Under the pieces are notes generated by a model. The model was not told the DNA's origin, searched no databases, and was given only the letters and a program-made list of their open reading frames with translations. The position numbers were made by a program, and so were the translations under genes. A DNA stretch of 62,104 bases, the filler included, from Dugesia japonica (lineage: Eukaryota), in assembly GCA_001938525.1 (NCBI GenBank). It is 5 parts of 5 records of this genome, joined end to end, with 100 filler letters (N's around TTAATTAATTAA, not from the genome) between each part and the next. Parts side by side here need not be neighbours in the genome. Positions count along the whole stretch, not along the records: positions 20,213 to 29,764 come from MQRL01641612.1; 4 more parts are not named here. One strand, written 5' to 3'. Below, one piece after another: positions 1-62,104 of the stretch (positions are counted from its first letter, which is position 1; each line of letters begins with the position of its first letter).

Positions 1-1654
1 ACAACTCAAGTGTTAATTTTATGGAAACAAATAACAAAATAAACGATTCTGAGGAAACTACTTACAAAAATAAATAAATTTTAAACTGAAATCGTACACT
101 AAATAAAGTTTATTAGGTGTTACATAAAAATAATTATAAAGAATTATAAAGTCTAGTAAGTAGATACATAAAATAATCATTACATTTTATAATTCTTAAT
201 AGTGATTATCAATCGGATAATGAATTCTTGAAATCTAATTGGATCACTATATTATATGAAACAAATTGATAGTGATTTAAAACGTATTTAGTGCTTTTTA
301 AAGCTTAGTATGTGATTATAACATAAGAAAAATTTCAAGATAAAACAGTAAATAAATACACAATAAGTGACTTTTTAAAAAAAATTAAAATAAACCATAA
401 AAACATTTCAAGTGCGAAGTCCGATTCATCGGAACTTTGCAGACTGAAAATTAACCAATCAAAGTAATCGTTTTTATTTTTTACTTGATATTTATCAAAT
501 ATTAAAATATAAAATAAGTATTACACTCAATAATAATGGAAATTGGAATTCATGGACCAATTCATTTTATGGTCCATAAATCAAGTGATGTAACACAAAT
601 TTCTGCAAGATTCGATACAAATACACATTATTTCATTCAAAGTAACGAATCCATTTATAATTATGTACTTACAGCGACAAAAAGGTACTTAATCTGCAGC
701 CATATAGTCGATTTTTTATAAACCAATTTTAGAATTATTTTTCACATTTTATATGCAAATTTTATAATTAAAATTATTGTGCAAATATTTGTCCTTAACT
801 ATTGATTGCATTTGAGATTTCATTAAAAAAGCAAAAGCTTCTATCAACATGCAAGTTAAAGAAATTTCTGATTTTGGCTATTTACAAATCAGTCGAATAA
901 GATAAATTTGGATAAGATAAGTGTGGAGCGTTATTTCATTGTAAGATTCGATGCTATTTTAATAAATAGATTGGTATTTGAAGACAATTTGCAAACTCAA
1001 CAGTACTGTGCATGTATTGATTTTCACTTCGTTGAAACAAGGAAGGTTGAGACTTTGACTAAAAGATTACTAGTGAAAAATATGCACAAGTTGTTCAAAG
1101 GACTTTCAGCACAGATGAGTTAACGCGCACCTTTTGAAATGTTTCTTCCTGTATTTGTAATTGTGATCCTATAGGTACATACAAAATAAGCAAATTTCAT
1201 TAATTTACATTACCATTTCAAACAGATCAGGTATTTTATGAGCGACAAACCACTCCGTGATCAAAGAAGGCGCATAAAATAAATATTTGCAGTATTGTTT
1301 TGAATTAAATTTATTTATCATTATACTTTCAAAAGAAAAGATAAAAAGATACATACTTACCGTCAATGTGGCATGCAAATTAGGTCTGATAAAAGGGTTC
1401 CTAACTACTACCAGCCTTTTAGGTGCATCATTTAAGTCTTATTCGTTTGTTTGCTCAAATATTTTCAAGTGATCTTATTTTGCTCAACATCAGTGCCTTT
1501 TGATTACTCTTTTTCTTCCTGTTTTCCAACAAATCTCTTATCCGCTTTGTTTTCCCCCCATATGTACCTTATTTGGCACATAAATTGCACCAGGAAGTTG
1601 CCTGATAATGTTCACCTACATGTTTTCGTCTTTTAGCTTTAGTTTAAAATTTTA

Positions 1655-2100
1655 GCATCACGTACGCACAAAGAAACAAACATACACTACTGGGTTTTCA
1701 ATTTATTAATAAACCACTGGGTTTTTCATATATTAATTGACATTTTTAAATCTATCATTAAAAATCATATTTTTTTAAGTTTTTGAAGATTTTTGAATAA
1801 TATTGGGTAAACAAACAAACACAAACCACTGGATTTTTACTATATTAATTAAAAATTTTAAAAGCTTTAATAAAAAATCATAANTTTTGAAATTTTATGA
1901 ACAATATTGAACATGACTTACAAACAAACATACAAACATAGAAACGAACATACACCACTTGGTTTATCATATATACATAATTAAAAATTTTAAATCCAAA
2001 TTTTTGAAATTTTCTAAAATTTGTTGAATAATTTTCAGCTTCACGTACAGAAAACCTACAAACAAACATACACCACTGTAGTTTTTATATAATAATTAAA
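1655..2100. repeat. Degenerate tandem repeat array
   Basis: Recurring ACAAACAAACATACACCACTGG(G)TTTTT-ATATATTAATT units at ~1675, 1810, 1920-1960 and 2059. Confidence 0.75.
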
Positions 2101-2929
2101 ATTTTTAATCTGTTATAAATTTACAACAAAATAATTGTAAAACTGTATCATATAAGCCAATTTTCACAGTTATTATTTATTATTTCAAAAAGATATTTAC
2201 TACACTTACACAGGAGAATGCGTCTTCACTTGATATCAAATGTGGAAGATCTCAAAAGTATTACAAATACGAAATGGTTTTCTTTAAAAAACCAATTATG
2301 TACACTTTTCAGGTACTAGTTTTATTTTTTTTCATTTACTATTATTAATATTTTTATTTAGGATTCCGCAAAACTTAAGAGATGCTTATAGTATGCTTAT
2401 TTCAAAAATAAGCTTGAATGATCAATCAACATTAAAGGAACTTTTTTCAAAAATCAATGAATAAATGGAAATAAATGATGCAAATTTTATAAATTCAAAG
2501 GAGGATAACAATGTCTATGATATTTCAAACAAATATTTGATTAAAAAGGAAATCATTGACTACAAGTAACTTGAAAACAATGTTGGGCTTATATGGAAAT
2601 TGAAAAGTATTCAAAAGATGGATTAGAATTGTTGTATTAATAAATTGTTATCATCATATTACTATTACTGCTTTAAAACATTTTTAAAATANAAAAAACA
2701 AAACAAAATAATGATTAAGATATTTTCCTAAATAAATCATTTTCCTGATAATATTCTCGATCCTATATATATATATATATTTCATAAAAATAAATTCAAC
2801 ATTGTTAGTGATTGTAATTGAAGGTTCTTGAAATTGTATTGTAAATACAACCTTCTATTTTTTCCAATGATTTTTACACCCCATGATTCGAGTAAAAATT
2901 TTGCAGTCATTTCTATCGTTTGTTATTGA

Positions 2930-3147
2930 TGATTTACTAAAGATTATTGTAAATGTTGTTTGAGATAATGCAACTTTAAGTAAAGCTAGAAAGCAAGCAT
3001 TATGGAAATCTAAAAAGACATTACTATCACTTGTTCATAGAGAAAATAAGAAATTAATGAGAAAGGTTTCACAAAACAAAATGGTTTCTTTATAGCTGCA
3101 TTACTACCAATTATATTTGCAGCATTGGGTCTAGTAAATTTTACATA
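2930..3147 (+). pseudogene. Maverick/Polinton small basic protein relic (Q-x-G-F-x-x-A-L-L-P motif)
   Basis: Manual translation DLLKIIVNVV*DNATLSKARKQALWKSKKTLLSLV... with frameshift to KQNGFFIAALLPIIFAALG, directly upstream of the integrase. Confidence 0.5.
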
Positions 3148-3208
3148 AAAAGGGGTAACTTGGAATCATTATCACAAATTTATCTCAAATTTATATCAAA
3201 TTGTTGTA

Positions 3209-4213
3209 ATGGACAAAATTAAAGCTATATAAACAGATCCTAAAATACCAGCTGAGTTTTAAGAAGTAGAGAAATTATGGAAAGCAACGGAAAGTTAAAA
3301 AGACAAGCCGAAAAAATGGCTATCAGGTCATCTAACTTACAGTCTAAACAAACCAATGTTGAAAATATTTCCAAAAAGACCATATAAAACATTTGGTATC
3401 TATGATTTATGGCAAATGGATTTGATGAAGATGATTCCATATTCAAAAATTAATAAAGGTTACAAGTACATTTTAACATGTGTTGAAGTATTTAGCAGAT
3501 TTGCGAGAGCTTTTCTCATCAAATCGAAATCTGCCAATGAAATGAAATCTGCAATCTGATCAATGTTGAAGAATGAACAACCAAATAATCTACAAATTGA
3601 TTTGTGAAAAGACTTCTACAATTCAAAAGTCAGAAATATTATTTCACATTTCAATATCAATCATTATTCTGTATTATAACAATATAAAGCTGCATATGTT
3701 GAAAAGTTTAATCGGACATTGAGAGATATATTAAAGAAATACTTTGTGCATACATGTAATAAATCTTGGGTACATGGGCTACCAAAATTAATTGATTGTT
3801 ACAATCATTCAAGTCACAATGGTGCGAGACCTGTTAATGTATCATCTGATAACTCAATGAAATTATGGCTTTTGAAACAACAACCAAAAGCCCTTAAAAA
3901 ACCAAATTATAAAATTAATGATCATCTAAGAATATCAAAGATATCAGCATCAACATTCATCAAGAATTTCAATAGTAATTAGGGTAATGAAGTGTTTCAA
4001 ATAGCAAAAATCGATACGAATTCAAATGCAATAATGTATGTGATTAAAGATCATAAAGATAATATCATAGTAAAAAAATTATATGAGCAGGAATTGCAAG
4101 TAATTCCACTTCATACAGTGTTTAAATTAGAAAAAATTTTAAAATCAAAAAGAATTGGATATGAAAAACCTTCTTGGATACTAGCATCTGAATTAGTCAA
4201 TTTAAATGAATAA
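3209..4213 (+). pseudogene. Maverick c-integrase (rve), frameshifted
   Basis: LWQMDLM...NKGYKYILTCVEVFSRFA, KAAYVEKFNRTL, YNHSSH, KKLYEQELQ and a chromodomain-like C-terminus (EKPSWI). Confidence 0.9.
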
Positions 4214-5190
4214 TTTCGATACAATTTTACCAAGCAATAGTTGTCCACTTATTCATTCAGATAATAAAGCTAGTAATTTCAATGCCGAGTTTCAAAATCC
4301 TATTAATTTGATTGGACCATGTTGGATTTTACCTTTATATATTCCAAATTTTCATTTCATAGTAAATCAAATATTGAAGATGGTAAAAATCGAGATGTAT
4401 CAGTAGAATTGTTAATTAAAGTATATAATAATGAAAACCAAATAACTATCATTGCAAATAGTATTCTAAAAGTTAATGGTCTTACCGATTTGAAGATTAA
4501 TTATATACATGATTCATATTTCATAACGTTTGATACTATTTAAAATGCCAAAAGATTTTGATTTAAAAATCAGAGAAACTGGATCAAATGTAAAAATAAT
4601 CTCAACCTTCAATCGCTTAAAAACAATGAATCGTTAGAACCAATTGTGATTAAAGTAACATATTCTGTAATAGTTGAAGAAGAAATACAATTCAAAGATA
4701 ATTAATTACTTTATAGCAAACTGCTCACAAGTATTCGACTCTCTGGTTCTAAACAATAACGAATTATTTCATTTCAAGATGCAAGATTATGCTAAAAGTA
4801 TTAGATTTGATAAAATCCTAACAAAAACATTAGTATTAAAAAGACAAGATATCAAATAATGAATTTAAGAATTACGGGGATGAAAGATGTGAGAATTACA
4901 AAACGTATCAACTATCATGACCAAATGTTTATCTACAGTAATATTGTTGAACCTATAATTGTTGGGGATGTTAAGGTATCTTTGTTAAAATCTGTGTGGT
5001 TAGGGAAATATGGCGATGATAAAGTTGTTCAGATTATAGTCAAGAATCCAATGTATTTACTAGTTTCACTTCATGTATAAACAATATGGAAATCAATATA
5101 AGAGATAATAGTGGAAAATTAATCCACTTTGCTCAAGACTCAAAAACACATTTAAAACACATTTTAGAAAAATCAATGTCTAATCCTGAT
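4206..5190 (+). pseudogene. Maverick minor capsid (penton-like) protein relic
   Basis: N-terminal ILPSNSC...DNKASNF and C-terminal MFIYSNIVEPIIVGDVKVSLLK...PMY...IEINIRDNSGKLIHF, typical of the Maverick minor capsid protein. Confidence 0.8.
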
Positions 5191-5367
5191 ATCGTAGAAT
5201 TATATAGTACAAGTAGAAAATTACCATATTTTGTAGGAAAACAATATGGATCTGGTTGGTTAGAAACTATTGGTAGATTTGCACTACCTATTCTTAAACG
5301 CATTGCTGCAATTAGAATAAAAATAGCACAAGATATAATATTGAATAATGCAAAATTCCAACACTAA
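5175..5367 (+). pseudogene. Maverick core-protein-like small ORF (Q-x-G-x-G motif)
   Basis: LPYFVGKQYGSGWLETIGRFALPILK, between the minor and major capsid genes. Confidence 0.7.
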
Positions 5368-5516
5368 ATGCAAATGCAATGTCTAAATTCAAAAATTTTA
5401 TTTGTTCTCCAGAAGTAACGAAAATAATGCCAAAGAACAACATTAAAAATGATTCCAAACTCAATGGTGCTGGAATAAAACATAGAAATTCAAGCTTAGC
5501 AAGTATACAAATACGA

Positions 5517-6290
5517 ATGAAAGGATATAAAACTATATTTGAAAAATGATTTGTGTATTTTTGATCGTCCTTCTCCTCCAACTGTTATTGAATATGAATC
5601 ATTTGAAGATGTATTTTCTATAAATTACATATCTGAATCAAGAAATGATGTAGAATTTTTTCTAAATGGATTGCAAACAAAATATTTGGATTTGAATGAT
5701 ACTTTATTGTGTGTCCAAGTAAAAGTAGTTGATAAAAATGGATAAGATTTGGATGACAAATCATACGTAGTTCAAAGCAATTACATGTTTTATACTATGT
5801 TCAGAGATGTTATACTTGAATTTAATAATATTAAAATTGAAGGTAGAAATGAAATTCATATTGAAAAAGTATTGATTGAAACAACTTTGAACTATAATAG
5901 AGATAGTAGGAATATTTGTCTTTCTACAATTGAATATAAAGATAAAGAGTATATTAAATGTCTATTAAATCATCAAAACTATTATCTCTCTGTGATTCTT
6001 TGCAACTTGATTTCATGTATGAACTAAAATATCTTATTTCTGGTGGTAATGTTCACATTCGAAAAAAGCACCTACGAAAATGTGTTTAGAGTCAATAAAT
6101 CATGAACCTAAATATGTATTGTTGTATGCACAATTAATGGTTAGATGTGTAAGAGTTGAATCATCGGTACTAGCAAGTCATCAAATTGGATTAAACACTC
6201 AAAATGCAATTTATCCAATAAGAACCAAGGAAATTGTAGCATATGCAATTAGTAAATATTGTACATCGTTTTATAAAGAACAAATCTTTA
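5517..6290 (+). pseudogene. Maverick major capsid protein (F54H12.2-like), N-terminal half only
   Basis: DLCIFDRPSPPT...VEFFLNG...YLDLNDTLL.VQVKVV; LMVRCVRVESSVLASH...NAIYPIR. Confidence 0.8.
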
Positions 6291-6292
6291 TC

Positions 6293-7612
6293 AGATCTCA
6301 ATTATTCCATAGACGAAATGACTATGAAGATCAAGGACATTCCATCATTCGAGAGAAATAATCCAGAATTAGCAATCAATGTCTTTACATACAAAAATGA
6401 ACAAGATATTGTTGATGCATACATTGTCAAGAACTCGTATGTTGATATACTATACAGAAGCAAATACTTGGATAATATTCCAATCAACTTACTCTTACTA
6501 GAAAATAAAAGTAATTATCATTATATAGCAATTACAAATCTGGAGAGATTGCTCAATTTAAGAGATAGAAAAGATGGATTTAGAATACAATGCATACTCT
6601 GGTGCTACAAATGTTTACATAAATTCAGATATCAAAATGGATATGACAAGCAGTTACCCATGTGCAATTCACAAGATAAAACAACAACACATTACAAAAT
6701 GCCATATCAAAAATACTCCGATTTTACAGATTTTTCAAAAACAGTCAGCCCTCCTTTTATTGAATATACTGGCTTTGAGTCAGTGTTAGCTCCCTCAAAA
6801 AGTTATGGAAATATTCATCTGCCAGCGTCTGCTGGTTTAGTGCTTCTAAAACCAAACAGATATATGCATTATAAAGAATTTACTGGTCCAGATTGTATTA
6901 TCAGTTTTTTATAAGTTTTAGAGCTTTTCGTGAAAACCAAGGTTTTATTATGGTATGAGAATGCAAAAGTTCCATTGTCACAGCTATCATATCAACAATA
7001 GAAGAACTTAAAATGCAGCAGAATGTTACTTATGCTAAAAGCCACCAGAAAAATGTGAGAGATCATAGTCATGTTACCAGAAAATTTCTTGGAGCTCGTG
7101 TAATAAATGTAACTTTTCCAGACAGATCCGCAGCATGTTGCCAGTCTTTTCACAATCTCAAAAGATATGACTTCCAGCATGCACGGAAACATGCCATCAA
7201 CAAATTTCCCACATGGAATCTCAATGTTATTCCTCAGACTAGAAAAATTCTCAACACTGTGAGCATTTATTGAATTAGATAATCAGAAAACAGTGTCAGT
7301 TAAATTTTTGGATTCATACCAGTTCCTATTAGCTTCACTGATGACTTCAGCGGCTAATTTAGATTATTCATTCACGAAAACAACATTTTCAACAAAAGTC
7401 ATCAACGAGAAAGGTGTATTTACATATAGACTTGCAAAATCATTTCAAGATCTAAAAGCAATCACGCAGCTACCACTAAAATGGGACAACATTGAAGTAG
7501 AAGAATATGAGGAAGCAAAACAAGTATGAGCACAATACAGTTGCACTAATCTTTTGCAGTATATGCTAATATACATGAAATTAGACATATAACTGCTTGC
7601 CAACTGTGATCT
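6293..7612 (+). pseudogene. Protein-primed B-family DNA polymerase (pPolB), N-terminal/exonuclease part
   Basis: FERNNPELAINVF, HYIAITNLERLL, CYKC, YTGFES (ExoI-like), VRDHSHVT, FHNLKRYD (ExoII), KFLDSYQFL, KGVFTY. Confidence 0.9.
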
Positions 7613-8300
7613 AAACATTTCCAGTCAAGATTGAATTATTTGTGGCTTCAATTTAATTGGTTGAAAAAATATTTTTTTTGGCTTCAATTTGATTAGTCGA
7701 AATTTTTTTTAAAATTCTTAGATTTTTATTATTATTATTATTTTTTTAGTTAAAATGAAGTGAAATTAGTGATGTTTTTGTTTAAATGAAGTAAAGTTAG
7801 AGACATTTTTTTGTTTAAATTAAGTGGTTTAATAATTATTTGTTAAAATTAATCGAAATTATTGATTATTTGTTTAAATTTAATGTAATTAATAATTTTG
7901 GGTTTCTTCATGGAAATTTATTGAAAAACCTGTTTGTTTAAATGAAACAAATTTTATCGAATGTGATTTTCTCCTCAACAATATTAACATAAAATATTTA
8001 CCGAGGCAATATAATTAATAAATATTTCCAAGGCAATATTAACATTAGTCTCTCATGTTTCATACTATTGGTTGTTAAATGGCTCATACTACTAGTGGCT
8101 TCAGAGCTCATACTATTGAATGTTCAATGGTTCATACTATTAGATGCTCCGACAATAGATGATCCTTGACTCATTAATATTATATGTTTAAGTAAAATTA
8201 TTCTGACTTAGTATAATTAATGGAACCCGTATATTATTTGTATTCTAAGTAAACTTTTTATCAAAAATATTATTAAAATTATTTTCATTCATTTTTTTAA

Positions 8301-8525
8301 TAACAGTTTTGTTTGAATTCCTTACCATTACATTACTTCCTTCGACATGTACAGTCCGACTGAGCGAATTCATCAAGGTTCATTAGCATCCAATCGAGTC
8401 CATTCATAATTGAACTTATCGATCAGCTTGTGTAGTTTTAACTAGACTAAGCTCAATTAAAGTATGTGCATCTCTGTCAGCAATGCTTCCAACCGTTCAC
8501 ATTCTGTCTCAAATATACATTGCTA
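8301..8525 (-). repeat. Dispersed ~225-bp Tc1-derived repeat, copy 1
   Basis: Reverse complement of 19857-20081; encodes TVHV(G/E)G..VM(A/V), matching the Tc1 TVKHGGGSVMVW motif. Confidence 0.7.
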
Positions 8526-9176
8526 CAACTGTATAACATTTATAAGTTAAAACAGTTAGTCGTCAACACCAGTATTTTGCTAGACTCAGATCTGCAAAAT
8601 GGTAAAAAATTCAAAGTCAACTGTTATTAAATATATCTTTTTATTAAATCATTACTTATTATCATTGAAGAAAAGAATTACTTAAAATTCATTAAGTTAA
8701 ATCATTTAAAAAAAATAAACATAACCATTTAATTAAATAAAAATAAATCCTTACTTTTTGTCAAAGTTCATAATAATAATCATAAATCGTAATAAGTTAC
8801 CATATCTCCAATAACTTAATAACTCNTAAAATTAAGAATTTATAAGGTATACAATTATCATCTGGAAATCAATTTATTAACTTAAAAGAAATTATTAATT
8901 TAAAAATTGTTAACTTTCAATAAAATCGTTACAAAAATTATTACAATTTCAGAAAATCATTACCGTTTAATTTGAATAAAAATAAATCCTTGCTTATTTT
9001 CATAATTTATCAAATTTTATAATATTGATTGTGAGGTAAATTAAATAGACAGGTTGATTCGGGGAATTTTTAGTGGCAAATCAATAAAAGAATACTAATT
9101 TCAAATAAAGATCAGAATTAATAATAGTAAGATCAGAATAAAACATTTTAAATAAAGTATAGAAATATTTGGAAAT

Positions 9177-9276
9177 NNNNNNNNNNNNNNNNNNNNNNNN
9201 NNNNNNNNNNNNNNNNNNNNTTAATTAATTAANNNNNNNNNNNNNNNNNNNNNNNNNNNNNNNNNNNNNNNNNNNN
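9177..9276. other. Artificial scaffold spacer N44-TTAATTAATTAA-N44
   Basis: Exactly 100 bp with a six-frame stop 12-mer; identical spacers at 20113, 29765 and 52392. Confidence 0.95.
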
Positions 9277-12229
9277 CTATTTTATAAAAAATTAAAATAA
9301 TAAATTACACAGATAATAAATTACAAATTTAGTAAATAAAAAATTATTACCATTCCAAAAAATCTTACTATAAAATTTTTAATATTTCGCATAAACTCCA
9401 ATATTATTTAAACAAAAACTAAAACTAAATTAACAGTTATAATTTAAAAATTAATTAATTCACAAAACTCAAACTATTAAAAGACAGTATATCTCACAAC
9501 AATTATTGTGAGAATAATTGTTGGACTTAAACATTGATCGCTTTTGAGATTTCATTAAAATATAGAAAAAGCTTCAATCGAAGCCTTTTCTTCATTTTAA
9601 TAATAATAGTTTACCTGATAATAAATTAGTATCTTTATCAAATTTTGAAACTCAGAATCTATTTGATAAATTCCCTCTATTCAAAGAATTATTCTTCGTT
9701 TAAACTCTAAATTCATCTATGGTTGAATTGATTGAAACTCTTAAATCAAAGGATGAGTTCTTAAATGATATTTTCTTTGAAAATAGTAAATTTATTCGTG
9801 TATCGAAATCTTTCTTTTCATCCGTTGGTTCATCAGACATTTTGTTGGACTTGAGACAATTTAATTCAATTGAAATGCATCATAATGTTGATGAATTAAA
9901 ATCTAATTTATTCATTTTGAACAATAATAAAAATTAATTGAATTGATTTTTTACTTAAACTGTTTAAATTAAAAAATTTCATAAAGCCAGTATTAAAAAT
10001 TGCAAAGTGACAAAAACGCGATTTATGCGTCTGCAAACTGCAATTGAATACCTTAAAAGAGTTTCATGTACCTGGAACATACCCAAATTTTTAAAATACT
10101 ATTGTATATTTTATTATACATAATTTGAATATTCTTTTATTTTCAAATTTTCACATTGAAATAAAAATTTTAATATTTAATTTCTTAGTCAATACTGATC
10201 GTATGACTTGGTTCTCGAAATAAGATATAATTATTGATTATATATACAATTATAATTATTTTTATTTTTAAACTATATATGACGAGAAGGTAGTAGAAAA
10301 TTTATACATGTTTTTCATTGTTTAAGGTTTATAATTAATAAAATAATTAAACCAATTTACACTGATAAAATTAATAATACAATTATAAGTAAATTTTACA
10401 ACAAATACCAGGAAACTTTAATGAAAGTCAAATTTATACTATTTACCATATAAAATTGAAAATTAACAAATACTTTATATAAAATATGAAAATAACAAAA
10501 CTATAAAAATTGAAAAATAAAGACATTATTTAAATTACAAGATTTATTTCACGGTAGTTTTTTTATTTTGATAACTTTTTAAACACATCTGATTTGATTT
10601 GCATTGACACACTAAAAATAAATGCATTTAATTATTTTAATAATAACAAATCAAATTATTTACTTGAATTGACTGATTTGATTGAGCAATCCGGTAAAAT
10701 ACTACATGTCATCGCTAATTTGTCAAATAGAAGGTCAGACAAGTCAAACTCTCTCACTATTTACGGGTTCCTTGGAAACTGAATAATTAATATCGACATA
10801 CTCCATCTTACTATATATAATTTTATCAATATTCATTGTCAATAAGTTTTACATTATAATTTCCGTATATGATATTATTTAACATCAAAATCGATTATTC
10901 ATACATACATACATATAGATAAAAATTTTCACGACATCATTGGGTCAAAGATCGTACAAAATGTTAATTAATCACACATATTAAACAATGTAAAGCATTA
11001 TAAATCACGTACACATATGAATAGTTACTATATAAACCAAAATAATTAGCAGATTTTCATTTATAAAAATGCATGAATCGAACGATAGTTCAATAACCAT
11101 TAGTTTCGAATCAAAGAAGACCTACTTCGACAGGCCAATAACTTATTAGTTTCAAGTAAAATTTACTTTTATCATTATAATAATTATTTTTTCATTTAGA
11201 AACAAGTAAAAATACAAAAATCAAAATACAGTTTACAGTTAACCAACATTAGAATCGCTGATCAAACGAATTAGTTGACTGTTTCAAATTGAAAATTTCA
11301 AGTTAACAATTGTAATTGAATGTTTTTAATGTTGTACTGTAAATGCTTCATTTCTATTGGTTTCTTGCATCCCATGATTCTACAATTTTCTAATTTAAAG
11401 AAAATAATCGTATACTTTCCATTTTTATCAAAATCTTGTGATGGTTTACTTATCGGAAATATCATTTTGTTGATCACATTTTGAAATTCTTGTCCTTTAT
11501 TATCAATAATAGCAATCATTACGATTAATAGCTTTCAAATATGTGCTTTATTGTAAGTAATTTGTTTAAACAATATAATTAATTAAATAAGGTAATTAAT
11601 TATCAATTTTTAAAATGAATAAATTTAAAAAATGATGCTGTTTATCAAATTGTTGGTAGTGAAAATTCTGTTTGTATGAAAATTTATTGAAATAAAATTT
11701 ATTTAAATCAAAATTCAACATAATATAGTAATATATAAGGGCAGATAAAGAAAATTGATTGACTCAGTCAGAGTTTAGTGATATAAAAATGACAATTATA
11801 AATGTATTAGATGATAGTTGGATTAAGAGATTAAAACTAGGCGATGTGATTCTTGTCAATGATCTGTATCAGAAAGCAATCAAGGAAAATGACTTTAACA
11901 ACTTATTTACAAAGATATCAAGTCATTACTCAAAATCTATTTCATCAAGGAAGGGTGAACTACACGCTAATTGTGCAAAGATAAACAAAGCCTGTCTTTA
12001 AAGCCGGAAAATCATCCAGAAGACTTTACATCAAAATGCAAAGTGACAAAAACGCGATTTATGCGTCTGCAAACTGCAATTGAATACCTTAAAAGAGTTT
12101 CATGTATCAGGAACATACATGAAACCAGGTTTGGCCAGCAAATTGCTGTAAAAAACAACAAAAAAGGAAGACACTAAGAAGAAATAGCACAAAAAACCAA
12201 CCTTGGAAGGGGAACCCTATGAATTTAAT

Positions 12230-14082
12230 TATCCACAATGGACTCACCATTGCTGATATCCTTTATAATAAATATTTCAAAGTCAGCACAATTTCCTTGT
12301 CCATCGTGAAATAGCCAATTCTTTGTAGAACAGGCAATGCAGATTCTTATACTGGCAAGTGCAAATTTCCTTATAACATGTTTCAGAACAGACTCATTTT
12401 CAACACACCATGATCCCAGACATTCAACTAAGATCGTCTCAAGGTAGACATTCCAATTTGGAAGATTACATTTGATATCTTCCTGAGTGGTGTTTATTTC
12501 CTGATATTGTTGTCTCTAGCCAATTTAATATTGTTAGAAGTGTCATAAGGAACTTTCACATCCAGCAATATTATCTTTCTACTTTCCACATTTATTAGTT
12601 GTAAATCGACTTGATCAGTACGGTTCACAAATTTTCATAACCGGTCAACAATAACTCTGAAACTCGTATTATGGCGGACAACGTCCGCAAGAAGTTCCAG
12701 AACATCATTGTGACACCCAATGCAAAAGGTCGAAGATAAACCGCAGTAACAAAGAACATGGGCTTGGGTTTCAACATAAAGGGAACATTTTCTGCAGACT
12801 TTATTTTCTAGACCAAAATTAGATCCAACAGAAATAGACCCTATGTATGAAACGCCAACAATCTTAAGAGATAGACTGATAATAGACACCCATATTTGAG
12901 AGTGGGGACGCTCCGACTGAAGTGGAAATGAGACCAAGTTTAAGTTGAGCGTTCCACTTTCTAGTATGTGACCAAGACAAAATGTTATGTAAGAGTTTAA
13001 TCACTGTTCCCTTATCCATAAAAGAAACAAGATAATTTCCTGTAGACAGATTATCAACAATTTGAAGGCAGATTCCGAGCTCATTGCGCTGAAATCTTAC
13101 ATGAAAATTACATTTTATTTAGAAAAGTTTTTAACATCTGAACTTTTGACCAACAGCAATTCGAAATTGTGTGGGTAACATGTGTTTGAAGTCAGTTGAA
13201 GGCCTCATCAATTGAACATAGCTTTAGATGATTAAGCTGTTTGGAAGCATCATGAATAAAACCATTTCTAGCTATATCCCTAACTATTACATCTCGGCAA
13301 ACCAGCATCTTGAACACCTGAATGATTGATTGTATAACATACTCATCCCTGGCTTAAGTTAACCCAACTCCTCCATGTTATTTAAGAGCTGTATATGTAT
13401 TCAAAAGCAGCGTTCAGTGGGATGGATAGAATTGATCTAACCTGTTCCCTGATACGTCTATCAATATATTTAGGTCTTAGCACCACTCCATTTTTGGTGA
13501 AGGCCGAAGCATCAAACTTACTGACTGGAATGTTGAAATTCCTAAAAGCAAAAGTAAGCCTCGATTGAATGAAGGTTTTATATGTCTTGATCTTCTGCTA
13601 AGGATGAAGAATAGATCTAATGATCTTCTCTAAATCTCTGACTGATTTTTCAAGCATGTCTAATAAAGTCTGATGCTGACCACGTCCAAAATCAACCCCA
13701 AAATAACGATAAAAATCCTTATTTAAAATTTTAAGAATGCTTTCATCTCTAATTTCAATCTGAACAAGTGAACTATTTTCCCGACAAGGGAGATAAACAC
13801 ACTTATTCAGACGGAACTCTAAAGAAGACCAATCAGCCAAGCGAACGGCAACGTTAATCATGTCCTGAAGTGAAGCCTTTGAAAAAGCAACCAACGCAAG
13901 ATCATCCGCATAAGCTAAGAAGGAGATGGGATGATCAACACAATTAACTCTACATCCAGAAGTCCTTGAGATTTCCTTAATGACTGGATCAATGCCAATG
14001 TTGAAAAGTGACATTGACAATGGGCAACCTTGTCAGACCCCTCTTCTGTTTGCAATAGAATTTGTAGAAGTCCATTTACAAA
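12230..14082 (-). mobile_element. 5'-truncated non-LTR retrotransposon with restriction-like endonuclease (NeSL/Utopia/R5-like)
   Basis: RT motifs GV*QGCPLS, FLAYADDLAL, YRYFG; LHP*QK (LxPWQK clade signature); CCHC knuckle CRKC...ETQAHVLCYC...HND; RLE motif DL...IILLDVKVPYD. Confidence 0.9.
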
Positions 14083-14109
14083 TATAGTAGCGTAAAATAT
14101 ATAGTATAG

Positions 14110-14345
14110 TAAAACACGTAATTTAAATGTACAATCCTTAATTCTATTTAAAAATCCAAGAGATAAAAGAATGGCTGATTTTCTAGCAAGACAAGCGTAT
14201 CCTAATAATATAAATTTTTTATGAGTTCATTCAAGGATGCAAAATTAAATCAATATGGGTATTTTCTCTTGACTTTACACAACAATTTCCAGATGAACAG
14301 AGTACGAACTGATATTTTCAACCAAAGTGGAATCACAGTATATAA
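14110..14345 (+). pseudogene. Maverick packaging ATPase, C-terminal fragment
   Basis: Manual translation TRNLNVQSLILFKNPRDKRMADFLARQAYPNN...FKDA...YGY...DFTQQFPDE.RVRTDIF. Confidence 0.8.
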
Positions 14346-15615
14346 ACAATTGAGCAATTAAAATAAACTTTTGATTATAAAATATCTAAATTTAAAAAAG
14401 CTTTAGTTGATCAGTTAAATGACGGCTCAAAAATTGACAATTCAAAGGTCAAGAATATTATTTCACATCTAAAACCAATCATTTTTCTGTATTTTCCCAT
14501 ACAAAGTAGCATATGTTGAAAGAATAAATCAAATATTGAAAGATGAATTGAAAAAGTACTTTGTACATACTAGTGATAAAATTTNGATGCATGTATTACT
14601 GAAAATCATTGACAATTATAACTATAAAAGTCATAAAGGATTAAATAATGCGATACCCATTGATGTATTATCTGATAATTCAATAAAGTTATAGTTACCT
14701 AAACAACAAACAAAGAAAATTAAAAAACCAAAATCAAGATGATAATCATGTTAGAATGGCAAAAAATATCAGCTTCCCGATTCATCAAGAATTTCGATAG
14801 TAATTGGAGTGATGAGGTGTTTCAAATATCAAAAATCAATACCAATCAGAATTCAATCATATATGTGATTAAAGATCACGAGAAAAATATCATTGTTTGA
14901 AAATTCTATGAACAAGAATTACAAATTATTCTCTAACCAACAGTATTTAGAATAGAAAAGATTATCAGATCAAAAGAAATTGGAAAATATAAACAATTAT
15001 ATGCAAAGTGACATGTATATGAAAAATCATGTTGGATATCATCATTTCAACTATTTTACAAATGAACACACTGAATAATTTCTATACTCTTTTACCAAGT
15101 AATAGTTGTCCACGTATTCATCCAGGTAATAAAGCCAGTATTTCATTATTGATTTTCAAAATTCTATTATTTTGGATAGTCAATGAGAAGTAACCTTGAT
15201 GGAGAGTAGATGTAATGTGTAACAGGTGATGATTATGAGCGAAATGTAGAAATTATAATCAACAACAAAGAAAAACATTGACAGTTCCTGATGTTGGTTT
15301 TGAGTTCATTATTAAAAGTTTCTTTTTATTCACATTAAAACATTATGGTCATGTTAAAATATTTAAAACTTTAGGAGATACCAAAAGATTCGGATTTAAT
15401 ACTTTAAAGAATGAAATAGATACTAATTCTATTATATAAAATCAAGACTTTAAAAACAATGACTCAATTGTTGTTATGAAAATAAAATTAGTTTTTTCAA
15501 TAGAAACTAATAAATTCATATCTTTTCAAAACGAATATTACATATCGAATTTGAATCAACTTAGTCGTTTCATTACAAAACAATGTAAGTATTTATTCAA
15601 AATACTATAAAAAAT
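14110..15615 (+). mobile_element. Second lineage-A Maverick relic (ATPase end, integrase C-half, minor capsid N-half)
   Basis: 14500-15180 is clearly homologous to 3680-4320 (e.g. ttcatcaagaatttc.atagtaatt, ttttaccaag.aatagttgtccac). Confidence 0.9.
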
Positions 15616-15616
15616 A

Positions 15617-16459
15617 GTGAAACATTCCGATTGTCGTTGTTGGAAAATGTTAAAAGACACCAAAGCGAAAATTAAAGTCATGAGCGACAGAGTTCTTAGG
15701 GAACTGAGCAATATAGTAATACAAAAAGCAGATGTAAAATTACGATGCGCTAACAACACGATACTAGAAACGCTAGGGCAAGTGGTGGTGAAGACATGTA
15801 TAAAAAAAGAGAAATGGTTAAATATACGATAGCAAAATAGGCATACCCAGACATCATAAGAGGAATAGATATACAATGACAATTTTGCTTTGAGTTACAA
15901 AGACGATCATTGAAAGAGAATAAGATGCAGATCGGTGTTATAGAAGCATAATCTTAAAGAGTCATATCGGAAGAAGAACGGAATCAGAAAACTATAAAGA
16001 CAATTCAACCAAACAAAAAAAGACGAAAGGTAATTGTAGCTAATAGACGAGCCTTCATGGTTGACGATTGGGATAGTGAATGCACTATGCTTGTGAAGCC
16101 TAAAATAATAACGAAAGAAGAGCCAATCAATATAAAACAAGGGTGTCAGCCGATGAACATAGAAACCGAAATTGAAAAATCACCACAGAACTTAGAAGAA
16201 AACAGTATCAGCAGGAAATATTGAAAAATGCCAATTGTTTCCATAAAGAATCATGAAAAAAAGCTGAGACTATGTTTAGACTTTCTTGAGCTGAATTAAA
16301 TATTGGAGAGACAATCATATCCAATGCAAACATGAAGGAACTGTTAGATAGATTAAATGAGGCCAGTTTTTCAGCACATTTGACCAAGGCAATGCGTATG
16401 ATGAAGTTAAATTGGAGGAGTTTAGTCACCAGAGAAAACAGCGTTCTACACTTTGAATA
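15617..16459 (+). mobile_element. Ty3/Gypsy pol relic (protease-RT start)
   Basis: MLKDTKAKIKVMS...LRCANNTILETLG (decayed DTGA protease); KLRLCLDF.ELN; MKELLDRLNEASF; ends at an N gap. Confidence 0.75.
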
Positions 16460-17342
16460 NNNNNNNNNNNNNNNNNNNNNNNNNNNNNNNNNNNNNNNNN
16501 NNNNNNNNNAATATTTTATTATCATATTTTTCTATAAATAACGCGCGGATTATCCATACAAAAAGCTTATTTCAAGACAAATGGACAATGTGGGAATACA
16601 TGCATCTATTATATAAAAAATCAACAAACTAAATTGGAAACTTTTCATAAATATAAAAGAACATCATTTAACAAAATGGCTATTTGCAATTAATTTCGAC
16701 CGTCATTATCAGGAAACTACAATATCATTAAAATACACAAGCAATATTGTATACGTCAATTGAACATTAATTTTACGATTTAACGTTCATATCAACAAAG
16801 CTTCACCCTGTAGATAATTTTAATAGTAGTTAATGATCATTATAAAATTTTAGGAATTCAAATCCAGATCTGACTTTAAGAATTAGAAATAGAAATTTGG
16901 AGTGTGACCAATCAGATATCAGTGTTGTCAACTCATTTTTATTGGTTCTTTAAACTTAACATTTTCATTCTTGTTGACATTTAATTTGATTAGNATTTTT
17001 ATTGGCTATTATGTAAATTGTAAATGGTGCATGTGCATGAAGTACTATTTAAACAATTATAAATGATCATTCATTTCGAAGATAGTGCTAATATCCTGTA
17101 TCCATAATTTTAGAGAATAAAACTTTCAAAACAAAGAGTTTTTCTTTATTTGAGTAATTATAGAAGTAAGAAACCGCAGGATTCGACTTTACCTAAGCAT
17201 GCGATCAGATTCGATTTAAAGTTAGAATTTATACTTTGTGAAATAAACGAGATTAATTGTTGGAAACACCAACAATATGCCTATTAACCTTGAATTGATT
17301 TAGTTAATTATTTACAATTGCAATCATTACGAGATCATTTTA

Positions 17343-17468
17343 TAGAATTCATTTAATATAAAAGCTTTGATCAAAATTTAGGTTTTAATTATTGATATTG
17401 GATAACAATTCGATATCAATAATTAAAACCTAAATTTTGATCAAAGCTTTTACATTAAATGAATTCTA
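17343..17468. repeat. Near-perfect palindrome (56-bp arms, 14-nt loop)
   Basis: Arms 17343-17398 and 17413-17468, one mismatch. Confidence 0.95.
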
Positions 17469-17559
17469 GTTAATTATTATTAATAATTATTAAATCCACA
17501 GTAAAAAATCTTTAAATCAAAAAATCCTATTGAATTTATAATTTTCTTTCAAAGCTCAA

Positions 17560-18520
17560 CAATATTACTTTTTCCACTATTTTGATTATGCTCTTAGACT
17601 CTGGTGCAAAGATGACGAAAAGTCTCTACAATAGCGTTACACCAATTACATGTAAACTGATAGACCAGATCAGAACACAACCTTTAAGGAATTATAGTGT
17701 TATTATTAAACATATTTACAACCTTATGGGATTGAGATACAACTCATATATTTAAAGTATCCATAAAAGTGTTTTCAATATAAATTCAAATTTCTTTGCA
17801 GCCTTCAAAATAAGGTAATGATGAAACAATTTTAGAATTTCTTTCTACAATATCACACATGTCAGCACGAGACAAATCACTATTTAATTTATTCAAAGTT
17901 TCGTAGACTAATTTTATCTATAAATAATTTAGAATACATATTTTTATGAAGAAAGATTAATTTATTCACACTCGTACTTGCTTTAACAAGAGTAATAGAG
18001 AAACTCCAAGAACGATGAATCAGTTCTTTAATCATATTACTTTTGGTTTATGTCACAAAACGAACAGAATCTGTAAATAAATCGTTATCAATTTTGTTTC
18101 TATAAATTTTTGTTTAAAAGAAGAAATTATTTTTCTCAATAAGCATATCAAGAAACGGAATAATTGAATCGATCTCTTCTTCAACCATAAAGCCTATATT
18201 AAAATGCAAATTATTCATATACTCATAAACAGATGTACTTGGAAACGATTTTCAAAAACAAAAAACATGTCATTCAACATAACGTTTATAAATCAAAGGA
18301 TTAACAGACAAATGATCATTAAAATTGAAGCTAATGTTAGAGCTAATAGGGAATCCATCGCTACACCACCAACTTGTCCATACTATTCATTATTAAAAAG
18401 AAACAGAATATTTGATGTTAGAAAAGTTAAAAGACCACGAAAGGATTAAACCAACTCCATATTTCCACATAAATCTATAATCTCTCTTAACAAGACATTA
18501 GTAAATAAACTCGAAACATA
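17560..18520 (-). mobile_element. Penelope-like retroelement relic (RT + GIY-YIG)
   Basis: Minus-strand translation VSSLFTNV, FLFNNE*YGQVGGVAMDSLL.LTLASILM, YKRYV(DD), IPFLDMLI and LVYQFTCNWCNA...ETFRHLCTRV*EH. Confidence 0.9.
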
Positions 18521-18821
18521 AAAAAAGCCATATAATAAAAAAAATAGATATATTGATTTGTGTTAAAGATTTTTAGATTTTTAAAATGAATAATGTCAAC
18601 TTAGGATCCAATTACTCTAACTGAGNTTTAGAACAAATTCTCTCTATCAATACTTATTCATATAATCACGATACTTTATCGCATTCAATTAATTTGGTAA
18701 AGTAAATAACTTTTAAATAGCAATTAAATAACTTATTTGCTTGAATGTTTGTTTAATTAATTAATATTAATTAAAGCTGTTAAAGCTATCCAAATAAATA
18801 TATTTTCAAAAATATTATTTT

Positions 18822-18979
18822 ACAATTCAATTTTCTTGGTACTATGATTTCCTTCATTTGAACTAATTATCACTTCTTCTTCAACTATTCCTTCATCGTC
18901 ATCTATTTTCTTTTCAGAATCTGATTGTAAATCTTTTTTACTGGTGGTCGTAGATGTTTGATCTTCAGTATTCTTTTTC
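18822..18979 (-). CDS. Possible terminal exon of an unidentified host gene
   Basis: TTTTAG acceptor then stop-free KKNTEDQTSTTTSKKDLQSDSEKKIDDDEGIVEEE...KKIEL*; further short exon-like blocks upstream to ~19740. Confidence 0.3.
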
Positions 18980-19856
18980 TAAAAGTTAATAAAATATATG
19001 AATAAAATATACAATAAAACTTTTGTTAATATAAAATTGTTCAATTCTTTTTGATTTAAAATAAATTGGTAGATTAATTGTTTATATTAAATATTAAAAT
19101 TCTAATAATTTGCCTTGGTCACGTCATCAAGCCTAAGTATGGGTGTTGATCTAATAAAATTTTACAAATATCATTTAGTCGGTAACTCAAAGATTACTAT
19201 GTCTACTTAGTAGAATACCTATAATTTAAATATAAAAAGTATTATGAGCTAAACTTATTTTGTTTTAAGTTCGAGTTGTTGTTTTTTGTTTTTGCTGAAA
19301 TACTTTTATTGCAGTTAATTGTTTTTGCATTTGACAATTTCTTTCGTCAATTATTTCAAATGAAATAATTCTACAGTTCGGTTTTTTGTCATTCCTTAAG
19401 TATAATATAAGTTTATTATAAGCTCAAAATAAACAACTGATAATGAGATTTGAATTCTAATTTGTACAAAAAAATGTCAAGTTAGGAATAAATGAAGTAA
19501 ATCGAATTAAAAAAAACTAGTTAAGCAAATAGTAAATAGAAAAAAACGCTCGCGCAATCATTAAGTTAAGAATTGATTTNATTAGCAAATCTATTAAGGT
19601 TTTCGTTATTTGATAATCTTTAAAATATCGATTAATCAAGTATTTGAAGTTCTTTGAAAATGGTCGATTATTGAATGGTCTTACTTAATACCACTGAGTC
19701 TCAGGCTAGCTGTAGGAACCAGAGTGAAGTTTTGACGGCTTTTAAAATAAAAATTAGAATAGATTATTGATTAATCTTATTCTTTCCATTTTATTTATTT
19801 ATCTCATAGTTTTCGTAATTTTTATTGATATAACTTATATTATCTCTATACATTTA

Positions 19857-20081
19857 TAGCAATGTATATTTGAGACCGGATGTGAACGGTTGGAAGCATT
19901 GCTGCAAGAGATGCACATATTGTAATCGAGCTTAGTCTAGGTAAAACTACACAAGTTGATCGATAAGTTTAATTATGAACGGACTCAATTGGATGCTAAT
20001 GGACTTTGATGGATTCGTTCCGTCGGACTGTACATGTCGGAGGAGGTAATGTAATGGCATGGAATTCAATCAAAACTGTTA
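19857..20081 (+). repeat. Dispersed ~225-bp Tc1-derived repeat, copy 2
   Basis: Encodes RTVHVGGGNVMAW; inverted homolog of 8301-8525. Confidence 0.7.
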
Positions 20082-20112
20082 TTTATGAAAATAATTTTTA
20101 ATGATACTATTG

Positions 20113-20212
20113 NNNNNNNNNNNNNNNNNNNNNNNNNNNNNNNNNNNNNNNNNNNNTTAATTAATTAANNNNNNNNNNNNNNNNNNNNNNNNNNNNNNNN
20201 NNNNNNNNNNNN
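20113..20212. other. Artificial scaffold spacer
   Basis: N44-TTAATTAATTAA-N44. Confidence 0.95.
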
Positions 20213-20601
20213 AAATTACCGGTAAAAATGGAAACCCTAATTAAAACGTTAATGCTATGGTACTATATTATGGTATAAACTAAAGAATTGCAAAATAATA
20301 TACCAATAAAAGATTCATTTTACACTAATATCATTTATTATTTCATTCATAATATTATATTAAAAACAATACATTGAAACTAATAATTTCGATAAAAACT
20401 ANNNNNNNNNNNNNNNNNNNNNNNNNNNNNNNNNNNNNNNNNNNNNNNNNNNNNNNNNNNNNNNNNNNNNNNNNNNNNNNNNNNNNNNNNNNNNNNNNNN
20501 NNNNNNNNNNNNNNNNNNNNNNNNNNNNNNNNNNNNNNNNNNNNNNNNNNNNNNNNNNNNNNNNNNNNNNNNNNNNNNNNNNNNNNNNNNNNNNNNNNNN
20601 N

Positions 20602-20990
20602 GGCAACATCTCATCAAATTGTTTGTAAATTACAAATAAACCATTCCAGCGACGTTTTGAGTCCAGCAATGATGAAATATCCTTCCCAAAATCTTTCTTG
20701 GCGTATTTTTGTAGATTGTCGCTTTAAGTCGGACAACAACGAAACATACTAACGATCCTTCACATTTTCTTTATCAATAGAAACATTCTTATGATTAGAA
20801 CATATTTCGATGAAACCTCAACTAGTTCAGTAAAAATATCAAAAACTCTATTATTGTGGCAATCTTGATCTTCTATATCTTTGTCCTCGTCTTTGACCGA
20901 AATTTCTGTGATTTTTTGGTTGATGATTTTTTGATATTGAGGAATACTTGCATTATATAAAACTTTATTCAGTGTCAATTGTATGATATT
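20602..20990 (-). mobile_element. hAT transposase relic
   Basis: RIVSMFRCCPT*SDNLQKY...LLDSKRRWNGLF (TRWNS motif); same family as 56415-57010. Confidence 0.75.
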
Positions 20991-21476
20991 TGTTATAAAT
21001 AATTGATGATTAACATTTATTAATATTCCTTTTACTTTACTTTTTAATTGTGCTATTTCATCTTAATTCATCTGCTGAAATTTGGAATTATGCTAATTTC
21101 TTTTCTGAAACAGAAACACATTTTACAGTTGTCATTGATCAATGAATCTGAATTAGGCCAATTTTTCAAAATTTGTTGTCAGTGCGGATGTTGACATTCA
21201 TTAAACGATGATTCTTCATAGAAGTCCATTCATTGAATGAGAGGCTAAGGTGAGCATGTAAGCCGCTTGTACTTCNGTCCAGATTTTTTATTTATCTCTT
21301 AAATTTGTTGATATTGCAAATGTATGCATGATTATTATATTTTGTACATTCAAATTAATGCTACAGAGATTTTGTCTACTCTACTGAAATTCTCCATGGT
21401 TCAATAGTTATATAATATAAATGTTAGTTGAAAAAAATTATAAAAATAAATAAAGCAAATATTTTAAATCAATGAA

Positions 21477-21640
21477 TAATACTAATTAAAATTAATAATA
21501 TTATTAATACTAATTAAAATTAATAATATTATTAATATTAATTAAAATTAATAATATTACTAATATTATCAATATTTATTAAAATTAATAATATTACTAA
21601 TATTATTAATATTAATTAATATTGATTATTATTTATTAAT
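21477..21640. repeat. AT-rich minisatellite (~28-bp unit)
   Basis: TAATACTAATTAAAATTAATAATATTAT repeated about 3-5 times. Confidence 0.85.
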
Positions 21641-22753
21641 GCGTGGGTTTGGACAAAAGAAGCTTTTATAGTAAATTTTAAAAAATGATAATAATTGTAT
21701 AATAAAATATAAATTAAATAGAGTTATCTGTAAAAAGTAACTTTTAAAAAAATTAAAATAATAATGATAATAATAATAATTACAATATTTCCCATTTTAA
21801 TACAGTAAGAGTTATTATAAACAACAGAATTATAACTTATTTCCAAAAGTTTATTCATACTAAATAAATTGATTCTCTTTCTTCTTATAAGAATTCTTTG
21901 GAACTGAATATTAAAATCCGGCAAAAATTCTATACTTTAATCATTATTACAATTTTAATAAAAAATAATATATTCAAATTGAAATATTTACAATAAAATT
22001 NNNNNNNNNNNNNNNNNNNNNNNNNNNNNNNNNNNNNNNNNNNNNTTCAAAAGCTACCCAACAAAATTCGCAATATTTAAACAACAATCCTTTATTTAAC
22101 TTTTTTAACAAATTACTACAAAATCTAACAATAAAAACAATATCATAAGCAAATTAAAAAAATGACAAATATTCTTAAACATAAATCCCCACAAATACTA
22201 TTAATAATACTGCAGTAGTAATTACTAAATATAGTAATTTTAAATAAATAAACAAAATAAATACCAAATACAATAATATACGTTCATCTTTATTTATTAA
22301 GCTTTTATTTTATTCTTAAGGTGTGTTATTTAATAAAACATTATTTCATTCAGCCTTTATATTTTATTTTAATATTAATATATACCTTATAATATTTATC
22401 AAATTAAATACCTTTAAGGAAATAAACAGAAACCAAACCTTATATTACATTATATTACAAAGANATTTTTTTTTAATTTACCGAAGTTACCGGGAATTTC
22501 AACTTTACTGAAAACCGATAATGTATGATCCAATTAATAGTTACGAAATTATGCTTTCTTTTGTTTTCCTCAATGTACTGTGTCATCGTTTTTCGAAAGA
22601 AATTATTTTGACTAATTTTTTTTTAATTATATATAATGATTATATANNNNNNNNNNNNNNNNNNNNNNNNNNNNNNNNNNNNNNNNNNNNNNNNNNNNNN
22701 NNNNNNTTTGAAGTTGTAAAATATTTCAAAAAAATATTTAGAAATTACTACAT

Positions 22754-23146
22754 TAGTGGTTTTTAACCTTTTCGAAGTCACGGTGCACTTTTTATCATAG
22801 GAAAAAATAGCGGTGCACTAAAATCAAACGGGTTAAAGACAAAGAAAAATATGCGAACATAAATTTAATGATGTCATAATCCAAATGTCTTAATGAATTG
22901 ACAGTGCCAACTTGCTTTACGCACTGAATTTACTGGAATACTGGTCTCAGCGAGCGCTGGAAAAGTGGGGTATTGAGAGAGTGAAACCCCTATTCAACAT
23001 GAGACAACATATGTGATCGATTAGATAAAATCGATTTGTCAGCTATCCTGATTTCGTGAAACATTTTTTGTAAATTTTTTAGTCTTTTATCACATTTCCG
23101 AGGTGCGCTTGCAACAACCTCACGGTGCACCGGTTAAGAACCATTG
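22754..23146. mobile_element. Non-autonomous hAT (Charlie-like) MITE
   Basis: TIRs TAGTGGTTTTTAACC / GGTTAAGAACCATTG; 8-bp TSD TACTACAT/TACTACAC; subterminal CACGGTGCAC motifs. Confidence 0.85.
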
Positions 23147-26100
23147 TACTACACATTCAGTATAATTACGATAAAAAAAAACATAATATACATTTAAGGC
23201 TACAGAAAGTATCTGAGATAATATTTGAAGAATGAAAACAAAAGAATTAATGGCCAGAATTCTTGGTAATTTTAAGAAGATACAACAGTTGTATATATAA
23301 AGGAATTATTTGAATTGATCTTTTAGAATTTGTAAAATCAAATTTGAACATGCTTGTTTACGGTTACATCGACTTTAAAAAGATTTAGACATGTATTTAT
23401 AACTCAAAACATCACCGAAAAACTTGATTGTAACATGCTAAATAATGATTCAATCGATCTATCCAATATAGAAAAATTACTGATTTATGCAAGATAGATT
23501 CAGACCTTACAAAACTCATTGAAAATTCAAGTTTCTTTGTCAAGACTGTGGTAAAGGAAGAATTGTACTGAGTTCAAAGAAATACACAGGAACTAGAATT
23601 TATTGTTCTAATTATTCTTATAATTTTAACCTTTGTGACTACTTGTTACAAATATATCCTAAAGGATAATAATACCTACAGAAGTCAGCTTTCGTCATTG
23701 CAGGATTTGACAAAAAGCCACTGAAACAGAAATAAGAAAACTAGACCTGGTTCGGAAAATTGACGTTATATGCTTACACAGAAGCATTTGAAGAATTTTT
23801 TTTATATTGAATTCATCTTTTGTTTTGCTTGATTCATTTTCGTAATTATTTTTTATAATTTTCCAGTATTTTGAAATAGTTTGTATTTATAAATTTGTCA
23901 ATATAGATATTTCTTTTTGTTTAAATTTTAAATTGATATTTAGAAAAATAATATACCTATTTTAAACAAATCTGATTATCATTTTTAAAAATATGTAGCA
24001 GAAATCCTAAATTTAATTTTATTAAGCATCTAAAAGTCTGTTAATTATAATAAATAATACGTGAATAATTTCTCACTAAATAATCTCACTGATTCTTAGA
24101 GATTATTTTATGTCGATCATACGATTTTTTTTTTAAAAGAATTAAAGCATTAAATATTCTGAATTAATTGTTAATTTAAAAATATAAATTCTTATTTTCA
24201 ATTTTTGCATATTTATAAAAAAACATTAGATTTTTTTTTAATATTTTAAGAAAAGAATTTGGATGATGTGAAATTAATAAAAATCGAAAAAGTATCGAAA
24301 AAAAAAACTCAATCAGTTTGATAACTTTTAATCAAGTTCTAGTTTGTTAATTGGGTTTATGAATGAAAATTAGTTTTCACTTAACCAAATAGTATCACTT
24401 TTTTTTAATCAAAATTTTATTCAAATTAATTTGATTTTGAAGTTTAATTGCTGAAATTCTAAACCAATTTATATTTCATCAACACAAATCAAATTATACT
24501 AGATATTTATAAATTTCCATTTTAGTTGATTAAAACAAGTTAAATGAAAGATATTTTCAGAATTATTTTAATGAAATAAATAGTTAAACATTTAGGTAAA
24601 ATAATTAAATGCAGAATAATATAAAATAACTGCTATAAATGAAATAAAATTATCACATAAATATTTAAATTTTAAACTTAATAAGAATTTTTGTGTAGAT
24701 TATAACCTCATGTATTAAATAGTAGTTTCATATTGGTATCAACATGTAGATTTATTATTTACCATTTAATGACAGTAGCAATGGATAATTGAAAGGTTAG
24801 AGTTAAATAATTATCCGCACAAACGTAATTCTTTCTTATAAAATATGAAACTTTGACAAATCATTTTTCAAATATTATCTTCTTCTTTCTACGATTTATG
24901 ATTTAAAAAACTCTATTTTTTGGTGTTTAAACTGCAGATTTCTTTTCGTCTTGTGTACGCTTACTGGAAAAGACTCAGATAAAGTATTTCCTTTGTATTC
25001 TGAATTTACATTAATTTTAAATATGATATAATATTTTGTTTCTCAAATTCCATTATATGGTTTGTCATGAATTTGCTTTCTGCTCCACATTTTTTTATTT
25101 TCATTTTTCTCCTATTCCTATTACTTTCCCGAAATTTTCATTTGCCCAATTGGAAAAAGTACCAATGAAAATCTTATATTAAAAGGAACTATAAAACTAA
25201 TTTTAAAATATTGCAAAATTTNTTTAAGTTGGCATCAACACATCAACAAGTTGTAAAGGATTACTGAAAAATTTGAAGACTATGTGGAAATATTGAACAA
25301 GTTATGAAAATAGAATGACAGCAATAATTTTGATCTTTGCATTTTGAAATATTTGATTTTATAAATACAGGTTAATGGTTAACAAGTGAAATTTTTTGCA
25401 AAGATATCTTCTAGAAAACGTTAATTCCGTGTTTTTCTTGTTTTTTATTCAGTATTTGGTCATTTTTATTGGTCTGTTATTTCTCATACTTTCCTTTTCG
25501 TATGTTATCCGTTTGTTACTCATTTTGAAAGGAATTGTAGATGTACGTTTTCACCAGTGTCTTGCGATTTTTTAGTTCAACTATTAGAAATAATAAAAAT
25601 AATTAAAAATCATGAATCTTATTTTATTAATCATCTAAAGGTTTTTTAAAAAAAAACTTATTTATAGCTTATTTTGATAAAAATAAAATAAAAATAGAAT
25701 GTTGAATATGCCATTTTAAAATATTTAAGACATCATTTAGGTTTTTGTATCGCGCGCATTAAAAAGCATTACGATTTTGTTCTAAAATAATTATGTCAAA
25801 AGCGAAAAATATTTTCCGGTAATGTGAAAGAAAATAAAATGTAATTTGCTTAAAAATTTATTTATGTGGGTTACTTAGATGGATGTTGTCATTTACTAGA
25901 CAGCTGTAAATCATCGAAATGAATGAAAAATAAAATAATTAGTCTTTATAAAAATACTAAAATAAATAANNNNNNNNNNNNNNNNNNNNNNNNNNNNNNN
26001 NNNNNNNNNNNNNNNNNNNNNNNNNNNNNNNNNNNNNNNNNNNNNNNNNNNNNNNNNNNNNNNNNNNNNNNNNNNNNNNNNNNNNNNNNNNNNNNNNNNN

Positions 26101-26593
26101 NNNNNNNNNNNNATAATAAAAAAATTAAAATCATTTCCTTATTTTATAATTTATTTCATGTGATTAAAATTAACCTTATTTACGCAATCAAATTTATTTT
26201 ATATTATTTCTTATGATATACAATTTACTTTAGTATGCCTTGAGATTTTCTTAGTATTTTAGTGTTGTTCTACAATTATAAAATCAATAAATATTCAATA
26301 AAATACAGTACGTCATATATAGAAAATAGAATAGTTATAACAACAATGAAACACAAGAACTTCGCATACGCACAAACATCAAACAATTAATCATACAATT
26401 ACGTTAATTTATATTTAATTCTAATCAATCAAACTAAACGTTTTAGTTAATTTTTTTAATAAAAGAACAGCAACTTTGATTTTCGCTTGTTAAAAGAAAT
26501 TTTTGAAATAAAAACATTTTTACAATTGCAATTATTGGACGTAACCATTGATCGTTTTTTAGAATTCATTTAAAATAATAATAATTGAAGTCA

Positions 26594-26626
26594 ATTCCTG
26601 ACGAAGACAAAGTCGAAATATCGAAT
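26594..26626 (+). ncRNA. Minimal type I hammerhead ribozyme (family A)
   Basis: ATTC-CTGACGA-A-GAC AAA GTC-GAAA-TATC-GAAT: full core, stem I 4 bp, stem II 3 bp, palindromic AUAU stem III, AUC cleavage triplet. Confidence 0.8.
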
Positions 26627-27207
26627 CAATCTCAAAAAACAAAAACAATAAAATTTTGATCGAAGCTTTTATTTTAAATGAATTCGAAAAACATTTTGTT
26701 ATTAACAACGAATTTATTTATTAACAGATCAATAACTTTATTAGATAAAATTGTATTATCTGTCAAAACAGTTGAAGTTAATTTTTCTTCGTCAACTGTT
26801 TTCAATGTATTTGACTTATTTTTCATATAAGACAAAGTAACCCTTCAGTTATTCCTTATTTTAAAAAAATAATTTTTAAATTTTAAAAAAAATTTACAAA
26901 TATATTTATCATAATGCTTTGTAGCAATTAACCGAGAAAATGTTCATTCAATGTTATATTGCAATTACAATTCAATGAAAATTCAAAATTCAAAATTGAT
27001 TTTACTCAAATTTTTTTAAAATCTGTCTTCATGTCAAAATTTGTAAGGGACCATCCAATAAAGACGTCCCCTCGGAAGTGNNNNNNNNNNNNNNNNNNNN
27101 NNNNNNNNNNNNNNNNNNNNNNNNNNNNNNNNNNNNNNNNNNNNNNNNNNNNNNNNNNNNNNNNNNNNNNNNNNNNNNNNNNNNNNNNNNNNNTTTACTG
27201 AAAAATA

Positions 27208-27240
27208 GTTCCTGAAGAAAGCTGTGCCAAAATATTGAAA
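27208..27240 (+). ncRNA. Degenerate hammerhead ribozyme (family A variant)
   Basis: GTTC-CTGAAGA-AAGCTGTGCC-AAAA-TATT-GAAA; G12 mutated. Confidence 0.45.
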
Positions 27241-29764
27241 ATAAAAGAACAGCAACTTTGATCTTTACAAGTTTAAAAATATTCCTTGAAATAGAAATTT
27301 TTTGTTGAAAACAAATTTACTTTTGTTTTGTTTAAATAATATAACTTTTAATTATTTTTTTTTAATTTCAAACAAAAATTCTGAAAAGAAATTTATTTTA
27401 AGATGCTTATTTCTCTATTAAAATAATTTATCGTAAGAAAGCAATTGGATTTTTTTATTCATAACTACAGTGAAAACGACTGAGCTGAATGTCCTCTATT
27501 AGTAAATGTCAGAAAATTTCACTCGTAAAAAATTGAGATCAATTTAAAATTTTTCAAAAGTATGAATTCTTTCTGATATTTAAAGTACAAAAAAAAATAG
27601 TTGAAAAAAATTTATTATTTACAAAACTGATTTGAAATTTATTATTTCAAACAAAATATTTATAAATTTATAAATTTTTAAAAAAATTAACAATGATAAT
27701 GTGAGAAATGTCACAGTTGTATCATTAAACATCAATAAATTTATTCAGTTTTTAATGAAAATTTTTTTTTATTTGATGACACTTTGTAGAATTTATCAAA
27801 TTTTTTCTGTTAAAATTTTTCAACATTAATACTTGATTTTTACTAGAATTTGTGTACTTCGATTTTCGGCAAANNNNNNNNNNNNNNNNNNNNNNNNNNN
27901 NNNNNNNNNNNNNNNNNNNNNNNNNNNNNNNNNNNNNNNNNNNNNNNNNNNNNNNNNNNNNNNNNNNNNNNNNNNNNNNNNNNNNNATGTTATGGATCAT
28001 AGCAATATTTCTAAATTGAAAATTGTATTTTGAACAATAGATTCAAAACTAATAATTAATTATTTTCATTATTAAACTACATGATATTAAATTAATTCTT
28101 CGATTTTTGAAGAAATTTGCATAATTTTCAATTATATCCTCATTGGAAATTTGCTTCTTAATCCGAATTTATAAAATTTTGATGTAAAAAAATCGAGATT
28201 CAAAGGTTATAAATATATTTTTAATTCTAATATTTCTTTCTTGAAAATATTGTTATAAATTCAATGTCAACAGAATAAGAAAATATTCATATAAAGAAAA
28301 TCTTTAGGTATTTATCAACTTTTTTTCATTTTCTTTACCTCAAATATTTGTTTTCTTTCCAAATTTATGAGTCTACAGCAAGTCTACAACAAAATAAAAT
28401 CAGTTTCCACTGGTTTCTAAGGATAGAACTTCGCTAAAGATGATGTTTGGTGTCCTCGATAAGACCTTTGGAATGGAGTCAGTGACCCGCTCGTTTGGCG
28501 GAAGCATCGTTGCATTTCTTTCAATGATACTTGCTTTGTATTTTAAATTATTGATTGTTACAAAGTTGCTTTGTTTAAATTTATGGCTCTGTTGAATTTT
28601 ACTATTCTACTTTCATTACTGATGTAATTAATATCGTCGGGATATTAATTATACGAAAGAAGTCTGTCTATTTTAACTACGGTATCGCTTAGTTAGATCA
28701 ATTGTAAAATAGAGGAAACTCGATCAGTAGAATGATAATATACATTTTTTTGAAAGGTTATTGCTAGTTAGGCGAAGATTATCATATTTAGAGTATAGAA
28801 ACGTAAACCCGTACTGAGTTCATCAGGCCTCCACACCATGTGATTCTATTGACGTCGACAAAGCAACCACCACCTCAATTAGGCTACAAATTATCCAACT
28901 AATGAACCACAACAACCGATACAACTCTGTATGACCTTTCTAGCAGCGTAGCACACCCGTGTCATTTATAATATTTGACTTTTCATAAATATTAGTTGTA
29001 ATTGGTTAACGATTAATATCACGATCAATTATAATAATTATTAAGTACTATGTTATTATAAAGTAAAAAGAACTAAATTAAGTTAATTAATATTTTATTA
29101 ATAAATGATAATACAAATGTCAGTGGTCACGTGCTCAATTAATAAATAGCAAAGCTTGTGATTAATAAATAAATNNNNNNNNNNNNNNNNNNNNNNNNNN
29201 NNNNNNNNNNNNNNNNNNNNNNNNNNNNNNNNNNNNNNNNNNNNNNNNNNNNNNNNNNNNNNNNNNNNNNNNNNNNNNNNNNNNNNNNNNNNNNNNNNNN
29301 NNNNNNNNNNNNNNNNNNNNNNNNNNNNNNNNNNNNNNNNNNNNNNNNNNNNNNNNNNNNNNNNNNNNNNTGCTCTTTTTATTTTCATTCTACTTCATTT
29401 TTTTCTATGATTTTCCTACTTGCCTAATTAACACCTGTCGCTTTTTTCCCTTTTTTTGCTGAGGTCGATCATTGCTATCTGTGGTGTGAGTATTTTTCTC
29501 ACATTCACCACACTGACCTCTCTCAGAATATATCTTTGTTTTGTTATTTGGTTTTATGGGAAACTAGTCATTATCATTTAAATGGTTTTCATTAACATAC
29601 GTTCGCTGAATCCGTCTATCTCTCAATAGTAGCACTTCATCTCTAGCCAGCACTAATTAGCTAAGTGCACTTTTTAACACATTTGTGACTTTTATTAATA
29701 ATTGATCTTTCTAATTCCTTCAGCTGTAATATTATTATCAATAATAGTTTTTCGAATTGTGTTG

Positions 29765-29864
29765 NNNNNNNNNNNNNNNNNNNNNNNNNNNNNNNNNNNN
29801 NNNNNNNNTTAATTAATTAANNNNNNNNNNNNNNNNNNNNNNNNNNNNNNNNNNNNNNNNNNNN
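29765..29864. other. Artificial scaffold spacer
   Basis: N44-TTAATTAATTAA-N44. Confidence 0.95.

Positions 29865-29928
<64 letters not shown>
29865..29928. repeat. (TAA)n microsatellite
   Basis: About 21 perfect TAA units. Confidence 0.95.
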
Positions 29929-30428
29929 TGTAAAATGTTCATTAATACAATTCAATATTACAATTCTAATTATTTAACATATAACTATTGTACATTTTAA
30001 TTCTAATTATTTATTTATAATTAATATATAAACTACTTTTATAGCAATGATATGTTATAAATATTAGAAAAGTACCATATGTGCTCATTAAATAAGGAGT
30101 CCGTCATGATATAGATTATTTATTTCACAAAAAGTTGACAAATTCCGGCTAATAATAATTATTTGCTTCAATTTGTTTGTTGATCTTCAGCCAAACACTC
30201 TGAATATTATATAAATATATTATAATATAAAATAAATGTTGTTTGCAGATGAAAATGTTCTAAATACAGGGTATGTAGGACCAACCGCTAATAATAATAA
30301 TAAAATAAAGTATCCAAATATATGAATAAATTACATTAGTTTATCTTATAATAAATAAGAATTAATAATCTTATAATATAAAGTTATATATTTATATGCA
30401 ATTATATATAATTATATTTAATAACAGT

Positions 30429-30672
30429 CAAGCGCGCGCTCAGGAAGGCTCACTGGCTTGGGCCGCATCCCCACAGCCCATACAAATTTGTGATCCACAA
30501 TGGACGAAAATCGATTAAATGGGTTGGCTTTGTCAACTTTCCTATCCAAAATGAATCTAACTTTAATCATGTATTATATGTTAAAAATATTTATTATTAT
30601 TTACTCTTATTATTATTGTTGTTTTCTTTTATTTGAGCCCTGCCCCAAGCAAAAAATCTGGATGCGCGCCAG
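30429..30672 (+). mobile_element. Non-autonomous hAT derivative retaining the hATC dimerisation tail
   Basis: TIRs CAAGCGCGCGCTCAG / CTGGATGCGCGCCAG; TSD ATAACAGT/ATTACAGT; internal STMDENRLNGLAL. Confidence 0.8.
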
Positions 30673-32291
30673 ATTACAGTAATAATTAAGAATATAAACT
30701 AAATTTATTTTACGACCAGAAAATATCAAAATTTTTACAGTTTTGAGGTGGAATGCCATTTATGTTTTTTATTTTTTTTCAGATTAGAGTTATAAAACAA
30801 AATGTTTAAATTTCCAAGTGTAAAAACGATTAATTTACATTGTTATTTAATGTTTTTTTCTCTACTGAAAATTTCTTTTGTATAATCGACAAAATTTAAA
30901 AGGTTAAAATACATCAGCGTCTGGAAAAGTTTTTTTAAAAATTTTCTGATTAAATTTTATTTTGGATTTAGAATAAATTTGTAATTTCATTAATAATTAT
31001 ATAATTAAAAATCAATATATTTTCAGTGGTAGTTCTATTTAACTCATTTTTCAAAGTGCTAAAATCTAATTGTTTGTTCAAACTCGGATACTATCCATAT
31101 TACGACATAATACAAGATTGAATTTTAAACTCATCAAACTTTCTTTTAATTTTTTGTTTGGAACCAAAAAACAGATTTTACTTCATTGAAAAATGAGATA
31201 AAAAACTACCTCTGGACAAAATTTTTGACCACAAATAAATATTTCGGCAGAATTACTATTTTTTTTGTCTTTCCGGAGAATATTGAGTATTTCATTAAAA
31301 TAAAATTGCGATTAAATTAACACTTTTATAAAAATTCTTAAATAAAAAATATAAACAATAACTAATAAAATTAATTTAAAATAATAAATAAAATATCAAT
31401 CACAGGTAATAAATGAATAAATGTTCAATATCATTTACAAAAAGAAAGAATAATAAATTGTCAAATTAAATGATAGATATAATTTTCATAAAACCGTAAT
31501 GAAAGATAGATGCTAACTTATTAGATTAATGTCGATTAGAACATAGATAAAGTCACACATAATTGCTATTTCACTGAATATCATACAAATCAATTAATAA
31601 AATAGACTGATTGTTTTAAACAAGGGCCATTGATGTTACGAAATCGTCAAATCAGGAGCATTGGTTAATTATTCAAGATCGTTTTGAAGCACTTAACGAT
31701 TGGATAGTTATGATTGTGTGCATGATTGTAAGTGATGTTAGTGTTTTGAGATATGATTTTTGATAATTACAAACATATGTTCGAATGGTGATAATTTACT
31801 CTACTCACATGATTTTAATAATAAATTATTTCTAATAAATTATTTTTAATAAAATTTTAATTATATTCTTCTTATAACCGTGGTTTCAAATAGTATAATA
31901 CAGCTTTTAATAAATATTTCTCATGAGAAATTTGAAGTTTATTGTTCAATTTGAAATGCGTATTGAAAACAAAAAGTTTTTTTTATTTGAAAAGAATAAA
32001 ATATTTTCACTTTACAAATTTATGTTTTAAAGTTGTAAATATTCCGATTTGTTTGAAATTTAATTTCAAAGTAATTTATTAGATATCGTTAAAATAATTA
32101 AAACAAATGAAATTTAAATATTTTTAAAAAAATAAAATATATTTTAAATTTTAATAGTTAACTTTTTAAAAAATTAAAATTTTTTAGTAATAAATAACAA
32201 AATTTTTAACCAATGATCTGTAAATTTAAAATAACTGAATTTTTTTTTAAAGCGAAAGATCAAAATTTTTATTTTTTTATTTTCATAGATT

Positions 32292-32324
32292 GTTCAATAT
32301 TTCGGCCATATTTTCTTCAGGAAC
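32292..32324 (-). ncRNA. Degenerate hammerhead ribozyme (family A variant)
   Basis: Minus strand GTTC-CTGAAGA-AAATATGGCC-GAAA-TATT-GAAC; core and stem I intact, stem II decayed. Confidence 0.55.
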
Positions 32325-34190
32325 TATTTCATTAAAATAAAGAAAAAGCTTCGATCAAAATATTTTTAATAATATAATAATTAATAATATCAAATATTCT
32401 CGGTTAATTTGTCATTGAAAATTTTTTAGTTATTTTAAATTTACAGATCAATGGTTAGAATTATTAAATATACATTTATTTTAATGTTTGCAACAATTAA
32501 CCGAGAATGTTTTCAACAAATAATATGTTATAATTATTAACCAATGAATATTAATTTTAATCAGATTAATTTAAATTGTGTTATTACTTCAAAATTTAAA
32601 ATCAGAATTAATTGAACAATAGTTAGTAAAGAAGACAGCCGAAATATTGAACAATCTATGTAAATCAAACAATTTATCATAAGANNNNNNNNNNNNNNNN
32701 NNNNNNNNNNNNNNNNNNNNNNNNNNNNNNNNNNTTTTGCCCATTTAAAAGAAACTGCAAATGAGGTTGATGGCAAGCATCATCATGAAAGCAGCAAAAA
32801 TAAGACTTCCCTAGACTCAAATTGTTGGTTGTTTATTTCAATTTAATCAGTCTTTATGACGAAAATTACAGAAAACTGATATGACTGATAAATATTTAGA
32901 TCCAAATAACGATGACATTGCCATTTANTAGGTAGANAGTAGGGGGAAACAACACACACATTTGTAACTCCCCCGCCAAATTAGTGATGTAATTAAACTT
33001 AATCCTAATGCATTTAGTTAGGAATTTAAAAATTGCATCATAAATTGCATCATTAAGTAATATTACTTAATTTGGTGTTACTTTTCCCTGTGTATTTAGT
33101 TTGGAAAATTTTTTGAACACAAATTATGCTATAAGATTAATTTCATGTGTGAAATTTTACGTAATAGGATTGACTGGTGTTTAATTTTTCCTGTGTATTT
33201 AGTTGGGATTTATTCAGTGAGATGGAATTAGGTCAATTTTTGATTGGGTCAGGTGAATTTGGTCTTAAATTTTTAGAAAAAAATTTATTTGTGAGAAATG
33301 ATTGCCGTAAAATTCTCAGCAGTTTGGTATACAAATCTTTGGACATAGTTTTTCAAAGATCTAGACTGTTCACCCAGATTCCCATAAAAATTTCATTAAA
33401 AAATTTTAAATTTTCATATTATTTAAACAACATGAACGGTTTTCCCGGATTCCTATAGTAAATTCGCATAAAATTTTTTAAAAAACTTGAAAATTTTAAC
33501 AAATTCAAATTTTTACATGAATTTCCTTAAATTTCAACCCAAATTGGACAGCCCGAGAAAAATATCATTCAAATTCACCTAAAACTGATCCTTGTGAGTA
33601 AATAATTACCAAAATCGTCCAAAACTGACAAAATCCGACTAATGTGAGAAAGATTCGACCAATATTACCTAAACCGAGTAAATAATTGACCAGATTGTCC
33701 AAAATTGATTCAAAATGACCATTCCTGAGGAAATATTCTACCGAATTCACTTAAAAAATTACCCTTGTAAGCAAATAATTAACCAAATCTGTCAATACAG
33801 AGTAAATAATTGACTAAATATTTCAAAACTGACCCAAGTTAACCATTCCTGAGAAAAAAATTTACCGAATTCACCTAAAAATTACCCAAATTTTCCATTC
33901 CCGAGTAAGATTAGATCAAATTCACCTAAAACTCACCAAGTTTGCCCAGATTCGACCTCATTGAGAAATTTTCAACAATCTTTCACCAAAACCACCCAAA
34001 AATTACCAATTCCGATTAAAAAATAGACCAAATTCACCTGAACCAATCAAAAATTGACCTCATTCCCTCTCACTGAATAAATTTCCAACTAAATACACAT
34101 GAAAAATTAAACGCCACATTACCACTCAAAAAGCCTAAAAAACTTTCCCAACTAAATACACAGGAAAAATTAAACACCAGTTAATCCTAT

Positions 34191-37100
34191 TGTTGAGTAT
34201 TTAGGATTTTGATGTTTAAATTGTTCTTTATTTTCTCTGATCTCGCTTCTGATAATTATCGTCTTTATTGACATATTTAGGGGCAACCTAAAAACCACAA
34301 GCATTTGCCTCACCTATGTGACGTGCCCCTCTTTTCCACTGGTTCAGCGCGAATTTGCGGTATCGCGTCTTACTCACTGAATGCGTGAACCCTGACAGCA
34401 ATAATTCTCGTCAGCTCAGTAACAATTAATCTTAACTCATAAATACTACTCTCAAAGAAATAACACAATTGCATTACAAAATAACTCGGTGACAATGATA
34501 ATTTTATTTACATGTACACTATCCTATTTCCAGCAGTTTTTCGGCATCTAGATCCACAGTTGGTTCCATTGTTCCGTTTGGCGCCTCTAGCGACCTGTAA
34601 TTCAACCAAAGTGTTCTTAGCGACACAAACATTGAACTCTCTTGATCCGCGTAGGTTTTTATGATATCTGCCATTAACCTGTTCGCATGCTGAAGGGACA
34701 GCTCCGTTTCCTTGATCTGATTATATTTCGCGGTAGACTTCAGTACTTGTCCCTTCAGCTTCAGAATTTCATTTTTTAATACCTTTCGTTCCTCCTTCCA
34801 CCTTTGCTGTGCAGAGATTGCATCCTTTTTCAGCATTTTTTCTTCATTAGATCTATTCACTACAACAACAAAAAATAGTATCTTTAGTCATAATTGGATT
34901 ATAATAAGTTTTACTGAGATAAGATTAGAATCAAGTAGAAACGGACCAAAATCGTTTATCATTAACGGAAATTTGTTCGAAAACGAACTTTTTACTCCGC
35001 GTTTGCGTTTTTCTCACCAGCAAAAAGAAATATAAAAATTTGTTTAAACTTGTTACTGCCTCTGCAGACACTAAAAATTATAACTACGATGTGACATACA
35101 TATCACTCAGACCTGATTAACATTGAAACCAATAGAAGCGAAAATTTCGTTACACTCAACCATTTATTGTTTATGTTCCGATACCGATTCTACTTTTACA
35201 ATGATTGGCATCGGCTGCAGATCACACTTCGTTGCAAACTCGGATGTCATTGCTAGCAACTAGTCCTCGAGATGACCCATTAGAATTCCCTTTTCTATTC
35301 CCTGCTGGATTAAGGCGTCTGCAGTTCCTTGGATTACCTGGAGTCCTTGTCGGAGCGGCGACGTCACCTGTTGGAAGAACTGTAGTGAAACTTGTATGGC
35401 TGCCAGTTGCTCCTTGATGCTCCAGAATTTCTCCACCAATTTTCCGCCTTTGAACAACATCGCTGTCTTCTCTCTCTAGTATTTTTCTCTTTGATATATT
35501 AAGTAATTCCACGGCACAATGCCACGGAATCCAGTTTTTGCCCTCTTCAACGTTGTTGGATAACACTAGCGGAAAGTCGGGTCGATAATATTCTGTCATT
35601 TTTATGATAAATATATTTAATAGGCTTTCAAATAAACATATAAGAGTAATAAAAAAACCAAAACAACATTTAGAAACTAGAGCACTTTTACGACTTTTCG
35701 GCCTGTGGTCTTATATGGTTTCTTCCCCACTTCTGTAGTACAAACCAAAGAAGATGTACACCATAGCAGCCATATTATCGGGTCCCCACTAGTGCGAAGC
35801 TCTAGCAAGAATTTCTCTATCGTGGTTCAAATCAAAACAAAAATTTAAAAATTTATTATTCATTGCTTCATCACCGTTAAATTCCTCATATTAATTACTT
35901 TATTGAGGACAACGTAACCTTTAGATATATAGAACTATATTATTTTATAACGTTTTAATAAAAGTTAATTCATTATAAAACTATATTATTTCATATCATT
36001 TTAATAAAGTTTCATTAAATATAAAACTATATTATTTCAGAACATTTTAATAAAAGTTCATTTACATTGTAGGTTTAATTGATAAAATAATAAAAACTAT
36101 GCATAAAACAAAATCAGCTATAAAATTCAGTATGCGATTAATTTTTTAAATCGAGCTCCCAGCATTCGCATTTTCATCTCATTTTGTATTCGTGTTCTCT
36201 GAAACCATCTCTACTATCACCAGTTAATTCATTCACTTTCTCTTATGACTCTATCCATTTCACTCTCTAGTGAGATTATTTGATGAATACCGCTTTTATA
36301 AATTCGATCCTTTAGTTTTCTCAAATTAAATTTCTTTCATTTAGTTGAGCAACATTACGATGTTCTTGTACAATTTTTTCCGCTTTTATTTAATCTCATT
36401 TGTTTATTGGATTGTTCATTTACATCATTCTCAGGATAGTTTCTCGTTTCATTTATTTCATTTCATAAAAATTACATTGGGATGTTCTTGTTTGAATTTT
36501 TCAGCTTTTATTTGATCTCATTTGTTTGTTGGATTGTTCATTGAAATATGATTCTCAGGATAGTTTCTCGTTTCATTTCATCAAAATTACATTGTGAGTG
36601 AGCGCGATTTAGTTGGCAGCCGGGCACTCAGATCTTACGATATATTATGAAATATCAAAAAGTAATATTGCCTAAATAAAACGAAAATATGCTTTTTCTA
36701 GTTAGCTTTTCTTGTCCGGTGATAATAGAATTAACTTCGAGAATTATCCTGTTTAACTTTTAAATTACCGAAAAATAATGAAAAATTAAAATGTAAGTCT
36801 GATGATTTTCTCGGTGCAAACGAGTTTTATTCCTCGTTTGCACCCAAACTTGGAACACTTCATTTGTTTGTCAATCATCTTCTTGTTTTTCTTCATCCGA
36901 ACTTCTGATTGGTTGATGCATTGCTCTTCTTTGGTGTGCACCTCTTAATTTTTGGTTTGGTGAGAGGTTTCGTGCACACCAACTTACGAATAATCTCCTG
37001 TCATCAGTCACCTCGTATGATCTCTGATGACAAATTTTAGTTACCATCGATATTCTTTGTCTGATTTAGGGTGATTCACGGATTTTGTTATTCAATTTAA

Positions 37101-37463
37101 ACTTAATTCACCCTAACCAGACAATGACTGGACCAAATTATTTCTTTTACTAAGAAATAATTAATAATATTAAACGCGGAATAGCGTTATTATAGTAATG
37201 AAATAGTGCCGTCGAGACCCCTTTAATAATTTATTATATTATAGTAGTTTATATTTTATTATTAATCCATCATTATCTTCTTGTCCATATAATTNNNNNN
37301 NNNNNNNNNNNNNNNNNNNNNNNNNNNNNNNNNNNNNNNNNNNNTTATATTTTATTATTAATCCATCATTATCTTCTTGTCCATATAATTTTCAATTTTG
37401 TGTCATTAAATTTCGGGTTTTCTACGCCCAATTTTCTTTTTTCCAATCTTTTTATAATAGTTC

Positions 37464-37495
<32 letters not shown>

Positions 37496-37608
37496 TTTCT
37501 TGACAACATTTTCTGGTCCAGTCCACCTTCATCATTAATTTTCTCATTCTTCGTTATTATTTTCAGGATGTCTCAATTTGATCCATTCCAGTGTGTTCTA
37601 ACCCAACA
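34191..37608. mobile_element. 3.4-kb TG...CA insertion with 4-bp TSD (putative giant solo LTR)
   Basis: Starts TGTTG, ends CAACA, flanked by CTAT/CTAT; splits the host TIR precisely; homolog at 52580-52951 ends at the same CCCAACA. Confidence 0.8.
34519..35599 (-). pseudogene. Cargo gene of unknown function inside the 3.4-kb insertion (frameshifted, probably spliced, coiled-coil C-terminus)
   Basis: ORFs 35599-35222, 35460-35260 and 34860-34519; GC-richer than the flanks; TTGTTGTAG acceptor directly before the last ORF. Confidence 0.55.
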
Positions 37609-38165
37609 CTATTACGTAAAATTTTACCGATGAAAATAATCTTATGGCATAATTTATGTGCAAAAAATTTTTCAACTAAATACACAGGGGAAAAGTAACA
37701 CCAAACTAAGTAATATTACCTGATTATGCAATTTATGATGCAATTTTTAAATTCCTATCTAAAGGCATCAGGATTAAGTTTCATTACATCACTAATCTGG
37801 AGGGGTAGGGGTTACAAAATGTGTGTGGTGTTTCCCCCTACTATTTACGTACTTCCTTTACTCCAATTAAAGGTATCATTGATACTTTCCAGCTATTAGA
37901 ATTCCCAGCGCCTTGCAAATTTAGTCCGCTCCTATGATAAATTTAAAAGAAAGCACGAAATTCTAGTTTATTTGCAAAAGAAATACAGGCTGCTTAAAAT
38001 TAATTTTATTAGGACTGCTTAGCCCAGAGATGAAGAAAACACTATTAATTAAATAGCTTTTTTTGAATAAAAATTAATTTTATGTCAAATGTTTTTATTC
38101 CAAAAGTTTAAGAATAATTTCAATCTTTTCATAAATAACTTAACACGCAATTTAATTAAATATTT

Positions 38166-38213
38166 ATTTACTACAACAATTTTCGACAGTGTATCTGTCA
38201 TCTTCAGGCAAAC
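38166..38213 (-). ncRNA. Penelope-type hammerhead ribozyme (family B) in a solo pLTR fragment
   Basis: GTTTGC-CTGAAGA-T-GACAG ATACA CTGTC-GAAA-ATTGTT-GTA-GTAAAT; flanks 38130-38275 match 52190-52335. Confidence 0.75.
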
Positions 38214-39926
38214 TGTTTAAACTTATAAATTGAGTATATATACTTAAGTTCAGCATTATCTAATCGATTATGTATGTCAAAAATTTTTAATTTTTAACTT
38301 TCTATCGTATTTATGCAAAATTCAAAAAAATTTAAATAGAAATTATTTTCTTACGTTTATATGTGAACTTGTTGCAACTCAAACTTTTTAAAAAGATTTC
38401 CAACAACACACAAAAATTTTAACATGCTTTTCAAAACCTAATCACAATAAGTATATTTTAATTCAAATTTAATTTCAAATTTTTTTAAAATATTTTGTAG
38501 ATTTTGTATGTATAAAATTAAAAATAATTTGGTAAATCTTTCAAACGTTCTATAAAAATAACAGAAAACATGCATTAATTTCAGTGCATTCTTTCTAAAT
38601 TCTCAAAATTATCAAAATCTTCAGACTCTTAAAGAAAATGTAAAATATTATTACTAGTATTGACAGTAAACTCGTGTATCATTTCTTACTTCTGTGTGTA
38701 TGTATGTGAATTTGTCTGTAACATTTTGCTTATAAAGATTTAAGCTTTTTAATAATATAGATTATTACAGAGTGCACACAAGTCATAGAAGATTGAATTA
38801 AAAGTGAAACTGTAAATTATTTTGAAATTAAAATATGCATCCTTGAGGTAAAAGAAACTATATCTTGGGAAAATTGTAAACCAATATCATTTTAAAGTTA
38901 AATAAGCGTTAGTATTTGTTAAGAAAAATTACATAATTCACAGCGTAATTAATAATTTCATTGAAAGTTTATTGAATATCAAAGTTCATTTCTCAAGTGA
39001 TCTATCAAGAACACCAATTTAGTTAACAACCATCTAAATTAAGAGCAATTGAGAATTTTATTTAGGATAATTTAAGTAAACAATAAGTTCGTTAAAATGT
39101 TCTTTTATTATCTCAAATAATTTTTCCAATGGATCTCCAAATGACCCTAAAATTAAACATATTCCAAAGATACATATTAAAAGTTTGACCCTAAAATTAA
39201 TTTACACTAAAAAATACATAATAATAATATAATTAAACATGTTTAAAACATGACCCTAAAAAAACACATGTTCAAATTCTATCTCTGGGGTCATTTTTTA
39301 AATATGATTCCCTTCAATCTAACATACTTTTTAGCGACTTTAAAATTTTCAAATATTCTAAATTATTTTTTAAACAGCCTTTCACACTCATTATTTCTGC
39401 ATATAATTTAGTTAATGTTTCAAAAGGGTTTGACAGGTGATCCTTAAAATTTAGCGTATTTTTTCAAACCACTATGGAAGGTTTAGGCTGCTAAATTTTA
39501 TTTACACACCGTCATTTTTGACATTTGATACTTAATAATTTATAAATACCCGAAATAATAGTAAAAAATAAATTATATTTTTAAAACTGATTTTTACAAT
39601 TTATCTCAATAAAAAGTGATTTGTAGTAAAGTAAAATTATCAAAATTAAAAGAAATGAAATTTATATTTTTATTTTTTCAGGCAAATAACCAAATTCCCT
39701 ATCAAATGAAAATCTTAGCATTTAAGAAATAGGTAATTTTAGAATTGGAAAATGTGCCTGGGTAAAAAAAATATCGTTGAAAGTTTGAGCAACTCGATGA
39801 AAATGAGTTCAAGGTTAATGAGGCAAAGGTAAAAAATGTTCATTTGTAATAGCAAAAGTAAAAAAGAATAAAATAAAGATTATCAAATAAATTTCTTCAG
39901 TAAATAAAATATTATTTCTAGAAAAT

Positions 39927-40350
39927 GGCCGTCCATAAACGACGTCACGCACCTAGTGGATGGAAGGAAGAAATGTATTTCTGACGAGTTATGATAATAG
40001 AGAAGGAGGCTAAAGAAGTGTAAGATCACATCTAATTTTTGTTCTAACCGAATAGCGATATTATTAAATATTATTTGAATATTACCACGATGATAAAATC
40101 AAATATATTAAATAGTGTTCTTTTTGATAATTAAAATTCTATTGCAGTTGCCACGTTTAAATATTATTTTGTCGTGTTCTAGGCCTTATTATCACTGCCG
40201 ATGAGTCAGAGATGAAATATAATAAAGATGTTTTGAAGGAATGTTTGTAACGTCATACTGGTTGAAAGGTCAGATGTGATGAAATGTAACGGGAGGGAGG
40301 GAAGGAATCAAGAATCTTCTAAAATTGCATGACATCATTTATGGACGGAG
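39927..40350. mobile_element. MITE with 23-bp TIRs (possibly PIF/Harbinger-like)
   Basis: CCGTCCATAAACGACGTCACGCA ... TGCATGACATCATTTATGGACGG. Confidence 0.8.
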
Positions 40351-40834
40351 CTAAAATCATATAATGATGTACAGATTGTTTTATAATATATAACAGATTT
40401 ATGGAGAAATAAAAATTTAATTTTTTTTAAAGTAAAAATAAGGCAAATTTCATTATTTAAATCAAGTCTCTCTATTCATATTCAGAAGACCATGAAAAAA
40501 CTATTTTCATTTTCATAATTAACAAATAATAAAATACCCAATAATCTATGAATACCGGACATTTTAATTTTTTGAAATATGAAAAAATTCATTCAAGCTC
40601 AAATAATAATATTATTTAACTCATTATTCTCAAAGTCTTCCAAAAAATATTTTAAAAATTAAAATAAAATTGTTTCTGGGATATTGATCTAAAAAATTTA
40701 TATTTTTCTGTACTTAAAAAATATACAATGGCAATTATTGAGAGAATAATTGTCAAATGTCACCATTAATTGTTTTTTAGAATTCATTTAAAATGAAAGC
40801 TTCGATCAAATTTTTTTTTAATTTTTTTGAGATT

Positions 40835-40869
40835 AATTCGATATTTCGACTTTGTCTTCTTCAGGAATT
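40835..40869 (-). ncRNA. Minimal type I hammerhead ribozyme (family A)
   Basis: Minus strand AATTC-CTGAAGA-A-GAC AAA GTC-GAAA-TATC-GAATT; 5-bp stem I; the core differs from the 26594 copy only at variable position N7. Confidence 0.82.
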
Positions 40870-41832
40870 GACTTCTTTTAATTTATTCAAGATTTAAGTT
40901 TATATTAGTAATAATTTTTTAATTAATTAATTTTTATTTATCAATTTATTTTATTTAGTTCTTCTTAGAAGGTTATAAGTTTGTTTTTTTTAATATGTCA
41001 AATCTATTCCAGGCTTCTTCTAGGAAATTTTTTCTAAAAGTTCACAAAAAAATTCTAGATCTAAGAGAGATGGAAAAATTGTCAGAAATTCCTATTTTGA
41101 AGTCGGCAGAACCAGCACCTATTCATTGACTTTCTAATGAATTTTGTGTAAAATGCATGCTTAAAATTTATCCAGTTGCAATTGCTACGTTGAAATATAT
41201 TCATGCTAATAGCAGAGACTACGCTTCAACCGCTGGTGATATTCTGCTTGAGTTCAGAAGATCCTCAACCATATTTTGTTTATTTGTTATTAATGATGCA
41301 CTAAAATGATTAGGATAACTTAGCAAGCTGTTACAGTCCTCGTAAAGTAATCTATCACAAGCTATTATCTATGTGGTTATTGCATTGATAACAAATAATG
41401 TGATGCTGCTAGATAGACAAACGCATTAGAAGTACCATGCTGCGAAAAGGGTTGCATATTGACGGTGAACCTAATTGCTCGAAAGATATATTGAAATCCT
41501 TACAACAGTTTCTCAAATGCATTGTTAAATAGTTTAACATTCGCTTTAGTGATGGCGTTGTAAGCTTGATAAAGGCTTAACGTTTTTCATTTCTCATTTT
41601 ATAGACAGTTTTGATATGGATTATATTGTTAAGCAAATTTTGCCTTTTATTAATCAATCAGGGTTACTAGATGAAGCAAAACTTTTTCGTAGATTTATTT
41701 CTCTTGATTACTCCAATTCTGGTTAGTAGGCAATTATGGACATAATTTACAGTTCCAATTGCGTTGTGTTCCACAATTTTGTTAATTAGTGTTATAAACT
41801 ATTATTTCTATTTTGTTATTATTACACAGTAG

Positions 41833-43080
41833 AGTAAATTATATCCTATATTTTGTTTTGATACTTCTGCTCAAGATGATAAATTAGTAATTAATAATGT
41901 AAACATTACTTGTCAGTTAACCAAGGATCCAGAATTAACAATATTATTGTATTGGGTTATATTAAAGGAGACTCATGTTAAATTAAAATTATCAAATTCA
42001 AAGGTAATATATGCAGAGAATGTAAGAGGAGTAGATACTGGTTAAATAATTAATTATCAATGATTAAACGTTGTTAAATAATTACTAATAATTAACCATT
42101 AAAATATTCTAATAAAAAGATCCTAACTACGTTCGGATTTTGTAAACTGTCTTCAATTAAATATGAATGTCCAAATTGTAAAAGAATATTAGGTAAAAAG
42201 AAGAGAGCACGACATAATAAATTGTGTAATGGTGTGAGCGAAGCGAACAACCTCCTAATTAATAATCAATTAATAACTAATGTTCCAATTAATAATAATC
42301 AACTTTTAACTAATCTAATTAATAATCAACCATTAACTAATTTAGAAAATAATAATCACTTATTACCAAATCCAATTGAAGATAAAACTAACCTTTTTTG
42401 CTACGCTTGCTCGGGTTAATACTGGTGGTGACTTACAAAAGTAGAATGAAACTTTTGTGCAAAAGAATATTGATGATTATAATAATACAATCCATAGTTC
42501 AATTAAAGTTAGTTTTCAAAAAGCTAGTAATGATCCAACCAAGATTAAAGAAATAATTACTAATCATAACCAAGTGAATGAAAATTTAAATTTTAAACAA
42601 AAACTTAAAATTGGAGATCGAGTAAGAATTTTTAAATACAAGTATAAATTTGAAAAAGGTTTCACTGCTAAATTGACAAATGAAATATTTATTTTGATGA
42701 AGGATTATCATACAAAACATTTTACATATGAAATAAATGATTTAGAAAAGGAAATGTTTTTGGGGAGATTTTATGATAAAGAATTACAGAAAACTAGTTT
42801 GTAGACCCGAGCGGTGTCGTAGACATTCCACAAAGGGCGAGGGTCTCTAATTGATATTAAATAATAAATAATTTTTTTAACTATGTTTTATTAATAAATG
42901 TCTACTGATAATTTAAGAGAAGTTTCTTGAGAGGGGTCATCAACCTCAACACAAATTTGGAGAAAAAATTCTAGTACATTTAAACACAAAGTATTTGCTC
43001 CTCAATTTTTGATTATTTATTATTGTTTCTTCAGGTTGTGGAAAAAATGTTCTATTGTTGAAAATGTTGTTAAAGGTAAC
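41833..43080 (+). mobile_element. Internally deleted lineage-B Maverick/adintovirus relic (MCP end, ZnF, integrase end, ATPase start)
   Basis: KLYPIFCFDTSAQDDK...ENVRGVD; YECPNCKRILGKKKRARHNKLC; GGDLQK; YNNTIHSSIK...GRFYDKELQKT; SSGCGKNVLLLKML, all colinear with 60050-61920. Confidence 0.88.
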
Positions 43081-44289
43081 TAATGAGCCTGACGGGCTCG
43101 TTTCAACTTCATATTAACAAGTTGATTGTTGAAAAGCATTTGAGTCAAAATCAATGAAAGATTTTGCAGCTGAACATGGAATTATCCTAATTATGCATTG
43201 TTTTCTTTATTTGCAAAATACAGCATTTTAACCAAAAATAAAGATTTCAAAACATTATGACGTCACACACTCCCAACAAAAAATTTCAAATAAATCTTAA
43301 AAAATCTGATTATTAATTCTCTTTCCACCTATATCACTCTCCTCCGCCCGAAAATATTTTTAACATACTTATACTACTTACAAATATCAACCAATCAAAT
43401 TAAAGCCCTTAAAATATAAATCAAAGCACATTTGACATACAAAATCTTTTCCATCACATTACCTTTCCAACAAACCATCAACCACTAAAATCCATCAACC
43501 CACTACAAATATACAGCTTCCTAAAAAACACCCCCACGATAACTCATACGACTGTGCCAGTAAGCCACCGCACCTCTAAGAAAATCCATCCATCCAATCT
43601 CATAAGTCTCTTAGACAATGTATAGAACGAATTTTTGTCCAACAACAACAAATCTTAAAAACCCCCGAAAAATTATTTCCAAGATATCCAGCTCTCACTC
43701 GAGTCAAAATTCACTCTTTGACACACACACTCACATACACACATAAAGTCAACTTGACCTACTTTTCTAAAACTACCTTAGCAACCCAAACACACATAAA
43801 TTTTAAAAATTAAAAATACACACACACACAGATGATCAAAAAAACTGATCCGGTAAAAACTTTTTATTCCCGAAAATCTTAGAAAAAAAATCATAGCACA
43901 ATCGTAATATGTTTATTAACCCCCCGGGGGGGAGGGGCTCCCTTTCAAATTGACGTAGTTCGCCAAAATTGTGCTTATGAGCTACTATCCCCCCTACTTA
44001 ATGGGAAATGTTGGGTAATTTCCGAAAAGAAACCCATGGTAATAAAAGTATTTTAAAAGTAAAAAATTAACTTTGAATCAATTTGATAAAAATAATTATA
44101 TTGTCTATGAAAAATTACTAGATTGGAATTTAGATCATGGAATGATTTAATAAAAAATTCATTCTAAATATATATTAGTAATGTCAACATGTCTTGAAAA
44201 ATTTATAGATTGAAATATTGAAAATAGAAATGAAGCAAAAAAGAATTTAGAGGATATTGTAAGTGATTTTTTCAAATTAGTAATTCTTG

Positions 44290-47200
44290 TTACGAAAAAA
44301 CTATTGAAGGTCCTTCTAAAAGAAAAAATGTTCAAAAAAAGAAGTTATAAATGAAAGTAAGGAAAATCTGAAACAAATTAAAACACAACATGACTTAACA
44401 GATGAAGTTCGTTCACTATAACAGAAGGTGACAGAAATGGAACAAATGATAGCCAGGCTATCCAGAGATATAAAGAATTGAATAAATAGATCTGCAGTGA
44501 ATAACACAAGGACTTATAATGACAGTCGATATAGAAATATCCAAATTAAAGATAGAAAATGCTTTAACTCAGAAAATTTTGGGCATTTTGTAAGCAATTG
44601 TAAAAAACCAATTATGTGTAAAAACTGCAAAAAGGTTGGCTATTTAGATCAATTTTTCAGAATAAGAAATATGAAAATAGTCAGATATAATAATAATAAT
44701 GATAGTTAAAATATGGAATTTGATGAAATCAGATCGATATCAACGAGATCAGAAATGTCCAGCACGGAGACTAATCATGTATTGAATGAAATAATTAAGA
44801 AAAATACGAAACCAAAAGAGGTAATAAAAAATAATTGTCATACTAAAGAATTTATGAATTCAGCTCAATACATCAATGAGCAAGGAGCCATACCAAAGTT
44901 TAAAAATAAAACAAAAACACTGATTTCTGAGAATCACTCATAATTTGCTCAAAATAAGCCTTTGGTCCAAGCGAGAATAAACCAAAAAATGGGTAGCGAC
45001 ACTAATAGATAGTGGGGCAGAATCAAATGTAATGGATTATAATTTATTATGTGAATTGAGAAAAAGTAACATACGAATCAAAATTTTCAAAAAAACAGAA
45101 AGAATGTACTGTGCAAACAGATCGCCCTATGAAAATCGTGTGGGTTGCGAAAGTTGAACTAGTAATGGGAAAAAAAGAATTGGCACTAGAATTTAAAGTA
45201 GTGGAAAACGTTTTCCTATAAATTATCATTGGAATTAAATCGATGAAAACACACAGAATTCAAATTGTGCTACAGGATGACTGTAAATATATCAGGAATC
45301 AAGCTATACCATTTGTCTCAAAGGTTTGTGATGAAGGAGCGGAAAACTAACAATCTGGGAAGGAAAAAGTGAGTTCATCAGAAATGTTTATTCAGACAAA
45401 TTTGAGGTATCTCATGTAAACGGATTGATTGATCGAATCGAAAAAGAAGATGACATTCCTTTACAACATAAAAGAAGGTTAAGAGAGTAATATTAAAATA
45501 TGGTAATATATTTAGCAAATGTCACACGGATATTGGTCATTGTAAAAAACTAAAGCATTACATTTCCACTAAAGAAGAAGCGCCGATTGCCGTTCCATTC
45601 AGACGAATACTGATAGGACTTGAGGATAAAATTGATAATTTAGTTGCAGATTTTTTGAAAAAAGAGATAATCAGGAAAAGTAAAAGCCCACGGAATGCAT
45701 CTTTAGTATGTATCATTAAAACCAATGGTGACATAAGATTTATGTGTCAATTATCGGCAGTTAAAACTAGTCACAATCAGACCAATATATTCAATTCTAG
45801 AAACTTCTCAGCTTTTGATGCACTGGGCGGACCAAAGATATTTAGCGTTTTAGTCTTATCTAAAGGATATCATAATGTCAAAGTAAATGAGACGGATAAA
45901 CAAAAAACAGCATTCTCTACTAGGAGAGGGCAGTATAAATTTAATAGAATGCCATTTTGCCTAAGCTGAGCCCCAGCAATATTTCAATGACTTCTATATC
46001 TGATATTGCAAAATGAAAATTGGGAACAACCACTTACATGGTCAGAACCAAGGTGTTACTCAGATGTGCATTCCTTTATAGTTTTCTGGAACTATTATAG
46101 GAAATTTTTAACAGATTTCGCGTATATCGTTCAACCTTTGGAAACTAAACTGAAACAAGACTAGCAAAAAATAAATGGGAAATACAACAAAAACCAATAA
46201 TTAGGGAGGCTGAAGGAAAAGAAGCATTTAAAAAGATACAGGAACGTCTAACAACATTTTCAGTTCTAGCTTATTCTCTGAAATAAGATATGTTCATATT
46301 AGACACAGCCTAATATTGGAGGAATCTTAAGCCAAATTCAAAATGGAGATGAAAAAGTTATCACATGTACTTCGAAAAATTCAGAATTGAAATATTGTGT
46401 TACTCGTAAGGAATTATTAGCTGTCTACGTTTTTGTGAAACAATTTATGCAATATTTATTGGGTTAAAAGTTTTAAAATAAGAACTGATCATAAAGCATT
46501 ATTGTGGCTAAAAAGCTTGAAAAATCCAAATACATCACAGTATTTTACTTGGATTTAGAGGAATATGATTTTGATATTGAACACCAACCTGGCAGATTAC
46601 ACATAAATGCAGACTATATGAACCGACCGGAATGTGAACAATGTGAACTCAGACATAATGAACCAAAGAAAAACGAAGAAATGCGAAACTGATCGAAAAA
46701 TAAAATGATGAGTAGCCAATTATTCGAGTTCTAAAAAGTGATTATACGTCTCAAAGAAAAAAGGAAATAATGGAATATTATCATAACAACATGGGCCATC
46801 CAGGATTTATAAAGACAAAGGAATTAATTCACAATTATTATGACTGGAAGAATATGAGTAAAGGCATAAAATCCTTTATTAATAAGTGCATTCCATGCAT
46901 AAATCGAAAGAATTGAATAGTTTCAGACTACATTTCTGAGAAACATTTTGTAGCTAATGATGCATTTGAAAAATATGCATAGATATCACCGAATCATTAC
47001 CAGAATGTAAAGGCTATAGATAAATTTTAAGTGTGATAGATGTTTTCTCAAGATAGACCATGTTAATTCCTCTTAAAGGCATCAAATCGAGACAAGCAAT
47101 AAATAATATTTTTAAAAGATGGATTGCTATCTTTGAAATGCCAAAAACTATTCCCTCCGATAATGGAAGTCAGTTCAAAAACAATTTCATGGAAGAATTT

Positions 47201-47896
47201 TGTAAAGTTCTTAAAATAAATCAAACTTTTGCAAGCCCTTACTATCATCAAGGTAAGGTAGAAAGAATTTTTAGAAATGCAAAAGATAGAATTTATGCAA
47301 CTAGCTTAAAAATGCTCAAAAATTGGATAGATGCCATTCCATTTGTCGAAATGGCTATGAGAATAACAAAAAATGAAACAACTAATTATTCTCCTTTTGA
47401 AATAGCTTTTGGCAAACAATTTCAAGCTTATNNNNNNNNNGAACAAGTCAACTCGAAAAATCTGGATCAATATTTAGAGACTATTAGAGTAAATTTAGAA
47501 AGAATAAATCAAAATCTAAAAGCAAAAGTGAATGTAATTAATAATAATAACAACCAAATAAAAATTGGCGATATGGTAATGTTCAAATCAGAAAAGAAAG
47601 TAATGTGAAAGAAGCAATATAAAGGACCATGTAAAGTTAAGGAAATATTACCATACGATAATATAACAATGAGTTACAAAGGGAAATTGCTAATTCGTAA
47701 TGTTAATCAAATGACAAGATTTACAATAGAAAAGCTAGAGGAGAAAGGAAAAAAGAGTCTTAAGAACAAAACAATAATAAGCCAATCAAAAATAAGTTCA
47801 ATAGTGAAACCAGAACAATTAACAAGCGAGAGACAAGGAAGAAGAAATCCTACAAGAGAAAGACGTAAACCAACAAGATTCCGGAGATTCGAATAA
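44290..47896 (+). mobile_element. Ty3/Gypsy LTR retrotransposon internal region, degenerate gag-pol
   Basis: Two decayed CCHC knuckles, LIDSGAESNVM protease, RT (KTAFST..GQY.FNRMPF), RNase H (FILDT), integrase HHCC/SDNG/VER; polypurine tract 47898-47908 followed by TG. Confidence 0.92.
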
Positions 47897-49874
47897 TAAA
47901 AAGAGAGATGTGATATAATATAAAATGTTTAAGTGTTAAAATATTCAGATTTTAGAAGACGATAATTTGAACCTGGTTTATTTTGAATAAATAATATTTT
48001 AGTAATTTATCTTTAACATCGCCAATCCCCAATCACTCGGTTTTTATTTTTAATTACCAATCTACTATCACCCATCATCAATCAGACTATTTTCAATCAC
48101 CAATAGCCAATCCACTGTCAAACTATTTTCGATTACCGTCAGACTACTTTTTTTATTTTTAATAAGCTTTCATCATTTTTTTTTCAATGAACCATCGAAT
48201 ATTTTTTATTTTGATATATAATCTAGAGTAATATGAAAAAACGACTTACTCATCAATCACAATACTTATCTAGTCTAAAAAAACATTAGATGAGGAGTGT
48301 TGGAGCGACAACGAAGGTTTGTGCTGAACGTAATTACTTATCACTAATTAGCCAACATTATTTGCTTCGGATTTCATATGAAATTCCTAAAGTTCCGAAT
48401 CAATAAACTTCTAAGCCACTCCAAATGTTATTGTAACTTGTAAATCATTCTCAAGAAGCTAAGTATTATTGCTTGTTCGATTAAATTAATGTTTAAATTA
48501 ATGTGTATAATAAATTGGTATTTTACATTAGTAAGTATCCTCAAACCTCATCTGGCTTTGGGATAGAAAATCGGATTTTCTGAACTTTTTTCATTCAATA
48601 ATACACAACAATATAGAATAGTAGAAATTAATTCAATTTCCAAAAATGGACATTATAAACTTTGACCTTAAAATGACATATTATATTATAATCAGTATCC
48701 TTTTGGGAGAGAAAACCTGCATTTGAGTCTTCGTCTCTTAATCCAACCTGAAACTTCCCTAAATATTTATATGTCACCCTGGATAGTTTAAAATCCCACC
48801 CTGGATAAAATCTTGCTTCAAACCATCCATTATTTGGGTTAATGAATATTTGTTTTGGACATCATGGTTTTATAAACAAAATAGTAGTCAATAGTATACG
48901 TTTTGAAAGTGTATCCTACAGAATCTCTAGTTTCTCTTCGTTTAAATATGATATTTTCTATCAGCCAATTAATAATCATATTTTATTGGTTATTTAATCA
49001 ATTATTAATAAATTTTTAAAACATTTCAAATATTATTTAAGTTATTTTCTGTTGAAACTTTGAAATCCAAAAATTTTTTAAATTATTCAAAAAAAAAATG
49101 TTTGATGAATAGTAATAAAGGAAAAAAGAAAAATTACGTTTTGCCTTGTGAGATAAAAATAGCAAAATATATCTGGAAATTTCATATTGGAGAAACAAAC
49201 AATTTCTCTTTTTATGAATTTTTCTAATGGATTGGCTAATTGATATCATTTCCATCAGGTTATTTTCCAAAAAATATAAAGGTGAAATAAATAAAAATAA
49301 ATGCATTATCAAATCGTTTTTAAATTACTTTTGTTTTAGAAATAATTATACTCTAAGATTCATTATTTTGAACAACAATGATTTAATATTTGTGTAAGAA
49401 GAAACAGATTTATTCATTTTCAACAAAACCGTTGTGAATAAAAGCAAATTAATATAATTGTAAAACAAAGTGATTTGGTGACTTTTAGCTCTTCGATATT
49501 TTGACCTTGCTAGAATATGCTAGTCTACATAACTTCACGACAATTGCCCAATCAGACGTTTAGCGACATCTAACATATTAGAAATATAAAGAATTGCAAA
49601 ATTAGTATCTTTCCCATTTTACAAATCAATCTCTGTAGCTAACAAGGCATTTTGACGGAGACAAATTGAACAGGGATTAATTTCACAGGTCCAGTTATTT
49701 CAATCAAATTCATATTATGATTTACACTATACCTATTATTGTTTTTCTTGAAAAATGAGTTTTGACTAGTTTAATTAAGCTGTTAACATTTAATTTGGAG
49801 CAATGCATATTTTCTGAGATACTTAACCAACCGAAAAATAACATTATTTATAGATCAAAATATTATAAAAAAAA

Positions 49875-49875
49875 A

Positions 49876-49928
<53 letters not shown>

Positions 49929-49946
49929 GAAGAAGAAGAAGAAGAA
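49875..49946. repeat. (AAT)n(AAG)n compound microsatellite
   Basis: Direct inspection. Confidence 0.95.
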
Positions 49947-50079
49947 NNNNNNNNNNNNNNNNNNNNNNNNNNNNNNNNNNNNNNNNNNNNNNNNNNNNNN
50001 NNNNNNNNNNNNNNNNNNNNNNNNNAACATTCAATTTTGTTTGAATAATACAAAATATATATTCTTAAATAAATACTTA

Positions 50080-51600
50080 ATGACAAGTCTTTTTACTGGG
50101 AACCACACCGAAATTAATGCGTTAAAAAGAGCGAAATCCGAAGAAAGTCAAAAGATTTTTTCTAATTTGCCTCAAAAAACCCAAGAAATGTTGATTCCAA
50201 AACCAAGTTTCTTTGATGGTCTCAGTCAAGATGTCGAAGATTGGATGCACACAACGAAAAATTTTGCAACATTCAATCAAATGGAATTTGCTTTCGCGTT
50301 AGATATTCTCCTAAAAGATTATGCGAAACTTTTATGGGAAGAATTTACCTGTTCAAATGATTCTGTTACTAATGAGGAGGTCGAAAAATGGTTTATGGAA
50401 ACCTTTACAAATACAAAATCGATTTATGATAAAGTAAAGGAATTGTCTTCAGTAAAACAGAGAACAGACGAGAAATACAGACATTTTGAGATTCGAGTGA
50501 AAAAATGGTTACAGATGTGTTTCAAAGGAAATTAACCATTGACGAAATTACAAGAGCATTTATTCTGTAAGGATTACAGAGTGAGAAACTACTTGAATCC
50601 TTTGCTTTAGACCCATCAATGTCTGACGAAAGAAGAAGAGAATTTGCAATGAATTTAGAAAAATTGGTTCTGCATTGAAAAGTCTGTCATGAAACCAACA
50701 TATTCGCAAGTGATAAGTAAACCTCGGTATTATAACCAACGTTCAGAAGGGAAGACAAATTTTGAGCACCAAAGGAATTCAGTAAATTTTACATCTTCAG
50801 AAAATAGAAATCAATCTGAAAAATCCACTGCATATAAGAATCGAGATAAAAAATTTTAACAACCGAGCAATAATGAGAATTTTTCTCATCAAGCTATTAG
50901 ACCGCAAAGATCAATGATGAAGATTGCAATGAAATTCTACAATCAGTATAAGGGTAAAGCACCTCCACGTAATGAAATCTTACGACAAGGTGCATGCTTT
51001 TGTTGTGGTAATATGAGTCATAGACGAAATGAATGTCCACTTAAGAATAAATGCTTAATTTGTGGTAAAATGGTCATTATTTCAAAGACTGTTATTTGGT
51101 CATCAAAATGGAAGAATACCATGTATTCATGACGAAGAGCAAAGTGCAGACGAGATGAATAATTTAGATGAAATCCATGATATTGGTCATAGCGAAATGG
51201 ATGGGCGGCAATGGAGTATTATGAATTCTAATGCTGTGATATTGAAATGTTGTGGTTTTCTGGAGCATCAATAACAGTAATGAGTGAAGAAAATTGGATC
51301 TGAATTGGTGCACCTAGTATGATAAAGTCAGAAGTTAGATTGTCAGGTGTTTTTTCTTCAAAGCATAAATCATGTCTTATACAAATTTTATGGAAAAATA
51401 AACCTTTGGTGAAAGAAATTTTGGTTGTTAAAAGTATTTCTCCTGGTTTTATTGGTGGAGTCGATATGATAAATTATGTGGTGTATTCTTGACAGAAGTA
51501 AAGTTGATTGATTCTTCTGAAGTAAATATAAGATATAGAGATTATGATCGGGTTAAGACGACATTAAATTATGTTGCTGGCAGAACTCCATTTATTAAAA
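50080..51600 (+). mobile_element. Gypsy gag (+ decayed protease) relic
   Basis: IPKPSFFDG..QDVEDW capsid motif; knuckles CFCCGNMSHRRNECP and CLICGK.GHYFKDC. Confidence 0.8.
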
Positions 51601-51879
51601 ACCTTATTAAAAAATTTGGATCGATTTTTATCTTCCAAATTTTAAGATTGTGTCCCGGTCTTTTAAAATTATAAGTGCGTTCAGTAATAAGTCTAAGACT
51701 CCTTGTGGATTGGTTTCTAATCTTATTTATAAATATTAGTGTAATGGGTGCAATGTCACATACATTGGAGAGACTTCCCGTCATCTCTGTAAAAGGATTC
51801 AGGAACATAGTCGGTTAGCTAGTCTCAGTAATATTGCTGAACACAATATTCAATGTAAATGTCTAATAAATATTATTAA

Positions 51880-52335
51880 TTTCAAAATTCTGTGCAGAAA
51901 TTTTAAAGATTATTCTGAAAGAATCATGTGCGAAGCATTGATGATTAGATCAAATGATCCAAAAATTAATGTTCAAACTGGTGTCAATAANNNNNNNNNN
52001 NNNNNNNNNNNNNNNNNNNNNNNNNNNNNNNNNNNNNNNNTTTCAAAATTCTGTGCAGAAATTTTAAAGATTATTGGGAAAGAATCATGTGCGAAGCATT
52101 GATGATTAGATCATTTGATCCACAAATTAATGTTCAAACTGGTGTCAATAAATCTTTATTGAATATTGAATTGGAATTTTATTGAGACTATTGCATAATT
52201 GATTGCATAATGCGGAACTTAAGTATATATAATCTATTCTTCGTTTTAAACAGTTTGCCTGAAGATGACAGATATACTGTCGAAACTTGTTGTGTCAAAT
52301 AATGATTTAATTAAATCGCGTGTTAAATTATTTAA
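51880..52335 (+). mobile_element. Penelope-like element 3' end (GIY-YIG tail + pLTR)
   Basis: FKILCRNFKDY.ERIMCEALMIRS.DP.INVQ followed by a hammerhead motif. Confidence 0.8.
52253..52300 (+). ncRNA. Penelope-type hammerhead ribozyme (family B), cleavage triplet mutated
   Basis: GTTTGC-CTGAAGA-T-GACAG ATATA CTGTC-GAAAC-TTGTT-GTG-TCAAAT. Confidence 0.72.
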
Positions 52336-52391
52336 TATAAAATTATTGATTAATATAAAAAGTTATTAATTAATATGAAATAACTATTGAT

Positions 52392-52491
52392 NNNNNNNNN
52401 NNNNNNNNNNNNNNNNNNNNNNNNNNNNNNNNNNNTTAATTAATTAANNNNNNNNNNNNNNNNNNNNNNNNNNNNNNNNNNNNNNNNNNNN
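52392..52491. other. Artificial scaffold spacer
   Basis: N44-TTAATTAATTAA-N44. Confidence 0.95.
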
Positions 52492-52579
52492 TAGGCAAAG
52501 TCCTTGTCTGACTTCCGATGAATAAGAGTTTTTGTTGTTTATTTTGTAACTCTTATCGCATGATTGAGACAAGGCAAGA

Positions 52580-52951
52580 TGACTGGACCAAATGTTAATT
52601 AACTCTCAACTAATATTAAACGCTAGTTAGCGTTATTTATTAATAGATTATTATATTATTGTAGATTATTTTTATTATTTCATTCTTCATTTCCTTTTAG
52701 ATCATATAAAGTTTATTTATGTGTGATAAAATTTGGGTCCTCTACGCCCGATTTTCAATTTTCGTTTTTTTCATAAATAATTTTATAATAATTATACTAA
52801 TATTAATTACATAATAATAATAATTTCATATAAATAATCTATTTTCCGGTCTAGCACATTTACTCTACCATCCGTAATCCGTACTTTACTCATTGATTTT
52901 CACACTTTTCGGGGTTACAATTTTTATTTTTCAACGTGTTTCAGCCCAACA
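52580..52951. repeat. Diverged homolog of the right end of the 3.4-kb putative LTR
   Basis: Shares GACTGGACCAAAT, TAATATTAAACGC..TAGCGTTATT, TCTACGCCC and terminal CCCAACA with 37126-37608. Confidence 0.8.
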
Positions 52952-53625
52952 CAATCATAATTTTATTCAAATATTGATTATTTTTTTTGTTTTCAATAAT
53001 CATTTGCCATCTCTACGGTAGCTTCAAAATTTCATCCTCGTAGAATTTTTGGATTTGGATAAGAAAAATTATGACAACGCGGTTTCACAACCTTCAAAAA
53101 ACTTGAACTGTTTTCCATTAGTATAATTCTGCATCATTTGATCAAAACAAATGATAATCGGAAGATGTCATATCTTAAGAATATTGAGGGCGTTCAAGTA
53201 GACCCTATTCGTAGTCATTTAATTTAGAGTTCAAAAATTCTTGTGCGATATATCAGTTTATTTCTTTTGGCTACACCTGGTGGCAAATAAAAAAGTTATC
53301 GTTTCGAGAAAGTGTCAAACTTCAATTTTTTTTATTAATCTATACAAAAATATCGTATTTATAAAGTCATTTCGTTTTAATTTATCATTGTAAAAAAGTA
53401 TGTTCAGATTTTAAATATTGAAACAATGCACTTAGATTATATAAACTATTTTATTGCAACATTCGAACGCAATGAGATTTCCGCTTCTGATATTTTGCAA
53501 TACTTCGTAAATGCATTGGGAGAATATGATATGATTAAAGAAAGAAGAGCCTAATACCATCCAGGTTGTCAGAAAAANATTTTAAAAAAATAATACCAAT
53601 TACCCGTTAACCAGACTAATTAATT

Positions 53626-53910
53626 GGGTTCTAGTACAATTTCCCCGAGACAATATCCCTCCAGGAAAATTTCCCACACGACAATTTCCCCGGAAAATTA
53701 TTTAATTATATTGTTTTTTTCAATTCCAAGTAATAATTATTTCAAATAAATATTTATGATATTAAAACCGAAAAAAAAATTTATAAGCAAATTTTAATAA
53801 GCAAAATGAGTCTAGGACAATTTTTCCCGAACAAAATAATTAAAATTTTGAAGAAAGTAAAATATTTTTCCCCCGAGGACAATTTCCCCCAAACAATATC
53901 CCCGAAAAAT
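53626..53910. repeat. ACAATTTCCCC subterminal-type repeat array (DNA transposon end)
   Basis: Repeated (G)ACAAT(T/A)TCCCC motifs in two clusters. Confidence 0.6.
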
Positions 53911-54269
53911 TAAAATTTTTAAGGAAAGTAAAATAGAAGTTTCTAAAAATATATTAAATAATTATTCATGATATTAAAACCGGACGAAGTAATTAGGAAA
54001 GTAAAAAGCTATCAAACATATTGGTCTAACCTCAAATGAAATAAACAAAATCTCGCAAATATCAATCGAAAGAGAGCCGTCATATTTACTTAGATCAAAT
54101 AATCAATGAGGCTAAATTTCCCTCATTTCAAAACTAAAGTCTGTCTAGTCTCAAAACGCCCAAGACCTTAATAAAATTGAGTTCTTTCTGAATAAACAAA
54201 TTTAATAAAACAAAAATCCATGATCTCGGATTTATTCGAATCATTCAAGACTTATTTGGACTAGTCACC

Positions 54270-55010
54270 CAGAAACTGATCTATAAATAAATGTTCTTTT
54301 TTTTAAAAAAAAGTCAACAAATTATTGCTAACACATCACCCAAAACAGAATTATGTAGTACATTGGAGATTGCTCCAAATGTATCTAAAATTGGGTGTGC
54401 AAGTAACAAAAGTGCATAGAGCAATCAAATGTGCTCAGGCCTCAATTTTGAAGAAATATATAGATGTAAAAAAGATTTGAGAGCAAAGAGCAAAACCAAA
54501 TTGAAGAAAAACTATTACAAGCTATTAAACAATAGCTTGTATGAAATGTCTGTAAANNNNNNNNNNNNNNNNNNNNNNNNNNNNNNNNNNNNNNNNNNNN
54601 NNNNNNNNNNNNNNNTAAAAAGCATCATTCAGACGAACAATAAAAATTGATGATATCTTAATAGCAGTTCAACTCAACAAGAAGATTGTTTGCTTGGACC
54701 GACCAAGCTATATTGGTCAAACAATACCTAACTTGAGTAAACTGAGAATGTACCAGCTACAGTACATCGAGCTGGAAAAGTATTGAAAAGAAAATTGTAT
54801 AATAAATATAGTTGATGGAAACACTGACAGCTTCTTTTTGAAAGTCAAAGGAAATATAATCAGAATCGGATTGCTGGACACCTCAAATTACAGCTCAAGT
54901 CACTTATTTTACTTATTGAAACAAAATTCCGTAATTGGAAAATTCAAGGATGAAAGTAAAGGGAAGAAATATCGCGAGTGGATATTTCTAAAGCCAAAAG
55001 TGTTATAACC
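54270..55010 (+). pseudogene. Maverick pPolB, C-terminal polymerase domain relic
   Basis: KQNYVVHWRLLQMYLKLG...YKLLNNSLY, RPSYIG..I.NLSKLRMY, GNTDSF (DTDS), LDTSNY, IGKFKDE, LKPK. Confidence 0.9.
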
Positions 55011-55176
55011 TGGTTAGTAAAAAAATAGAGCATGTACAGATTGTGATTAATGAATTATAAATGTTATATCTTTGTTAATATTGTTAAATATATATTTATC
55101 ATAAATGTCTTGTTTTTATTTTCAAATATTGTATTTGCTAATATAAACGAAAAGTAAACAATACAGTTATTTAATA

Positions 55177-55479
55177 ATGAGAATCGATAAAATTTTCGAT
55201 AATTGGGTTGAACGTGTAGATAATCTTTCTATTAAGTTAATAAATTTTATAATATTTAAAAAATATGACTTAAGTAATGAAGAAATGATTGATACACCCG
55301 AAGAAATTCTCGATAAAAGAGACGATTGTGAAGAAAAACTGAATGATTGTAAAGGATTTGTTGCTGACAACACGGATGTTCAAAACAAAAATCGTGATTT
55401 TTGCAAAGATTGTGCAAAATTTGTGATTTATACTGGAGTTAATTTAAACAATGGTGTTATACGTTTAATAAATGTTTAA
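55177..55479 (+). CDS. Hypothetical protein
   Basis: 100-aa stop-free ORF in very AT-rich DNA; no recognisable family. Confidence 0.2.
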   Translation: MRIDKIFDNWVERVDNLSIKLINFIIFKKYDLSNEEMIDTPEEILDKRDDCEEKLNDCKGFVADNTDVQNKNRDFCKDCAKFVIYTGVNLNNGVIRLINV

Positions 55480-55649
55480 AAAAATTTGGACTTCTTTAAT
55501 CTTGTACAAAATATTTATTACACATGGTTAATGCGCGGTATATGAATGTTATATACATGCATATAGCATGCTATTCGCATGCCATACATATGCTATATTT
55601 ATGCTTTAGCATGTAATGTGCATATAAATTATTTTTCAAAATTACTTCG

Positions 55650-56330
55650 TGAAACACAAAATAAATCGATACTAGTCCTTGAAATAATATAGGCAGTTTT
55701 TAATTTTCTATCCACTAGTGTCTAAACATTCACAGATGTAATGGGAAATTTTGTCTGTACAAGGTTGTGATAATTACCGATTTTAATATTGCTTTATAGA
55801 TTTTATAAATATTATCGAAAATTCGTCTTCCCATTACCTATCCAACGACCCAATCATTTAATAATTACAAATACTATAACAATTTTATAGAAAATGCATA
55901 ATTGGTTCCCAGAAACCGGAATTTTTGACATTTTCAGTAGAATCGAGCTCATAATTACCCTGGCAGTTTTATTGACAGGCATCAAAGCATGAAGAATCTA
56001 TCTACCACAAAGACTATATTTTCCAAGAAGATGCAAATGTCTTGTAATTGTGGTATGGTCATGTTGGAATATTTCTGCCAATTTTCGCCCCGTTAATGTT
56101 GGACCTTCTTCGATTAATTTCAAAGGTTTTTCATCATTCAATTCCTCCGGACACCCTTCACGATTTTCGTCATTCAAATCTTCGTTCTTTTCTTTAAACC
56201 TTCTAAACCCTAGCTTGTGACATCACCATAACCTTTGCAAACATCTGCATGCGAAACTTTCCTGTTTTGCAAGGATTGAAATCATATAGAAGAGATTCAC
56301 GAATTTTGATTTTTCGATCCTTCATATCTA
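55650..56330 (-). mobile_element. mariner transposase relic (N-terminal HTH region)
   Basis: KIR...LLYDF, RRFK...EDLNDENREG.P, LIEEGPTLT.RKLAEIFQHDHTTITRHLHLLGK...*ILHAL (WVPHEL-like). Confidence 0.8.
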
Positions 56331-56409
56331 AATTCAAATTTATATAAAGATTAATATATATCTTTCTATATATAATTTCTATTTATCTATATATAAAAAT
56401 ATCTTTCGA

Positions 56410-57010
56410 TGAAGACATCGTTTTTATAACTACAGATGGCGTTTCAGTGATAAAAAGTAGGAAGAATAGTTAAATGCCACCAGCAATTTTGTTATGCCCA
56501 TGGTATTTTATTGGCGGTTCTAGGCGTATTGTATAGTAAAAAATAGTTTTCAAGAAATACAACAAATTTAGAATTTGAGACTGAAAAAGAAATAAATAGC
56601 GATAGTGATGTAGATTCAGATTTTGAGAAAAATGATGTTGATGGATTTAGGCTTTCTGAAAATTATGGTGATTCTTTGGACTTAAAAGCAGAAATACGTC
56701 CAATTATAATTACGATAAGAAAATTAGTAACTATTTTTTGACGCTCACCGACAAAAAATGATATACCGTAAAATCGTGAGTATAGGCCGTACCTGTAGAT
56801 ACACCACTCGAAAAAATCACAAAGATAGAAATTTGGGAAACATGGACGAGATTCCTGTATGTTTTGGCATGCCGAGTAATCAAACTGTGAATGAAAAGGG
56901 TGCATTGAAATCATTATGTCGTCGTGATGTGAATCTTCTGTTTACAAATGCTACTATTGTAATCATGATTAATAACTTAGGCAGTGAACAATTAAGCGGT
57001 GAATTTAAAA
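56410..57010 (+). mobile_element. hAT transposase relic interrupted by a pogo fragment
   Basis: ITTDGVSV, C.AHG-like motif, IRKLVTIF*RSPTKND and LCRRDVNLL (hAT); internal LGNMDEIPVCFGMPSNQTVNEKG (pogo DDE_1). Confidence 0.75.
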
Positions 57011-57089
57011 TTTATTTAGATAAACTTGATAGCGAGTTGAAAATTGATGATGAAGAAAAAATAGGAATTTAATAATAGTACCATTGACT

Positions 57090-57615
57090 ATAATCAATGA
57101 AATTATCAGACATGTTCATGAAGAATTATGCCATTTAAAATAAAGAAGATATTTTGATATTTAAAAAATAATCATTACTAACCTGCAATGATGGAGAATA
57201 TTAAAAATAATTTGAATGAATGCGTGATTTGTGCAAAAATGAACATTGGTCAAGGAAGAACGAAAGAAATAATATTACCTAGAAAGTGTCAAAAATTTTT
57301 TAGAACAAATTGTGGTAGATATTGCATATAAGGAAACAGTCGCATCAGAAAGAAAGTTTTTGGTGATTATTATGAATCATTTTATGTAGTACATCAGCGA
57401 TATCAAAAAGAAAAAAAAATTTCGGAAAATTTTGAACAAATGGATATTGTGTTTTGGCCAGCCAAAGAGCATATTAACCGACAGAAGAAGAGTGCTTTTG
57501 AGAGCGTAAATTCTTGTCAGAGAAGTTAGCAGAGTTTAATATTAAACAAGAGTTCAGTTCTATGTACCACCATCAATCCTATGTGTTAGTAAAAAACATA
57601 ATTCGGACCATAAGA
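57090..57615 (+). mobile_element. Gypsy integrase relic
   Basis: HVHEELCH...ECVICAK zinc-binding domain, EQIVVDI, FGQPKSILTD, YHHQS. Confidence 0.8.
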
Positions 57616-57622
57616 TATAGGT

Positions 57623-57831
57623 ATATGTGAAACAACCCTAAATTACCAAGGGTTTTTTGGCGATTTCACCAAGGGTTCTAAATTTAATATTAGCCATGTG
57701 AATATGTGAAACAACCCCAAATTACCAAGGGTTCTAAATTTAATATTAACCATGTAAAATGTGAATATGTGAAACAACCCCAAATTACCAAGGGTTCTAA
57801 ATTTAATATTAACCATGTAAATGTGAATATG
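57623..57831. repeat. ~62-bp tandem repeats at the left border of the lineage-B element
   Basis: ATGTGAATATGTGAAACAACCCCAAATTACCAAGGGTTCTAAATTTAATATTAACCATGTAAA x2 plus partial copies. Confidence 0.9.
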
Positions 57832-57917
57832 CAATGCAAACAAGAAAAAATGTGAAATAAGAAGTGTGGAATGGAAACAAAAATGTCTACTAAATGGCTA
57901 TTAAATGGTTATAGAAA

Positions 57918-58433
57918 ATGGCACTTGTTTATGAAAAAGACACATGTGAAAATGTTGAAAAAAGTATTAAATGTGCAAATGAGTTTGATCCTAAATTATT
58001 TATTAAATCTGAAAATATTTGTCTAATGTCAAAATATAAAGAAATTAAAATGAAAGATCCAAATGTGAAAGATAAAACTATAGCTCAAGATCTTGGTGTT
58101 ACATCTAACATGATAAATAAAGCATTAAGAAATTTAAATATAAAACCTGAAAGAAAAAGATANNNNNNNNNNNNNNNNNNNNNNNNNNNNNNNNNNNNNN
58201 NNNNNNNNNNNNNNNNNNNNNNNNNNNNNNNNNNNNNNNNNNNNNNNNNNNNATTTGAATTAATACCTTTACCTGAAATTAAAAAAACATTAACAGAGAA
58301 AAGAAACATGTTTAATTCTGAAAAAGGAAATAAAAGAACAAGAGTAACTAATGCAACTGTCGCAGGTAAAATTAATAATGAAGATGAAAGTGAGATAGAA
58401 AAAGCATTAAATGGTTATAAATTAACTATATAA
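57918..58433 (+). CDS. HTH-type DNA-binding protein of the Polinton-like element
   Basis: KDKTIAQDLGVTSNMINKALRNL helix-turn-helix pattern; the ORF spans an N gap. Confidence 0.6.
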   Translation: MALVYEKDTCENVEKSIKCANEFDPKLFIKSENICLMSKYKEIKMKDPNVKDKTIAQDLGVTSNMINKALRNLNIKPERKRXXXXXXXXXXXXXXXXXXXXXXXXXXXXXXXFELIPLPEIKKTLTEKRNMFNSEKGNKRTRVTNATVAGKINNEDESEIEKALNGYKLTI

Positions 58434-58434
58434 A

Positions 58435-58791
58435 ATGGATTGGTTATTAGAAGATATTAAAAAAGATAAAACGTTTAGAAGTAATTTAACTGAAGATTAT
58501 GCTATTGTTAAAAATTCTACTGTAAAAGAAAAAGATGTTTTAATAAAAAATATTTATCCACAATATAAATTATTACAAGAAGCAGTTAATATAGCTGGTG
58601 ATACAATTTTTAATTTACAAATGGAAAATGATGTTTTACAATCTGAGGTAGAAAAATCAAATGAATATAATCAAGAAAAAATTGATAAATTAATTACAAT
58701 TAAAAAAAGTGAACAGGATGAAAATAAAAATAAAATAATAATAGCTGCATTACGTAAATCGTTGAATAAATCTAAAAAAATACTTGAATAA
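58435..58791 (+). CDS. Coiled-coil hypothetical viral protein
   Basis: 118-aa ORF abutting its neighbours (TAAAATG junctions), heptad-like E/K/N/L-rich. Confidence 0.65.
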   Translation: MDWLLEDIKKDKTFRSNLTEDYAIVKNSTVKEKDVLIKNIYPQYKLLQEAVNIAGDTIFNLQMENDVLQSEVEKSNEYNQEKIDKLITIKKSEQDENKNKIIIAALRKSLNKSKKILE

Positions 58792-58947
58792 ATGACTATT
58801 GAGATAAAAACAAAAGATTTAATAAGTTTTATAAATAACACAACAAAATTAAATGCAAAAATTATAAGTCAAAATACTATAATTGACTTTTTACTTTTTA
58901 TTTCACTAATAATTTTAATTTTTATCTTTATAAAATGGGCACTATAG
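58792..58947 (+). CDS. 51-aa single-pass membrane peptide
   Basis: MTIEIKTKDLISFINNTTKLNAKIISQNTIIDFLLFISLIILIFIFIKWAL*; starts at TAA-ATG and overlaps the MCP start. Confidence 0.6.
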   Translation: MTIEIKTKDLISFINNTTKLNAKIISQNTIIDFLLFISLIILIFIFIKWAL

Positions 58948-60262
58948 ATTTAGATTACAACGTTGAATTTTCACATACAGCAATTAAAAATGATATACTT
59001 AAAATTTCTCCATCATCAGGTTCAATAAACAATTTAAATGCAAATGGGGATATTGTATTTCAAAGTCTACAATCTACGAATCCATTAGACATTTGCAATT
59101 CATTATTATACTTCAGAATTGAGATTACGGCAGATCCAACAAAAATAACCCTAGAAAATAATTTCTTTCCAAGTTTATTTAAATTAATGAGATTAACACT
59201 TGGATCTACTCATATAGAAACAATAAACGATCCAGGTGTAATTTCAACAATGTTAAATTTTATATCTACCACTGAAACCTATAAAAAAGAATACGGACAA
59301 TTATCAGGTTGGATACCAGATACGAAGGTGACACAAAGAATGAAAGTTGTGTTGTTAGAAAGAAACTTTATAAATCACGAAAATTTGAAGGTTATTTTCA
59401 ATTAAGAAATTTATTTGGATTCATGCAAAATTATAATCGACTTTTATATAATACAATGATAGAATTTACATGCAACCGTCAAATAGAAGATAAATTAATA
59501 TTCTACGGCGATAAAGATACAACAGCAACATTAAAAATAAAAACACTTGAACTTCACATTCCAGAAGTAAGATTATTACCAAGAAATGAATTAATTCTTC
59601 TAGAAAGAATAGCAACAAATAAACCAATTAAAGTTACATTTTTAAATNNNNNNNNNNNNNNNNNNNNNNNNNNNNNNNNNNNNNNNNNNNNNNNNNNNNN
59701 NNNNNNNNNNNNNNNNNNNNNNNNNNNNNNNNNNATTTGCATAAAAGATTCAGAAATATCTTATCAAAAGAATAATAATTTATTTATACAAGGATCATAT
59801 AAAACTATTACAAAAACTGTTAAAGAAACAGATACAACTAAAACACCACCAGTTGAAAAAGATGTTGTAAAAGAAGAAAAAGTATATTCATGTTTAAAAG
59901 GAATACAACTTCAATTAAATAATACTTATTATCCAATCAATGAATGTAAATTTGATATGAAAGAAAATGAAATGGCTTATCCATACATGCAATATATAAA
60001 ATGTTGTAATGAATTTTTAACAGAACCACAATTATCATTAATGGATTTTAAAAAATTATATCCATTGTTCTGTTTTGATACATCTGCACATGATGATAAG
60101 ATGAATATTAATAATGTTGATGTAACACTTCATATTACAAAAGATTCAGATTTTCGCGGAACTCTTTACTGGTGTATTCTAGAAGAAAAACATGTTGAAA
60201 TGAAACTTGCCAATAATAAAATTGTTTTAGTAGAAAATGTAAGAGGTATTGATATAAAATAA
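58935..60262 (+). pseudogene. Major capsid protein (double jelly-roll, adintovirus hexon-like), one frameshift near 59325
   Basis: LNANGDIVF...LENNFFPSLF..MRL.LG...IETI..PG..ST; LRNLFGFMQNYNRLL; QLQLNNTYYP; FKKLYPLFCFDTS. Confidence 0.85.
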
Positions 60263-60271
60263 ATATAGGAA

Positions 60272-61639
60272 ATGAACGAAGTCCATAAAGGAGAAAAAAT
60301 GACTAAATTCATATGTGACAATTGTAGTAAAGTATTATTAAAAAAGAATAAGTCAAGACATTTAAATTTATGTATTAATATCAAAAACCACAAGGGCAAC
60401 AAAGGTGGAGATTTACAAAATTCAAGTGTTATATCTAAAATTTTAAAACCAATTACAACAGAAAAATATCCTGGAGAACGTCATTTATTTAAACATAATT
60501 ATACTGGTCCTGGAACTAGATTAGATATCCGATTAGATTCCGAAGGTAACCCAAAACCAGGTGAAGAACCAATTAATAGAGTTGATGAATCTGCATTAAA
60601 ACATGACATTGCGTATAATTCTGAAGATCTACGCGATCGTCATATAGCCGATATTAACCTAATACATGATCTTAATAATATTCCAAATCCAACAACAACA
60701 GAAAAATTTCAAAGAGCTCTTGTAAAATTAGCTATGAAAGGTAAAATAATAATTGGTCAGGGAACGAGCGAAGTGAGCCATAAAGGCAGAAGAAAAGATC
60801 CATATAAAAAAAGCAGGGTAATTAAAGATGAATCTGACTCCGAACATGATCCCAGTGAAATTAAAAGTAAAGAACTTCACAAAGATATAAAAAAACCTAA
60901 ATATTTTAGAAAAGTCATTGTTTATTATAAAGATGAAATTTGGTCCGCTGATTTAATATTTCACGGAACTGAAAAAAAAGGTAAACATGTAATATTAACA
61001 GTAATAGATCTCTTTACAAGATTTGCATTTGTTAAATTAACAGATGGAAAAACCGGTCCTAAAATTACAGAAGCATTTAAAAGTATATTAACTGATAGTA
61101 AAAGAACACCAGAAAAATTATGGGTTGATGAAGGTAAAGAATTTTATAATAAAGATTTTAAATCTTACTGTAAAGAAAAAAATATTGAAATCTATTCTAC
61201 TGAAAATCAAAGTAAAGCTGTTGTAATCGAAAGATTCAACCGTAGTTTTAAAAACAGGCTTTTTAAACATTTTACTGCCGTTGAAAATCAAGATATCACA
61301 CAAGAATTATTAGATAAAATTGTTAAAGAATATAATAACACAGTACATTCTACTATTAACATTTCACCTCAAGAAGCAACAAATAATCCTAATGATGTAG
61401 AAACTGCCATGTTAAAACCTCACAAGGAAAATGTAAAATTTAGAATTGGTGAACGTGTAAGAATAACTAAAATTGGAAAAACATTTTCTAAAGGTTATAC
61501 ATTTAAATGGTCTAAAAGAATTTATATCATATCAAAAATATATCACTAGCAACCTATAACATATCAAATCTCAAATCTTAACGGCAACATAATACTTGGT
61601 AGATTCTATCCAAATGAACTTCAAAAAACTATATTTTAA
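60272..61639 (+). CDS. C2HC zinc finger - parvovirus-type phospholipase A2 - rve integrase fusion (premature TAG at 61547; reading frame continues to 61639)
   Basis: CDNC...RHLNLC; HNYTGPGT...PINRVDESALKHDIAY...RHIAD; WSADL / VIDLFTRFAF / WVDEGKEF / IERFNRS; post-stop QPITYQ...GRFYPNELQKT. Confidence 0.92.
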
Positions 61640-61649
61640 ATTTAGAAAA

Positions 61650-62104
61650 ATGTTTGTTACAAATTCGCAGAAAAGCAGTGTTACAAATTCTCAACAACCA
61701 ACACAACCACAAGGGCAACAAGGACAAAAAAGCAAAATCGCAGAAAGCAGTGTTTCAGATTCGCAACAACCACAAGGGCAACAAAAAAGCAGTGTTTATA
61801 TTTGGAATAATAACATTACAAAATTTAATAATAAAATCCTTCCAAATAATTTTAGATTATTAATAATTGGATCTTCAGGTTCAGGTAAAAATGTATTACT
61901 TATGAAAATGCTACTGACACCTGAATTCTTAGATTATGACAATTTAATTATCTACTCAACAACAATTAATCAATTTGAAATTCAATTGTTATATCTTGGA
62001 TTAGAAAGTGGTCTTTCAAAAGAAGAAATTAGTTTAATATTTCAAAAGCAAAATATAATCCCTAAACATTTAAATACTCCAAATGAAGTTATTAAATTTT
62101 TCAT
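61650..62104 (+). CDS. FtsK/HerA (A32-like) packaging ATPase, 5' part
   Basis: Frame open from ATG 61650 to the window end: Q/S-rich repeats, then ILPNNFRLLIIGSSGSGKNVLLMKMLL..EFLDYDNLIIYSTT (Walker A). Confidence 0.88.
   Translation, partial: MFVTNSQKSSVTNSQQPTQPQGQQGQKSKIAESSVSDSQQPQGQQKSSVYIWNNNITKFNNKILPNNFRLLIIGSSGSGKNVLLMKMLLTPEFLDYDNLIIYSTTINQFEIQLLYLGLESGLSKEEISLIFQKQNIIPKHLNTPNEVIKFF

Follow-up and report, generated by a model that had tools for sequence, protein, structure and literature searches.

Minimal hammerhead ribozymes in Penelope-type repeats are common in animal genomes, and the finding of such a motif is in itself unsurprising. According to PMC4209133, the consensus of the minimal hammerhead in Penelope-like elements (PLEs) has an extra nucleotide before position 10.1, a G10.1-C11.1 pair and a palindromic 15.2-16.2 region, and a helix II as long as or longer than the canonical one is a typical trait. 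Dimers of one minimal motif tested in the same work had low activity only. The hammerhead of the Anolis PLE (Poseidon) cut only in the presence of protein, and its mutants inserted normally (PMC11167929, Frangieh et al. 2024); the role of PLE hammerheads is unsettled in the literature (PMC8557442, PMC11167929). The Anolis PLE protein cuts both strands of AT-rich DNA in vitro, and reverse transcription starts at two internal sites downstream of the hammerhead, defining the tail (PMC11167929), a two-site initiation model that rests on one element in vitro. In published descriptions, a PLE insertion includes an inverted 5′-truncated arm and a short duplication, and one of its ends bears a tail of 30-40 bp (PMC8557442, PMC3846280); in one case the pLTR sequence alone was enough for mobilisation in trans (PMC3846280). 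The defining features of non-LTR retrozymes, in turn, are circular RNA and units in tandem with hammerheads of the canonical form (PMC7229834; 10.64898/2026.07.22.740005).

We analysed a stretch of 62,104 nucleotides of joined Dugesia japonica DNA (hereafter referred to as the window). It is AT-rich (GC 0.18-0.37 per 2 kb), contains many N gaps and is full of decayed mobile elements, with fragments of RT, integrase and double-jelly-roll sequences; it thus appears to be repeat-rich animal DNA. Two intact copies of a hammerhead-bearing repeat, which we call family A, lie in it:

26594-26626, plus strand: minimal type I hammerhead motif, a descriptor match with a 4-bp helix I, a 3-bp helix II and a palindromic AUAU.

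40724-40874, minus strand: single full-length copy consisting of hammerhead (C3 at 40864), body and 56-nt tail, identified by alignment and descriptor.

In the first of these, helix I (AUUC/GAAU) and the CUGACGA box are followed by a single extra A and then by helix II (GAC/GUC), which has 3 bp and a 3-nt loop of three A; GAAA and UAU come next. The CUGANGA and GAAA boxes are accompanied by an NUH cut site, in which C17 is nucleotide 26622 and the predicted cut falls at 26622/26623. The extra nucleotide between 9 and 10.1 is the A at 26605, G10.1-C11.1 is G26606-C26614, and the palindromic 15.2-16.2 region is AUAU in both intact copies (26598 and 40864). The consensus features of a minimal type I hammerhead of the PLE kind, which the first-pass annotation of this DNA had proposed, are therefore present in 26594-26626. 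A helix-checked descriptor applied to the whole window gave four matches, at 26598 (+), 40864 (-), 52259 (+) and 38207 (-), against a mean of 0.027 matches per shuffle in 300 dinucleotide shuffles (0.003 when a palindromic helix III was required), which confirms the complete core with stems I and II and the palindromic AUAU claimed for this site. The second copy, placed by the same annotation at 40835-40869, is real and passes the descriptor, but lies on the minus strand; 26588-26686 (+) is 86% identical to 40774-40887. The loop 1-loop 2 contacts of a canonical type I hammerhead were not found; the motif is minimal and has no Rfam match. An Rfam scan of the window returned three chance matches at E<=1, none of them to a hammerhead.

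Like the minimal hammerheads of metazoan PLEs, family A combines CUGANGA plus an extra nucleotide, G10.1-C11.1, a palindromic mini helix III and a short helix I, and it shares UAU after GAAA with the Nematostella and Schmidtea PLE motifs in the PMC4209133 supplement. In contrast, its helix II has only 3 bp and a 3-nt loop, compared with 4-7 bp in the listed rows of that supplement. Among the rows listed of PMC4209133 supplement file 2 none matches family A, which comes without an attached ORF. Neither did the searched supplement of PMC8557442, among the places listed, or PMC4209133 file 2 contain the family motifs, although a match split by a line break would escape such a text search. The family was absent from the literature searched, supplements included, and may be unannotated; exact-pattern scans of viral, metagenome and prokaryote contigs yielded no family A hammerhead. 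What is new here is a family in which helix II is unusually short and the 5′ end seems to be fixed; the kind of element is already known.

Structure prediction gave little sign of an active fold. Minimum-energy folds of the window hammerheads were no better than those of shuffled sequences (z -1.18 to 0.91), the active dimer was absent from the predicted cofold of two copies, and the isolated AUAU duplex was predicted at +1.6 kcal/mol. The active helices had a predicted probability of 0.001-0.09 in the monomer ensemble, and the predicted monomer fold contained a competing hairpin over GAAA-UAUC (26611-26626) that pairs GAAA with the cut site. Given this low probability and the competing hairpin, cutting would need a partner RNA or a protein; no activity is predicted for the family A hammerhead alone, and any cutting would be confined to a dimer or to conditions in which protein assists. 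The earlier statement that such hammerheads cleave as dimers was overstated, since the dimer activity reported in PMC4209133 is low and the cleavage reported in PMC11167929 is both protein-dependent and dispensable.

The locus around the plus-strand motif is one insertion, 26521-26686 (166 bp), flanked by exact 11-bp direct repeats. Its parts are as follows:

26458-26509, plus strand: older stub of a sister subfamily (subfamily B) that hosts the insertion; 26458-26520 aligns with 27240-27303 at 80%.

26510-26520, plus strand: left target-site duplication, 11 bp, an exact repeat of 26687-26697.

26521-26578, minus strand: inverted 5′-truncated arm with the last ~17 nt of the body and the tail, up to 3′ end 2; matches the 3′ portion of the copy at 40864.

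26579-26587, no strand: 9-nt AT-rich spacer at the head-to-head joint, unmatched by the family; contig depth there is a few thousand.

26588-26686, plus strand: forward arm that starts at the apparently fixed 5′ end and stops, without a tail, at 3′ end 1; recognised by its likeness to 40774-40887 and by the loose ends that pile up before 26588.

26687-26697, plus strand: right target-site duplication, whose first 6 nt also match the element, so that its end is uncertain by 6 nt.

Thus, a full-length arm meets a 58-nt arm head-to-head, and the stretch upstream of the ribozyme is the element's own 3′ part on the minus strand rather than a separate flank. As much duplication as the 11 bp was seen at 2 of 2527 random positions with the same span, the edges of the insertion having first been chosen by eye. 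The tail of the 26521-26578 arm is shortened by a small deletion, and the subfamily B stub, as read by eye, appears to resume after 26697. The 166-bp insert contains no ORF, and hence no RT plus GIY-YIG frame of its own; we therefore class it not among autonomous PLEs but as a product that is truncated or non-autonomous.

The ribozyme-less related flanks noted earlier near 800, 9535 and 17343 proved real by alignment, and correspond to three further loci:

768-850, minus strand: older diverged 3′ stub with tail, found by alignment.

9500-9601, no strand: older diverged stub with the tail on a minus arm and a short inverted arm, found by alignment; no duplication found.

17301-17478, no strand: palindromic insertion without the ribozyme core, with the tail only on the left arm and 12-bp duplications at 17301-17312 and 17467-17478.

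The repeats on either side of the palindrome 17313-17466 are exact over their 12 bp; a repeat of at least 11 bp occurred at 7 of 2534 random positions (edges again set by eye). Target-site duplications were thus present at two of the six loci tested (11 and 12 bp), and none was found at 40864, 9500, 800 or 32200-32460. Both palindromes (26521 and 17313) have a left arm with the tail and a right arm without it, and their centres differ (26578/26588 versus ~17405). Three tails (26521, 17313 and 40724) stop at one common base, 141 nt past C3 in the full copy, while the two arms without a tail end at a common motif, 85-89 nt past C3, microhomology blurring the point by a few nt; the tail length is 56 nt. 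The 17313-17403 arm starts at most 1-5 nt from the predicted cut site, a 5-nt microhomology leaving the exact point ambiguous. The 26521 and 17313 loci bear the published signature of PLE insertions, and this anatomy is consistent with mobilisation by PLE machinery.

Insertions of EN+ PLEs (PMC3846280, Arkhipova et al. 2013; PMC8557442, Craig et al. 2021; PMC11167929) resemble those of family A in the head-to-head inverted arm, the tail on one arm, the target duplication, the AT-rich targets and the two 3′ ends past the hammerhead. Family A differs from the EN+ PLE units in that the whole insert measures only 150-170 bp and has no ORF, and in that the 5′ end is apparently fixed 10 nt before the core. 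Its tail has 56 nt, compared with 30-40 for the EN+ PLEs in print, and its duplication 11-12 bp, compared with 8-10 in Adineta PLEs.

The copies of subfamily B are older and decayed:

25260-25385, plus strand: further decayed copy with the CUGA box deleted, overlooked in the first-pass annotation; found by alignment.

27203-27303, plus strand: copy with G12 lost and the 3′ strand of helix I broken, adjoining an assembly gap; found by alignment.

32204-32329, minus strand: copy with core and helix I intact and helix II unpaired, following the tail-less 3′ piece 32330-32367; found by alignment.

32425-32460, plus strand: inverted 3′ piece of a B copy, 92% to 32204-32239 on the opposite strand.

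32617-32673, plus strand: copy with a broken CUGANGA box, adjoining an assembly gap; found by alignment.

Subfamily B thus comprises the copies at 27212, 32320 and 32625 and the one near 25275, with the downstream layout of family A. All four are broken, by loss of G12, an unpaired helix II, or mutation or deletion of the CUGA box. Three of them had been listed, at 27208, 32292 and 32625, as variants with a compensatory change in stem I; an intact G-C helix I exists, but only at 32320, and none of the three passes the descriptor. Across the six aligned copies in the window the helix I pair is A-U in two, G-C in two and unpaired in two, and the covariation score was equalled in 85 of 500 shuffles, so that stem I covariation across copies did not rise above shuffles. 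The A-to-B helix I change is nevertheless plausible as a covariation between subfamilies. A flanking motif had also been reported upstream of the 32292 copy. This flank is real, but it is that of another subfamily, and the downstream flank is present as well: 32330-32367 is a tail-less end from that different subfamily, directly before the 32320 hammerhead. A partial tandem or a nested insertion would equally yield this junction. At 9598-9625 a further junction of this type is possible, but weak: its score was reached in 301 of 20,000 random windows.

As an assessment beyond the window, four sequencing runs, namely two contig sets and two RNA runs (X21 and X22), were compared with 26360-26900 at 80% likeness. 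The family was matched by 21,290 and 19,908 contigs in the two contig sets, either of which may be the one from which the window derives, and these ~20,000 contigs in each run bear out the abundant, dispersed, non-coding family that had been surmised. The summed depth over the ribozyme was 0.9-1.1 million, compared with 7-43 on the left flank, a figure that is not a copy number; from the depth and from the two intact copies in 62 kb we infer tens of thousands of copies. Loose ends before 26588 were found in 394 and 376 contigs and in 277 raw RNA reads. Sequence agreement before 26588 was 0.46-0.48, compared with 0.5-0.8 at the internal breakpoints listed. The 5′ end at 26588, ~10 nt before the core, is thus apparently fixed, as judged from a single comparison with contigs and reads; the low agreement could also reflect several subfamilies that differ upstream, and where the upstream DNA is itself repeated it is condensed into few contigs, which weakens the reading of 26588 as a fixed end. 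Immediately past helix I the window copy diverges from the family, so that copies starting at the cut site cannot be counted by this comparison.

Strand-switch joints at 26588 were the best supported: the switch to 26650 was seen in 4 reads as well as in 22 contigs of one set and 16 of the other, and the inverted joint to 26641 in 4 and 2 contigs, respectively. The end at 26588 recurs in one arm, the partner arm ending at varying positions, and no same-strand return from the 3′ end to 26588 was seen among the 15 of 117 joints listed. The ancestral head-to-tail array that had been deduced from the flanks was thus not borne out: the window holds no tandem unit, the recurrent joints listed at the 5′ end are inverted, and the upstream flank is one inter-subfamily junction.

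Among the variants listed for the contig run X1, and as shares of contig depth, the core varied in loop II (48%), at position 17 from C to A, a permitted change (17%), and at G12 to A (5.7%), the last of these at a CpG; conservation of the core may reflect only the age of the source copies. The common C17-to-A variant, at 17% of contig depth and about a quarter of X22 reads, would weaken the competing hairpin at 26611-26626. RNA reads matching the family amounted to 1,475 of 13,591,480 records in X22 and 83 of 10,544,396 in X21. They occurred in both orientations (637/838), and 92-96% of them continued into unlike sequence. Their starts and ends showed no pile-up in X21 or X22, including the 5′ ends at the cut site that had been proposed as a check, although these are oligo-dT/cDNA libraries, which need not show cleavage. 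Because the reads lie in both orientations, run on into unlike sequence and do not pile up, they show no discrete RNA, and they look like copies carried inside other transcripts.

PLEs that carry hammerheads are themselves present in the window, and their motifs form a third family, C, which, like the target duplications and the inverted tail arm, had escaped the first-pass annotation:

16683-18523, minus strand: decayed, interrupted PLE, with RT to EN at 18523-17483 and a decayed family C-like hammerhead at 16712.

38132-38272, minus strand: solo piece of a family C pLTR together with its hammerhead (C3 at 38207); 86% to 52194-52334, and a descriptor match.

51638-52300, plus strand: autonomous-type PLE 3′ end (GIY-YIG region), then a hammerhead with C3 at 52259; tblastn 66% to P0002.

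The GIY-YIG region 51638-52185 shares 59-69% identity with proteins that contain both RT and GIY-YIG domains, and the family C hammerhead 52259 begins 74 nt past the stop of that frame; in L001, an intact 743-aa PLE relative, the hammerhead lies 75 nt past the stop. Next to the 17.4-kb palindrome the PLE at 18523-17483 (-) is interrupted, and it apparently continues in a weak EN tail at 16879-16736 (E=0.055 only), after which comes hammerhead 16712. A U insertion marks the family C motifs; their helix II, where it is intact, measures 5 bp, and the sequence downstream of them is unrelated to that of family A. No autonomous element with a family A hammerhead or family A 3′ ends was found in the window, and no ORF adjoins its family A and B copies. 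These results show that PLE machinery with hammerheads existed in the genome; family C is a mere candidate for the partner of family A. In the 51638-52300 PLE, the sequence 51880-51990 recurs at 52041-52151 on the far side of a 50-N gap, probably as an artefact of the assembly, and just past the PLE 3′ end in L001 (~2440-2780, minus strand) a frameshifted calmodulin-like sequence was recognised by eye.

An AG ends 2-7 nt before C3 in all eight hammerhead-like copies of the window and is absent in L001; the base rate of this position is ~0.22, and the eight copies come from three related families (A, B and C). The intron of Drosophila virilis Penelope ends at helix I (PMC4209133), and the promoter and intron of that element have been described (PMC2377424). 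The 26588 boundary may likewise be a splice acceptor or a start site. We also considered a spliced-leader origin of the fixed 5′ end (10.1101/2024.03.13.584568; PMC7986045); the printed Hydra leader shares only its last three letters with the element start, and we regard such an origin as no more than a lead.

We consider it fairly probable that the locus is a head-to-head insertion, with duplicated target, of an abundant ~150-nt hammerhead repeat that was copied in trans by a PLE from a short uncleaved RNA. The motif, the duplications, the two shared 3′ ends, the inverted arm and the abundance are the observed parts of this explanation. In the proposed mechanism, an RNA starting ~10 nt ahead of the catalytic core would be bound by a PLE protein, whose endonuclease would cut AT-rich DNA with nicks in the two strands 11-12 bp from each other. 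From each nick, reverse transcription would be primed at one or other of two internal start sites, which lie 56 nt apart, and the two cDNAs would run toward the 5′ end of the RNA, one often stopping early, before being joined head-to-head into a palindrome with the tail on one arm only. Hammerhead cutting would not be needed for such copying; full arms reach 35 nt upstream of the cut site, and their template was therefore uncut. Against this explanation, the PLE-linked hammerheads of the window differ from family A in helix II and in downstream sequence, four of the six loci yielded no duplication, and the tail exceeds the published length. Of the Penelope-mobilised, retrozyme-like family that the first-pass annotation had envisaged, the Penelope link is strengthened by the duplications, the inverted arm and the two 3′ ends, but the retrozyme-like array is not supported.

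More tentatively, and with the balance slightly against it, family A could be a free-standing, SINE-like partner of PLEs: a 150-nt RNA with its own start 10 nt before a small hammerhead, giving almost exclusively dispersed and mirror insertions, in tens of thousands of copies. If so, its junctions record two-strand priming at two internal sites genome-wide, and also whether cut RNA serves as a template in vivo (compare the 17313-17403 arm). In a short, abundant and sharp-ended family of this type, an assembly alone could tell arm starts at the RNA start from those at the cut site, and the sharing of the two 3′ ends between arms could be counted. A similar case is MRC1 of Chlamydomonas (PMC8557442), a short non-coding element moved by PLE proteins, as family A would be. 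Unlike family A, MRC1-type elements form pLTRs and head-to-tail copies, and their clade is mostly without hammerheads (PMC8557442).

The copies could instead be 5′-truncated pLTR stubs of an autonomous PLE family outside the window, with 26588 as a strong stop or a pLTR boundary. This is rather unlikely, yet it is the weightiest of the alternatives: most minimal hammerheads of animals stand alone, which is put down to truncation of PLEs (PMC4209133), pLTRs too may stand alone and be of set length (PMC3846280), and family C behaves in this manner in the window itself, one copy standing behind an EN frame and one alone. Such stubs are, however, hard to match with a sequence upstream of 26588 that is close to random in contigs and raw reads, with the fact that no window copy extends upstream into common sequence, and with joints in which one arm repeatedly ends at 26588 while its partner varies.

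That family A is a non-LTR retrozyme, with transcripts of tandem units that dimeric hammerheads cut into monomers for circularisation and reinsertion, and with the dispersed copies as fragments, seems to us improbable. Non-LTR retrozymes (Cervera and de la Pena 2020; Li et al. 2026) are like family A in being non-coding, of low GC and equipped with a type I hammerhead, in their likely dependence on PLEs and in their many dispersed monomers; they are reported as PLE derivatives with many monomers (10.64898/2026.07.22.740005), and the ~150-nt unit falls at the low end of their published range (PMC7229834). The junction at 32330-32367, in which a 3′ flank stands straight before a hammerhead, and the arm that begins 1-5 nt from the cut site also agree with it. 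Family A differs in its minimal hammerhead, compared with the canonical hammerheads of described retrozymes (PMC7229834), in its inverted insertions and in the lack of any tandem units; there is no array in the window and no same-strand return to 26588 among the joints listed, and copies begin 35 nt upstream of the cut rather than at it. Palindromic inserts flanked by long duplications would also be expected of a DNA transposon of the foldback or MITE type, whose inverted repeats are long, whose duplication measures 11-12 bp and in which the hammerhead is a passenger. Transposases require similar ends; here the two ends of the insert differ by the 56-nt tail, the centres vary and single-arm copies exist. 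This last reading is already largely refuted by the asymmetric ends, and we regard it as very improbable.

Other mobile elements were noted in the window. A Polinton- or adintovirus-like segment at 57915-61549 (+) contains pieces of double-jelly-roll domains and a 426-aa frame with phospholipase A2-like and integrase domains; related integrase-like remnants lie at 3680-3982, 14499-14994 and 42445-42804. A weak, sub-threshold Rfam match to a C/D snoRNA at 60084-60156, inside a coding frame, is likely due to chance. Decayed LTR-retrotransposon-like RT, integrase and gag-like pieces, together with a non-LTR RT remnant, occupy 45472-47608 and 50026-51500 (+) and 12635-14032 (-). The blocks at 9177-9276, 20113-20212, 29765-29864 and 52392-52491 are identical (44 N, a 12-bp AT palindrome and 44 N) and represent the filler between joined parts; the last of them lies ~130 nt past hammerhead 52259. 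Two inverted-repeat pairs, 33163-33265/34025-34191 and 32968-33172/37604-37808, with 95-98% and 86-91% likeness, respectively, may bound DNA transposons.

Follow-up and report, generated by a model that had tools for sequence, protein, structure and literature searches.

The window, that is, the whole stretch of 62,104 nucleotides of Dugesia japonica DNA that was analysed, contains a gene in which a leader, a parvovirus-type phospholipase A2 (PLA2) and an rve integrase follow one another in the same frame on the plus strand. This frame was open from 60272 to 61546 (425 aa) and through both junctions, in agreement with the first-pass annotation, which had joined a zinc finger, a PLA2 and an integrase. 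The same annotation had described one uninterrupted frame from 60272 to 61639 and a complete DDE integrase, and these two points had to be corrected. A stop codon at 61547-61549 cuts the frame and is followed by 29 further codons and a second stop at 61637-61639. Since the 29 stranded codons matched the C-terminus of 97 of the 120 homologs described below, the first of these stops is premature and falls in the C-terminal domain of the integrase, which ends 29 codons short of the family's end, though the triad D227/D286/E320 is present. The features of the gene and of the element around it are collected in Table 1.

Table 1. Features of the fused gene and of the surrounding element, in positions of the window.
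Feature	Position	Strand	Basis
Tandem 56-63 nt repeats, possibly sub-terminal repeats of the left end	57617..57827		Repeat search
Two small ORFs, 171 aa (with a run of N) and 118 aa	57918..58791	+	ORF scan
Double-jelly-roll capsid gene, split	58935..60262	+	PF21738, E 3.8e-8 and 0.0049; tblastn to L001/L003 capsid proteins
Leader with Cys/His zinc-finger-like motif (C15, C18, H30, C34; 60314-60373)	60272..60409	+	Sequence
KGG/D, predicted protease site 1	60401..60412	+	Sole GG of the protein
Parvovirus-type PLA2	60410..60763	+	PF08398; YTGPG 60500-60514, HDIAY 60602-60616, D127 60650-60652
K-x-x-h-G-x-G (IIGQ/G), predicted protease site 2 and natural PLA2 end	60749..60763	+	K158, G162 invariant
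In-frame linker, predicted disordered	60764..60868	+	pLDDT <50 at residues 163-196
Polinton-type rve integrase, C-terminal domain truncated	60869..61546	+	PF00665; D227 60950-52, D286 61127-29, E320 61229-31
Premature stop and 29 stranded codons to the family's usual end	61547..61639	+	Match to homolog C-termini
A32/FtsK-type packaging ATPase, 5' portion, cut by the window's end	61614..62104	+	Pox_A32, E 5e-4 (below cut-off)

The HMM scan proposed at the first pass placed Phospholip_A2_4 over residues 71-136 (E 5.4e-8) and rve over residues 221-310 (E 3.8e-9), both above the curated cut-offs. The residues named for the PLA2, YTGPG (77-81) and HDIAY (111-115), were confirmed, and the module borders KGG/D (44-47) and IIGQG (160-164) were found where they had been drawn. 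The C2HC finger was retained only in part: C15, C18, H30 and C34 are present, but no zinc-finger match passed the Pfam cut-off (best E 0.04) and the motif of the closest relatives is C-x2-C...H-x5-H. Judging from the sequence, the leader may bind metal or DNA, and the fusion protein would have PLA2 enzyme activity. In a 34-sequence alignment G79, P80, D112, Y115, D127, K158, G162 and the DDE triad were invariant. No chromodomain was detected after the integrase, and the frame read through the stop ends where the homologs without a chromodomain end. An in-frame heptamer scan of 60400-60900 gave no slippery heptamer in the linker and the integrase is in frame, so programmed frameshifting was rejected for the linker of this copy.

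The fused gene is positioned between the capsid and ATPase genes of an element with the hallmarks of the Polinton/Maverick class (Polintoviricetes), namely an rve integrase, a PF21738 capsid and an A32/FtsK ATPase. By tblastn, the ATPase fragment matched the ATPase of locus L001 (E 7.6e-12), which itself passes the Pox_A32 cut-off. The two small ORFs had no Pfam match above the cut-off; their position and shared depth suggest that they belong to the element. A PolB remnant is present at 54310-55002, beyond the putative left end. The element continues past the window, which ends inside the ATPase, and neither a protease gene nor a minor capsid gene was found in the window by tblastn. Considering the premature stop and the split capsid gene, the Dugesia copy is broken, and it is likely a dead Polinton, an ordinary decayed insertion. 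The organism carries the element family in abundance: from two runs, about 20,700 and 21,400 contigs aligned to the element. Among the 40 differences listed there was one indel in the linker, at a depth of 67/620 and 45/690 (about a tenth), and no aligned contig piece covered the whole junction. Regarding RNA, which was to be followed across the junction, 102 of 13.6 million and 1 of 11.6 million poly(A) reads aligned to the element and none did so at 95% identity or above, so that this copy shows no expression in the two runs.

Contig joints 60757->61734 and 60784->61705 (two runs) bypass the integrase, and by arithmetic both would fuse the PLA2 in frame to the ATPase ORF; one of them falls exactly on the Gly of GxG. 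They are a weak lead, with 1-2 contigs each and a short side of 19-24 letters. The depth over the PLA2 (60426-60733) was about 3 times that of most integrase bins, depth being no copy number. Further PLA2 genes without this integrase are hinted at in the same organism. Decayed mobile DNA is plentiful in the window. At 3299-7604 there is another Polinton, in heavy decay, with an integrase at 3344-4012 (E 7e-43) and remnants of PolB at 6294-7604; upstream of this integrase no PLA2 was detected. Further integrase fragments, the PolB remnant mentioned above and an ORF that we take to be possibly gag-like, from a retrotransposon, are distributed over 14500-14793, 42448-42711, 46997-47608, 50080-50535 and 54310-55002.

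A protein search gave 559 hits, of which the best 120 were examined, the domain calls being made with profiles from 34 sequences, 33 of them among those hits. PLA2 and integrase were both present in one frame in 100 of these 120 homologs, which makes the fusion a conserved family. One homolog is named, from the coral Oculina patagonica; among the members listed in 10 clusters of in-frame forms, none is named in the databases (0). In a cluster of 114 members, 6 of the 15 listed are 382 aa long. The integrase is about 30-50% identical to other Polinton integrases. Leaders of the 120 were C4/DUF5679-like in 46, C2H2/C2HC in 10, short or none in 22, other in 15 and not scored in 27, and a leader rich in lysine and arginine was seen in the three nearest stand-alone PLA2s (70-72% identity). 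By these comparisons the leader is interchangeable. A search for longer fusions returned 2 hits, neither with both domains. In the integrase tree, built from 154 rows of at least 150 residues with a subset of the 120 proteins and with shorter loci left out, the window's integrase is on a long branch (SH-aLRT 91), next to 39 in-frame fusions that form a clade and whose aligned members end without a chromodomain.

The set of loci (n=88) consisted of 8 viral loci and the best 80 of 495 confirmed metagenome matches. PLA2 was directly upstream of the integrase in 72 of the 88, and the remaining 16, several of them cut by contig ends, had none; considering these 16, the fusion is not required by the Polinton class. 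By frame, 36 of the 72 were open in frame, 14 were in the same frame with a stop, 18 were in -1 and 4 in +1. The corresponding counts for the 45 loci without stops or shifts in either domain were 26, 2, 16 and 1. For loci of at least 3 kb, another Polinton gene was present in 24/25 in-frame loci and in 5/5 of the slippery-site loci described below, and PolB was found beside the fused gene in 5/25 and 3/5, respectively. A protease-like gene was seen in 12 and a minor-capsid-like gene in 11 of the 25 in-frame loci of this size, labels for which the Pfam matches are weak or absent; for the protease-like ORFs in L001 and L003 there was no Pfam match at E 0.05. L053 and L003 have the fused gene and a protease-like protein in the same element. 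A viral scan from the PLA2 side gave 18 loci, with an integrase directly behind the PLA2 only in L003, and a second viral scan with frameshift-class integrase queries gave no new fused locus.

The AlphaFold2 model obtained from the 34-sequence alignment (mean pLDDT 76.5, pTM 0.46) was formed by two confident domains and a low-confidence linker at residues 163-196. This model matched retroviral integrase cores, among them that of HTLV-2 (E 9.6e-10, rmsd 2.1). The PLA2 modelled alone reached a pLDDT of 87; the best two of 48,161 chains for this model were rice and bee-venom PLA2, with modest Z values of 6.9 and 5.7, and in a BFVD search entomopoxvirus and densovirus PLA2 domains came out on top. 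The model search pointed to a secreted-PLA2-like helical fold, and in the model the final helix of the PLA2 reaches the GxG motif. Structure prediction, one of the checks suggested earlier, was consistent with a PLA2-type fold and a retroviral-integrase-core fold with a disordered linker between them.

Among homologs with enough upstream sequence, 66 of 73 full-length ones and 71 of 93 short ones had a GG located 10-45 residues ahead of the Ca loop. Behind the PLA2, the K-x-x-h-G motif was present in 94 of the 120 homologs, with GG or GxG in 90 of the 94; the background was 13 GG and 4 GxG in 1082 integrase windows of 23 residues each. The second border had been described at the first pass as fitting the adenain consensus. 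IIGQG does match it strictly, and it is the only strict adenain site in the window's protein, but the aliphatic P4 is kept in only 9 of the 94 homologs. As a family rule, the strict consensus (M/I/L)xGG/X or (M/I/L)xGX/G was rejected on this count, and the rule that describes the family is the mavirus-type substrate motif GG/X or GX/G, which appears at both PLA2 borders (66/73 and 90/94) as predicted sites. In the available text of PMC6048507, the mavirus protease cuts GG/X and GX/G, two further GXG sites in the mavirus capsid protein are uncut, and the virions hold an rve integrase and a predicted lipase in two fragments with a potential GK/G site between them.

Many stand-alone PLA2 genes end at the GxG or just behind it, and some end exactly there; considering the latter, the motif could be structural and not a cut site. 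In P0162, L101 and L103, which are of the PLA2X type, basic, GG-punctuated peptides continue after the GxG. The stand-alone, PLA2X and fused forms taken together point to one PLA2 module with three tails: none, protein-X-like peptides and integrase. No C-terminal protein-X-like domain was found in the window's gene, in which a linker and the integrase follow the PLA2, and among homologs the length and sequence of this linker vary freely. As separate observations, a stand-alone PLA2 of a larger virus contig (L097:6916-7482) starts behind a GG and ends at GGG, with no integrase detected, and nine viral contigs of 3.3-3.5 kb (L089-L096, L099) carry a related PLA2 and no integrase. The PLA2 start is without ATG in eight of the nine, and L094 has two further ORFs.

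The most valuable result comes from the relatives of the gene, in which a programmed -1 frameshift likely carries translation across this junction. An A_AAA_AAC heptamer, in frame and with both frames open, was found 3-15 codons behind the GxG in 12 of the 18 -1 loci (being related, the loci are not independent trials), the background being 4 in 18,761 integrase codons. An in-frame ATG ahead of the conserved N-terminal motif of the integrase was absent in 12/12 of these slippery-site loci. Identity among their integrases is 46-90% (median 56), and they are dispersed over the tree, where the frameshift label changes 7 times, at least 4 of these changes being forced by well-supported branches. 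A hairpin behind the heptamer had a z of -2.9 to -5.1 within 60 nt in 7 of the 12, the in-frame controls (n=36) having a mean of 0.07; a long stem at 90 nt, without a z-score, was seen in 2 more loci, and the structure was weak or unclear in 3. Counted at 60 nt, 5 of the 12 slippery sites have no strong hairpin. When the 9 stem loci were aligned, the heptamer was invariant and the stem began 5-7 nt behind it. A_AAA_AAC is missing from 6 of the 18 -1 loci and occurs also in 4 of 36 in-frame loci, from a single clade in which many members are broken; decay is the likely look of the 4 +1 loci and of part of those 6. An S-K-N tail was not enriched in short homologs over fused ones (KN 7/93 vs 9/100); the query there was the window's in-frame-type PLA2, and the result does not bear on the frameshift class in either direction.

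At the first pass, a frameshift between PLA2 and integrase in other copies had been regarded as the sign of a fusion private to a decayed copy or of a misassembly. Such an offset does occur, as in the 18 of 72 loci in -1, but as a likely programmed signal, which speaks for the Gag-Pol analogy and not against it. There is also an annotation blind spot, in which annotation splits frameshift-type genes into two ORFs and starts the integrase at an internal methionine; P0115, which pairs with L042 at zero distance on the integrase tree, is an example of such two-ORF calling.

Other slippery sequences were also seen. L088:221-230 has U_UUA_AAA and A_AAA_AAA heptamers and an open -1 integrase frame, and the PLA2 frames of P0185, P0188, P0192, P0196, P0201 and P0206 end in G-[LF]-K-K-x. 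It is possible that L088 and these proteins form a second slippery class. In L046:4470-5738 and L064:7459-8700, which are close relatives of each other, a basic, GG-rich core-like ORF overlaps the next ORF at a -1 heptamer (A_AAA_AAA or A_AAA_AAG). In this second ORF a GGG linker connects a protease-like domain (Peptidase_C5 E 0.003-0.005, below the cut-off) to an rve integrase. The layout resembles Gag-Pro-Pol and has no PLA2.

In retroviruses and LTR retrotransposons the integrase is the tail of a structural precursor, reached in frame or by a -1 shift (an A_AAA_AAC-type site plus RNA structure), and is then released by the element's own protease. We consider it fairly probable that the conserved Polinton gene described here encodes a virion precursor by which the integrase enters the particle, and that this precursor is likely cut by the element's protease. 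The first pass had proposed a single precursor for the delivery of both PLA2 and integrase, with maturation by the viral protease, and the conserved fusion, the flanking GG/GxG, the disordered linker and the contents of the mavirus virion speak for it; the proposal had to be amended, however, in that the copy is broken, the motif is GG/X or GX/G and the frameshift of the relatives is likely programmed. The basic or zinc-finger leader would bind the genome or core during assembly, and an Ulp1/adenain-like protease would cut GG/X and GX/G during maturation. The freed PLA2 could help to breach the endosomal membrane, as in parvoviruses, and the freed integrase would stay with the incoming DNA and integrate it without new gene expression. 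The ratio of lipase to integrase would be 1:1 in in-frame lineages, as here, and many-to-one in -1 frameshift lineages, like that of Gag and Gag-Pol.

We lean, by a small degree, towards a wider interpretation, in which a broad group of Polintons converged on the Gag-Pol solution. The integrase would be the tail of a virion-protein precursor (PLA2, or core plus protease in L046/L064), reached in frame or by a conserved -1 frameshift and freed by the maturation protease, and the particle would arrive ready to breach a membrane and to integrate. If true, this would be a convergence between double-jelly-roll DNA viruses and retroelements. The candidate cut sites and the candidate frameshift signal make it testable by what route Polintons supply the incoming genome with integrase and by what means they keep its amount low.

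The borders of the PLA2 can also be read in a protein that works uncut, an explanation that we regard as unlikely, in which the PLA2 would be a permanent domain of the integrase, for instance a membrane or capsid anchor, and GG/GxG would be hinges or the end of the PLA2 fold. The last helix extending to the motif in the model, the absence of the strict adenain P4 from all but 9 of 94 homologs and the stand-alone PLA2s that end at GxG, where a cut removes nothing, agree with it; it accounts poorly for the GG that also lies ahead of the PLA2 in 66/73, for the same motif linking the PLA2 to protein-X-like peptides in the PLA2X-type genes, and for a linker that is freely variable and predicted to be disordered. 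The fusion might instead be mainly an expression device of a compact genome, in which the integrase is expressed from the promoter and start codon of the PLA2 gene upstream while the products act in the cell at different times and the integrase stays unpackaged. We find this quite improbable, considering that in all fused cases observed the integrase is joined to a predicted virion protein (the PLA2, or the core-like ORF and protease of L046/L064), that the gene is here between capsid and ATPase genes and that, in the available text of PMC6048507, mavirus packages its integrase. Such a device has in its favour that other Polinton integrases have their own start (L050, L078 and L080), and the low, fixed integrase level given by the -1 class would suit a transposon that limits harm to its host.

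An accident of a decayed copy or a misassembly, with the -1 offsets of relatives due to random decay or homopolymer errors, is very improbable. The fused frame as an accident or assembly error is refuted by its presence in 100 of 120 homologs. To this are added the recurrent length of 382 aa in the 114-member cluster, the heptamer that is invariant in 9 aligned loci with its stem 5-7 nt behind, and the single linker indel listed, at about a tenth of the depth, and these outweigh the decayed state of the window's copy, the error-prone nature of A-runs, the decay-like appearance of the 4 +1 loci and of some of the 6 other -1 loci, and the junction that no contig piece spans as a whole.

The fused gene, which we interpret as encoding a virion precursor, is a real and widespread architecture in a known virus class and is apparently undescribed. 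No PLA2-integrase fusion and no Polinton integrase frameshift was found in the literature; RepBase, subscription papers and preprint supplements were outside the search, so this absence is provisional. The earlier remark that the architecture is not a described standard holds as far as the searched literature goes, although precomputed Pfam labels already imply the two domains together. In the available texts of PMC8502044, PMC5803895, PMC3671162, PMC4642659 and PMC11296320, and likewise in those of 10.64898/2026.06.19.733378 and 10.64898/2026.07.28.741253, Polinton PLA2 genes are separate or merely present, and the available part of PMC4642659 proposes that Polinton lipases are packaged and aid entry. 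The accessible text of PMC8502044 describes no fusion, and its gene maps may show fused genes. No fusion is mentioned in the portions at hand of PMC11161782, PMC11131425, 10.1101/2023.08.22.554363, PMC4061559, 10.64898/2026.10.13.758929 and PMC9683012.

Among the known systems that come close is PLA2X of the Alpha adintoviruses / group 2 Maverick-Polintons, described as a gene of its own whose product has a protein-X-like domain at the C-terminus (PMC8502044, available text); a gene of this type is called 'CAP' in Sf Mavericks (PMC5803895, available text). Both have a parvovirus-type PLA2 with Ca loop and HDxxY and are found among virion genes, and the PLA2X-type L101, L103 and L104 show a GG before and K-x-K-h-G-x-G after the PLA2, like the fusion. 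They differ in what follows the motif, which is the integrase here and the protein-X-like domain in PLA2X. The Polinton/adintovirus integrase, described in the available text of PMC11071296 with a C-terminal chromodomain, shares with ours the DDE core and the N-terminal ELH motif; in contrast, ours has a leader and a PLA2 fused N-terminally and belongs to a lineage without chromodomain, and the window's copy is truncated.

Mavirus offers the likeness of a virion with an integrase (MV02) and a lipase-like protein (MV13) and of a protease, MVP, specific for GG/X and GX/G, but MV02 and MV13 are separate genes and MV13 is a predicted alpha/beta hydrolase, not a PLA2; the available text of the same paper (PMC6048507) reports no frameshift. 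In adintoviruses, -1 frameshifts are predicted for Penton isoforms and Hexon-Adenain fusions only, and not for PLA2 or integrase, in the available text of PMC11071296, so that read-through at a slippery site is already proposed in the same virus group. With respect to Gag and Gag-Pol, the resemblance is in the integrase as the tail of a virion-protein precursor, and the differences are a DNA virus with a double-jelly-roll capsid, a cysteine protease and no reverse transcriptase, and a carrier that is a minor membrane-active protein and not the main capsid protein.
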